In this document: positions 1-45,430 of the stretch, in pieces
How positions within the stretch are numbered: the first letter of the stretch is position 1
Layout of the letters: the number at the start of each line of letters is the position of its first letter
Source of the DNA: Dissulfurispiraceae bacterium
GTDB lineage: Bacteria; Nitrospirota; Thermodesulfovibrionia; Thermodesulfovibrionales; Dissulfurispiraceae
Length of the DNA stretch: 45,430 bases
Direction of reading: 5' to 3'
NCBI GenBank assembly: GCA_050011415.1
Contig: JBEKJD010000001.1
Coordinates: 1 to 45,430 of the forward strand
Notes under the pieces: model-generated
Told to the model about the DNA's origin: nothing
The model's database searches: none
What the model saw: the letters and a program-made list of their open reading frames with translations, nothing else
Made by a program: the position numbers and the translations under genes

Positions 1-888
1 GGCAAGTCCTGCGAGGAGGTCTGCCCGGGGTGCAGCCTGCCGGATATTCACATCGGAGATCGCATCGATACGGTAATAGTACCTAACCTTTTCGGCCACA
101 AAGACCGGTATTTTCAGATAACTACGGCGCCTGTCAAAGGTGATGACGGCGAGTTGCACGGTTACATACGTCTTATACAGGACGTGACGGAAATAAAAAA
201 GATGGAGGAGCAGATAATCCATTCTGAAAAGCTCGCCTCTATCGGCAGGCTTGCCGCAGGGATCGCCCATGAAATCGGGAACCCGCTTACGTCCATATTT
301 TCATTTGTACAAATTCTCAGGGAAATGGAAGACGGCGACGAATTCAAACGCGAGAGCCTCGAAACGATATCATTTCACGTCAACAGGATTTCCGGGATAT
401 TGAAACAGCTCTCCGGCTTCACTAAAATGCCGGCGGGAGAGTTAAAACAATGCTCAGTCAACGACACCATTGATACCGCCTTAAACCTGATACAGTACGA
501 CAAGAAAGCAAAAGGCATCTCTATCGTAAAAGTGCTGTCCCCGGACCTGCCGGAGATTGTCACTGACGCCAACCAGTTGTCGCAGGTCTTTGTCAACCTT
601 ATACTCAACGCGATTGACGCCATGCCGGGCGGCGGGACTCTTACGGTAACGAGTATTGCACGTGACAGTGTCATTGCAATACAATTCCAGGATACCGGAG
701 CCGGCATCCCGAAAGAGGATATCAACAAAATATTCGATCCATTTTACACAACCAAGGAGAAAGGGACCGGACTGGGACTGGCTGTGAGTTATAATATAAT
801 AAAGAAGATGAACGGATTGCTGACAGTTGAAAGCGAGGAAGGCAAGGGGACCACATTTAACATAGTGTTGCCGGCGGAGAGGTTATGA
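1..888 (+). CDS. sensor histidine kinase, 5'-partial (runs off the window start)
   Basis: Frame 1 is open from base 1 to the TGA at 886-888. H-box HSEKLASIGRLAAGIAHEIGNPL, N-box NLILNAIDAM, G1 DTGAGI and G2 GTGLGLAV indicate HisKA + HATPase_c. The visible N-terminal part carries a C-x3-C-x2-C motif (SCEEVCPGC). The stop overlaps the next start (ATGA). Confidence 0.9.
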   Translation, partial: GKSCEEVCPGCSLPDIHIGDRIDTVIVPNLFGHKDRYFQITTAPVKGDDGELHGYIRLIQDVTEIKKMEEQIIHSEKLASIGRLAAGIAHEIGNPLTSIFSFVQILREMEDGDEFKRESLETISFHVNRISGILKQLSGFTKMPAGELKQCSVNDTIDTALNLIQYDKKAKGISIVKVLSPDLPEIVTDANQLSQVFVNLILNAIDAMPGGGTLTVTSIARDSVIAIQFQDTGAGIPKEDINKIFDPFYTTKEKGTGLGLAVSYNIIKKMNGLLTVESEEGKGTTFNIVLPAERL

Positions 889-2240
889 AACTGAGAATCC
901 TGGTAGTGGACGACGAGCCTGACATATGCAAGGCACTGCTATTTCTGCTTAACCGTGAAGGCTATTCCGTAGCTGCGGCAAACAGCGGCGAGCAGGCGCT
1001 GGAAAAACTAAAGGAAGAACATTTTGATGTGGTGCTAACTGATCTGAAGATGGGTCAGACCGATGGCATGGCGGTGCTCGAAAAAACAAGGGAGACATCT
1101 CCCAGTACGGCTGTTATCATGATGACAGCCTTTGCCTCTGTTGAGTCTGCTATTGAGGCAATGAAAAAAGGAGCGGCTGATTATATAGTAAAGCCTTTCC
1201 ATAATGAAGAAATCAAACTCACCATCAGGAGGATCCTGGAGCAGAAACGCCTGGTTACCGAAAATATTGCCCTCAAACAGCAGATCAGCCAACGCCTGAC
1301 GCACAAAGATGTTGTTGCAAGCTCTGCGTCAATGCTGAAGATATTTGATACTATTGAAAAAGTAAGCCTCACAAAGAGCAATATTTTAATACTGGGCGAA
1401 AGCGGCACCGGGAAAGGACTTATCGCTGAAATAATTCATTCCAACAGCCCCAGGCGTGGCGAACCGTTCATTTCGATAAACTGCTCCGCCATCCCCGAAG
1501 GACTGCTGGAATCCGAGCTTTTCGGTTACAGAAAAGGGGCTTTTACCGGGGCCGTTTCCGACAAAATCGGGCTTATCCCCCTTGCCCACAAGGGCACTTT
1601 TTTCCTTGATGAAATAGGTGACATGCCTGTTGCCTTACAATCAAAACTCCTTAAAGTCCTGGAGACTGGAGAAGTCTCCCCGCTTGGCGATACGAAGCCA
1701 AGGCTGGTCGACGTCCGAATTATCGCTGCTACCAATGCTGATATCGAGAACAAAATCGCAGAGGGAAAGTTCAGGAAAGACCTTTACTGGAGGCTCAATG
1801 TCATTGAAATAAAAGTTCCGCCGCTGCGCGAGAGAAAGGACGATGTCGAACTCCTGTGCAGGCATTTTACAGGGAAATTTGCTGGAGAACACAATAAGAA
1901 TGTCAGCGGCATTGATAGTCAGGCACTTGCCGTGCTGATTGATTATTCCTGGCCTGGAAATGTGAGGGAACTAAGCAACGTTATTGAGCGCTCAGTGGTC
2001 CTTGCTGAAGGCATGCACATAACACTCGATGATCTTCCCGACAGGCTGAAGAAAACTGATCATGGTCAGGACCAGGAGACCTCTCCCCTGAAGGCTCATC
2101 TCGGCGAGTGCGAGAGAAGCCTGATTGTGAAAGCGTATGTCGACCACAATAAAAATAAGGATGAAACCGCCAAATCTCTCGGGGTTGACCTGGCAACGCT
2201 TTACAGGAAACTAAAGAAATACGGTATAGAGGCCGAATGA
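885..2240 (+). CDS. sigma-54-dependent response regulator (NtrC/AtoC family: REC + AAA+ + Fis-type HTH)
   Basis: The receiver domain has VVDDEP and DLKMGQTDG. Walker A is GESGTGKG. The sigma-54 contact loop GAFTGA is present (RKGAFTGAV). The C-terminal HTH is ETAKSLGVDLATLYRKLKKYGI. Translationally coupled to the kinase. Confidence 0.95.
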   Translation: MKLRILVVDDEPDICKALLFLLNREGYSVAAANSGEQALEKLKEEHFDVVLTDLKMGQTDGMAVLEKTRETSPSTAVIMMTAFASVESAIEAMKKGAADYIVKPFHNEEIKLTIRRILEQKRLVTENIALKQQISQRLTHKDVVASSASMLKIFDTIEKVSLTKSNILILGESGTGKGLIAEIIHSNSPRRGEPFISINCSAIPEGLLESELFGYRKGAFTGAVSDKIGLIPLAHKGTFFLDEIGDMPVALQSKLLKVLETGEVSPLGDTKPRLVDVRIIAATNADIENKIAEGKFRKDLYWRLNVIEIKVPPLRERKDDVELLCRHFTGKFAGEHNKNVSGIDSQALAVLIDYSWPGNVRELSNVIERSVVLAEGMHITLDDLPDRLKKTDHGQDQETSPLKAHLGECERSLIVKAYVDHNKNKDETAKSLGVDLATLYRKLKKYGIEAE

Positions 2241-2253
2241 AAAAAACGCTATA

Positions 2254-2541
2254 ATGAAAAAGGCCTTTTATATAGGAGCGGTTGCCGGCGGTCTTCTCGG
2301 TATCATAATTTCATTGAGCATGGATTTACTGCTCGGCAATACACTGGGCGGCGGGTGGAGCGAGGCGGTTGCTCACGATCTGAACAACATTTTCAGGACC
2401 AACCTGCCGCAATACCATGTGATTGTTATACTGGGAGTGTTCGTCGTTATCGGCATCATTGCCTCTATCGGGTCTTTTATCGGCGGCGTCTTCAGCGTAA
2501 TGATCGCCCGCCTCTTCCTCATGCTCACTAAAGGAAAATAA
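2254..2541 (+). CDS. small hydrophobic membrane protein (about 3 TM segments), unknown function
   Basis: 95-aa ORF, Gly/Ile/Leu rich with three hydrophobic stretches, 13 nt after the regulator stop. No clear Shine-Dalgarno sequence and no family recognised. Confidence 0.5.
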   Translation: MKKAFYIGAVAGGLLGIIISLSMDLLLGNTLGGGWSEAVAHDLNNIFRTNLPQYHVIVILGVFVVIGIIASIGSFIGGVFSVMIARLFLMLTKGK

Positions 2542-2548
2542 AAAAATT

Positions 2549-2651
2549 GGAGTTGAGAAGATGGGAAGCTGCGAAGGTGAGCAAAAAGTTGAGTAATGAG
2601 CAACACACTTGAAAAGCTCGCAGCTTCACAAGTTCTCAGCTTCTCAACTTC
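2549..2651. repeat. cluster of inverted repeats between convergent genes
   Basis: AGTTGAGAAG (2551-2560) pairs with CTTCTCAACT (2641-2650). GGAAGCTGCGA (2564-2574) pairs with TCGCAGCTTC (2618-2627). A second AGTTGAG copy lies at 2587-2593. Located between the + membrane gene and the 3' end of ispF (the right arm overlaps the ispF stop region). Confidence 0.5.
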
Positions 2652-3138
2652 TTTCTTTTAAGAGGCACACCGCCTGTGCAGCGATACCTTCCGCCCGGCC
2701 TATAAAACCCATCCCTTCGTTGGTCTTTGCCTTGATATTGATAATGGAGGATGCGATGCCCGCCCCGGAAAAAGCTGCTTTCATTGAATCCATAAAAGGG
2801 GCCAGCCTGGGTCTTTCTGCGATGACAACAGCGTCTATCCATGCGACTTCATAGCCGCGGGAATGCAAGAGCTCTAAAATGTGCCGCAAAAGAAGCATAC
2901 TTGAGGCATCTTTCCACCGCTCTTCCGTATCCGGGAAGTGTCTTCCTATATCGCCCTCCCCAAGCGCACCGATAACCGAATCAATGACGGCATGACAGAG
3001 GACATCACCGTCGGAATGGCCCATGAGGCCTTTTTCAAAAGGGATATCCACACCGCCGATAACCAGTCGCCTGCCTTCAACAAGCCGGTGAGAGTCATAT
3101 CCAATACCAATCCTGGAATATACAGGGACATCTCCCAT
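2644..3138 (-). CDS. ispF: 2-C-methyl-D-erythritol 2,4-cyclodiphosphate synthase
   Basis: RIGIGYDSHRL...GHSDGDVLCHAVIDSVIGALGEGDIGRHFPD is the IspF zinc/substrate signature. Length is 164 aa. The start abuts the ispD stop (TAAATG). Confidence 0.95.
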   Translation of the reverse strand: MGDVPVYSRIGIGYDSHRLVEGRRLVIGGVDIPFEKGLMGHSDGDVLCHAVIDSVIGALGEGDIGRHFPDTEERWKDASSMLLLRHILELLHSRGYEVAWIDAVVIAERPRLAPFMDSMKAAFSGAGIASSIINIKAKTNEGMGFIGRAEGIAAQAVCLLKERS

Positions 3139-3927
3139 TTAAGTACCTCCCTTCACTTTTAAACAGGAGGTGTCCCTGTTTATTTTTAAATACAGGGTCT
3201 CTGCAATGTTGATGTCTTCCAGTGTGGTGATCTTTAAATTCATATAGGACCCCTGAACAATACCGACAATCCCACCGTAACGTTCAACCAGGGCAGCATC
3301 GTCAGTTGCATAAAACCCTTCCTTGTGCGCCTTCCGGTGCGCTTCCATGATCTTTGCATAATGAAACGTCTGCGGCGTCTGGATCGCCCACAGGACGTTG
3401 CGATTCAGTGTGCTTTGAACGATAAGACCATCTTCCCGCCCCGAATTAGACGGGCCCTTTGCCCCGCTTGAGGCGGGCCCTTTGCCTTTCACCTCTTTTA
3501 TAGTATCCTTCACCGGGACAGCGGCGACAACCCCATCAACTCCCTCCAGTGCCATTATGCTCTTTTTAATCAACAAGCTGTCCACCAGGGGTCTCGCGCC
3601 ATCATGAATCACGACTATAGAGGTATCTTTATCAAGTGTTCCAAGCCCTTTATACACTGAATCCTGCCGCTCGGCGCCTCCTGGAACAATGCGCCTTGTC
3701 TTGGTGATCGAATAACGTTCCACCAGATCAGCGGCAACCTTCAGATCGTCTTCCTTGACTACAAGGACAATTTCGCTGATTTCCACAACAGCCTGGACCG
3801 CCTGAAGCGCCCAGACAACCAGCGGTTTTCCCAAAAGCTCATACAAAGGCTTGTTTTCGCCGGCGACAAAACGTCTGCCGAGCCCGGCAGCAGGAATAAT
3901 CGCAGCAATTTTGTTCTTATCAGCCAC
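3139..3927 (-). CDS. ispD: 2-C-methyl-D-erythritol 4-phosphate cytidylyltransferase, with a low-complexity insert
   Basis: N-terminal AAIIPAAGLGRRF, and QTPQTF near the C-terminal half. Contains an extra Gly/Ser/Lys-rich segment, KGKGPASSGAKGPSNSGREDG. Confidence 0.9.
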   Translation of the reverse strand: MADKNKIAAIIPAAGLGRRFVAGENKPLYELLGKPLVVWALQAVQAVVEISEIVLVVKEDDLKVAADLVERYSITKTRRIVPGGAERQDSVYKGLGTLDKDTSIVVIHDGARPLVDSLLIKKSIMALEGVDGVVAAVPVKDTIKEVKGKGPASSGAKGPSNSGREDGLIVQSTLNRNVLWAIQTPQTFHYAKIMEAHRKAHKEGFYATDDAALVERYGGIVGIVQGSYMNLKITTLEDINIAETLYLKINRDTSCLKVKGGT

Positions 3928-3944
3928 GACGACTTACACTCTTC

Positions 3945-4928
3945 TTATTCATCTTCCTTCATTTTAGCAAATATCATCCTTCCCGCAGTCGTCTGCAAAA
4001 CACTCGTGACTACTACCTCAACATTCTTTCCTATAAGCTTTCTGGCATTCTCAATTACTACCATAGTGCCGTCATCGAGGTAGGCCACCCCCTGGTTGTA
4101 TTCCTTCCCCTCTTTTACTATAAAGAGGCTCAAAGTCTCGCCGGGGAGCACCACCGGCTTGAGCACATTTGCCAGTTCGTTGATATTCAATACGGTCACG
4201 CCCTGCAGTTGCGCTACCTTGTTCAAATTAAAATCATTGGTTATGATCTTGCCGTTCATCAGCCGCGCGAGGGAAATAAGTTTTGCATCAACCTCTTTTA
4301 TCTTCGGGAAATCCTCCTCGACGATCCTGACCTTTATATCCGACATCTTCTGAATACGGTGCAGGACGTCAAGTCCGCGCCTTCCCTTTGACCTCCTCAT
4401 GGGGTCCGGGGAATCGGCGATGTACTGAAGTTCCTGAAGTATGAACTGGGCAATAATGAACGTGCCGTCAAGAAAGCCGGCTTCGATAACATCTGCTATG
4501 CGGCCGTCGATGATCACGCTGGTATCAAGGATCTTCAGCCCCTCCTCGAGTTCCTGTCCTTTAAACAGCCTCATGATTGCGGGAATAGTAAGATTCTTTC
4601 CCCTGTAAAGCCCGACAAACAGCCCGCCGTAACCGAGTATCCCATTCAGGGCAAATGCGGACAAGGTCCAGTTTTCCCCCAGAATAATTGAGTGAAGAGG
4701 GAACAGAAGAAGATTGGCGAACAAAAGCCCGGTTGCCAGTCCGAACAGTCCCCCGAGCACTGACCCGAAAGAGACTTTGCGCAGCTTCATCTCGACAACA
4801 ACGGTAATAAAACCCAGAAAAATTCCGCTGATTAATCCCTGGGCAATAAAGCCATATTTCAAACCGTAAAAATATCCTGCCAGTAAAAAAACAGCAATTA
4901 TAATGATACGTGCAATCAGTGTAGACAT
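3945..4928 (-). CDS. membrane-anchored PIN + TRAM domain protein (YacL-like)
   Basis: About 120 aa of N-terminal TM segments, then a PIN-like core ([12 protein letters not shown]...ITNDFNL) and a C-terminal TRAM-like barrel ([14 protein letters not shown]...[11 protein letters not shown]). Sits upstream of ispD/ispF as yacL does in Firmicutes. SD AGGGGGTG. Confidence 0.8.
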
Positions 4929-4958
4929 ATGTTCACCCCCTTTCCGAATATAAATACA

Positions 4959-5046
4959 GGTAAAGGTTGAGGTTGAGGTAAAGGGAATAAATCAAAAGAC
5001 TTTCTTTTAATCTCTACCTTAACCTTAACCTTAACCTTAACCTGCC
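4959..5046. repeat. hairpin element built from hexamer tandem repeats
   Basis: Left arm is GGTAAA GGTTGA GGTTGA GGTAAA GGG (4959-4985). Right arm is CCTTAA x4 plus CCTGCC (5017-5046). The arms are near-complementary, with a 31-nt spacer. The element starts 3 nt after the htrA stop. Confidence 0.8.
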
Positions 5047-5049
5047 TTA

Positions 5050-6501
5050 TTACGGCGACAATGAGACGAAAAACTTTTTACCGTTGCGATTGACAAAAAG
5101 CAAGACAGTATCACTGGGCTTTATCCTGGCCGCAGCCCTGTTAAATTCATTCAGGTTCGCAATCTTCTGCCTGTCAAGCTCTTGCACAATATCACCCTTT
5201 TTAAGACCGGCCTCCTCCGCAGGAGAGTCTGGTTCTATTTTGACTAAAATGACTCCCTTCTCGTCCTTTTCAATGCCAAGCTGTTTAATAGCAGCGCGAG
5301 TAACGTCTGCGGCAGCCATCCCGGACAGGGCGTTCTGTCCGGATTCCTGCTTCAAAGATGAGACCTGCAGCGAATCGTCAACGTCAGCCGGAAGTTCGAC
5401 AATATTCACGGCAGTAGCCAGTACCTTATCTCTTCTCAGCAATTTCACGACGGCCTGCACACCAACCCGGCTCTGGGCAACCATATTTCTGAGCACACCT
5501 ACATCGGTGACTTCCTTCCCATCAAATTCAAGGATGATGTCTCCCCTCATTATGCCGGCCCCCTGTGCAGGACTCCCCTGTGCAACGTCACTGACAAGGG
5601 CGCCCTCCGAGAGTTTAAGTCCAAACTTCTGGGCCAGCTCCGGCGTGAGATCCTGGATCGTGACGCCTATCCAGCCGCGGACCACCCTGCCCTTTTTCAG
5701 GAGCTGGTCCATAACGAGGCGGACCATATTGCTCGGCACGGCGAAGCCGATGCCCTGATAGCCGCCTGTTTTTGAGAAAATTGCAGTATTAATTCCTATC
5801 AAATCGCCTTTTATATTGACCAGAGGTCCGCCGGAATTGCCGGGATTTATAGCGGCATCCGTCTGAATAAAATTTTCATAATCTGCAATGCCGACATCCG
5901 CACGCCCGAGTGCGCTTATGATGCCCATTGTAACTGTATGACTCAAGGCAAAAGGATTCCCGATGGCAAGAACAAATTCACCAACCTGCAGTTTGTCGGA
6001 ATCCCCCCAGGGGACCACAGGGAGATCTCTTGCGCTGATCCGTATGACCGCAAGATCGGTTTTTGGATCTGATCCAATAATTTTTGCTCTGAAACTCCTC
6101 TTGTCAAAAAGGATGACCTTTATCTCATCCGACTGCTCAACCACATGGTAATTGGTGATTATGTAGCCATCGGGAGAGACAATAACTCCGGAGCCGAGGC
6201 TTTGCTCTTTCCATTTTTTCGCGCCGCTGTCAGGAAAGGGATACAGGAAATCAAAGAAATCGTCAAAAGGAGACGGTTGTTTCTTTAGCGTCTTAATACT
6301 TGAAATATTTACAACCGCAGGCGAAACAGCCCTTACTATCTCGGAAAAACCTCGCGATGTATCGGTTACCGGGGCAGGCACCCTGGGTGTAAACGGCATA
6401 TACGACGGAGCGACGCTCCTGATCAAAAAATGGTAGGTGACGCCGCCAAGCAGAAATCCTGTCAACAGTAGCACCGGTATCCACAACAGAGGTTTTTTCA
6501 T
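5050..6501 (-). CDS. htrA: periplasmic serine endoprotease, DegP/DegQ/HtrA family with two PDZ domains
   Basis: Signal/anchor MKKPLLWIPVLLLTGFLLGG. Catalytic His (ITNYHVV), Asp (DLAVIRI) and Ser (GNSGGPLVN). Two PDZ-like segments follow (GWIGVTIQDL... and GVILVKIEPDSPAEEAGLKKGDI). Confidence 0.95.
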   Translation of the reverse strand: MKKPLLWIPVLLLTGFLLGGVTYHFLIRSVAPSYMPFTPRVPAPVTDTSRGFSEIVRAVSPAVVNISSIKTLKKQPSPFDDFFDFLYPFPDSGAKKWKEQSLGSGVIVSPDGYIITNYHVVEQSDEIKVILFDKRSFRAKIIGSDPKTDLAVIRISARDLPVVPWGDSDKLQVGEFVLAIGNPFALSHTVTMGIISALGRADVGIADYENFIQTDAAINPGNSGGPLVNIKGDLIGINTAIFSKTGGYQGIGFAVPSNMVRLVMDQLLKKGRVVRGWIGVTIQDLTPELAQKFGLKLSEGALVSDVAQGSPAQGAGIMRGDIILEFDGKEVTDVGVLRNMVAQSRVGVQAVVKLLRRDKVLATAVNIVELPADVDDSLQVSSLKQESGQNALSGMAAADVTRAAIKQLGIEKDEKGVILVKIEPDSPAEEAGLKKGDIVQELDRQKIANLNEFNRAAARIKPSDTVLLFVNRNGKKFFVSLSP

Positions 6502-6504
6502 GGT

Positions 6505-8430
6505 TTATTTTAACATTAATTTTCTCTGATCCCCAACTCTAAGGGTGATCTTTTTGGAGTCCAGATATTCAACAAAAGGGAGCGCATACTTTCGCGTAGT
6601 CCCGAGCATGTCCCTGAATTCGGCGATAGTCATTTCAGCTTTTCCCTCATAGAACTTCCTGAGCAGGGAGATCATCGTATCGTATTTGTCCCTGGTAATA
6701 TAAAGGGAATCATTTATTCTTACCAGCAGTCCTTCTTTTGTAAGCAGTATGAGGAGGTCATTAAGTTCTTTTTCCCTGATTGACAATTGCCGGGCCAGTT
6801 CATTTTTCAGCGGGGCCTGATATCCCTCTTTGTCCAGTATTGCCAGTATGCCCTGCTTTATCCCTTCATTCGTATTGGAGAGGGCCACGCTGAAGCCGGC
6901 GAGCCGCACTATATCCTTATCTATCACAATCTCATTTATCAGAGCAACGAGGCCGTCGAAAACTTTTTCATCATCTTTCCGTCCAACCCTTATCCTGGCC
7001 CTCAACTCCTCCCTGGGCATGCCCTGTTTTAAAGGATTTTCCTTGTGAAAACGGCCTGCCTCGGCAATTACCGCTTTCCTGAATGCATCGAAGCTGTCCT
7101 GGTGAAAAAGAAGGGCCTGACTTTTAACCAGGACGCCCTCTTTTAAAAGCTGTTTTACCGCTGATTCTATTTCCTGAATATCACCCTGGACCCAACCGAT
7201 AATCTCATCCCCGGAGACCCCTGCAAGCCCGGAGCGCAGCACTTTCATCCCGATCTTGTCCTTCAGTGTCCCATGCCTGAAAACCGCCAGGTCCTCTATC
7301 CCAGCTTTTTTTCTCCTCCGGACAGGAAAGGGATCAAGGATTACACCGCCTCCGATAGTCTCCAGCGGTGAGAACCTCCGAATGATATACCGGTCACCGG
7401 AAAGCGCCACTACCGGCTCTTCAAGGCGGAACTGGCAGTAGCAGGATACACCTGGTTTTACCTCCCCTCGGCCCTCCTCGCTATTGTAAACAATAATCCG
7501 CGCTATGGTCTCGGATGTGCCTGTATAAAAATGGACGCGGTCCCTGCTTTTGACAGCCGGCGAATCTTTCAGTATTTCCAGTTCGGCATCCAGCGCCCGG
7601 GTGGACAGAAGTTTATCAGGATCAACAACAACATCACCCCTATTAAGCGACTCGCGGTCGACACCCTGCAGATTGATCCCTAGCCTCTGCCCTGCATATG
7701 CCTTTTCAGTGCTTCTGCCGTGGGTTTGAAGCCCCCTCACTTTTGTTGTAATTGATGAGGGAAGTATTTCTACGGAACTGTCCAATGTTATGGCTCCGGA
7801 CAGTGCTGTTCCCGTCACCACTGTCCCGAACCCCTTGAGAGTAAATACCCGATCGATGGGCATTCTGAAAAGGCCCCGGATAAGTTTAGGCTGCACTTTG
7901 AGCGCAATGTCCATGATCAGGTCTTTCAGCGTCTCGATATTCAACCCTGTATTCGCAGAGACGGGGATTATATCTGCATGCTCAAGAAAAGTGCCTTTCA
8001 CAAAGCTCCGTATATCGTCGGTTACGAGGCGCAGCCAGTCTTGCTCAACGAGGTCCGCCTTTGTAAGGGCAATTATTCCGGCCTTGATTTTCAGAAGCTC
8101 GCATATGGCGAGATGCTCCCGGCTCTGGGGCATTATTCCTTCATCAGCAGCGATTACCATCAGTACCAGATCAAGGCCCCCTGCGCCTGCAAGCATATTC
8201 TTAATGAGCCGTTCATGACCCGGCACATCAACAATTCCAACAGTAAGGCCATCGGGGTAACTGATACTGGCAAATCCCAGCTCTATGGTAATGCCGCGCT
8301 CTTTCTCTTCTTTAAGCCTGTCGGGATCGATGCCGGTCAGTGCCTTTACAAGAGAACTCTTGCCGTGATCAATATGACCTGCCGTGCCGAGGATAACGCT
8401 TTTGGAATTATGAACGGCGGACAAATTCAT
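6505..8430 (-). CDS. selB: selenocysteine-specific translation elongation factor
   Basis: G-domain [25 protein letters not shown] and TKADL, followed by a long C-terminal extension typical of the SelB winged-helix SECIS-binding part. About 640 aa. I prefer the ATG at 8430 over the TTG at 8433. The 5' end overlaps the hisH 3' end by 23 nt. Confidence 0.9.
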
Positions 8431-9022
8431 CAAAGCCCTTGAGTATCTTCAGGCCCAGTTCCTGGCTCTTTTCAGGGTGAAATTGAGTTGCGAAGATGTT
8501 GTCTTTCCACACCATCGAGACAAAATCAACTCCATAATCAGTCCGTGCGGCAACAACACCTTCATCTTCCGGCACAACGTAATAAGAATGGACAAAGTAG
8601 AAATATGCATTGTCCTGAATGCCGTCAAAAATTGGCGGCTTTCTGAGCAGCCTGGCGGTATTCCATCCCATGTGGGGGATTTTTAGCCTGTCAACCCTGA
8701 ATTTAACGACCTTTCCCCTTAAAACATCCATCCCCCTGCAGAGACCGAACTCTTCTGATTCGGTGAAAAGTATCTGAAGACCGAGGCATATGCCGAGATA
8801 GGGCTTGCCCTTTTCAATCTCTTTCGTGATGCTGTCGAGGAGGCGCAAATCATCCAGGTTGCGCATGCAATCCTTGAAAGCTCCCACGCCCGGCAGCACA
8901 ACACCCTTTGCGTCGGCAATGACCTTGGGGTCAGCGGTTATCCTTGCATCAGCGCCGATCCTTATGAACGCCTTCTCAACACTCCTTATATTCCCCATTC
9001 CATAATCAACAATTGCAATCAC
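8408..9022 (-). CDS. hisH: imidazole glycerol phosphate synthase, glutamine amidotransferase subunit
   Basis: MIAIVDYGMGNIRSV, GVGAF, catalytic LGICLGLQ, HSYY and FHPEKS. Length is 204 aa. SD AAGGAG. Confidence 0.93.
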   Translation of the reverse strand: MIAIVDYGMGNIRSVEKAFIRIGADARITADPKVIADAKGVVLPGVGAFKDCMRNLDDLRLLDSITKEIEKGKPYLGICLGLQILFTESEEFGLCRGMDVLRGKVVKFRVDRLKIPHMGWNTARLLRKPPIFDGIQDNAYFYFVHSYYVVPEDEGVVAARTDYGVDFVSMVWKDNIFATQFHPEKSQELGLKILKGFDEFVRRS

Positions 9023-9222
9023 TTTTCAACTCCTTAAAGTTACAAAAAAGTCGCTGACCTTACCGCTATTTTTAATTATAATATAATTCCAGGATTATTT
9101 TATTCCTATATTCCGGGATATACCGGTGGGTGAAAGGTTCGGACACGTAAACTGTTATGCCCGAGGTTCTTAATCGGGCATCCAGACGTCCATTCACAAA
9201 GAGAGCTTTATAAAAATTTAAT

Positions 9223-9262
9223 GAGAAAAATGAAGAGGCCCCGTCATGTTGGGGCCTCTTCA
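9223..9262 (-). terminator. rho-independent terminator of hcp
   Basis: 12-bp stem TGAAGAGGCCCC (9231-9242) / GGGGCCTCTTCA (9251-9262) with an 8-nt loop. On the minus strand it is followed by ATTTTTCTC. Lies 28 nt after the hcp stop. Confidence 0.85.
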
Positions 9263-9289
9263 TTGATGTTTCTTCAGGTCCGTTTTAAA

Positions 9290-10954
9290 CTAAGCTGCCC
9301 TGACATCCTCACAGCAGTTGTCACCCAGGATCGTCCTTAAATCTTCCTCGGGCGTGTCCGCGATCGGTTTTATGTCAAAATTCTTTACGAGGACGTCAAG
9401 AACATTGGGTGTGATAAACGCCGGAAGCGTGGGGCCAAGGCGGATGTCCTTAATGCCCAGGTGCAAAAGAGTCAAGAGTATGGCCACGGCCTTCTGTTCA
9501 TACCATGAAAGGACAAGGGAAAGTGGTAGTTCATTCACCCCAACATTAAAGGCCTTGGCTAACGCAAGCGCTATCTGGACTGCAGAGTATGCGTCATTAC
9601 ACTGGCCTATGTCCAGCAGCCTCGGTATGCCGCCTATGTCGCCCAGGTCCTTGTCGAAGAAACGGAATTTGCCACAGGCAAGAGTCAGGATAACCGTGTC
9701 CTTTGGCGCTTTTTCCACAAATTCCGTGTAGTAGTTCCTGCCGGGCTTTGCCCCGTCGCAACCGCCCACGAGGAAGAAGTGGCGAATATTTCCGGACTTG
9801 ACAGCCTCGACCACTTTTCCCGCAACACCCAAAACAGCATTTCTGGCAAACCCGGTCATAACCTCTTTGCCCGGCGCATCTCCATCAAATCCCGGAAGCG
9901 AAAGGGCCCTTTCTATAACAGGTGCAAAATTGCCGTCTGAAACATGAGGGATATCAGGCCAGCCCACAAGTCCACATGTAAAGATGTTGGCCTTGTATGA
10001 ATCAAGAGGCTTTTGGAGGCAGTTGGTGGTCATCAGGATTGCGCCTGGGAAATGAGCAAACTCCTTGTGTTGGTTCTGCCATGCGGTCCCGAAGTGGCCG
10101 TAGAAGTGGGGATACTTCTTCAGTTCGGGATATCCGTGCGCGGGCAACATCTCGCCGTGGGTGTAGATGTTTATCCCCTTTCCCTCCGTCTGTTTCAGAA
10201 GGTCGAAAAGATCTTTAAGGTCATGGCCTGAAATCAGGATTGCCTTGCCATTCCTGTGACCAAGCGGAACATTTGTCGGGACTGGATTACCGTAGGTCCC
10301 GGTGTTTCCCGCATCCAGAAGTTCCATGGTCTTGAGGTTTATTTCTCCACATTTAAGCACAAGCCCAATCCAATCGTTTAGGCTAAGTTCGGTCTTTGTC
10401 ATGTCTGCCAGGGCTTCACTCATAAATGCATAGACCGCATCGTCGGTTTTTCCGAGGATCTGAGCATGATCTGCATAGGCGGCCACACCTTTTAAGCCGA
10501 AGAGCAGGATGTCCTGAAGCGACTGTATATCAGGGCTGATCGCAACATCGGGCACTTTTTCGACAACCTTTCTCCCCTGCTTTGCCAACTCATCGATTGA
10601 ATCCGCAGGCTTAAATGATGCGCTGCCGTGCGTGAAGTCTGTTTTGCCGCCTGCAGCCTTGACCCTTACCTTGAGAGCCTCGCGAAGACCAACGCACTTG
10701 TTGATCAATCGTTCGAACGGTTCGGGGTCGAAGTTCACGTTAGTGAGTGTAGAAAAAAGCCCTTTGGTTATAAATATGTTTACTTCACGATCAACTACGC
10801 CCACCTTTCTTCCTTCAACTGCCTGCAATGAAAGACCTTTCATTGCATAGATCAAAAGATCCTGCAATGCCGACAACTCCGGGTCCTTTCCGCATACTCC
10901 CATCTTGGTGCAACCCTTTCCCTGCGCTGCTTGCTCACACTGATAACAAAACAT
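9290..10954 (-). CDS. hcp: hybrid cluster protein (hydroxylamine reductase / NO reductase Hcp)
   Basis: N-terminal MFCYQCEQAAQGKGCTKMGVCGK Cys motif. Length is about 554 aa from the internal ATG at 10954, which has a perfect AGGAGG 5 nt upstream. The 21 extra codons in the ORF track have no SD. Confidence 0.93.
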   Translation of the reverse strand: MFCYQCEQAAQGKGCTKMGVCGKDPELSALQDLLIYAMKGLSLQAVEGRKVGVVDREVNIFITKGLFSTLTNVNFDPEPFERLINKCVGLREALKVRVKAAGGKTDFTHGSASFKPADSIDELAKQGRKVVEKVPDVAISPDIQSLQDILLFGLKGVAAYADHAQILGKTDDAVYAFMSEALADMTKTELSLNDWIGLVLKCGEINLKTMELLDAGNTGTYGNPVPTNVPLGHRNGKAILISGHDLKDLFDLLKQTEGKGINIYTHGEMLPAHGYPELKKYPHFYGHFGTAWQNQHKEFAHFPGAILMTTNCLQKPLDSYKANIFTCGLVGWPDIPHVSDGNFAPVIERALSLPGFDGDAPGKEVMTGFARNAVLGVAGKVVEAVKSGNIRHFFLVGGCDGAKPGRNYYTEFVEKAPKDTVILTLACGKFRFFDKDLGDIGGIPRLLDIGQCNDAYSAVQIALALAKAFNVGVNELPLSLVLSWYEQKAVAILLTLLHLGIKDIRLGPTLPAFITPNVLDVLVKNFDIKPIADTPEEDLRTILGDNCCEDVRAA

Positions 10955-11060
10955 GAATACCTCCTGAAGTTTATTTGTCCGGCCTGAAATTCCAAGTACA
11001 CGCCAAGGTATACTCAATTTGCGGCTTTAATTAAGTTTACAATTATAAGTTTAAAGTTGG

Positions 11061-11076
11061 TATGACGCAGGTCATA
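11061..11076. promoter_or_regulatory. 16-bp dyad TATGACGCAGGTCATA (CRP/FNR-box-like), copy 1, upstream of hcp
   Basis: Perfect inverted repeat TATGAC-N4-GTCATA. In the hcp direction it is followed by 21 nt and then TAAACT (11039-11034). The centre is about 114 bp upstream of the hcp ATG. Confidence 0.6.
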
Positions 11077-11150
11077 TTTACCGGAAAGTCAGCAAAATTG
11101 CATCGAGATATTAATGTCCTGTTCCTAACAGTTCTTTACATTATTTTGTC

Positions 11151-11218
11151 GTCATTCCGGGCTTGACCCGGAATCCAGTTCCCTGATTTTTCTGGATTCC
11201 CGCCTTCGCGGGAATGAC
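11151..11218. repeat. REP/MITE-like nested palindromic element
   Basis: Two inverted copies of a roughly 29-nt palindromic unit. ATTCCGGG/CCCGGAAT lies at 11154-11174 and ATTCCCGC/GCGGGAAT at 11196-11215. They are bracketed by GGAATCCAG/CTGGATTCC and GTCATTCC/GGAATGAC. This is the sequence type seen as dispersed intergenic repeats in many environmental bacteria. Confidence 0.6.
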
Positions 11219-11344
11219 AAGACATGCAAACTTACATCTGAGACACCACACTAATATATGATTAACATCATACAACTTCATTAGCCGCTGTTGTTATAGT
11301 ATGGTATCCGGCATGCAGCGGATAAATATCAAGGGAGGCCTCAA

Positions 11345-11962
11345 ATGGACGATACAACAGAAAAGAAGGATATTCCCCTGGAGATAGAAATATCGGATGA
11401 TGATATTTTTGAGGCTATGAAGGATATCCAGGGCTATCTGGACATCACTCCTGCCGATCTGAAAGAGATTTACAAGTTTGCCTATCGTCACGCTTACGAC
11501 AGAATTATGAAGTCGGTCCGGGCCCGCGACATCATGACAAGGGAAGTTTTTTCAGTTAGAAGATCGACCCCCTTAAAGGAAGTTGCCGAAGTGATGGCTG
11601 CCAGGGGAGTTTCCGGGGTGCCTGTTCTTGAAGATGACGGAAGAATAGCAGGGGTCATTTCAGGAAAGGACTTTCTGGCAAATATGGGCGCCAAAGACAA
11701 AAAGAATTTTATGGCTGTTGTTGCAGAGTGTCTTAAAGGCGAGGGATGTATCACAATGCCGATCCGCTGTAAAAAAGCTGAAGACCTTATGACATCTCCG
11801 GCTATAGCCGTTGACGAAAACACAATGGTAACGGAGATAGCCGCCATTTTCTCTGCAAAAAAAATAAACAGGGTCCCTGTTACGGATAAGAATGGGGCGC
11901 TCATCGGCATTGTTACGAGAACTGACATTGTGCATAGCTCTACGGTCAGGCTCAGGACCTGA
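11345..11962 (+). CDS. CBS-pair domain protein
   Basis: Two CBS motifs (ARDIMTREVFSVRRSTPLKEVAEVMAARGVSGVPVLEDDGRIAGVISGKDFL, and AEDLMTSPAIAVDENTMVTEIAAIFSAKKINRVPVTDKNGALIGIVTRTDIV). SD GGGAGG. 5 nt upstream of the HPP gene. Confidence 0.8.
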   Translation: MDDTTEKKDIPLEIEISDDDIFEAMKDIQGYLDITPADLKEIYKFAYRHAYDRIMKSVRARDIMTREVFSVRRSTPLKEVAEVMAARGVSGVPVLEDDGRIAGVISGKDFLANMGAKDKKNFMAVVAECLKGEGCITMPIRCKKAEDLMTSPAIAVDENTMVTEIAAIFSAKKINRVPVTDKNGALIGIVTRTDIVHSSTVRLRT

Positions 11963-11967
11963 CTGGA

Positions 11968-12525
11968 ATGCCACCGCTCAACATGATCATGGAATATCTG
12001 CAAAAGATGAAGGGTTCGACGAAGAGCCCGCCTGCAGTCGGCCTCTCTGAAGTCCTATGGTCCTGGATAGGTGCTTTTCTGGGCATAGCGACAGTTGCCC
12101 TGATCAGTTACAAGCTTTTGGAAAGCACAGGATTTACCCTGATAATAGGCTCTTTCGGCGCTTCCGCAGTATTGATCTATGGCGCTATAAAGAGTCCTCT
12201 GGCACAACCGCGCAATCTTATCGGCGGGCATGTTCTTTCTGCTCTTGTCGGCGTCACCTCCTGGCAGATGTTCAGTAGCCAAATGTGGCTTGCCGCTCCT
12301 TTGGCAGTTGCAACAGCTATAGCCGTAATGCATACAACAAAAACACTGCATCCACCTGGTGGAGCAACAGCGCTCATAGCTGTTATAGGGGGTGAGAGCG
12401 TTCACAAGCTCGGATATTTATATGTTATTCTTCCAGCAGGTGCAGGCGCATTGATTATGCTCCTGGTCGCTCTTTTGGTAAATAATATACCTAAAACCAG
12501 AAGGTATCCTGAATTCTGGTTCTGA
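11968..12525 (+). CDS. HPP family membrane protein
   Basis: Four to five TM segments and the eponymous motif TKTLHPPGGATALIAV. Confidence 0.85.
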   Translation: MPPLNMIMEYLQKMKGSTKSPPAVGLSEVLWSWIGAFLGIATVALISYKLLESTGFTLIIGSFGASAVLIYGAIKSPLAQPRNLIGGHVLSALVGVTSWQMFSSQMWLAAPLAVATAIAVMHTTKTLHPPGGATALIAVIGGESVHKLGYLYVILPAGAGALIMLLVALLVNNIPKTRRYPEFWF

Positions 12526-12563
12526 TGGCTATGATCGTTTTTGACAGGAAAGGATAGAATCTG

Positions 12564-13211
12564 ATGATAATCCAATCGCTCAATGTCGGACTTCCGGCCA
12601 AAGAGATATTTTTTGGTAAAGAGGTCATAACGGGCATCTGTAAAAAACCTGTTATGGGCCCCGTGCACCTCACGAAGACCGGTTTTGCCGGTAACGGAGT
12701 TGCTGACTTGAAACACCACGGGGGACTTGATAAAGCGGTTTGTGTGTATGGCGCCAATCATTATCCTTACTGGGAGGAAGTACTTAAAAGGATCTTGCCT
12801 GCGGCTGCTTTTGGCGAGAACCTTTCACTTTCCAACGTTGATGAGGCTGAAGTATGCATAGGCGATATTTTTCAGCTGGGGACTTCAGTCGTTCAGGTAA
12901 GCCAGCCCCGTCAGCCGTGCTCAACCCTTGCGGCGAGGTATGGCAGGAGCGATATGGTGAAGCTTGTTGTCGATTCCGGAAGAACCGGGTACTATTTCAG
13001 GGTGCTCGAAGAGGGGATTGTGGAAACCGGAAATGCTCTTATTCTCAAGGAAATGGATCGTAACGGTATAACCGTTTCTTTCGCCAATCGGATATACCAT
13101 CATGACAGGAAAAACCGTGAGGGAATAGAAAAGGTTTTAGCAATTGAGTCTCTCTCAGAATCGTGGCGCGAATCATTTATTAAATTGAGAGAGGATTCCT
13201 GCCATCATTAA
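12564..13211 (+). CDS. MOSC domain protein (YiiM-like)
   Basis: The beta-barrel MOSC core has GENLSLSNVDEAEVCIGDIFQLGTSVVQVSQPRQPCSTLAARYG (conserved Cys), followed by a C-terminal helical domain as in YiiM. Confidence 0.85.
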   Translation: MIIQSLNVGLPAKEIFFGKEVITGICKKPVMGPVHLTKTGFAGNGVADLKHHGGLDKAVCVYGANHYPYWEEVLKRILPAAAFGENLSLSNVDEAEVCIGDIFQLGTSVVQVSQPRQPCSTLAARYGRSDMVKLVVDSGRTGYYFRVLEEGIVETGNALILKEMDRNGITVSFANRIYHHDRKNREGIEKVLAIESLSESWRESFIKLREDSCHH

Positions 13212-13239
13212 AAGCTTATATTTTCTAACAGTAAAATCT

Positions 13240-13286
13240 GTCAGGCTATAGGGAATCATATATTTCCTATAGCCTGACCCTTTTCT
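13240..13286. terminator. bidirectional rho-independent terminator (MOSC gene / cupin gene)
   Basis: Perfect 13-bp stem GTCAGGCTATAGG (13240-13252) / CCTATAGCCTGAC (13266-13278). CTTTTCT follows on the + strand. AAAATC precedes it, which gives a T-run on the - strand. Confidence 0.85.
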
Positions 13287-13287
13287 A

Positions 13288-13602
13288 CTATTCGACCGGC
13301 GTTACCACTGCCATCACTACCAGTTTTTCACCTTTATTTGCCTCAAATCCATGCTGCACCATTGGATCGCAGAGAATGCATGTTTTTTCATCAGCCTCTA
13401 TGCTCTCATCACCGACCGTAAAAGTACCTTTCCCCTCGACGCAGTACATGAGAAGCCTGATCGGAGCCTTATGCGGCTCAAGCTTTTGTCCTTTATCAAG
13501 ACACATCAAGGCTATACGCATTTCAGGTTTATCGGAAAGCATCTCCCTTGAAATCTTGCCGCTATCAAATTTTATCAACTGCTTGAGATTGAGCACTTCC
13601 AT
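13288..13602 (-). CDS. cupin domain protein
   Basis: 104 aa. Small beta-barrel pattern with PHKAPIRLLMYCVEGKGTFTVGDE...HGFEANKGEKLVVMAVV. SD GGGAGGA. Confidence 0.6.
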   Translation of the reverse strand: MEVLNLKQLIKFDSGKISREMLSDKPEMRIALMCLDKGQKLEPHKAPIRLLMYCVEGKGTFTVGDESIEADEKTCILCDPMVQHGFEANKGEKLVVMAVVTPVE

Positions 13603-13724
13603 AGTATCCTCCCTTATTCATTAGTATAGAGTCCATCTTTCCAACTTACTGCTTGACGCGGACTTCTCTGACCTCAACTTTTGAGGTTGACAAAGGTATA
13701 AAAAATTTGATCGGTCTGTAACAG

Positions 13725-13979
13725 TTAAGTATTCTGGTTTTGCTCTCGCAGTTTTTTCATCAGCCGTTCATACTTCTCTGCACCGACGCATTCCTTGGCA
13801 GCCGGACACCACTCAATGCATGAGGGTACCATGTCCCGAGTTATTGTTTTTCCACACCCTTTGCAGTTCATCTCAGGCTCATCTGTCCATATTTCATTTT
13901 TTTGGGTGCAAAAGGCACAAATCAATTCTTCCGGGTACGGATTCCTTATCTCCCTGCTTCCTGGGCAACTCTCTTTCAT
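13725..13979 (-). CDS. 8-cysteine miniprotein (two CxxC knuckles + CxxxC-x5-C), unknown function
   Basis: 84 aa. Cys at positions 5, 21, 24, 39, 42, 54, 58 and 64 (CAFC, CKGC, CIEWCPAAKEC). No SD. A -10-like TAAACT ends 7 nt before the ATG, suggesting a leaderless mRNA, and dyad copy 2 lies 21 nt further upstream. Confidence 0.6.
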   Translation of the reverse strand: MKESCPGSREIRNPYPEELICAFCTQKNEIWTDEPEMNCKGCGKTITRDMVPSCIEWCPAAKECVGAEKYERLMKKLREQNQNT

Positions 13980-14013
13980 AATTCTTAGTTTAGCACCATA
14001 TCACACACGACGC

Positions 14014-14029
14014 TATGATTCAGGTCATA
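14014..14029. promoter_or_regulatory. 16-bp dyad TATGATTCAGGTCATA, copy 2, between the divergent Cys-rich gene and DUF438 gene
   Basis: TATGAT-N4-GTCATA. 21 nt away on the minus side is TAAACT (13992-13987). 21 nt away on the plus side is TAAAAT (14051-14056). Confidence 0.6.
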
Positions 14030-14241
14030 AAAAGATAAAATATTAGTTGGTAAAATAGAAGATGATTGTAGGGCATATGTTTCAGAGCAAATGACGCCGG
14101 AGGAAAAAGCACTTATGGACATGACTGCTCTACCAGTGACTGGACACCCGGCAGCGTCTGATCTTGGTGGATTGCATTAAATGAATGTATACTTTCAGTA
14201 ATGGGCCAACGTTAATCAGGTAAATAAAAAAGGAGATTGCC

Positions 14242-15669
14242 ATGGAACTATCCGCCTCAACCAAGATCGCCGATCTGTTGACAAAATATCCATTTTTAAA
14301 AGAGCTTCTCATAAATTTCGACCCGCACTTCAATGCGCTTAACAACCCTGTTATTATGAGGACCCTCGGCCGTATTGCGACAATGAGCAAAGTCTCTTTC
14401 ATGACAGGCGTCTCGCTCAAACAGTTATTCCCCTTCATTGTCGCTGAAGTGAAGAACAGAACAGGCGAAACGCTTATCGTAAAACTTAATGAGCCTGAAG
14501 GTCAGTCCGATGAGTCGACCCAGCGGCTTGAAACCCTGAAAGGGATTATCAAGGATCTGCACAAAGGCGGCGACAAGCAACTCCTTACCGAGCGCTTCAA
14601 CGAACTCATCAAAGACGTTGCACCATGGGAAATAGCGAACATGGAGCAGCAGTTAATGGCGGAAGGTATGCCGCAGGAGGAGATAAAAAGACTCTGCGAC
14701 GTCCATGTTGAGGTATTCAAAAAATCTCTTGATAGGAAGGTCGTCCCAGGTTTGCCTGCCGGCCATCCCGTGCATACCTTAATGCTCGAAAACAGGGCCG
14801 CTGAAGATATCATGAAAGAGATTGAAGCGGTCGGCGGCATACAGGACGACGGGAAGCGGCTGTCAGCTCTTTTTGAACGGCTGTCGGAACTTGATGTCCA
14901 CTACATAAGAAAAGAAAACCAGCTTTTCCCCATTCTCGAGTCAAAGGGGATATCGGGTCCGTCGAAGGTCATGTGGTCGCTCCACGACGATATCCGCGCA
15001 ATGCTGAAGGATGTGAAGGCAAAGATTCGATCTGGCAGCGTCAAGGAAGTCGAGATAAAAGCCGTACTATATATGATCAACGACATGATCTATAAGGAAG
15101 AGCATATATTCTTCCCAATGGCGCTAGAATCACTTACCGAAGAAGATTGGGGACGGGTCCGGGATGGAGAAGATGAAGTGGGCTACGCCTGGGTAAAGCC
15201 GGAGAGCACCTGGCAGCCATCGTCACGCGCTATGAGCGTAGAGCGCATGATCGAAAATATAGGACGTATAAATCTCGATACTGGACTTCTTACCATTGAG
15301 CAGATAAATCTTATTCTCACCAATCTGCCCCTGGATATATCATTTGTGAACGAACAGGATGAGGTCATCTATTACTCTCAGACTCCTGAGAGGATATTTC
15401 CCAGGAGTCCCGGCATTATCGGCAGGAAAGTACAGAACTGCCATCCTCCGAAAAGCGTTGATACAGTTGAAAGAATACTCGAAGCTTTTAAGGCGGGGAC
15501 ACGGGACGTTGCGGATTTCTGGATTCAAATGAAAGGCCGTTTTCTGCATATCCGGTACTTTGCCGTGAGGGATAAGGAGGGAAAGTATAAAGGAACGCTT
15601 GAAGTAAGTCAGGATGTGACTGAAATCAGGAATCTCGAAGGCCAGAAACGTCTTTTAGACTGGAATTGA
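14242..15669 (+). CDS. DUF1858 / DUF438 / hemerythrin-like / PAS multidomain protein
   Basis: The N-terminus is IADLLTKYPFLKELLINFDPHFNALNNPVIMRTLGRIATM (DUF1858-like). The central part has hemerythrin-type His/Glu helices (HPVHTLMLENRAAEDI, HYIRKENQLFP, HDDIRAML, YKEEHIFFP). The C-terminal PAS-like part has FVNEQDEVIYYS...VQNCHPPKS...YFAVRDKEGKYKGTLEVSQDVT. Strong SD AAGGAGA. Confidence 0.8.
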   Translation: MELSASTKIADLLTKYPFLKELLINFDPHFNALNNPVIMRTLGRIATMSKVSFMTGVSLKQLFPFIVAEVKNRTGETLIVKLNEPEGQSDESTQRLETLKGIIKDLHKGGDKQLLTERFNELIKDVAPWEIANMEQQLMAEGMPQEEIKRLCDVHVEVFKKSLDRKVVPGLPAGHPVHTLMLENRAAEDIMKEIEAVGGIQDDGKRLSALFERLSELDVHYIRKENQLFPILESKGISGPSKVMWSLHDDIRAMLKDVKAKIRSGSVKEVEIKAVLYMINDMIYKEEHIFFPMALESLTEEDWGRVRDGEDEVGYAWVKPESTWQPSSRAMSVERMIENIGRINLDTGLLTIEQINLILTNLPLDISFVNEQDEVIYYSQTPERIFPRSPGIIGRKVQNCHPPKSVDTVERILEAFKAGTRDVADFWIQMKGRFLHIRYFAVRDKEGKYKGTLEVSQDVTEIRNLEGQKRLLDWN

Positions 15670-15690
15670 TTATATTCATCACCTGTTTTC

Positions 15691-15706
15691 TATGACATAC
15701 ATCATA
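15691..15706. promoter_or_regulatory. 16-bp dyad TATGACATACATCATA, copy 3, upstream of the micro-ORF
   Basis: TATGAC-N4-ATCATA, followed on the + strand by 20 nt and then TATATG. It sits immediately upstream of the TTGCAA-17-TAATAT promoter. Confidence 0.55.
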
Positions 15707-15710
15707 TTTT

Positions 15711-15739
15711 TTGCAATGCATTACATTATATGATAATAT
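15711..15739 (+). promoter_or_regulatory. sigma-70-type promoter for the micro-ORF
   Basis: -35 TTGCAA (15711-15716), 17-nt spacer, -10 TAATAT (15734-15739). Confidence 0.55.
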
Positions 15740-15821
15740 TAGTTCGGCTGGGTGTAATTGCCCGATACGTCGCAGCTTTGCTGCGGGCTATTTATTAAAA
15801 ACATTTTAAAGGAGATTAACC

Positions 15822-15914
15822 ATGGACATATCGGTTATAGCAACCATCGGCTTTACCTCTCTTGCAATCGTCGGGATACTTATCCTCTTGGTGAGGACCG
15901 GCAAAAAGACATAA
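15822..15914 (+). CDS. 30-aa single-TM micro-protein (MDISVIATIGFTSLAIVGILILLVRTGKKT)
   Basis: Not in the ORF track because it is too short. ATG at 15822 is preceded by AAAGGAGA with 7-nt spacing, nearly the same RBS context as the DUF438 gene. It has a hydrophobic core followed by a basic RTGKKT tail, its own promoter and a dyad upstream. TAA at 15912-15914. Confidence 0.45.
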   Translation: MDISVIATIGFTSLAIVGILILLVRTGKKT

Positions 15915-16011
15915 TCCAGGATAGCAGATTTTTTGGCGAAAACCAGCGCAGGGAACGGACATTTTTATTTTAGCGATAAGGGTACTTTTTTATTCGGTAT
16001 TAAAGTGTCAC

Positions 16012-16497
16012 TCAAATTCTATTTCCCGATCTGATAAAATCCTCGAACGCCTCTGCGCATCGGCCATAAATATTTGAATGTTCCCTGACTCCTGAAGTAA
16101 AGTCGAAAACCCATTCCTTCATCCTTTCGAGAAAAATCGCATCATTGGTGAGTGCAAGGAACTCCAACTCCGCGCTGAAAAGATCGGGCGGCTCGCCTTC
16201 ATAGCCGAAGTGCAGCCCGTGTTTCTCATACAACTCCCGGACCTCAACAGATGCGTTGCCGTATACTACACCCTCCCGATAGTAAGACTCGTAGGGCGGA
16301 CAGAGAAGACGCGGGAACGCTGAGATGAAAAGCCTTGTGTATTCTGCCTGCATATCTTCGAGGGACATGCTCTTCAGCTCCCCCTCGCACAACGGACCGG
16401 AAAAATCAGCGGTCCTGGATATCTCTCCAAGCTCCTGCAGCGTATCCTCTGTCGGGTACGAAAAAACGAGGGAGAAGTAACGGAAGAGGTCCATCAT
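16012..16497 (-). CDS. TorD/NarJ/DmsD-family molybdoenzyme maturation chaperone
   Basis: 161 aa. AEYTRLFISAFPRLLCPPYESYYREG...PPDLFSAELEFLALT matches the redox-enzyme-maturation-protein pattern. The start overlaps the NrfD-like stop (ATGATG). Confidence 0.75.
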   Translation of the reverse strand: MMDLFRYFSLVFSYPTEDTLQELGEISRTADFSGPLCEGELKSMSLEDMQAEYTRLFISAFPRLLCPPYESYYREGVVYGNASVEVRELYEKHGLHFGYEGEPPDLFSAELEFLALTNDAIFLERMKEWVFDFTSGVREHSNIYGRCAEAFEDFIRSGNRI

Positions 16498-17765
16498 TGG
16501 CCGGCCTCCTTCACCGGTAATATCTCGACCAGCTTCAGGAAAGCCAGCACGAGGAACGCCATCACCCCGGCAGTGATCAGAAGTTCAACAATGGAGGGGA
16601 AATAGCTGTAGTACGAAGAAAAGACATTCTGCGGATTACCCAGGGTCCCTTTTATCTGGCCGACAGCTATCGGATAGCTCCACTCCACGGTCTCGCTGAG
16701 GAAGACAACGGGCACCTTCAGCGGCATGTTGTTATAAGCCGGCGGCAAGAGAAGTAAGCGGTGTGCGAACACGCCTATGATCACGGACAGGCTTCCCTGT
16801 ATCAATCTCTTTTTGTCCATCGGATATTTGACGAAGAGATAGACCGACAAGAGGATAAAGACAATCTCAACAGCGTGGAGCAGTGGATACCTGGTGAAAA
16901 CAAGCTTAAGGGCCTCGAAATCCTTACCAGTGTTCCACCAGAAACGTATCACAAAATCGTTGCCGTAGATGAAGAGCATGATGAGGGCAGCGACAGACGA
17001 AACCTTGGCGAGGAGAGCATAGGTGGCCTTAAGCTTCTCGCTGTAGCCGAAGACAAAGAGGGACGCGAGGATTACAACGGCAGGGCCCGTAGCAAGGGCA
17101 GCTGCAATAAAGGTAGGCGCGAGCGTGCCCCCGTACCACCACGGCCTGGCCATTTGCGTGGCGAGGACCCATGCAGTTACGGTATGAATAAGAATGGCGA
17201 GGGGCAGCGCAATGGGAGCCAGGAGCTTAGCCCTTTTGCCGGAATCTTCCCTGAGCTTCGCCATCTCATCAGGCGTCACCTCTTTTTTCCCCACGATGCC
17301 GTAAAACGGCAGTTTAACGCCGTTGGCAACGATGTCCGGGTACATGAGGGTGTACGTGTACAGAGCAGAAACGACCGCATACGCGGAAAGCACCAGAAAG
17401 TCCCACGGCAGCATGGATTTGAAATTCGGATGGAGGACCATGTTGTAAAGCCTGTCAGGCCTGCCGATATCAGGCAGAAGGATGCCCATCGCTCCCATTG
17501 CAAAAAGAAAAGCTGTAAGGGCCGCAACCCTGGCGATCGGCTTCAACTGTTTGGCATCGAAGATATAGATAGCGGAGGAGACGACAAGTCCTCCGGCAGC
17601 CGTGCCCACAAAAAATGCCCACGTGGCCACATACAATCCCCATGAAAAGGGGTTCCTCATATTCGTAGCTATCAGGCCGCTGTAGAGCTGGTACATCCAG
17701 GCGATAAGCCCCAATACCGCTACCGCGGTTAGACCCTTAAGTATATTATTATAGTTTTTTCCCAT
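16494..17765 (-). CDS. NrfD/PsrC-family polytopic membrane subunit (quinone-interacting anchor)
   Basis: 423 aa with about 10 hydrophobic segments. The NrfD-like start is LYSGLIATNMRNPFSWGLYVATWAFFVGTAAGG. Overlaps the FeS gene by 17 nt. Confidence 0.8.
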   Translation of the reverse strand: MGKNYNNILKGLTAVAVLGLIAWMYQLYSGLIATNMRNPFSWGLYVATWAFFVGTAAGGLVVSSAIYIFDAKQLKPIARVAALTAFLFAMGAMGILLPDIGRPDRLYNMVLHPNFKSMLPWDFLVLSAYAVVSALYTYTLMYPDIVANGVKLPFYGIVGKKEVTPDEMAKLREDSGKRAKLLAPIALPLAILIHTVTAWVLATQMARPWWYGGTLAPTFIAAALATGPAVVILASLFVFGYSEKLKATYALLAKVSSVAALIMLFIYGNDFVIRFWWNTGKDFEALKLVFTRYPLLHAVEIVFILLSVYLFVKYPMDKKRLIQGSLSVIIGVFAHRLLLLPPAYNNMPLKVPVVFLSETVEWSYPIAVGQIKGTLGNPQNVFSSYYSYFPSIVELLITAGVMAFLVLAFLKLVEILPVKEAGQ

Positions 17766-18498
17766 AGTTTATACCTCCCTTTCCTTCTTTCCTCGCGGGC
17801 GGAATGTAGAAAACCTTTGGATCGGTCCCCAGATCAGCCATCAGCTTGAACACATCCCGTGCGCGAATAATCTTCGAGACCTCGCTGTTGGGATCGTTCA
17901 GGTCTCCGAAAGTCCTGGCATTCCCCGGACAGCCGCGTACACAGGCGGGAAAAAGTCCCTGGTCAATATACTGAACACAGAAAGTACATTTTTCGACTAC
18001 GCCTTTAGGCCTCTTCGGGGCAAAGACGAGCCTGCCGTCCTTTGTCCTATGTTCAAGAGGATAGCCGTAGCGGTAGTCCTTTACCTTGAACCAATCCTCT
18101 TCAAAACCCGCATTCCTGAATCCCTCTCTGAAGCTGTCGTCCGCATCCTGCCAGTTGAACTGACGCACGCCATAAGGACAGGCTGTCATACAGTAGCGGC
18201 AGCCGATGCAGCGTTCGTAATCGACAAGCACGATACCGTCTTCTCTCTGCCAGGTGGCCCCTACAGGGCAGACCTTGACGCAGGGCGCCTTTTCGCAGTG
18301 CTGGCACGGGACGGGAAGATAGACCTCCGACAACTCCGGATATTCACCGGCTGGGATCATATGTTCCTTTGACCCCGTTGTCTCGACCCTTTGCCACCAT
18401 GTTCCGGGCGGAAGCGAATTATGTATCTTGCAGACAACAGCGCAACTTCTGCAGCCGATACAGCGGTTGAGATCAATGACCATTCCTAATTTACGCAT
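17749..18498 (-). CDS. four-cluster [4Fe-4S] electron-transfer subunit (PsrB/NrfC/DmsB type)
   Basis: Four ferredoxin motifs: CIGCRSCAVVC, CQHCEKAPCVKVCP, CIGCRYCMTACP and CTFCVQYIDQGLFPACVRGCP. Only 249 aa. Overlaps the catalytic subunit gene by 8 nt. Confidence 0.93.
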   Translation of the reverse strand: MRKLGMVIDLNRCIGCRSCAVVCKIHNSLPPGTWWQRVETTGSKEHMIPAGEYPELSEVYLPVPCQHCEKAPCVKVCPVGATWQREDGIVLVDYERCIGCRYCMTACPYGVRQFNWQDADDSFREGFRNAGFEEDWFKVKDYRYGYPLEHRTKDGRLVFAPKRPKGVVEKCTFCVQYIDQGLFPACVRGCPGNARTFGDLNDPNSEVSKIIRARDVFKLMADLGTDPKVFYIPPARKEGKGGINYGKKL

Positions 18499-21199
18499 TC
18501 TCCACCCCCTCAGCCTTTTTCACATCGCACACGCACTCGTTCCAGGCAGTTGTGGGCTCCCAAATCCCCGGGGTGAAATAGATGAGATGCGCCGCTTTGA
18601 TCCATGGATACGTCAGCGAATTGTATGATGTCCCCTTCAGGTACTTGCTCCACCAGCCCTCTTCAAAAACTGCCACACGGTAATGGAGACCGGGGTCGAG
18701 GACAGCATACGCGTAGACCTTGCCCCTCGCATTGAATGCCTCGACAAGATCACCCTCTTTAATGTTCCGTTCAACAGCCGCCTTCGTATTGATAAATACC
18801 TTAGGTTTGAAATCCTGAAGTTCAAGAAGACTGATATTATTACTGTGCGTGGAATGCACCCGGTAAAGAGAGTTCCTGGTGATCAGGGCAAACTTGTATT
18901 TGTCCTTTGCCCCTGCAGCCTTGTGCTCGGTATCGATGAAAGGGTCTTTATGCACAGGCAATGTCTCGCCCGTATCTATGAAGACATCCTCATCTTTGTA
19001 GTACTCTATTCTTCCGCTCTTCACAAAACGCGCTGTCTTGGGCAACGGCACAGGATAGGATACGGGCGGGAACGGTTTCATGCTCTGGATCTGCTCATAG
19101 AACATGAACTGACGTTTGTTGGGAGTGGGCAGGTTCATCCTCACCGGCCCCTGTTTGAGCATATCAACGGTAATATCCTGCACCTGCGGTCCGCCCGTCT
19201 TCAGCATCAGCGCTGCCGCGTCGAGGCTCGCCTGCTGTGCGATCTCCCTCGCAAGCTTGAGTGTCCATGTGCCGTTTTTCCTCGCATCCTCTTCTTTCCT
19301 GAACAAGTCGGGATTACTATAGAAATCCGCAATGCTGTCCTGCATTTCCTTGTTGCCTGTCTTTATTGCCAGCCTCTTTGCGATCTCCTTAAAAATCCAT
19401 ATCTCAGGCATGCACTGGAAGAGGGGCTCGATCGCAGGCTGCTGCAACTGGACGTACGGATGGGCGACGGTGGCGGTGAGTTCGTATTTCTCATACCATG
19501 CCACACCAGGCAGCACAACGTCCGACCAGAGGCAGGAAGTGCTCATCTGAAAGTCTGTCGTGACAATCAGCTCCATTTCGCCTTTTGCCGCTTTCTCCCT
19601 CATCCTGTCTGCCATGTTGTGCTGATCAAAGGGATTGCCCCAGCCGTAGATAAAGGCCTTGACCCCATTCCCGGGATGGGGGATTTCAGTGTTGTATTTT
19701 TTAAATTCCTCGCTGTTCCGGTACTCGTCATTCATCCAGAGGAGGTAGTTGAGCCATTTGTTCTTCTTGTCCTTAAAGCCCCACCATGCTCCCAGCGGCC
19801 AGCGGACACGATACTGACCTGCATAGGTAGAGATACCGGCGCCGGGTTTTCCCAGATTGCCGGTAAGGGTAACAATAAGAGAGAGCGCCCTTCCCTTGAG
19901 GTCACCGTGGTACCACTGGTAATTACTCGCCCCGTAAACGATATGAAGCGGCTTCGCAACGGCCATTTCCCTGCCGAGCCTGATAATCATTTCAGTATAC
20001 TCGCCGACCCTCGATTCCTCCGGCGCTATCATGCGCGCCGCTTTTTCAGGAGTGTAATCCTTATTAATGAGTTCCGTAAGAAGCTGGAAGACCGGCTTCA
20101 CCTTCACCTTCGTGCCGTCGGCAAGAGCAACATCGAACTCGCCTTCAAGAGCAGGATCGAATTCCCTCTTAAGGTTTTCAGGGTCGGGGATAGCAAAACT
20201 TTTCGTCTTGTTATTGTAGACCACAAAGAGGTCGCGGTATTCCGGTATCCTGGCTTTCATCCCGGCTGCGGAGCCTGCAAGAGACCTCACCTCGGAAGCC
20301 CGGAGTTTTTTATTGTTGTCCATGCGCACCAGAAGAGGCATGTCGGTGAATGTTTTGATGAATTCTTCGTCGTAAAGCTTCTCATTGAGAATAACGTTTA
20401 CTATACCAAGGGCAAAAGCTGCATCAGAAGATGAATTGATCTGAACCCATTCATCAGCCTTGGCAGCGGTGGGGCTATAATTGGGATCGACGACAACGAG
20501 CTTGCCTCCCTTTTCCCTGCTTATATTCAGGAACTTGGCATCCGGCACTCGTGTAACCATGACATTGGAGCCAAGAACTACGGTATATTTCGAATTGGTC
20601 CATTCAAGCGATTCGAGTTCTTCGGTCTGCACACCAAAGGTCATCGGCCAGAAAGCAGGCAAGTCCCCGTTCATTGTATATGCATGGATCATGCTCCAGT
20701 CATACATCGAAGCAAGACGCATCAGCGCTCCCTTGTGCACGTACCCTGTTCCGGGGACCTGAATGTTGCCTGCAACAGACTCGGGGCCGTATTTCTTCAT
20801 GATATCCGCAAGCTTGTCCCCGACATAATCGAGGGCCTCGTCCCAGCTGACCGCCCGGAATTTACCCTCTCCCCTCTTGCCGACCCTGATGAGAGGCTGC
20901 TTGAGCCGGTCCGGCCCGTAAATCAGGTTGAGCATCGACTGTCCCTTCAGGCATCCCCTGGGATTGTATTCTTTTTCAGGATAATCGGCAGCCTGCACAA
21001 GAGAGGCAATCCTGCCTTTGTAGACCATGGCATTGAAACCGCATGCGCCGGTGCAATTAGGCGAGCAGGTAGACCTCACATACTTCAGCAGCGAAATATC
21101 ATCCTCCGCCGAATGAGCGAGTTGGAAATAACGGGAACCGGCCACCGCTGCAGTGGCGACAGCGCAAATCTTCATAAAGTCTCTTCGCGTAATATCCAT
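18491..21199 (-). CDS. Tat-exported molybdopterin (bis-MGD) oxidoreductase catalytic subunit with NarG-type FS0 spacing and Asp-ligand segment
   Basis: Twin-arginine signal MDITRRDFMKICAVATAAVAGS. FS0 motif STCSPNCTGACGF (C-x3-C-x3-C). MNGDLPAFWPMTFGVQTEELESLEW...GSNVMVTRVPDAKF aligns by eye with E. coli NarG CDLPPASPQTWGEQTD...GSNVPQTRTPDAHF. Length is 902 aa. SD AGGAGG. Confidence 0.9.
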   Translation of the reverse strand: MDITRRDFMKICAVATAAVAGSRYFQLAHSAEDDISLLKYVRSTCSPNCTGACGFNAMVYKGRIASLVQAADYPEKEYNPRGCLKGQSMLNLIYGPDRLKQPLIRVGKRGEGKFRAVSWDEALDYVGDKLADIMKKYGPESVAGNIQVPGTGYVHKGALMRLASMYDWSMIHAYTMNGDLPAFWPMTFGVQTEELESLEWTNSKYTVVLGSNVMVTRVPDAKFLNISREKGGKLVVVDPNYSPTAAKADEWVQINSSSDAAFALGIVNVILNEKLYDEEFIKTFTDMPLLVRMDNNKKLRASEVRSLAGSAAGMKARIPEYRDLFVVYNNKTKSFAIPDPENLKREFDPALEGEFDVALADGTKVKVKPVFQLLTELINKDYTPEKAARMIAPEESRVGEYTEMIIRLGREMAVAKPLHIVYGASNYQWYHGDLKGRALSLIVTLTGNLGKPGAGISTYAGQYRVRWPLGAWWGFKDKKNKWLNYLLWMNDEYRNSEEFKKYNTEIPHPGNGVKAFIYGWGNPFDQHNMADRMREKAAKGEMELIVTTDFQMSTSCLWSDVVLPGVAWYEKYELTATVAHPYVQLQQPAIEPLFQCMPEIWIFKEIAKRLAIKTGNKEMQDSIADFYSNPDLFRKEEDARKNGTWTLKLAREIAQQASLDAAALMLKTGGPQVQDITVDMLKQGPVRMNLPTPNKRQFMFYEQIQSMKPFPPVSYPVPLPKTARFVKSGRIEYYKDEDVFIDTGETLPVHKDPFIDTEHKAAGAKDKYKFALITRNSLYRVHSTHSNNISLLELQDFKPKVFINTKAAVERNIKEGDLVEAFNARGKVYAYAVLDPGLHYRVAVFEEGWWSKYLKGTSYNSLTYPWIKAAHLIYFTPGIWEPTTAWNECVCDVKKAEGVENA

Positions 21200-21243
21200 A
21201 AACTACCTCCTGTCCATTGGTTGCAACGCCTGTTTTCTCTATC

Positions 21244-22590
21244 CTATTTTGCGTTTGCTCCGCCGTATCTCTCGTCATAAAACTTTTTTATCTTCTCGAG
21301 CTGTTCCTTGCTCATCCCTTTGAGATACCATTCGTGCCGCACATCCGGCTCCAGATACTTCTTCATGAGTTCGTTGTATAGCTCAGGGCCGGCCACGTTT
21401 TTTACCTCGGGCAGGAATTCCGAGTAGAAGTTTTTTGCAACATCATAGATACCGTGCCACCACGCATAATCAGGACCGGACATGGCTGCACCGTGGCGTG
21501 CGCGTCTTCCCTCGTGATGCCAAAGCTCAAAGTAAATCCAGTCAAGCTTGCTGTCAAAATCCGATTTGGATATTTTGCCCTTCGCCTTGAGTTCGTTTCT
21601 TATATTGGTTGCGGGGACCGCAAATTTTTCGTCATAGAAATTCACGAGGTTGTCGAACTGATTATAGAAACCCTCCACATATGGGGCCGAATGGCAGCTG
21701 TAGCATACATCTTTCATGTTCTGGCGGCGTTTATCTGCATTTTCGAGTTTCTTCGATATCGGCGGTCTGAGCGTCCAGCTGATTCTCGCCCCTACATCAT
21801 GGGTTACAGGCAGGTTCGGCGTTGCGCCCATGTGGCAGGTCGCGCATGTCGGGGCAGCGGTGTAGTCTTTTCCTACGACCCAGGAATCCTTGTGCATATT
21901 CATCCGTTTTTTGTTAGCTTCATAGAGAATGCCGTGCTTCGATTCCTGATATATCTCCATCTGCGGATGGTCCGGACCGAGATGGCATTTGCCGCAGGTC
22001 TGGGGTTCCCTCGCCTGGGCCTTTGAAAAGTTATGCCTTGTATGGCAGGCTGAACAGGAACCTTTTGAACCGTCCGGGTTGATACGTCCGATGCCGGTGT
22101 TGGGCCAACTGTCAGTATCGAGTTTTCCGTTAGCCAGCACCTTTACTTTTCCCCCGTGACACTGCAGGCAGCCGACTGCAACCGCCTCCCGCCCGCCAAC
22201 TACCTCACCAAGGTAATTGTCCAGTGAATTAAGGATATCTCCAGCCATGGCATGGTGGCTTGTTGTCATCTCCCGGACTTCATTAGGATGGCACTTTGAA
22301 CAACGCTTGGGTGTGACAAGCACTGCTATAGTAAAGCCGTTATGGTCCATTGCATCGGGGTCTGATTTCTCAGCCTTGTGACAACTATAGCAGTCAACCT
22401 GCTTTCCAGCATGCCTGCTTATTTCCCATTCCTTCACCAATGACGGTGATTGCGCATTGTGACATCCTATGCATGCCTGACCTTCATTGGAAACTTTGAT
22501 TTTAGCTGCTTCTCCTGTCCCCTCGCCCGCAACGATCATCATACAAAAAAGTATAAGGGCCGTTGTCCATAAGAATGTTTTCCGCTTCAT
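21244..22590 (-). CDS. exported octaheme cytochrome c, hydroxylamine oxidoreductase (HAO/epsilon-Hao-like) family
   Basis: Signal peptide MKRKTFLWTTALILFCMMIVAG. There are exactly eight CxxCH motifs (CIGCH, CYSCH, CSKCH, CLQCH, CSACH, CGKCH, CATCH, CYSCH). The HAO-like segments are LGPDHPQMEIYQESKHG and WHHEGRRARHGAAMSGPDYAWWHG. SD AAGGAGG. Confidence 0.88.
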   Translation of the reverse strand: MKRKTFLWTTALILFCMMIVAGEGTGEAAKIKVSNEGQACIGCHNAQSPSLVKEWEISRHAGKQVDCYSCHKAEKSDPDAMDHNGFTIAVLVTPKRCSKCHPNEVREMTTSHHAMAGDILNSLDNYLGEVVGGREAVAVGCLQCHGGKVKVLANGKLDTDSWPNTGIGRINPDGSKGSCSACHTRHNFSKAQAREPQTCGKCHLGPDHPQMEIYQESKHGILYEANKKRMNMHKDSWVVGKDYTAAPTCATCHMGATPNLPVTHDVGARISWTLRPPISKKLENADKRRQNMKDVCYSCHSAPYVEGFYNQFDNLVNFYDEKFAVPATNIRNELKAKGKISKSDFDSKLDWIYFELWHHEGRRARHGAAMSGPDYAWWHGIYDVAKNFYSEFLPEVKNVAGPELYNELMKKYLEPDVRHEWYLKGMSKEQLEKIKKFYDERYGGANAK

Positions 22591-22814
22591 AAAGCCTCCT
22601 TTTCTAACGATATTTGTCGAATTTTGAGTCTATATTTCATGCGCCCCGTTCAAAGGGAAAATTGTCAAATATTGGCATATCCTACAAAATTGTATCCCTG
22701 AAATAGATAAATGTATAGTAAATATCAGCCGTTTATTCTGTTCACAGGTTATGACTTCCCGGCTAGGCACAACGTTTTCATTGTCATATCATAAGAGTTG
22801 TCGCTAAATTTGAG

Positions 22815-22830
22815 TATGATTTGTATCATA
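22815..22830. promoter_or_regulatory. 16-bp dyad TATGATTTGTATCATA, copy 4, upstream of the octaheme/molybdoenzyme operon
   Basis: Perfect TATGAT-N4-ATCATA. In the operon direction it is followed by 21 nt and then TATGAT (22793-22788). This implies a 5' UTR of about 190 nt. Confidence 0.6.
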
Positions 22831-22973
22831 TTTTTATCAAAAAATGAGTATTTAAATAATTTGTCCGTATGGCATGCTTCATGGCGCGAAATTTCTGCGG
22901 CACTTTAAAAATGAATTATACGCTTGAAGAAATTGCGAGGAGGCTGAAAGTGGGAACGCCTGGGTGACTTCTG

Positions 22974-24848
22974 TTATAGCTTCCCCTTGATCTCGGCAAT
23001 ATACCGTGAGGGAAGCATTGGGTATGTTCTCCCGAACTTCATTCTGTAAGCAGCGGACGAAAGGTAGAGTCTCTCCTTGGCCCTGGTACATGCAACATAG
23101 AAAAGCCGTCTTTCTTCTTCCAGCGCAGCACCGCTGCCGCTCATCGCAGACCTTTCGGACGGGAAAATTCCTTCTTCAAGGGCCGGCAAAAAAACAACTG
23201 ACCACTCAAGCCCTTTTGCGGCATGTACAGTCATTATCTTAACGCTTTCTTCCTGGCTGATACCGTCCTGTTCCGATGACAGAAGACTGTCTTCCATAAA
23301 TTCCGAAAAGGGTCTGCCCTCTGTTTCAACAGACAGCAACACGTTGGAAAGTTCTGAGACATTTTCAATGCGCTCCTCGTAGTCTTCCTTATATTGCACT
23401 TTCAGGTATTCGAGGTAGTTAATTTCCCGGATTATACTCATGAGGACTGTGTATGGTTTTTCTTCCACCGAAGCCCCGTGCTTCGATAGCAAGTCTAAGA
23501 GCGCGTCGGCATTGCACCTTTGTTTGCGCGAAAGTTTTGCGTCTTTTAAAGCCTGCGCCCAGTCGGTATTGAAGTTGTCAGTGATGACTCCGAAGGCCTT
23601 TTTCCCGATTCCCCTCGAAGGCGTGTTGACGACCCGGTCAAAGGCTGCGCCGTCCCGGTTGTTGGCCATAAGCCTGAGGTAGCATAGAAGGTCCTTTACT
23701 TCAGCCCTGTCGTAAAAAGCCAGGCCCCTGGCGATTTCGTAAGGGATGCCGTATTGCATGAAGCTGCTTTCCAGTCCCCTGGAGAGGAAACTCATCCGGA
23801 TAAGGACTGCCATCTCCGAATAGGAATATGATGCGGAGAGTTCCCTGATCTTTTCGGCTATGCCCCGGTTTTCCGCGTTATTGTCCGCCACCTTGCCGTA
23901 CTTCACCTCTCCATCCTGGTCCTTGTCCGTGTATAGCGTAAGTACCTTGTCAGACCAAATGCTGTCTACTCCGCTGATGATAATGTTCGCGACATCAAGA
24001 ATTTTTCTGGTAGAACGGTAATTTTTTTCGAGCCTCATCTCAACGGCGTTGAAATCCCGTCCAAATTTCAGGACGTTTTCCGGGACAGCCCCACGCCAGG
24101 TGTAGATCGTCTGGAATGGGTCGGCCACAACAAAGATGTTATTTTTGTTCCTGTCCGAAAGAAGTTTTGTCAGGGAATATTGTATGTCGTTAGTGTCCTG
24201 GAATTCATCGACCATGAGAAAGTCATAACGGTCCTGCCATTTTTTCAATATCTCAGGCTGGTTCAGGAAGAGGTGGGTGGTGTAATAAATAAGGTCGTCG
24301 TAGTCCAGGGCGTTTGACCGCTCCAGTTCCATCTGGTAAGCCCTTGCCACTTCAGCATACTTGTTCCTGGGAAACGGCAGGGAGGCTATGTATTCAACAA
24401 TGTTTCCCCTGTATGCCTGTTTTGCCTTTGTAACAGACTTCTGTGCATCATCTGCTTCCTTGGGATCAAGATTGAATTTTTTCAGGATATCCTTCAGCGT
24501 TTTCTTGCTGTCTGTCTGGTCGTAAATGACAAACTTCTTGTCGAAGTTCCTTCCGAGGGCGGCTATATCTTCCCGGAGGACCCTGACACAGAACGCGTGG
24601 AACGTGCTTACGGACCGGGGCTTGATTGCGAGCATCCTTTCAACCCGGTTGGACATTTCCTGGGCAGCTTTTTTCGTGAAAGTGATGGCGAGAATCCGGT
24701 TGGGTTTGAAACCCTTCTCCCTGATGAGATAGCCTATTTTGTGCGTCAGCACCTTGGTCTTGCCGCTGCCTGCGCCGGCCAAAAGCAACAGTGGCGAGCC
24801 GAAGTGCTCAACAGCAGCTTTTTGTTGCCGGTTCAGCCCTTGCAGCAT
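22974..24848 (-). CDS. UvrD/PcrA/Rep-family ATP-dependent DNA helicase (short, 624 aa)
   Basis: Motif I LLLAGAGSGKTKVLTHKI, motif Ia ILAITFTKKAAQEM, motif II DFLMVDEFQDTN, motif V/VI MTVHAAKGLEW and LFYVACTRAKERLYLS. Confidence 0.92.
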   Translation of the reverse strand: MLQGLNRQQKAAVEHFGSPLLLLAGAGSGKTKVLTHKIGYLIREKGFKPNRILAITFTKKAAQEMSNRVERMLAIKPRSVSTFHAFCVRVLREDIAALGRNFDKKFVIYDQTDSKKTLKDILKKFNLDPKEADDAQKSVTKAKQAYRGNIVEYIASLPFPRNKYAEVARAYQMELERSNALDYDDLIYYTTHLFLNQPEILKKWQDRYDFLMVDEFQDTNDIQYSLTKLLSDRNKNNIFVVADPFQTIYTWRGAVPENVLKFGRDFNAVEMRLEKNYRSTRKILDVANIIISGVDSIWSDKVLTLYTDKDQDGEVKYGKVADNNAENRGIAEKIRELSASYSYSEMAVLIRMSFLSRGLESSFMQYGIPYEIARGLAFYDRAEVKDLLCYLRLMANNRDGAAFDRVVNTPSRGIGKKAFGVITDNFNTDWAQALKDAKLSRKQRCNADALLDLLSKHGASVEEKPYTVLMSIIREINYLEYLKVQYKEDYEERIENVSELSNVLLSVETEGRPFSEFMEDSLLSSEQDGISQEESVKIMTVHAAKGLEWSVVFLPALEEGIFPSERSAMSGSGAALEEERRLFYVACTRAKERLYLSSAAYRMKFGRTYPMLPSRYIAEIKGKL

Positions 24849-24890
24849 TTATTAAAGGATGTAATACATATCCGACCGTCCGAAATCATA

Positions 24891-25535
24891 TCAGCCTTTC
24901 CTTATTTTTACACCCTTATATATTTTATCGAGTTCGTTCTTAAGCCCGGGGAAAATGCCTTTCCTGTTCGTTCTTATCATTATGTTCCTGAATCCATCCC
25001 GTACACCCTCATATGAGGTAAGGATGGCCTGCAGTCCGAAGCCGTATTTTCGTATAATGTCGGCAACCTCCTTGATAGAACCCGGGCGGTCTTCAATAGC
25101 CAGATATATCCTGTTGCCCCCGTGGCGGCAACCTGTAACGTCTATGAGAGCGCGGAAAATATCCCTGTCCGAGATTATCCCCGCGAGTTTGCCGTTCTCA
25201 ACTACCGGCAGGCAGCCGATCTGTTTGTCGTAGAGCACCATTGCCGCCTCTTCCACAGGGGTATCCTGCGTTGTAGTAAAAACATTGGTTTTCATCATGT
25301 CCCTGACCTTCATCTTTGCGAGAAGATAATGGAGTTCGTACACATCAAGCGAGGTCGCTGCCGATGGAGTATACTCCCTTATATCCCTGTCGGATACTAT
25401 CCCCTTGATCCTGTCTCCTTTCACTACAGGAAGGTGCCTGATACAGTTTTCTTTCATCACTGTCAGAGCATCAATGATGCCATCGTCAGGGGCGGCCGTA
25501 AATACCTTTTTTGTCATCCAGTCAGATACAAACAC
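24891..25535 (-). CDS. CBS-pair + ACT-like domain protein (AcuB-like)
   Basis: Two CBS motifs (VSDWMTKKVFTAAPDD...HLPVVKGDRIKGIVSDRDI and VRDMMKTNVFTTTQDT...CLPVVENGKLAGIISDRDI), followed by RIYLAIEDRPGSIKEVADIIRKYGFGLQAILT. SD AGGAGG. Confidence 0.75.
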   Translation of the reverse strand: MFVSDWMTKKVFTAAPDDGIIDALTVMKENCIRHLPVVKGDRIKGIVSDRDIREYTPSAATSLDVYELHYLLAKMKVRDMMKTNVFTTTQDTPVEEAAMVLYDKQIGCLPVVENGKLAGIISDRDIFRALIDVTGCRHGGNRIYLAIEDRPGSIKEVADIIRKYGFGLQAILTSYEGVRDGFRNIMIRTNRKGIFPGLKNELDKIYKGVKIRKG

Positions 25536-25557
25536 ATTGCACCTCCTATATGAAATC

Positions 25558-25625
25558 GGGTTATGGGTAATGGGTTATGGGTCATAGGAAAAAATACCCT
25601 TGCCCATAACCTATGACCCATTACC
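25558..25625. repeat. hairpin element built from heptamer tandem repeats (GGGTNAT)n / (ATNACCC)n
   Basis: Left arm is GGGTTAT GGGTAAT GGGTTAT GGGTCAT AGG (25558-25588). Right arm is GCCCATAACCTATGACCCATTACC (25602-25625). Several 9-10-bp registers are perfectly complementary, for example GGGTCATAGG with CCTATGACCC. Lies between livF and the CBS-ACT gene. Confidence 0.8.
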
Positions 25626-25631
25626 TGGTTC

Positions 25632-26336
25632 TTATACTCCCAAATATGCCTTTTTGACGTGTTCATTGTCGAGCATGGCAGAGCAGGTCCCCTGAAGCAT
25701 TATTTTCCCGGTTTCGAGCACATAGGCCCTGTCAGCTATGCCGAAAGTCTGCTTGCAGTTCTGCTCAACAAGAAGCACTGTGTTGCCTCCCTCTCTTATC
25801 CCCTTTATGATGCTGAATATCTCCCTTACAAGGATGGGCGCCAGACCGAGCGACGGTTCATCAAACATAATGAGTTTGGGCATTGCCATCAGTCCCCTTG
25901 CTATGGCGACCATCTGCTGTTCCCCGCCGCTCAATGTACCGGCCCGCTGTCTTCTCCTCTCTGCAAGCCTGGGGAAAATGCTGAAAACCATTTCCTTATT
26001 ACTGCTTCTCCGTTTCTTTGCTTCTCCCTTCAACGATCCCATATCGAGGTTTTCCTCAACTGTCATGTCCACAAAGAGTCTTCTCGCCTCAGGCACATGG
26101 GCTATTCCTTTTTCGATGAGTCTGAACGGTTTGACTTTGTGTATAGGCTCGCCCTCAAAGATCACCTCTCCCTTTTGGGGCCGCAGAATCCCTGAAATGG
26201 TCTTCAGTATTGTTGATTTTCCGGCTCCGTTTGCTCCTATAAGTGCCACCACTTCAGCTTTTTTAACCTCGAATGAGACATCCCACAGTACCTGGACATC
26301 CCCGTAAGAAACATCTATGTTGCGCACTTCAAGCAT
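25632..26336 (-). CDS. livF: branched-chain amino acid ABC transporter ATP-binding protein
   Basis: Walker A GANGAGKST, signature LSGGEQQMVAIARGL, Walker B LIMFDEPSLGLAP. 234 aa. Overlaps livG by 8 nt. Confidence 0.93.
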   Translation of the reverse strand: MLEVRNIDVSYGDVQVLWDVSFEVKKAEVVALIGANGAGKSTILKTISGILRPQKGEVIFEGEPIHKVKPFRLIEKGIAHVPEARRLFVDMTVEENLDMGSLKGEAKKRRSSNKEMVFSIFPRLAERRRQRAGTLSGGEQQMVAIARGLMAMPKLIMFDEPSLGLAPILVREIFSIIKGIREGGNTVLLVEQNCKQTFGIADRAYVLETGKIMLQGTCSAMLDNEHVKKAYLGV

Positions 26337-27045
26337 GTGCTGCCTCGCCCAGATACGCCTCGATCACGAGGGGGTTCTGTCTGATTTCAAGAGGGGTGCC
26401 TTCTGCGATCTTCTGTCCGTAGTTAATTACGACAATCCGGTCTGATATGGCCATAATGACTTTCATGTGGTGCTCGATGATCATCATGGTAATTCCTTTT
26501 GCTTTAATCTTATTGATGATCTCTATCGACTCGTTCAGCTCCGACGGATTCAACCCTGCAAAAGACTCATCGAGCAGCAACATGGCAGGCTGAGTTGCAA
26601 GCGCCCTTGCAATCTCAAGGCGTTTGCGTTTGCCCAGGGGCAGCCCCTTTGAAAGGGCTTGCCGGTCATCGTAGAGCCCGCTAAATGAAAGAATGTCCAG
26701 GGCTATTTCTTCAGCCTGGGCTTTATTTGCCGCCCTGAGAAATGCCGACGCTATCACGTTGTCCAGCACGGTCATCCTCTGAAGCGGCCTGACCACCTGA
26801 AATGTCCGGGCGATCCCGAGTTTGCATATCCGGTGTGTCTTCATATTTGATATCTTCGCGCCTTTGAAAAATACATCACCATGTGAGGGCTTGTAAAAGC
26901 CGTTCACCACATTGAAAAGTGTAGTTTTCCCTGCACCGTTAGGACCGATAAGCGCAAGGATTTCGCCCTTGTTCACGGAGAAGGAAACGTTACTGATTGC
27001 TGCGAGTCCGCCAAAAAACATCGAAATATTATTAACGTCAAGCAT
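26329..27045 (-). CDS. livG: branched-chain amino acid ABC transporter ATP-binding protein
   Basis: Walker A GPNGAGKTT, LPLGKRKRLEIARALA, Walker B LLLDESFAGLNP. 238 aa. TGATG overlap with livM. Confidence 0.93.
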   Translation of the reverse strand: MLDVNNISMFFGGLAAISNVSFSVNKGEILALIGPNGAGKTTLFNVVNGFYKPSHGDVFFKGAKISNMKTHRICKLGIARTFQVVRPLQRMTVLDNVIASAFLRAANKAQAEEIALDILSFSGLYDDRQALSKGLPLGKRKRLEIARALATQPAMLLLDESFAGLNPSELNESIEIINKIKAKGITMMIIEHHMKVIMAISDRIVVINYGQKIAEGTPLEIRQNPLVIEAYLGEAAHA

Positions 27046-27983
27046 CAGGTGGTCCTCCCGGTGCGGATCAGCCTTTTCAGTTTTTTGAAATCACCGGCAA
27101 TTCCGTTCGGCAGGAAGATTATGATGATGATCAGGAGCATCCCGAAAAAAGTCTGATGTGCGGACCCTAACATAGGGATAGACCGTATGACTTCAGACAT
27201 CAAGATCATTATGATCGAACCAATGACCGGTCCCCAGAATGTAGCCACTCCTCCCACCATTACCACCATTATGGTAATTATAGAGATGTCATGAAGCGCA
27301 AAGACCACCTTGGGGTCGATATATCCCATATAATTGGTGTAGAATGCTCCAGCCAAACCTGTGATTACCGCACTTGAAGAAAGGGCTATTGTTTTATAAA
27401 GTGTAGTGTTTATGCCAAGGGATTCCGCGGCGTCCTGATCTTCCCTGATAGCGACGAAGTAGTATCCCAGCCTGGACTGGACCACTATCTTCACCAGATA
27501 AAAGGTTATGGCTGCAACAGCAAGGATAATGTAGTAATACCAGATCTTCTCCACCCACGTCCGCTCACGTATCATGATACCGACATCGCCCCCGGTAAGG
27601 TTGGTCAGGTTTTCCGCCGTGACCCGCAGCACCTCGCCCATGGCGAGCGTTGCCAGGGCAAAGTAGGGGCCGCGCAACCGCAAAACGATGAATCCGATGA
27701 CGAGGGCAAAAAGCGCAACTGCCACAATGCTCAGGGGCAGGCCCCACCACGCAGAGAGACCTGTTTTCGCATAAAAGATCCCGGCAGTGTATGCGCCCAC
27801 ACCGAAGAAGGCGGCATGACCAAAGGAGACCTGTCCGCAGTATCCTCCCAGAAGGTTCCACGACATGCCTATCACCGACCACATCACAAAGAGGATGAGG
27901 ATATGCATGAGATAGGAATTCAATCCGACAAGCGGCACAACAGCCAGAAGCGCAAGGATGACGAAGGGAAGGTATCGTTTCAT
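27045..27983 (-). CDS. livM: branched-chain amino acid ABC transporter permease
   Basis: Polytopic, with GYCGQVSFGHAAFFGVGAYTAG typical of LivM. I prefer the ATG at 27983 (MKRYLPFVILALL), which forms an ATGA overlap with the livH stop. The longer ORF-track start lies inside livH. Confidence 0.9.
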   Translation of the reverse strand: MKRYLPFVILALLAVVPLVGLNSYLMHILILFVMWSVIGMSWNLLGGYCGQVSFGHAAFFGVGAYTAGIFYAKTGLSAWWGLPLSIVAVALFALVIGFIVLRLRGPYFALATLAMGEVLRVTAENLTNLTGGDVGIMIRERTWVEKIWYYYIILAVAAITFYLVKIVVQSRLGYYFVAIREDQDAAESLGINTTLYKTIALSSSAVITGLAGAFYTNYMGYIDPKVVFALHDISIITIMVVMVGGVATFWGPVIGSIIMILMSEVIRSIPMLGSAHQTFFGMLLIIIIIFLPNGIAGDFKKLKRLIRTGRTT

Positions 27984-28909
27984 TTTCCCAACCTCCTCTT
28001 TCTTGCAAGCGAAACTATACCTGCCGGCAGAAAGATGAGGGCTGCCACGAAGACCACAAACCTGGCCACCGGGGCCCATCCCATCCCAAGGTATGTCGCG
28101 GTCATCGATTCAAAAATACCGAGGATTATGCCGCCGATTATAGCGCCGGCAGTGGAGCCCAGGCCGCCGATAATGGTGACAACAAAAGCAATGAGCGTGA
28201 ATTGTCCTCCCATGGAGGGGTAGAGATAGTAGATGGGGATAAAGAGGCACCCGGCCGCGCCCACAAGGGCAGAGCCGAGGCCGAATGTGAGCATGCGCAT
28301 CCGGTCCACGTCCACTCCCATGATCAACGCAGCCTGAAAGTCCTGGGAAGTGGCCCGCACCGATTTGCCGGTGTCCGTTTTTGTGAGAAAGAACCAGAGG
28401 CCGGCTGTTATGGCCACAGCGAAGACAAAGGAGACTGTCCAGGGAATCGAGAGAGAAAGCTCGATGGGAGAGCCCTTCCAGTGATCGCTCAGATACCACG
28501 CGCTCGTGGCATATGAGACCGGAGTAGAGCGATAGTCCGACGTAAAGAAGAGCATTGCCAGGTTCGACAGCACCATTGCTATGCCCACTGTAAGGATGAC
28601 CTGGTTTTCAGGCAAAATGGAGTCGACCTTAAGCACCGGCGTGATAAGAAACTTTTGGAGTCCGACCCCGATCAAAAACATCACAGGCGCGGCGATAAAT
28701 ACTGAAAGATACGGGTCTAAGCCAAAGAGCGTAAAGAGCCAGTATGCAATGTACATCGAGACCATCATCAGCTCGCCGTGGGCGAGGTTGATGATCTTCA
28801 TGACCCCCATGATAAGGGTCATCCCGATACCTATCAGTGCATACAGCCCTCCCAGCAGAAAACCTGCGATGAGTGTCTGCAGTAAGACCTCAATCTGAGG
28901 CGCTGTCAC
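27980..28909 (-). CDS. livH: branched-chain amino acid ABC transporter permease
   Basis: Polytopic, 309 aa. MKIINLAHGELMMVSMYIAYW is typical of LivH. Confidence 0.9.
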   Translation of the reverse strand: MTAPQIEVLLQTLIAGFLLGGLYALIGIGMTLIMGVMKIINLAHGELMMVSMYIAYWLFTLFGLDPYLSVFIAAPVMFLIGVGLQKFLITPVLKVDSILPENQVILTVGIAMVLSNLAMLFFTSDYRSTPVSYATSAWYLSDHWKGSPIELSLSIPWTVSFVFAVAITAGLWFFLTKTDTGKSVRATSQDFQAALIMGVDVDRMRMLTFGLGSALVGAAGCLFIPIYYLYPSMGGQFTLIAFVVTIIGGLGSTAGAIIGGIILGIFESMTATYLGMGWAPVARFVVFVAALIFLPAGIVSLARKRRLGK

Positions 28910-28918
28910 GCTGTCAGG

Positions 28919-30109
28919 CTACCTCCTGTCCCTCCATTTCGGGATGGGATAAATATATTTCTGGTTCGCAAAGGCCAACGGCCACACGGTCTGGTGCTCG
29001 CCTTTTATTACCTGTCTCACATACGTTGCAGCAAAATTCTGGTTGTCGTAGCCTTCCTTATCCTCGAACCTTATATGGCCGAAGGCGGTTTCCATATTGG
29101 TAGCCTTAAGAGCGGCCCGAATGTCCTCCGGCGAGAAGCTTTTGGCCCTTTCCAAAGCGTTCTTTACAATATAAAGGGCGGAATAGGCAGCAGCCCCATG
29201 ATAGGAGGGAAACTCCCCGTATTTCGTCTTGAACTTGTTCGCATACTCTCTTGCGCCTTTGAATTTGAGCTGAGGAGTCCAGAGTGTAGCAGTAAACGCA
29301 TATTCCGCCGCATCCTTGGCATTGTCAACAAACTCGGGGATATCGAATCCGGCGCCTCCTCCGGCAAAAATTTTGGCATCAATTCTCAATTCTTTGATCT
29401 GGCGCATAAGCAGCGCTGCGTCATTGCCATAGGACACCATGAAGATTGCATCCGGATTGGCGGCTTTCACTTTGGAGAGGATGGGTTTGAAATCAATGGC
29501 GCCTTTTTCGTACTTCTCATTTACGACCACGTTGATGCCTGCCGCCTCAGCGTTTTTCGTCATGTCTTTCGAGCCGGAGCTGCCGAAGTCGGAGCTTTCA
29601 TAAAGGATAGCGATAGTCCTGGGATGCACCACCTCTTTGAAGAAAGACATAAGGCCGTCCGAGTAATGAGCGCCTACCTGGTTAAGGCGGAAGACATATT
29701 TGTATTTCTGCCGGGTTATTTCATCCGCCGCGCTGGAAACCACCAGATAAGGAGTTTTTCTCTCCTCCGCTACTGCTGCCACAGCCTTTGCACAAGCCGA
29801 GGTATACTCCCCGACAATGATGGGCTGCTTATTGACATCAATGAGTTTTTCCACAATGGCCCGTGCGCTTTCAGGCTTACCAGAGGAGTCCTCGAATTCA
29901 AGGACAACTTTTCTTCCCTTGATGCCGCCTTTCGCATTGATCTCCTCAGCCGCAATCTCATATGATTTCTTTTGCATCTCGCCGAATTTTGCCGGGGAGC
30001 CGGTCAGCGGCAAGGGGATGCTCAATTTAAGAGGCTCTGCTGCATAGACACTGATGGAAAACATGCTGAAAATAAAAGCCCCAATCATTATTACCGATAA
30101 GCGTTTCAT
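28919..30109 (-). CDS. periplasmic amino-acid/amide binding protein of the Liv (type 1 PBP) family
   Basis: Signal peptide MKRLSVIMIGAFIFSMFSISVYA, then LKLSIPLPLTGSPAKFGEMQKKSYEIAAEEINAKGGIKGRKV. I prefer the ATG at 30109, which has GAGGAGG upstream. Confidence 0.85.
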   Translation of the reverse strand: MKRLSVIMIGAFIFSMFSISVYAAEPLKLSIPLPLTGSPAKFGEMQKKSYEIAAEEINAKGGIKGRKVVLEFEDSSGKPESARAIVEKLIDVNKQPIIVGEYTSACAKAVAAVAEERKTPYLVVSSAADEITRQKYKYVFRLNQVGAHYSDGLMSFFKEVVHPRTIAILYESSDFGSSGSKDMTKNAEAAGINVVVNEKYEKGAIDFKPILSKVKAANPDAIFMVSYGNDAALLMRQIKELRIDAKIFAGGGAGFDIPEFVDNAKDAAEYAFTATLWTPQLKFKGAREYANKFKTKYGEFPSYHGAAAYSALYIVKNALERAKSFSPEDIRAALKATNMETAFGHIRFEDKEGYDNQNFAATYVRQVIKGEHQTVWPLAFANQKYIYPIPKWRDRR

Positions 30110-30178
30110 GCTGTCCTCCTCATTAGTTCTTTTCACCAAGACATTACATAATTGCACATTTTTTTAAAAAAATCCATG

Positions 30179-30207
30179 TTGACTAAAAAACTGGTGAAAA
30201 CTATAAT
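30179..30207 (+). promoter_or_regulatory. near-consensus sigma-70 promoter placed for a leaderless malic enzyme mRNA
   Basis: -35 TTGACT (30179-30184), exactly 17-nt spacer, -10 TATAAT (30202-30207). The ATG at 30214 starts 7 nt after the -10 hexamer, and there is no SD. Confidence 0.7.
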
Positions 30208-30213
30208 GCTCTT

Positions 30214-31620
30214 ATGGCGCGCATCCCGAGTCCGAGTTACAGCATAACCATAAGGGCGGAAATTGTAAACCGTATAGGCATGTTCGCCCAACTTGCCACC
30301 GCTATCAGTAACACCGGCGGCGATCTTGGCTCTATTGATATCGTCCGCGCTGAAAAGGGAAAAATCGTCAGAGACATAACTGCAAATGCACAAGACGAAG
30401 AACATGAAAAAAGAATCGTCAAGGCAATAAAAAACATAAGCGGGGTTAAAGTCCTCAGAGTGATGGACCGCACCTTTACTGCTCACGAAGGGGGAAAGAT
30501 CGAGATACGCCCGAAAATTCCTGTCAGAGACCGGGATGATCTTTCCAAAGTCTATACGCCGGGCGTTGCAAGGGTATGCAGGGACATTAATGAATGTATT
30601 GAGCACGCTTATCGCTACACGATAAAAGGGAATTGTGTTGCCGTAATCACTGACGGGACTGCTGTGCTCGGGCTTGGAGATATAGGCCCGGAAGCGGCCT
30701 TGCCTGTCATGGAAGGCAAGGCCATGATTTTCAAAGAATTTGCCGGGATTGATGCATTCCCCATTCCCCTGAAGACAAAGGACCCCGAAGAGATTATCGC
30801 TACTGTCAGAATAATCTCAACACCTTTTGGCGGTATCAATCTCGAGGATATATCAGCGCCAAGGTGCTTCGAGATAGAGCGGCGGCTCAGGGAGATTTGC
30901 GATATACCTGTTATACATGATGACCAGCATGGGACAGCGGTTGTTGTCCTTGCAGCTCTTATTAACGTCGGACGATTGCTGAGGAAAGACATAAAGAAAT
31001 TAAGAATTGTGATCTCGGGCGCCGGCGCAGCAGGAATGGCCAATGCATGGATGCTCTCCGCCTATGGCATACTGGACATAATTGTATGCGACAGGGCTGG
31101 TGCAATTTACGAAGGCAGAAAGAGTGATATGAACCCTTACAAGAAGGCCCTTGCCCGAAAAACAAACCCGCGAAAGGTCAGGGGCAGCATTGCCGATGCC
31201 CTTAAGGGCGCCAATGTCTTCATTGGACTTTCCGCTCCCAATGTCATATCAGGTGATGACATACGCAAAATGGCAAAAGAGCCGATAGTGTTTGCCCTGG
31301 CAAATCCCGAACCGGAAATAGCGCCTGAAGATGCGTTACCCCTGGTAAGAATACTCGCCACCGGGCGCTCGGATTATCCCAACCAGATAAATAATATGCT
31401 ATGCTTTCCCGGAATTTTCAGGGGTCTGCTCGACGTAAGGGCCAGCGGGGTGAATGAGGAAGTGAAATTTGCCGCTGCAAAGGCAATTGCCGGTATGGTA
31501 GCAGATGATGAATTGCACGAGGACTACATCATACCAAGCATTTTCGACAGAAAAGTCGTGCCTGCTGTCGCTCATGCAGTGGCGGCGGCAGCAAAGAAAA
31601 CAGGGCTGGCACGGCATTAA
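30214..31620 (+). CDS. NAD(P)-dependent malic enzyme with N-terminal ACT domain
   Basis: About 75 aa of ACT-like sequence (YSITIRAEIVNRIGMFAQLATAISNTGGDLGSIDIV), followed by the malic enzyme core: LSKVYTPGVA, VAVITDGTAVLGLGDIGPEAALPVMEGKAMIFKEFAGIDAFPI, FGGINLEDISAPRCFEIE, HDDQHGTA, GAGAAG and NPEPEI. There is no PTA domain. Confidence 0.92.
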   Translation: MARIPSPSYSITIRAEIVNRIGMFAQLATAISNTGGDLGSIDIVRAEKGKIVRDITANAQDEEHEKRIVKAIKNISGVKVLRVMDRTFTAHEGGKIEIRPKIPVRDRDDLSKVYTPGVARVCRDINECIEHAYRYTIKGNCVAVITDGTAVLGLGDIGPEAALPVMEGKAMIFKEFAGIDAFPIPLKTKDPEEIIATVRIISTPFGGINLEDISAPRCFEIERRLREICDIPVIHDDQHGTAVVVLAALINVGRLLRKDIKKLRIVISGAGAAGMANAWMLSAYGILDIIVCDRAGAIYEGRKSDMNPYKKALARKTNPRKVRGSIADALKGANVFIGLSAPNVISGDDIRKMAKEPIVFALANPEPEIAPEDALPLVRILATGRSDYPNQINNMLCFPGIFRGLLDVRASGVNEEVKFAAAKAIAGMVADDELHEDYIIPSIFDRKVVPAVAHAVAAAAKKTGLARH

Positions 31621-31768
31621 GGGCTCGCAATATGAACGGTATCAAATAGAACCTATCTCAAAATTGTTTTAGTCGGATGCATATTGATGCTAACTGTACA
31701 TACCCCTTACTTTTGTTTTTTTGCATTTGGGATAAAGCTTCTACCCGAAAAAAATACAGTGCTCGTGA

Positions 31769-32713
31769 CTATGCCGGCTCTCTATTAGCCATTTGACGCA
31801 AATTCGTAATGTCTCGCAAGGGAGGTGCTCCGAATAAACGGCTGTACTCTCGGCTGAATTGGGATGGGCTTTCGTAGCCAACCTGAAATGCTGCGGTTGT
31901 CGCATCGTTATTTTCGGTGAGCATCAACCGCCGCGCTTCGTTCAAACGCAACATTTTTTGAAACTGCAACGGGCTCATGGCTGTCAGAGTTCGGAAATGA
32001 TGGTGAAAGGTCGAAGTGCTCATATTGACTTGAGTTGCCAGATCATCGATTCGCAGCGGCACTGTGAAGTTACCCTTTAGCCAATCTATTGCCTGTCCTA
32101 TCTGGTGACTCTGACTACCTGCCGAAGCAATCTGACGCAGACGTGCACCTTGATCACCTACAAGTAAACGGTAAATGATTTCCCGCTGGATGATCGGCGC
32201 AAGGATCGGAATGTCCTTCTGTTCAGCGAGTAAGTCGATCAACCTCTCAAAGGCAGTGAGCAGTGGTAACATGACCTCGCCGGTTGCCATTCCACGGCTT
32301 GATTGTTGAGCCGGTAGCGCGGGAAGATTGCTGTCCACCATTAATTGTGCAATCTCGCGTTTATCAAGTTTCAACCTGAGCCCCAGGTAAGGCTTCTCCC
32401 GACTGGCTTTGATAATCTGCACAACCGTGGGAAGATGCACAGAAGTGATCAAATAATGGTGCGCGTCATACACATACGTGTCATCTCCAAGCAGCACGCG
32501 CTTAGCCCCTTGCGCGACCAAGCAAATGCTCGGTTCGTACATGACGCTTATCGGCTCGGTGGGTTCGGCCCGCCGGAAAAGTGACAAGCCCGGTATTGCG
32601 GTTACGTGCTGCTCGCCTTTATCAGTCCATCGGGCAATGCTATTACCAAAAGATTTGAGCGCAACTTCCATGCTGTTATTCTCAAACACCTTATTTATGG
32701 GTTGCTTATTCAT
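31769..32713 (-). CDS. AraC-family transcriptional regulator (AraC_N-type sensor domain + HTH)
   Basis: The C-terminus has LATQVNMSTSTFHHHFRTLTAMSPLQFQKMLRLNEARRLM...VGYESPSQFSREYSRLFGAPP. The start is uncertain (ATG at 32713, or GTG/ATG at 32764). Confidence 0.85.
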   Translation of the reverse strand: MNKQPINKVFENNSMEVALKSFGNSIARWTDKGEQHVTAIPGLSLFRRAEPTEPISVMYEPSICLVAQGAKRVLLGDDTYVYDAHHYLITSVHLPTVVQIIKASREKPYLGLRLKLDKREIAQLMVDSNLPALPAQQSSRGMATGEVMLPLLTAFERLIDLLAEQKDIPILAPIIQREIIYRLLVGDQGARLRQIASAGSQSHQIGQAIDWLKGNFTVPLRIDDLATQVNMSTSTFHHHFRTLTAMSPLQFQKMLRLNEARRLMLTENNDATTAAFQVGYESPSQFSREYSRLFGAPPLRDITNLRQMANREPA

Positions 32714-32886
32714 TAATGCCTTCTCTTTTGATATTACCAGACAGCACTTCGCTTTACAACTCATTTATCAAAAGATCGTAGGATTAGGCAATAAATGAGC
32801 AGGATTGGTCTACCTGCTTTTGTTCTTTCGGAATTACAATAGAAATATCAACAGGGTTGCAAATAGATGTGAGCAAACTCTACTGA

Positions 32887-33906
<1,020 letters not shown>

Positions 33907-33932
33907 ACGGTAAACCCCAGGAGGATAAGACA

Positions 33933-34997
33933 ATGACAATGAATGTACAAGGTTATGCAGCACAGTCCGCCAAGGATGCCTTAGCTCCATTTCGCTTTGA
34001 ACGCCGCGATCCGCGGCCTGACGACGTGGCTATCGAGATACTCTACTGCGGAGTATGCCATTCTGACCTGCATACCGTCCGCAATGACTGGGCCAGTTGG
34101 TTTCCCACAACGTACCCGGTCGTGCCCGGCCATGAAATTATTGGCCGCGTGACAAGCGTCGGAAAGGATGTCAAACGCTTCAAACCTGGCGATCATGTCG
34201 GTGTCGGCTGCATGGTTGATTCCTGCCAGAAGTGCACAGCCTGCGAAGAGGGACATGAGCAGTATTGCTCGGAGATCGCAACATTCACCTACAACCATGT
34301 TGACCGCCGTGACAAGATGCCGACCTACGGCGGATATTCCGAGAAGATCGTGGTATCGGACAAGTTCGTGTTGAAGGTTCCCGATGGGCTGGATCTGAAA
34401 GGGGCAGCGCCTCTTCTCTGCGCGGGCATAACCACTTGGTCACCGCTCCGCCATTGGAAAGCGGGAAAGGGCAGCATGGTGGCTGTTATCGGCCTCGGCG
34501 GACTAGGTCACATGGCGCTTAAACTTGCGAATGCGCTGGGCGCCGATGTCACGCTGTTCACCCGTTCAGAGGGCAAAGAGAAGGACGCGCGCCGTCTGGG
34601 CGCTCACAATGTCGTGCTCTCTACCGACAAAGGCCAGATGGCATCCGTGCAGGGACGTTTCGATCTGATCATCGATACCGTGCCCTATGTCCATGACCTC
34701 AACCACTATCTGCCGACGCTGACGATAAACGGTACGCTGGTGCTTCTCGGTTACGTGGGTGATCTGGAGCCGATGCTGAGCACCGTTCCTTTGGTGATGG
34801 GGCGGAGATCGGTCGCAGGGTCAGTCATCGGAGGCATCGCCGAAACCCAGGAAATGCTCGACTTCTGTGGCAAACATAGCATAATTTCAGATATTGAAGT
34901 GATTAAGATTCAGGATATCAATAAAGCGTATGAGCGCATGCTGAAAAGCGACGTGAAATACCGCTTTGTGATCGATATGGCCTCGTTGAAGGTCTGA
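33933..34997 (+). CDS. zinc-dependent NAD(P) alcohol dehydrogenase (cinnamyl-alcohol/YahK-like)
   Basis: [17 protein letters not shown], structural-zinc [15 protein letters not shown], and Rossmann [20 protein letters not shown]. Confidence 0.93.
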
Positions 34998-35016
34998 TAA
35001 CGAAGGAGGTAATACA

Positions 35017-35412
35017 ATGGAGATAAAGCGAAGCGGCTCACAACCATCCGGCAAGGGACCGGCAGAATATTTTACCGGAACGGTGCGTGTTGATCCACTT
35101 TTCAACGCGCCCGATCCCGCGCGTGTACTAGGCGCGCTGGTCACATTCGAACCCGGCGCCCGCACGGCGTGGCACACCCACCCTCTGGGCCAGACGCTGA
35201 TCGTCACGTCTGGTTGCGGTCTGGTACAGCGCTGGGGATATCCTGTAGAGGAAATCCGTCCGGGTGACGTGGTTTGGATCGCCCCTGGTGAAAAGCATTG
35301 GCACGGCGCCGCGGCTACAACGGCAATGACGCACATCGCAATTGTGGAACAGGCCGACGGCAAAAGCGCCGACTGGATGGAACATGTCAACGACGAACAA
35401 TACCGCGGGTGA
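35017..35412 (+). CDS. cupin domain protein
   Basis: 131 aa. [28 protein letters not shown]...[14 protein letters not shown] is a canonical two-motif cupin. SD AAGGAGG. Confidence 0.75.
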
Positions 35413-35458
35413 TCGTACGCCTTTGAAAAGGCCTCTTATCGAGAGGAGGGGTTAAATT

Positions 35459-35596
35459 ATGAGTGTAAGCGAAACGGCAAACAAAAACCATGAGGCACTG
35501 TTCCCAAATCATAAATCAACATTAAAAAAAACAGATCCTGAACTGATAGAAGTATTCGATAATTTTGCTTTTGACGAAGTGCTTGGGTTCTGTTGA
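35459..35596 (+). pseudogene. truncated 5' fragment of a carboxymuconolactone-decarboxylase-family gene (45 codons)
   Basis: It has a good SD (GAGAGGAGGGG) and ATG at 35459. The translation MSVSETANKNHEALFPNHKSTLKKTDPELIEVFDNFAFDEVLGFC* resembles the N-terminus of CMD/AhpD-like proteins commonly encoded after AKR/ADH/cupin genes. It stops after 45 codons, 4 nt before the convergent AlgH-like gene. Confidence 0.5.
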
Positions 35597-35600
35597 TACT

Positions 35601-36263
35601 TTATTTTTCACGATTCATCACTTCCAGGGAAGGAATGGTTTCAATCAACTCCGGCCAGACAGATGAAGCCGGTTTGTCAAAGAGAAACTTTGCGTCGGCT
35701 TCGGTCACAAGCCAGTCGTTTCTTGAGATTTCGCGTTCGAGCTGTCCCGGCGCCCAACCCGCATAGCCTGCGTATACACGGAATTGTTCATCAGCTCCGG
35801 GATTATCGATCATGCGTTTGAGATAGCCGGTATCTGAACTTATGTATACATGATCGAATAACTGCAGTGATCCAGCTGGCGGCGTGCCGGACCGTATTAT
35901 CATCATTAACTGCTCCATCGCAACCGGCCCTCCCATGTAAAGGGGATCATTTCTTTTCAACATACCCTTTATGTCAGGTAACACTTCGGAAAGTCCCACT
36001 TTGGTAGGATGGTTGATGATCACACCCATAGCGCCATTCTTATCGTATGAGATCACGTAAATAACTGATTCCATGAACAGCGGGGCCCTCATATTATTGC
36101 CCGCAACGAGGAAAACGCCTTTGGCAAGAGCGGGGCGGGTTGAGCCGGGATATACGGCACTGTGCCCGAATGAAACCGCAATCACAGAAATCGCAATAAC
36201 CACAAGAGCGGATATTGCCGATGCCCGGCTGCCCGGGAACTGTCCGCGTCCGGCGTTAATCAT
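35601..36263 (-). CDS. YqgE/AlgH-family protein with an N-terminal hydrophobic extension
   Basis: The core is GVFLVAGNNMRAPLFMESVIYVISYDKNGAMGVIINHPT...YAGYAGWAPGQLEREI...NDWL. It is preceded by about 45 aa containing ISALVVIAISVIAVSF. The start abuts the fumC stop (TGAATG). Confidence 0.75.
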   Translation of the reverse strand: MINAGRGQFPGSRASAISALVVIAISVIAVSFGHSAVYPGSTRPALAKGVFLVAGNNMRAPLFMESVIYVISYDKNGAMGVIINHPTKVGLSEVLPDIKGMLKRNDPLYMGGPVAMEQLMMIIRSGTPPAGSLQLFDHVYISSDTGYLKRMIDNPGADEQFRVYAGYAGWAPGQLEREISRNDWLVTEADAKFLFDKPASSVWPELIETIPSLEVMNREK

Positions 36264-37658
36264 TCATGCCTCGTTTACCATTTTTTTTATATCGAGATAG
36301 GCGTCAATCTCTTTTTCGGACAGGAGGCCGGATTCAAGCAAGACATCCCTGATCCTGCGTTTTTCAGCAAGGGCCTTTTTTATTATCCCGGCTGTCTTTT
36401 CATACCCGAGGACCGGCACAAGCGAGGTGGCTATTATTGGATTTCTTTCAAGCAACTCCTTAACATGCTCAACGTTAACGACCATGCCGCTTACCGCCTT
36501 GTCGGCAAACAACCGCATCGCGTGTGACATGATATCAATAGATTCCAGTATGGAATATCCGATTACCGGAAGCATGGTATTAAGCTCGAATTCGCCGAGC
36601 GAGCAGGAGACTGTAATGGTGGTATCGTTGCCCATCACCCTGGCACAGGCCATTCTGCCTGCCTCCGCGATCACGGGGTTTATCTTCCCCGGCATAATAG
36701 AGGAGCCGGGCTGTAAAGACGGCAGCAGTATTTCAGCAAGCCCTGAATGAGGGCCGCTGTTCATGAGCCTTACATCGTTTACGATCTTCATCAGGCCGAC
36801 CGCGATAGTTTTTAACTGCCCTGAAAGCTCTGAGGCGATGTCCATTGAGGCCTGGGCTTCAAAATTATTATCGGCCCTTGCAAAAGGTATATCTGTTATC
36901 TCACCGATGACCCTGATAACCCTTTCGCTGAATCCGGGGTGGGCATTCAGCCCGGTCCCAACAGCAGTGCCGCCAAGGGGCAACTGAGCGAGTCTCGGCA
37001 GTACACTCTCTATTCTGGCAATGCCCAGCCTGATTTGTGCGGCCCATCCGGAAATTTCCTGGCCAAAAGTAAGGGGCACAGCATCCATCAGGTGAGTTCT
37101 CCCGGTTTTTATCACGCTATTATATTCCTGCTGCTTTTGAGAAAGAACATCAAATAAATGCTTTAGCGCCGGCAGCAGGGTATTGTTCACTTCGAGATAG
37201 GCCGCTATGCGGATTGCAGACGGAATCACGTCATTGGACGACTGTCCCATGTTTACGTGGTCATTGGGATGCACCGGCAAAGTTGAATGCTTATACCCCG
37301 TAAGCAGCTCGTTGGCCCGTGTTGCCGCCACTTCATTCACATTCATATTTGTGGACGTGCCGCTTCCTGTTTGAAAAACACCGAGCGGAAATTGCCCTGC
37401 AAGTTTGCCTTCCATAATCTCTTTGCAAGACCTGAGTATGGCATCTGAGATATCGCCTTTGAGCAATCCAAGATCTGTGTTGGCAACAGCGGCGGCATAC
37501 TTGATTATGGCAACGGAACGTATGAACACTTCAGGTAATGTCAGGCGGCCTGCTGCAAAATTCTCTATCGCCCGCTGCGATTGGGCCCCCCAATATGCAT
37601 CGGCGGGGACCTTGACCTCACCCATACTGTCCCGTTCTATTCTGTAGTCTTCAAACAT
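36264..37658 (-). CDS. fumC: class II fumarate hydratase
   Basis: YRIERDSMGEVKVPADAYWGAQSQRAIENF, FQTGSGTSTNMN, GQSSNDVIPSA and GSSIMPGKINP match FumC more closely than AspA. I prefer the ATG at 37658 (MFEDYRIE). The 46 extra codons in the ORF track overlap the radical SAM gene. Confidence 0.92.
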   Translation of the reverse strand: MFEDYRIERDSMGEVKVPADAYWGAQSQRAIENFAAGRLTLPEVFIRSVAIIKYAAAVANTDLGLLKGDISDAILRSCKEIMEGKLAGQFPLGVFQTGSGTSTNMNVNEVAATRANELLTGYKHSTLPVHPNDHVNMGQSSNDVIPSAIRIAAYLEVNNTLLPALKHLFDVLSQKQQEYNSVIKTGRTHLMDAVPLTFGQEISGWAAQIRLGIARIESVLPRLAQLPLGGTAVGTGLNAHPGFSERVIRVIGEITDIPFARADNNFEAQASMDIASELSGQLKTIAVGLMKIVNDVRLMNSGPHSGLAEILLPSLQPGSSIMPGKINPVIAEAGRMACARVMGNDTTITVSCSLGEFELNTMLPVIGYSILESIDIMSHAMRLFADKAVSGMVVNVEHVKELLERNPIIATSLVPVLGYEKTAGIIKKALAEKRRIRDVLLESGLLSEKEIDAYLDIKKMVNEA

Positions 37659-37675
37659 AAGACAATTATAACAGA

Positions 37676-38686
37676 CTACGGCATACCTATGCCGTCGATC
37701 CTTGAGCCGCACTTCTGACAATGGGAATCTTTCATGCTGATGCGGGTCAGCGAGAACCCGACTCGTTCTATCAGCAGCGTGCCGCAGGACGGGCACAGCG
37801 TATTTTCACCGCCTGCACCCGGGACATTGCCTTCATAAACATATTTCAAACCGGTTTTCAGACCGATCATGCGTGCGCCTCTTAAAGTATTTAGCGGCGT
37901 CCTCGGTTTATCAAGGAGTTTATAGGTTGGATAGAACTGGCTTACGTGCCACGGGATAGCGGCATCGACAGACTTTATGAACTCAGCGGCAAAGGTTAGA
38001 AAATCATCGGAATCGTTATAATCAGGGATGATAAGTGTGGTCACTTCAACCCAGACCCCTAATTGCTTCATAAGTTTAATAGTGTCGAGCACTGGCTGAA
38101 GCCTTGCTCCGACAACCTTTCTATAAAAGGCATCGTCTCCTTTTAAATCAATATTGTTGGCATCAAGGTAGGGCGCTATAAGCCGTATCGCATCAGGGCT
38201 GGTATAGCCGTTGCTGACAAAGACATTCCTGATGCCCTTCTTGTGGGCCAGTCGGGCACAGTCATAGGCAAACTCAAAAAATATCGTGGGCTCGGTATAG
38301 GTGTAAGATATGCTTTCGCATCCGCTGCGCCAGGCCTCTTCAACGACCTGCTCCGGTGACATCTCTTCGCCCGGGATATCCTTATTCTGCTTCGGGAACT
38401 GAGATATCTCAAAATTCTGGCAGTGCAGGCACCTGAAATTACATCCGACAGTGGAAATAGAAAAAGAACTCGAACCGGGATAAAAATGAAAAAGGGGCTT
38501 TTTCTCAATCGGGTCTATATGCTTTGCAACAACTTTGCCATACACAAGGGAATAAAGCGTTCCCTCAGTGTTTTCCCTGACTCCGCAAATGCCGCGCTTC
38601 CCCGGTGAAATGGTGCAGTGCTGAGGACAGAGGAAGCATTTTACCTTTCCTTCGTCAAGTTTTTCGTAGAGCCTGGCTTCATACAT
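37676..38686 (-). CDS. AmmeMemoRadiSam-system radical SAM enzyme
   Basis: The N-terminus has VKCFLCPQHCTISPGKRGICGVR. The radical SAM triad is CNFRCLHCQN. The C-terminal Cys knuckles are CPSCG...CQKCG. Length is 336 aa. Confidence 0.8.
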   Translation of the reverse strand: MYEARLYEKLDEGKVKCFLCPQHCTISPGKRGICGVRENTEGTLYSLVYGKVVAKHIDPIEKKPLFHFYPGSSSFSISTVGCNFRCLHCQNFEISQFPKQNKDIPGEEMSPEQVVEEAWRSGCESISYTYTEPTIFFEFAYDCARLAHKKGIRNVFVSNGYTSPDAIRLIAPYLDANNIDLKGDDAFYRKVVGARLQPVLDTIKLMKQLGVWVEVTTLIIPDYNDSDDFLTFAAEFIKSVDAAIPWHVSQFYPTYKLLDKPRTPLNTLRGARMIGLKTGLKYVYEGNVPGAGGENTLCPSCGTLLIERVGFSLTRISMKDSHCQKCGSRIDGIGMP

Positions 38687-38689
38687 GCA

Positions 38690-38965
38690 TCAAACTGTTT
38701 TTTTCGGTTTAGCAGTCCTCTTTGCTGGAGCCTTCATAGGCTTGGTATCTACAGTTTTTTTTGCGGCTGCCGGGGCAGAGGCCGCCTTCTTGACCGGCTC
38801 CTCAACAGTCGGTTCAGAATGCTTCTTGCGGCTTTGTCCTCCGTCGAGACGGCTCTTGACGATCCGTTCAGCTTCAACCCAGTTCTCAAGATCACGGCCC
38901 GGCATGCACCCGCTTTTCATGTACAGCTCATGGGCGGTCTTGGCAATTTCTTCTTGGATATTCAT
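38690..38965 (-). CDS. DUF2934-like small protein with a Lys/Ala-rich basic tail
   Basis: 91 aa. IAKTAHELYMKSGCMPGRDLENWVEAERIV (DUF2934 pattern) is followed by KKAASAPAAAKKTVDTKPMKAPAKRTAKPKKTV. SD AGGAGG. 3 nt upstream of the radical SAM gene. Confidence 0.6.
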   Translation of the reverse strand: MNIQEEIAKTAHELYMKSGCMPGRDLENWVEAERIVKSRLDGGQSRKKHSEPTVEEPVKKAASAPAAAKKTVDTKPMKAPAKRTAKPKKTV

Positions 38966-39052
38966 TATAAAACCTCCTTAGACCATATTTGATTATCAAT
39001 AGTAACATCGTTTTAAAGTTAAAGCAACATGTCTGAATGACAAGAATGAACG

Positions 39053-39799
39053 CTAAGTCTTTATAGTTTGATTATCAGCTTTGCCTGAAGGATTGATGCT
39101 GTTAAGTGCAACATTTTGGATCTCTGATTGCCCGGAGGTCATATTCCTGAGATCGGCAACTCTGTTCATCCATCCCTTGAGGTACCTGGCATACCGCCCG
39201 GGTCTCAGTTCAGCCAGGCGGGTATAGCGCCTGGCCCGCATTTCCAGATATATCCCGGTGTTGCCGCCCGATTTTTTCAACAGCTTTACAGCAGCAGCAG
39301 GACTATTCACATAGGTATCGAAATGAACAAGGCTCAGTGGATACGGCAACGACGCAGCCCCGGATTTGTCCCATATTTTCTTATAAACAGCTTCGGCATC
39401 CGCCCTGGTTATATTCCTGATGTTGCCCTTATACCCATATTCCTTTGCCGTGGATTGCAGTATGCCGAACCTGGATGATTCCGCGCCGCCGTCGCGCTGC
39501 ACATAGGCGCTACCCTCATGTTTAAGGACAGTCGCAAGTATCTCTTTGAACCTGCTGTTGTCCCTGTCGTTAACTAATGGAGGACCGGATGACTGCAGGG
39601 GCGGGAATGATTGTACGGCCTGCCCCTTGTCTAATAGCTCCGAATGGTTGTCAACCTGGTTCAGCGATGCTGAAAGCAGTGCTTCGAAAGAATTGCTGCC
39701 GGCAATGGATACGTCTTTGGAAAGGAGCTTGGCAATAAGGAGCATCTGTTGCTGGGGATCAACTGGGGCGATATCTTTGATGTCCTTAGGCACTGTCAT
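39053..39799 (-). CDS. GH108-like / PG_binding_3-like putative peptidoglycan hydrolase with a unique N-terminal region
   Basis: VLKHEGSAYVQRDGGAESSRFGILQSTAKEYGY...ITRADAEAVYKKIWD...VHFDTYVNSPAAAVKLLKK resembles the GH108 lysozyme-like fold (HEGG...GG.T.YGI). The C-terminal RARRYTRLAELRPGRYARYLKGWMNRV resembles the associated binding domain. ATG at 39799 is preceded by AAGAGGA. Confidence 0.45.
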   Translation of the reverse strand: MTVPKDIKDIAPVDPQQQMLLIAKLLSKDVSIAGSNSFEALLSASLNQVDNHSELLDKGQAVQSFPPLQSSGPPLVNDRDNSRFKEILATVLKHEGSAYVQRDGGAESSRFGILQSTAKEYGYKGNIRNITRADAEAVYKKIWDKSGAASLPYPLSLVHFDTYVNSPAAAVKLLKKSGGNTGIYLEMRARRYTRLAELRPGRYARYLKGWMNRVADLRNMTSGQSEIQNVALNSINPSGKADNQTIKT

Positions 39800-39969
39800 T
39801 TGCAAATCCTCTTACCAGAGCTTTTTTGCATCTGTTTGTTATCGATATGATTCTAACATAACAGGAGGTAAGGTTTCATGTTGAAACTGCAATTCAGACA
39901 GTAGATGTTGTCAAAGCTTGTCGAATATGCAATAATAGTAGTTCAAAAAATATTACGGTGGAGGTCAGC

Positions 39970-40563
39970 ATGAGATCTGTTAAAGCATTACTTATAATTT
40001 TGTTGGGGCTGGCAGTTGCCGTTTCCGCTTACGCCGAAATAAGAAATAAAAAGTTCACTAAAGAGGAGATCAAGAAAATGGCTGATACGAAGGCGGTTAT
40101 CGAAACAAAATTCGGGAAAATTAAAATTAAATTCTTCCCTGAAGTTGCACCTAATCATGTTAACAATTTTATCGAACTCACCAGGAAAGGGTTTTATGAC
40201 ACTACCACTTTTCACCGCGTCATACCCGATTTTATGATCCAGGGCGGTGATCCCAATTCGAAAAACCACGATAAATCAACACACGGAATTGGCGGACCTG
40301 GATACGCGCTCAAAGCGGAATTCAACGACACACCTCATAAGAGAGGGACCCTTTCAATGGCAAGATCCGCCAGCCCGGACAGCGCCGGTTCGCAGTTCTT
40401 TATCTGCGTCGCTGATTCACCGTTTCTTGACAGGCTGTATACCGCCTTCGGTGAGGTCGTGTCAGGGATGGATGTTGTTGACAAGATTGTGAGCCAGCCA
40501 AAGGATGCGAATGACAACCCTAATGAGCGTATTGAAATGAAAATAAAGATAATAGAAAAATAG
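39970..40563 (+). CDS. exported cyclophilin-type peptidyl-prolyl cis-trans isomerase
   Basis: Signal peptide MRSVKALLIILLGLAVAVSAYA, then FHRVIPDFMIQGGDP, GTLSMARS, GSQFFI and FGEVVSGMDVVDKI. I prefer the ATG at 39970 (GGAGGT 5 nt upstream) over the GTG at 39958. Confidence 0.93.
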   Translation: MRSVKALLIILLGLAVAVSAYAEIRNKKFTKEEIKKMADTKAVIETKFGKIKIKFFPEVAPNHVNNFIELTRKGFYDTTTFHRVIPDFMIQGGDPNSKNHDKSTHGIGGPGYALKAEFNDTPHKRGTLSMARSASPDSAGSQFFICVADSPFLDRLYTAFGEVVSGMDVVDKIVSQPKDANDNPNERIEMKIKIIEK

Positions 40564-40641
40564 GTCATAGGTGATAGGTCATGGGTCATAGGTTCGAAAA
40601 CAGACTTTTTATATTTTCCTATAACCTATTGCCCATTGCCT
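40562..40641. repeat. second heptamer-repeat hairpin element, related to the one at 25558-25625
   Basis: Left arm is AGGTCAT AGGTGAT AGGTCAT GGGTCAT AGG (40562-40592). Right arm is CCTATAACCTATTGCCCATTGCCT (40618-40641). The left arm starts inside the PPIase stop codon. The right arm supplies the uvrA stop and its last 6-7 codons (AMGNRL*). Confidence 0.8.
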
Positions 40642-43396
40642 GTTCCTTAAGATACTTTCCGGTATAAGAGTCTTCTACGTTCTTCAACTCATCCGGAGTC
40701 CCCTCAAACAGAACAACACCGCCTTTGTCACCACCCTCTGGACCGAGGTCGATGACCCAGTCAGCCTGGGCTATGACATCAAGATTATGTTCTATAATCA
40801 CCACAGTGTTGCCGCTTTCGACCAGTTTTCTGATTATTTTCAGGAGCATTATTACGTCATTGTAATGGAGCCCCACGGTCGGTTCATCAAGGATGTAGAG
40901 CACCCCCTGTGAATTAGGTCTTGAGTTCACCGATAGTTCAGCGCATATTTTTAGCCGCTGGGCCTCTCCCCCTGAAAGTGTTGTGGCTGATTGGCCCAGA
41001 CGGAGGTAGCCCAGCCCGATATCCTTCAGGAGCATGAGTTTTGATTTGATTTCCTGGACATCTGTAAAGAACTCAATAGCATCGTCCACTGTCATTTTCA
41101 AAATGTCATTTATATTTTTCCCCCTGTAATAAACACGCAGGGCCTCGATCTTGTATCGCCTTCCCTTGCATTCCTCGCATGTCACAAAAATATCCTCGAA
41201 AAAGTACATTTCCATCTTCTGGAAGCCTTCACCCTTGCAGGATTCACACCTACCTCCCGGCACATTGAATGAGAAGAACCCTGGTGAATATCCATGTGCC
41301 CGCGCTTCCAGCTGCCTGGAAAATATCTTGCGCACCGGGTCGAACATTTTGAGATAAGTCAATGGATTTGAGCGGGGTGTTTTCCCAATCGGGCTTTGGT
41401 CGATAAGTCGTACTCCCTTTATATTTTCAATACCCGCAATTTTTTTATAGGGAAGCGGCTGCTGAGGTTCAAGCCTGAAGTGGCGTGCCAGGGCATGGTG
41501 CAGCGTTTCAACGATAAGGCTGCTTTTGCCCGATCCCGAAACCCCGGAAACAACAGTCAGGGATTCAAGGGGGACCCTGAGAGTAACGTTCCTGAGATTG
41601 TTGCCAGAAGCCCCGCTAAGCGTGAGGAAATAATCCCTCGTGCGCAACTGGTAATCTTTTTCTTTTTTCCGCACCGCCGGAATGTAAGGCTTATCCACAC
41701 CTTTGATATACCGCGAAGTCAGCGTGTCAGCCTTTAAAAATTCGCTCATAGGACCTGAAAACACCACCTCGCCGCCCATATGTCCTCCGTAAGGGCCCAG
41801 TTCCACCACCCAGTCGCTGGAGGAAATTATATCCTTGTCATGCTCGACTACGATAATTGTATTGCCTAATGAAGCGAGTTCGCTCATTATTTCAGCAATC
41901 CTTCTCGTATCCCTCGGATGCAGGCCGATAGTGGGCTCATCGAGGACATAAAGGGTGCCGGTAAGCGCCGATGCCAATTGATTGGACAAGTTTACGCGCT
42001 GGTATTCGCCGCCTGAAAGTGTTTTCGCCTGTCTGTTCAGAGTAAGATAGTCGAGTCCCACCCGTCTGAGGAACCTGAGCTTCATGGTAATCTGCCGTAC
42101 CGCCTCTTTCGCGATGTCCTCCTGCAACGGCGAAAGCTGGAGTGATTCAAACCAGCCCAGCGCCTTTGATACCGGCATATCGGACAGATCGGCAATATTC
42201 AAACCCTCTATCCTGTAAGCCAGCGCAACATCAGAAAGCCGCCTGCCGCGGCATTTTGGACAGGTGACCGGGCTCCTGTACCTGCTCAACAGCACTCTGA
42301 CATGCAGTTTGTAGCGCTTGCTTTCCATCTCCTCAAAGAAACTGTCTATGCCGTAAAAATGCTCATTGCCCTTGAAGATAATGTTTTTCTCCTGCTTTGA
42401 CAGGTCATTGAAAGCCTCATTTGCAGGTATGCCGGTCTTCTTTGCGCCCTTGATCATCTGGTCCCTCCACCATTTGTATCCGGGCTTTTCCCAGAGAGCT
42501 ATCGCTCCCCGGGATAGTGAAAGCGTTTTATCCGGTATGATCAAGTCCTCATCATATATGAGTATATTGCCGAATCCCTTGCACTCGGGGCATGCGCACA
42601 CCGGGTGATTGAATGAAAAAAGAATAGGCGTCGGTTCCGGAAGGGATACGGAGCAATCATCGCATGTATTGTGCGAAGAAAACCGTAGCACTATTTCGCT
42701 TGCCATATCATGGGCCCTTAATACGATTACCTTGACCTGTTCCCTTCCTTCTTTCCATGCCATCTCTATTGAATCGGACAGTCTGGGTTCATCTCTTATA
42801 ACGAGCCGATCAAGAACAACTTCGATCGGACCGGATATATGTTCCGGAAGGTCTGTTATATCAACAGCCTCTTTATTGAACCAGACTCTGTGGAACCCCC
42901 TTTGACGCAGGGTCTCAAGCGGTTCGGAGGTTTCAAAAATAATAAGCGCCCTCCCATTCTGATATTTTTCGAGCAACTCTGAAGCGATCTGCGAGGTATC
43001 CCATCTCCTTATCTCTTTGCCGCATTTATTGCAATACGGGGTGGCAATTCTGGAATACAAGACCCTGAACAAATCGTAGAGTTCCGTGAGCGTGCCTACT
43101 GTGGAGCGGGAGCCTTTAACAGGGTTTTTCTGCTCAAGTGCGACAGCGGGCCTTATATTGTGGATTGCATCGACATCAGGCCTGTCAAGCTTCTCAAGAA
43201 AAAGCCTGGCATAGGTTGAAAGCGACTCGATAAACCTCCATTGCCCCTCTGCAAAAATGGTATCGAACGCCAGCGAGGACTTTCCGGAACCGGACACGCC
43301 GGTCACGGCAATAATCTGGTTGTGGGGCAGGCTGAGGGTTATATTCTTAAGGTTATTCTGCCGTGCACCCTCAATTATCAAATTAAGATTCGACAT
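40619..43396 (-). CDS. uvrA: excinuclease ABC subunit A
   Basis: GARQNNLKNITLSLPHNQIIAVTGVSGSGKSSLAFDTIFAEGQWRFIESLSTYARLFL. There are two ABC modules (second Walker A GVSGSGKSSL; signatures LSGGEYQRVNL and LSGGEAQRLKI) and Zn-finger Cys pairs. Length is 925 aa. Confidence 0.93.
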   Translation of the reverse strand: MSNLNLIIEGARQNNLKNITLSLPHNQIIAVTGVSGSGKSSLAFDTIFAEGQWRFIESLSTYARLFLEKLDRPDVDAIHNIRPAVALEQKNPVKGSRSTVGTLTELYDLFRVLYSRIATPYCNKCGKEIRRWDTSQIASELLEKYQNGRALIIFETSEPLETLRQRGFHRVWFNKEAVDITDLPEHISGPIEVVLDRLVIRDEPRLSDSIEMAWKEGREQVKVIVLRAHDMASEIVLRFSSHNTCDDCSVSLPEPTPILFSFNHPVCACPECKGFGNILIYDEDLIIPDKTLSLSRGAIALWEKPGYKWWRDQMIKGAKKTGIPANEAFNDLSKQEKNIIFKGNEHFYGIDSFFEEMESKRYKLHVRVLLSRYRSPVTCPKCRGRRLSDVALAYRIEGLNIADLSDMPVSKALGWFESLQLSPLQEDIAKEAVRQITMKLRFLRRVGLDYLTLNRQAKTLSGGEYQRVNLSNQLASALTGTLYVLDEPTIGLHPRDTRRIAEIMSELASLGNTIIVVEHDKDIISSSDWVVELGPYGGHMGGEVVFSGPMSEFLKADTLTSRYIKGVDKPYIPAVRKKEKDYQLRTRDYFLTLSGASGNNLRNVTLRVPLESLTVVSGVSGSGKSSLIVETLHHALARHFRLEPQQPLPYKKIAGIENIKGVRLIDQSPIGKTPRSNPLTYLKMFDPVRKIFSRQLEARAHGYSPGFFSFNVPGGRCESCKGEGFQKMEMYFFEDIFVTCEECKGRRYKIEALRVYYRGKNINDILKMTVDDAIEFFTDVQEIKSKLMLLKDIGLGYLRLGQSATTLSGGEAQRLKICAELSVNSRPNSQGVLYILDEPTVGLHYNDVIMLLKIIRKLVESGNTVVIIEHNLDVIAQADWVIDLGPEGGDKGGVVLFEGTPDELKNVEDSYTGKYLKEQAMGNRL

Positions 43397-43440
43397 CTAT
43401 ATATATTAACATTTTGAACTCAAATGAAAGAATATCCCCA

Positions 43441-43550
43441 AATCCCGGACCAGGATTCTTTCTCAAAGAAACTACGGTCATTGCGGACCCGGTCTCATCG
43501 GGCGTGGCAATCTCATCTTTTAACAGCATGATTGCTTCACTTAGTACTTC
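43441..43550. repeat. degenerate REP/MITE-like palindromic remnants
   Basis: AATCCCGGACCAGGATT; GTCATTGCGGACCCGGTCTCATCGGGCGTGGCAATC, with nested ATTGC/GCAAT and CCCG/CGGG pairs; and GATTGCTTCAC. Similar in style to the element at 11151-11218. The 72-aa ORF across it is probably an artefact. Confidence 0.35.
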
Positions 43551-43708
43551 ATTTCATATGCCTTTACATGGCTTGACACTCTCTTTACAGCGTGGTATCG
43601 TTGAGACGTACAGAGGTATTTGCACTAATTAACAGGCAATTTTTTATACGAAATGGGTGATTTACGGCATTTGCCGCAGTAACTATAATTTAAAGGAGGA
43701 CTACAGTT

Positions 43709-44074
43709 ATGAAACAGATTCGGATATTTGTTATGGTTGTTGCCTTAAGTTTTATCCTGCCGTTTGCGGTCTGTGCCCAGGAGCACAGGCATTCACACCG
43801 TGGCGAAATCCGCATAGTGAATGATACGGAGAGCCAAGTATCGATTTATGTCACGACTGAAAAATATGGCAGGATAGGAGTATTTACGTTCAAACCCGGC
43901 CAGAACTCCTATCTGCTTTATGGTGAGGGCAATCTCAAGTTGAGGGTAAGTGGAAACGACGAAATCGAAATCGCAGACTGGGGAAAAACCTACATCGGGG
44001 ATGTGGCGGAATTTGTTGATGGTGTATGGAATCTCAGTATCCGTCACGCACACCACGAAATGCATCACAGATAA
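43709..44074 (+). CDS. small exported protein with His-rich termini
   Basis: Signal peptide MKQIRIFVMVVALSFILPFAVCAQ. The mature N-terminus is EHRHSHRG and the C-terminus is RHAHHEMHHR, with a beta-rich middle. SD AAGGAGGA. Confidence 0.6.
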   Translation: MKQIRIFVMVVALSFILPFAVCAQEHRHSHRGEIRIVNDTESQVSIYVTTEKYGRIGVFTFKPGQNSYLLYGEGNLKLRVSGNDEIEIADWGKTYIGDVAEFVDGVWNLSIRHAHHEMHHR

Positions 44075-44089
44075 CAGTACACAAGGCAG

Positions 44090-44143
44090 GCACGATTCCC
44101 GGCATCATACAGAAGGCCGGGATCGTGCGCTATCATTCTTTTA
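44090..44143 (+). terminator. rho-independent terminator of the His-rich protein gene
   Basis: GCACGATTCCCGGC (44090-44103) pairs with GCCGGGATCGTGC (44116-44128), with one bulged T. TTCTTTT follows a few nt downstream. Confidence 0.6.
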
Positions 44144-44238
44144 ATACTGAAAAACAAACTTATCCGGAGCATGGCTACCATGTCCTTAATTGGAGGGTAG
44201 CATGCTGACTCAGTTTTCATCGAACTGAGCCTCCTCAA

Positions 44239-45039
44239 TTACCACTCAATTCCTTTCTTCGTCAATTCATCCTGGGCAACTTTATCACCGAGTCTTGCGG
44301 CTGTTTTGAAATCATTAATAGCTTGCTGATCATTGCCAGCCTTCCTGTAAGCAAGTCCGCGATTACTATAAGCTATAGCATAATCAGGGTTAAGTTCTAT
44401 CGCTTTGGAGTAGTCATCAATGGCTTGCTGATAGTTGCCCATCTTCTTATAAGCCACGCCGCGATTATTATAAGCTGTAGCAAAATCAGGTTTAAGCTGT
44501 ATCGCTTTGGTGTATTCATCGATGGCTTGCTGATAATTGCCTGACTTCCTATAGGCAAGTCCGCGCTTATTGCAGGTCTCGGCATCATCAGGTTTAACTT
44601 CTGTTACCCCGTTGTGCAGGGATACGGCAGGTTGCGCCTGGTTCCGAGGTTCCCCCAAAGTGACATTAAATGTCATAGAATTGCCGTCCCTGATTATCTT
44701 AATCGGCACTATTGTGCCTGGCGTTTCTACAGAAACTAAAAGTGTAATCTGTGCTGTTTCACTGATTTTTACCCCCTCACATTCAACAATAATGTCTCCT
44801 TTTTTCAGTCCCGCTATAGCGGCGGGGCCTCCCTCCACAACATCTACCAGCAAGAGGCCCTTGTCATCCTTTAATCCCATCTGTTGAGCAATAACAGAGG
44901 TAAGCTGCCGCGTCTTAATGCCAAGCCAACTTTGTCGCCCACCGCTCGCCGGCTGTTGCGGCTGGTCGTCTGCCGCCGCTATTGTCGTAACACTGCAAAG
45001 CATCATCACTGCTATGATAATCAGAAATATTTTTTTCAT
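44239..45039 (-). CDS. exported PDZ + TPR-repeat protein
   Basis: Signal peptide MKKIFLIIIAVMMLCSVTTIAAA. The PDZ domain is GLLLVDVVEGGPAAIAGLKKGDIIVECEG. Three consecutive 34-aa TPR units follow (RGLAYRKSGNYQQAIDEYTKAIQLKPDF / RGVAYKKMGNYQQAIDDYSKAIELNPDY / RGLAYRKAGNDQQAINDFKTAARL). Confidence 0.85.
   Translation of the reverse strand: MKKIFLIIIAVMMLCSVTTIAAADDQPQQPASGGRQSWLGIKTRQLTSVIAQQMGLKDDKGLLLVDVVEGGPAAIAGLKKGDIIVECEGVKISETAQITLLVSVETPGTIVPIKIIRDGNSMTFNVTLGEPRNQAQPAVSLHNGVTEVKPDDAETCNKRGLAYRKSGNYQQAIDEYTKAIQLKPDFATAYNNRGVAYKKMGNYQQAIDDYSKAIELNPDYAIAYSNRGLAYRKAGNDQQAINDFKTAARLGDKVAQDELTKKGIEW
44278..44583 (-). repeat. three tandem 102-bp coding repeats (TPR units) inside the PDZ-TPR gene
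   Basis: The DNA-level periodicity is visible, for example GGCAACTATCAGCAAGCCATTGATGA-like strings recurring every 102 nt on the coding strand. Confidence 0.8.
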
Positions 45040-45146
45040 CGCTGCATAGCCTCCTCATTTGGCCGGTAGGTTTATGTAATGTTTCTATAATATCACAAAT
45101 CTTAAGCTGCCAACTGTTAGCTATAGACAAAGACAGGGCATATTTC

Positions 45147-45174
45147 AGACCGTGATGTAACGGTCTTTTTGTTT
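45147..45174 (+). terminator. orphan plus-strand terminator-like hairpin
   Basis: AGACCG (45147-45152) pairs with CGGTCT (45161-45166), followed by TTTTTGTTTG and a long T-rich tract. There is no plus-strand gene upstream of it. Confidence 0.35.
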
Positions 45175-45230
45175 GTCTGTTGTTTTTTTTTGTTTTCAAG
45201 TATAATTTAGAAAAAAAAAGGGGGTCATGC

Positions 45231-45430
45231 ATGAAAAAGGTAATATTTGCGGCAATGTGTGCGGTAATGCTGTTCGGGACGATAGCAATAGTTTATGCAG
45301 AACACGGAGACTGGCGTGGGGGGATACGCACGAGGATCCATGAAGCAAAGCACAGTATTGAGAGTGGGGTTCAAATGGGAACACTCACAAGGCATGACGC
45401 AAGGAGGCTGCACGAAGAGTTGGACAGGAT
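45231..45430 (+). CDS. exported protein, 3'-partial (runs off the window end)
   Basis: ATG at 45231 is preceded by AAAGGGGG. The translation is MKKVIFAAMCAVMLFGTIAIVYAEHGDWRGGIRTRIHEAKHSIESGVQMGTLTRHDARRLHEELDRI..., with a clear signal peptide. The frame is open to the last base. A possible -10 TATAAT lies at 45201-45206. Confidence 0.55.
   Translation, partial: MKKVIFAAMCAVMLFGTIAIVYAEHGDWRGGIRTRIHEAKHSIESGVQMGTLTRHDARRLHEELDR

Follow-up and report, generated by a model that had tools for sequence, protein, structure and literature searches.

The locus described here raises the question of whether hcp, the gene for hybrid cluster protein, and an octaheme cytochrome/molybdoenzyme operon on the same contig of a Dissulfurispiraceae bacterium answer to one regulator. 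Thermodesulfovibrio-like Nitrospirota occur widely in anoxic soils, aquifers and sediments; to our knowledge, almost nothing is known of their gene regulation. A first-pass annotation of the window (the whole stretch of 45,430 nucleotides analysed here) had proposed that a 16-bp dyad, TATGAY-N4-RTCATA, joins hcp and the operon in a CRP/FNR-type regulon. We compared the window with loci fetched for that purpose, to which the L-numbers below refer.

Results

An exact pattern scan of the window returned five copies of TATGAY-N4-RTCATA, starting at positions 11061, 11257, 14014, 15691 and 22815, against a chance expectation of 0.01; none of 100 shuffles reached five. The first-pass annotation had counted four, all of which stand where it put them, but it had missed the copy at 11257-11272. 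Its claim that the dyads are intergenic holds, as every window copy lies in a promoter region. No 1-mismatch copies were found in the window, and the 2-mismatch copies are either coding or lie between convergent gene ends. A comparison of intergenic with coding density, also suggested at that stage, came out in favour of regulatory sites: the 2.16 Mb of all fetched DNA holds 36 non-redundant dyads where 0.5 are expected, and 26 of them fall outside ORFs of at least 120 aa, in DNA that makes up 16% of the sequence (P = 6e-14).

Among 46 oriented dyad promoters, position 1 is T in 41 and position 16 is A in 38, whilst the centre is variable; positions 2-5 and 12-15 are invariant through the search pattern itself. 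This is the architecture of a CRP/FNR-type site, namely a dyad of 14-16 bp with a TGA-N6-TCA core and an unconserved 4-nt centre. Conservation is limited to the 16 bp itself and to its spacing from a TAnnnT hexamer; the flanks vary. Orthologous promoters had been put forward as a further check, and the dyad with its spacing is kept upstream of hcp, octaheme, cupin and Cys-rich genes in other Nitrospirota. Dyads that arose by chance or from a repeat, for instance as the end of a mobile element or as a structural hairpin, and that have no regulatory role would suit the AT-richness of the intergenic regions (34-41% GC versus 49% for the window) and the presence of a short element with inverted repeats between dyads 1 and 5. 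However, we regard this reading as effectively refuted by the shuffles, by the conservation of the 16 bp but not of the flanks, and by the retention of dyad and spacing before orthologues in different genomic contexts.

The distance to the putative -10 hexamer is strongly peaked. Of 64 directions, 25 have TAnnnT at offset 21, whilst 7 have it at offset 22 and 4 at offset 20, over a background of about 1.5. The -10-like hexamers listed in the first-pass annotation were all recovered on re-reading the sequence, with coordinates and spacing unchanged. The -35 regions have only 0-3 of 6 matches to TTGACA in 44 of the 46 dyad promoters, and a scan with the sigma-70 consensus reported no dyad promoter. 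Since the -35 element is poor or absent, we read the dyad promoters as activator-dependent. In leaderless orthologues of the Cys-rich gene described below, the TAnnnT hexamer is 6-7 nt from the ATG, which puts the predicted start site about 41.5 bp from the dyad centre. The -10 hexamers and the leaderless ATGs thus imply that the dyads would be centred at about -41.5 from the start of transcription.

Such sites could instead be operators for a repressor of another family, for instance a nitrite/NO-sensitive one of the Rrf2/NsrR kind. Many bacteria place hcp and genes of NO detoxification under the control of NsrR (Rrf2), and the outer ATG...CAT letters of its consensus, gATGyAT-N5-ATrCATc (PMC1274295), resemble those of the dyad. 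However, NsrR is a repressor with ATG-N11-CAT in its site, against ATG-N8-CAT here, and no NsrR-type sites were found in the dyad promoters. Moreover, the dyad occupies the place of the -35 element, which is poor, at a rigid 21 nt from the -10 hexamer, a geometry that a repressor does not need and that is common to bona fide HcpR1 boxes. The genes that recur beside dyads are of the CRP/FNR family; the window has no Rrf2 gene, and none recurs near dyads. A repressor is therefore very unlikely.

Pfam, NCBIfam and PDB searches confirmed the gene identities (hcp, the 84-aa Cys-rich protein, DUF438-hemerythrin, octaheme and Mo/FeS/NrfD/NarJ-like). hcp (9290..10957, minus strand; Pfam Prismane, 9.5e-170) starts at the ATG at 10957, with GGAGG upstream. 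Dyad 1, TATGACGCAGGTCATA (11061..11076), is an exact match and the predicted activator site of its promoter; the -10-like hexamer TAAACT (11034..11039, minus strand) lies 21 nt away, facing hcp. The hcp promoters of five other Nitrospirota genomes (L003-L006 and L076) carry an exact dyad, and that of L057 a C/G-flanked copy. In all six, exactly 21 nt of otherwise unrelated sequence separate the dyad from TAnnnT. hcp is thus the most conserved dyad target (the window, L003-L006, L057 and L076), as in an HcpR regulon. In L076, nrfH-nrfA diverges from hcp around one bidirectional dyad, and the hcp promoter of L021 has a TTGAC-type box instead.

Dyad 5, TATGATTAACATCATA (11257..11272), the copy missed earlier, is an exact match and the predicted site in the promoter of a three-gene operon (11345..13211, plus strand; Pfam). 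The operon encodes a CBS-pair protein (11345-11962), an HPP-family membrane protein (11968-12525) and a YiiM/MOSC protein resembling 6-hydroxyaminopurine reductase (12564-13211; NCBIfam PRK11536, 4.7e-40). A -10-like hexamer, TATAGT (11295..11300, plus strand), follows the dyad after 22 nt. In L092 and L113, an HPP homologue immediately precedes the octaheme gene. Between dyads 5 and 1 lies the short inverted-repeat-bearing element. A hairpin with a 17-bp stem (13240..13278) separates the convergent YiiM and cupin genes and, judged from its sequence, is likely a bidirectional terminator closing both operons.

Dyad 2, TATGATTCAGGTCATA (14014..14029; exact match), has -10-like hexamers 21 nt off on either side. 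On the minus strand, TAAACT (13987..13992) is 7 nt from the ATG of an 84-aa protein with eight Cys (13725-13979), so that a leaderless or near-leaderless mRNA is predicted. This gene is followed by a cupin gene (13288-13602), the pair spanning 13288..13979 on the minus strand. The 84-aa protein had no match in Pfam or NCBIfam; its family comprises 146 clusters, whose named members are Thermodesulfovibrionales, Nitrospirae, Dissulfurispiraceae or Ca. Magnetominusculus. Its orthologues in L057, L167, L169 and L170 have a common layout of box, 20-22 nt, TAnnnT, 6 nt and ATG. The dyad is kept upstream of the gene in L057, L167, L168 and L169, and the box in L170 is of the TTGAC type. Cupin orthologues in L089, L093 and L094 (83-84% identity) have a dyad of their own, followed by 21 nt and TATACT.

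On the plus strand, TAAAAT (14051..14056) faces a gene for a DUF1858-DUF438-hemerythrin-PAS protein (14242..15669; Pfam) across a leader of about 180 nt. The proposal that dyad 2 also serves this side stands as far as the hexamer is concerned, but the arrangement is unconserved, no dyad being found upstream of five DUF438 orthologues (64-88% identity). In L083, a dyad is followed by two octaheme genes and then by a DUF438 homologue (60% identity). Dyad 3, TATGACATACATCATA (15691..15706; exact match), precedes a 30-codon ORF (15822..15914, plus strand) with a GGAG ribosome-binding site, which encodes the hydrophobic peptide MDISVIATIGFTSLAIVGILILLVRTGKKT and is supported by a gene call on L001 and L002. 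TATATG does occur 20 nt after this dyad, as had been noted, and TATGAT after 22 nt (15729..15734, plus strand) is the better hexamer. The micro-ORF as a target lacks comparative support, since no homologues were found in any other fetched locus.

Dyad 4, TATGATTTGTATCATA (22815..22830; exact match), is the predicted promoter site of the octaheme/Mo operon, with TATGAT (22788..22793, minus strand) 21 nt away and a predicted leader of about 190 nt. The operon (16012..22590, minus strand; Pfam, PDB and NCBIfam) comprises genes for an HAO-family octaheme cytochrome c with eight CxxCH motifs (21244-22590), a type-II DMSO-reductase-family Mo subunit exported by Tat (18491-21199; RRDFMK motif; TIGR03479, 1.1e-152), a 4Fe-4S subunit (17749-18498), an NrfD-type membrane anchor (16494-17765) and a NarJ-like chaperone (16012-16497). 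The octaheme and Mo genes are 44 nt apart and the remaining four genes overlap. In the PDB search the octaheme protein matched 4qo5 best (1.4e-51), followed by HAO entries at about 1e-21. Of the 74 loci with an octaheme orthologue, about 18 carry a dyad at most 400 bp upstream of the gene, and about 55 have none within that distance. L095 is the only other locus with the same octaheme and Mo operon; its dyad, CATGATGTCAATCATG, is followed by 21 nt and TAATAT and lies about 950 bp upstream, not adjoining the gene.

Neither Pfam scans of 38 ORFs nor phmmer searches of all window ORFs of at least 120 aa, with the CRP and FNR of E. coli as queries, found a CRP/FNR gene in the 45-kb window, in agreement with the first-pass annotation. 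A CRP/FNR gene does adjoin dyads in four independent relatives (L097/L098/L107, L163/L164, L165/L166 and L076). These genes encode a conserved protein of 223 aa with the recognition helix ETSIR, or ETAIR in Thermodesulfovibrio, and GTTVETSIR is invariant across 120 clusters. The L098 and L076 regulators are 49% identical to each other, and in pairwise comparison the candidates have 23-34% identity to Desulfobacterota HcpR1 and 22-26% to CRP and FNR. An NCBIfam search gave no specific model, and no N-terminal FNR-type Cys cluster is present in the L098 and L076 sequences. Among solved structures, the nearest are M. tuberculosis Crp entries (about 1e-26), then 4cyd, 4byy and 3r6s (about 1e-23), which we take to be GlxR of C. 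glutamicum. The ETSIR proteins are an unnamed CRP/FNR subfamily typical of Thermodesulfovibrio-like Nitrospirota.

Dyad targets added in relatives are nrfHA and genes for a NorCB-like oxidase, DUF1858 and NifU-like proteins; NorC/NorB-like and DUF1858 genes are targets in L098. FNR/HcpR1-type boxes coexist with the dyad type in the phylum (L006, L021 and L170). Since orthologous promoters of related lineages carry TTGAC-type boxes, the putative pairing of box and regulator, drawn from co-localisation, is lineage-specific.

Lastly, we compared the system with described regulators. HcpR boxes follow the consensus wTGTGAn6TCACAw, wyTTGACn4GTCAArw or GTAACn4GTTAC (Rodionov et al. 2005, PMC1274295). 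The HcpR1 regulon, with wyTTGACnnnnGTCAArw, is that of non-Desulfovibrio delta-proteobacteria (Desulfobacterota) and cyanobacteria (PMC1274295). As with HcpR1, the site here is a 5-4-5 CRP/FNR-type palindrome built on a TGA/TCA core, the target set centres on hcp, the candidate regulator is without the FNR Cys cluster and the box-to-(-10) spacing peaks at 21 nt; in 77 HcpR1-type TTGAY-N4-RTCAA boxes from hcp loci, mostly of Desulfobacterota, TAnnnT is at offset 21 in 36 of 154. However, no described HcpR consensus is matched. Half-site position 3 is A rather than T in all dyad copies (ATGAY versus TTGAC), with T/A outer flanks, and the window holds no exact TTGAY-N4-RTCAA, 1-mismatch copies being at chance level. 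The candidate's helix is ETSIR/ETAIR where HcpR1 has PET[I/L]SR, and its gene is not adjacent to hcp in the window or in L003-L006; the HcpR1 proteins compared are those encoded beside hcp in Desulfobacterota.

DNR controls NO and nitrite reductase genes. At FNR and DNR class II promoters (TTGATnnnnATCAA centred at -41.5), the dimer overlaps a weak -35 region, the mechanism that we presume here, and a single box can serve divergent promoters, as in L076 and at dyad 2. In contrast to those systems, the half-site here has a different outer base, and the predicted position of the site at -41.5 was deduced from the -10 hexamers together with the leaderless ATGs. The candidate is not a close homologue of DNR, and FNR proper was rejected, given that the window has no TTGAT-N4-ATCAA box and the L098 and L076 regulators lack the [4Fe-4S] Cys cluster. 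HcpR2 of Clostridia, Bacteroidetes and Thermotogales (GTAACnnnnGTTAC) is likewise a CRP/FNR regulator dedicated to hcp and nitrosative stress. Its motif core, GTAAC, is wholly different, and position 181 is Glu in the candidate but not in HcpR2. The HcpR2 system shows that HcpR function arose with several different box specificities. The HcpR of P. gingivalis is described as a haem-dependent NO sensor (PMC12750200). We found no description of TATGAY-N4-RTCATA in the literature.

Discussion

Taken together, these data point to a regulon that serves nitrite ammonification and the response to nitrogen-oxide stress, activated from class II sites by an HcpR-like CRP/FNR regulator encoded outside the window, a reading to which we give a probability of roughly 0.78. 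The proposal of a class II box linking hcp with the octaheme/Mo operon is thus supported by comparative tests, namely conservation at orthologues, the 21-nt peak, the HcpR1-like spacing and the CRP/FNR genes beside dyads in four relatives. The five dyads would be operators of a homodimeric activator, most likely an orthologue of the 223-aa ETSIR subfamily of Thermodesulfovibrionales/Nitrospirota. Centred about 41.5-42.5 bp upstream of the start, in class II geometry, the bound dimer would substitute for the missing -35 element and recruit RNA polymerase, activating rather than repressing. It would switch on hcp, the CBS-HPP-YiiM operon, the leaderless Cys-rich and cupin genes and the HAO-like octaheme/Mo operon, and probably also the DUF438-hemerythrin gene and the 30-codon ORF.

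The content of the regulon suggests that the signal is a nitrogen-oxide species, such as NO, nitrite or hydroxylamine. A CRP/FNR activator could instead sense oxygen or redox state, CO or a metabolite and act as a general switch for anaerobic respiration. The nearest solved structures of the candidate are cAMP-type CRPs, and the targets include a Mo enzyme, NrfHA and a haem-copper oxidase-like protein, of a kind under FNR-type control elsewhere (PMC12285233). However, the candidates have no N-terminal Cys cluster and so are not oxygen sensors of the FNR type. Moreover, hcp is the most conserved target and the others are enzymes of nitrite, NO and hydroxylamine (HAO-like octaheme, NrfHA, NorCB-like oxidase, YiiM-like hydroxylaminopurine reductase); it was through such regulon content that HcpR was defined as a nitrogen-oxide regulator (PMC1274295). 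We therefore consider another signal unlikely, and favour nitrogen oxides.

The general type of control, by a CRP/FNR HcpR-like activator, is known; we found no earlier description of the binding-site variant, and the regulator subfamily is unnamed. The change from Ser to Ile in the recognition helix, relative to ET[I/L]SR of FNR/HcpR1, is in keeping with the shift of the half-site from TTGAY to ATGAY, and may underlie the altered specificity. We tentatively suggest, at slightly less than even odds, that the ETSIR proteins are a third HcpR-like lineage, so far undescribed and specific to Thermodesulfovibrionia-type Nitrospirota, in which Ile for Ser retargets the regulator and insulates its nitrogen-oxide regulon from FNR/HcpR1-type boxes. 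The exchange offers a natural test of how a single residue of the recognition helix alters base preference at half-site position 3, by which the rule of co-evolution already described for HcpR, DNR and NnrR would be extended.

A 2025 review of NrfA regards the regulatory place of octaheme nitrite reductases that coexist with NrfA in ammonifiers as unknown (PMC12285233). The regulon would bring an HAO-family octaheme enzyme, of a family other than the nitrite reductase of that review, under one box type with nrfHA and hcp. If the ETSIR proteins are such a third lineage, the regulon would identify three more parts of a nitrite-, hydroxylamine- and NO-handling module in these bacteria, which resemble sulfate reducers: the HPP/YiiM operon, the family of leaderless 8-Cys proteins, and the HAO-like octaheme cytochrome together with its partner from the type-II DMSO-reductase family. 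A defined box and a candidate regulator offer a direct handle on the genes that these bacteria deploy against nitrite, NO and hydroxylamine, amongst them an HAO-family octaheme coupled to a Nar/Nxr-like molybdoenzyme, an HPP membrane protein, a YiiM-type reductase and an uncharacterised 8-Cys protein.

Dyads and putative promoter elements in the window

A pattern search of the 45,430-bp window with TATGAYNNNNRTCATA returned five exact copies of the 16-bp palindrome TATGAY-N4-RTCATA (the dyad), starting at 11061, 11257, 14014, 15691 and 22815. The first-pass annotation had counted four; all of these are present, and the total is corrected by a further exact copy, TATGATTAACATCATA, at 11257-11272 (dyad 5; dyads 1-4 are the original copies). 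Dinucleotide-preserving shuffling gave a mean count of 0.01, with five or more copies in 0/100 shuffles. No site with a single mismatch occurs in the window, and the 12 sites with two mismatches fall either within coding sequence or between the ends of convergent genes, the latter being the reason for discarding the intergenic sites at 31631 and 40575.

All five dyad regions were read for -10-like hexamers, and every hexamer that had been proposed was found in its place. On the minus strand these are TAAACT at 11039-11034 (dyad 1), TAAACT at 13992-13987 (dyad 2) and TATGAT at 22793-22788 (dyad 4), each 21 nt from its dyad; on the plus side of dyad 2, TAAAAT at 14051-14056 also lies at 21 nt. 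At dyad 3, TATATG follows after 20 nt, but TATGAT after 22 nt (15729-15734) is the better hexamer; for dyad 5 the hexamer, TATAGT after 22 nt (11295-11300), faces the next operon. Between dyads 1 and 5, some 100 bp at 11130-11235 contain short GC-rich hairpins and have inverted ends, GTCATTCC ... GGAATGAC. This stretch is missing from the orthologous hcp upstream region of the related locus L003, and only a 29-bp fragment of it matches elsewhere (L131). There was no second full copy of this 106-bp insert in the window or the fetched loci, and a repeat search was also empty at its thresholds; the stretch may be a small inserted repeat element.

Genes of the window

Gene identities came from Pfam, NCBIfam and PDB sequence searches, and the genomes closest to the window are Nitrospirota MAGs. 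The hcp gene lies at 9290-10957 on the minus strand (Prismane, 9.5e-170). A plus-strand operon at 11345-13211 encodes a CBS-pair protein, an HPP-family membrane protein and a YiiM/MOSC protein, the last resembling 6-hydroxyaminopurine reductase (4.7e-40). The YiiM and cupin genes converge on a hairpin with a perfect 17-bp stem (13240-13278), which probably terminates transcription in both directions. The cupin gene (13288-13602, minus strand) is downstream of a gene for an 84-aa protein with eight cysteines (13725-13979, minus strand), which matches no Pfam or NCBIfam model. On the plus strand follow a DUF1858-DUF438-hemerythrin-PAS gene (14242-15669) and a 30-codon hydrophobic micro-ORF (15822-15914).

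The octaheme gene heads five closely packed minus-strand genes that form an operon. Its product carries eight CxxCH motifs, with 4qo5 as best solved relative (1.4e-51) and hydroxylamine oxidoreductases next (~1e-21), and is, as judged from sequence, an HAO-family octaheme cytochrome. The Mo subunit is Tat-exported and belongs to the type-II DMSO-reductase (Nar/Nxr/Ebd) family, matching TIGR03479 at 1.1e-152 but below that model's cut-off. The remaining genes encode a 4Fe-4S subunit, an NrfD anchor and a NarJ-like chaperone.

Conservation of the dyad and its spacing

Orthologous promoters keep both the dyad and its distance to the hexamer at hcp, at about 18 octaheme loci, at the cupin gene and at the Cys-rich gene. 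For hcp, we compared 80 loci from species-representative genomes. The four closest Nitrospirota (L003-L006, Hcp identity 79-90%) and Thermodesulfovibrio L076 have an exact dyad shortly before hcp, whilst L057 has a C/G-flanked version, CATGATCCATATCATG. In all six the gap from dyad to TAnnnT is exactly 21 nt, with an unrelated spacer and the hexamers TAAACT, TATACT, TAGTAT, TAATAT, TAAAAT and TAAGCT.

For the octaheme gene, 80 metagenome loci with orthologues 69-89% identical were compared, 74 of them with enough upstream sequence. A dyad lies within 400 bp of the start codon in ~18/74, again with a hexamer at 21±1 nt. The majority of loci have no dyad; some of these genes are operon-internal (HPP-octaheme, L092 and L113), and others of the dyad-less loci are probably from other phyla. 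No consistent alternative palindrome was found upstream of octaheme genes lacking the dyad. The Mo-enzyme partner differs between loci, L095 being the sole one with the same octaheme and Mo operon; its dyad, well spaced to a hexamer, lies ~950 bp upstream. Cupin orthologues in L089, L093 and L094 have their own dyad followed by 21 nt and TATACT, and Cys-rich-gene orthologues in L057, L167, L168 and L169 have a dyad that is exact or carries one or two mismatches.

Pooling 32 non-identical exact dyads and reading both directions, TAnnnT occurs at offset 21 in 25/64 directions, compared with 7 at offset 22, 4 at offset 20 and ~1.5 at other offsets. Conservation is confined to the 16 bp and does not extend to flanks or spacer. 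The 2.16 Mb of fetched DNA hold 36 non-redundant dyads against 0.5 expected. Dyads are enriched outside coding sequence, 26/36 lying outside ORFs of at least 120 aa although such ORFs make up 84% of bases (P = 6e-14), a crude mask that calls too much sequence coding.

A predicted leaderless gene and the promoter geometry

Between the end of the minus-side TAAACT of dyad 2 and the ATG of the 84-aa gene (window 13977-13992) there are 7 nt and no ribosome-binding site. The same layout, a box, 20-22 nt, TAnnnT, 6 nt and ATG, is found in 4/5 orthologues examined (L057, L167, L169, L170). With a hexamer recurrently 6-7 nt before the ATG, the Cys-rich genes are therefore predicted to be leaderless, and that of the window appears so. 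This layout would tie the hexamers to real -10 elements and place the predicted transcription start ~41.5 bp from the dyad centre, which is the class II position of CRP/FNR activators. In 44/46 promoters the -35 region matches TTGACA at 0-3 of 6 positions, and a sigma-70 consensus scan did not pick up the dyad promoters. The 8-Cys family comprises 146 database clusters at E <= 1e-5; its named members are from Thermodesulfovibrionales, Nitrospirae, Dissulfurispiraceae or Ca. Magnetominusculus, and it carries conflicting names between sources.

Weaker targets

Dyad 2 had also been proposed to face the DUF438 gene. The hexamer is present at 21 nt, but 0/5 orthologue contexts (64-88% identity) have a dyad directly upstream, and so the plus-side promoter is lineage-specific at best. 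One of the five has a plain TTGACA-type promoter; in L173 a dyad lies 1.6 kb upstream of the DUF438 gene, in front of a CopD-like gene, and in L083 the DUF438 gene follows two octaheme genes, all behind a dyad. The ~180-nt leader from the plus side of dyad 2 to the DUF438 start holds a 29-codon ORF, MTPEEKALMDMTALPVTGHPAASDLGGLH (14091-14180), with no obvious ribosome-binding site. Since the Rfam scan of the whole window was empty, this leader and the ~190-nt octaheme leader match no known riboswitch.

Apart from near-identical contigs, none of the fetched DNA contains a homologue of the micro-ORF. Within its predicted leader, between dyad 3 and the ATG, lies a terminator-like hairpin (15770-15786, TCGCAGC-TTT-GCTGCGG with a T-rich tail); this hairpin may terminate DUF438 transcription or act as an attenuator.

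Comparison with known boxes

The Desulfobacterota hcp loci usually have a CRP/FNR gene divergent to hcp. Between the two genes, ~105-120 bp from the ATG, stands yTTGACyTAAGTCAAr, which is the consensus that Rodionov et al. 2005 (PMC1274295) gave for HcpR1, wyTTGACnnnnGTCAArw. Framed as 16-mers, 77 HcpR1-type boxes have TAnnnT at offset 21 in 36/154 directions, with a profile as for the dyads; the window dyad therefore resembles an HcpR1 box in build and promoter placement. It differs in having A rather than T at half-site position 3 and in its T/A outer flanks. Of the HcpR consensus sequences described (PMC1274295), none fits it. There are no exact FNR-type boxes in the window, canonical FNR boxes being at chance level, and no NsrR-type sites in the dyad promoters.

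T-form boxes occur at orthologous promoters in some Nitrospirota lineages, at hcp in L021 and at the Cys-rich gene in L170. Canonical TTGAY-N4-RTCAA boxes were located in L006 (15568 and 15948), L021 (9887) and L170 (~4845). As L006 also has an ATGAC-type dyad, two CRP/FNR box specificities may share one genome. L165 carries, beside a regular dyad at 11220, the palindrome TATGAC-AACGC-GTCATA (11236-11260), with a 5-nt instead of a 4-nt spacer.

Candidate regulator

Pfam scans and phmmer bore out the earlier statement that the window has no CRP/FNR gene. Nothing links the AraC-family gene (31769-32764) or the sigma-54 response regulator (885-2240) to the dyads, and both were set aside. In several relatives, CRP/FNR genes adjoin dyads. 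L097, L098 and L107 have the regulator, then two dyads driving a COX1-fragment gene and a DUF1858 gene, and a third dyad before NorC/NorB-like genes with TAAAAT at 21 nt. In L163/L164 and L165/L166 the COX1-fragment gene and a dyad come after the regulator; the DUF1858 gene directly follows the dyad in the former pair and lies further downstream in the latter, and L163 additionally encodes an octaheme protein and a Mo enzyme of 1116 aa. In L076 a single dyad separates hcp from nrfH-nrfA (cytochrome c552, 1.4e-140), and the regulator gene comes next; TAAAAT and TATAAT are exactly 21 nt away, one on each side of the dyad.

The COX1-fragment protein is a membrane protein of 135-137 aa (L098 4317-4724; L163 10675-11085; L165 10746-11159), whose match is confined to a fragment of haem-copper oxidase subunit I (Pfam COX1). 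Its gene, absent from the window, is always tail-to-tail with the regulator gene and has a dyad promoter in front. In L095 (2622-2846) and L104 (dyad at 4370), 84 bp separate an exact dyad from a NifU-like 74-aa gene, with no TAnnnT at 20-22 nt; this gene may also belong to the regulon, in connection with Fe-S repair.

The L098 and L076 regulators are 49% identical over their full length and only 23-34% identical to HcpR1 proteins, CRP and FNR. Both have cNMP-binding and HTH_Crp_2 domains, and their sequences contain no FNR Cys cluster. At least 120 database clusters are of the L098 type (>=69% identity), all with the helix GTTVETSIR; they are named only "Crp/Fnr family transcriptional regulator" and come from Nitrospirae or Thermodesulfovibrionales MAGs. 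In the recognition-helix alignment this subfamily (ETSIR) reads VETSIR or TETAIR, against RETVGR in CRP, VETISR in FNR and PET[I/L]SR in HcpR1. Compared with FNR and HcpR1 it keeps Glu-181 and Arg-185, but Ile replaces the Ser next to Arg. FNR/CRP specificity-swap work places that Ser in contact with the outer T of TTGAT, and we infer that the Ser-to-Ile exchange fits the T-to-A change in the box.

Implications

In summary, the best explanation of the dyads is that an HcpR-like CRP/FNR activator would use them as class II operators. Systems of this kind are already known. No paper in the library searched names HcpR together with Nitrospir*. The box variant, in which position 3 is A, appears to be new, as does the Nitrospirota ETSIR subfamily that looks cognate to it. 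In the Desulfobacteraceae loci L036 (8373-9671) and L041 (6956-8296), the gene for a 40% identical octaheme homologue directly precedes hcp in the same orientation and a TTGAC-type box separates the two, an arrangement that provides an independent genomic link from the octaheme enzyme to hcp. The dyads would define a nitrogen-oxide stress and ammonification regulon, the content of which, including an HAO-like octaheme enzyme with a type-II DMSO-reductase partner, appears to be undescribed.
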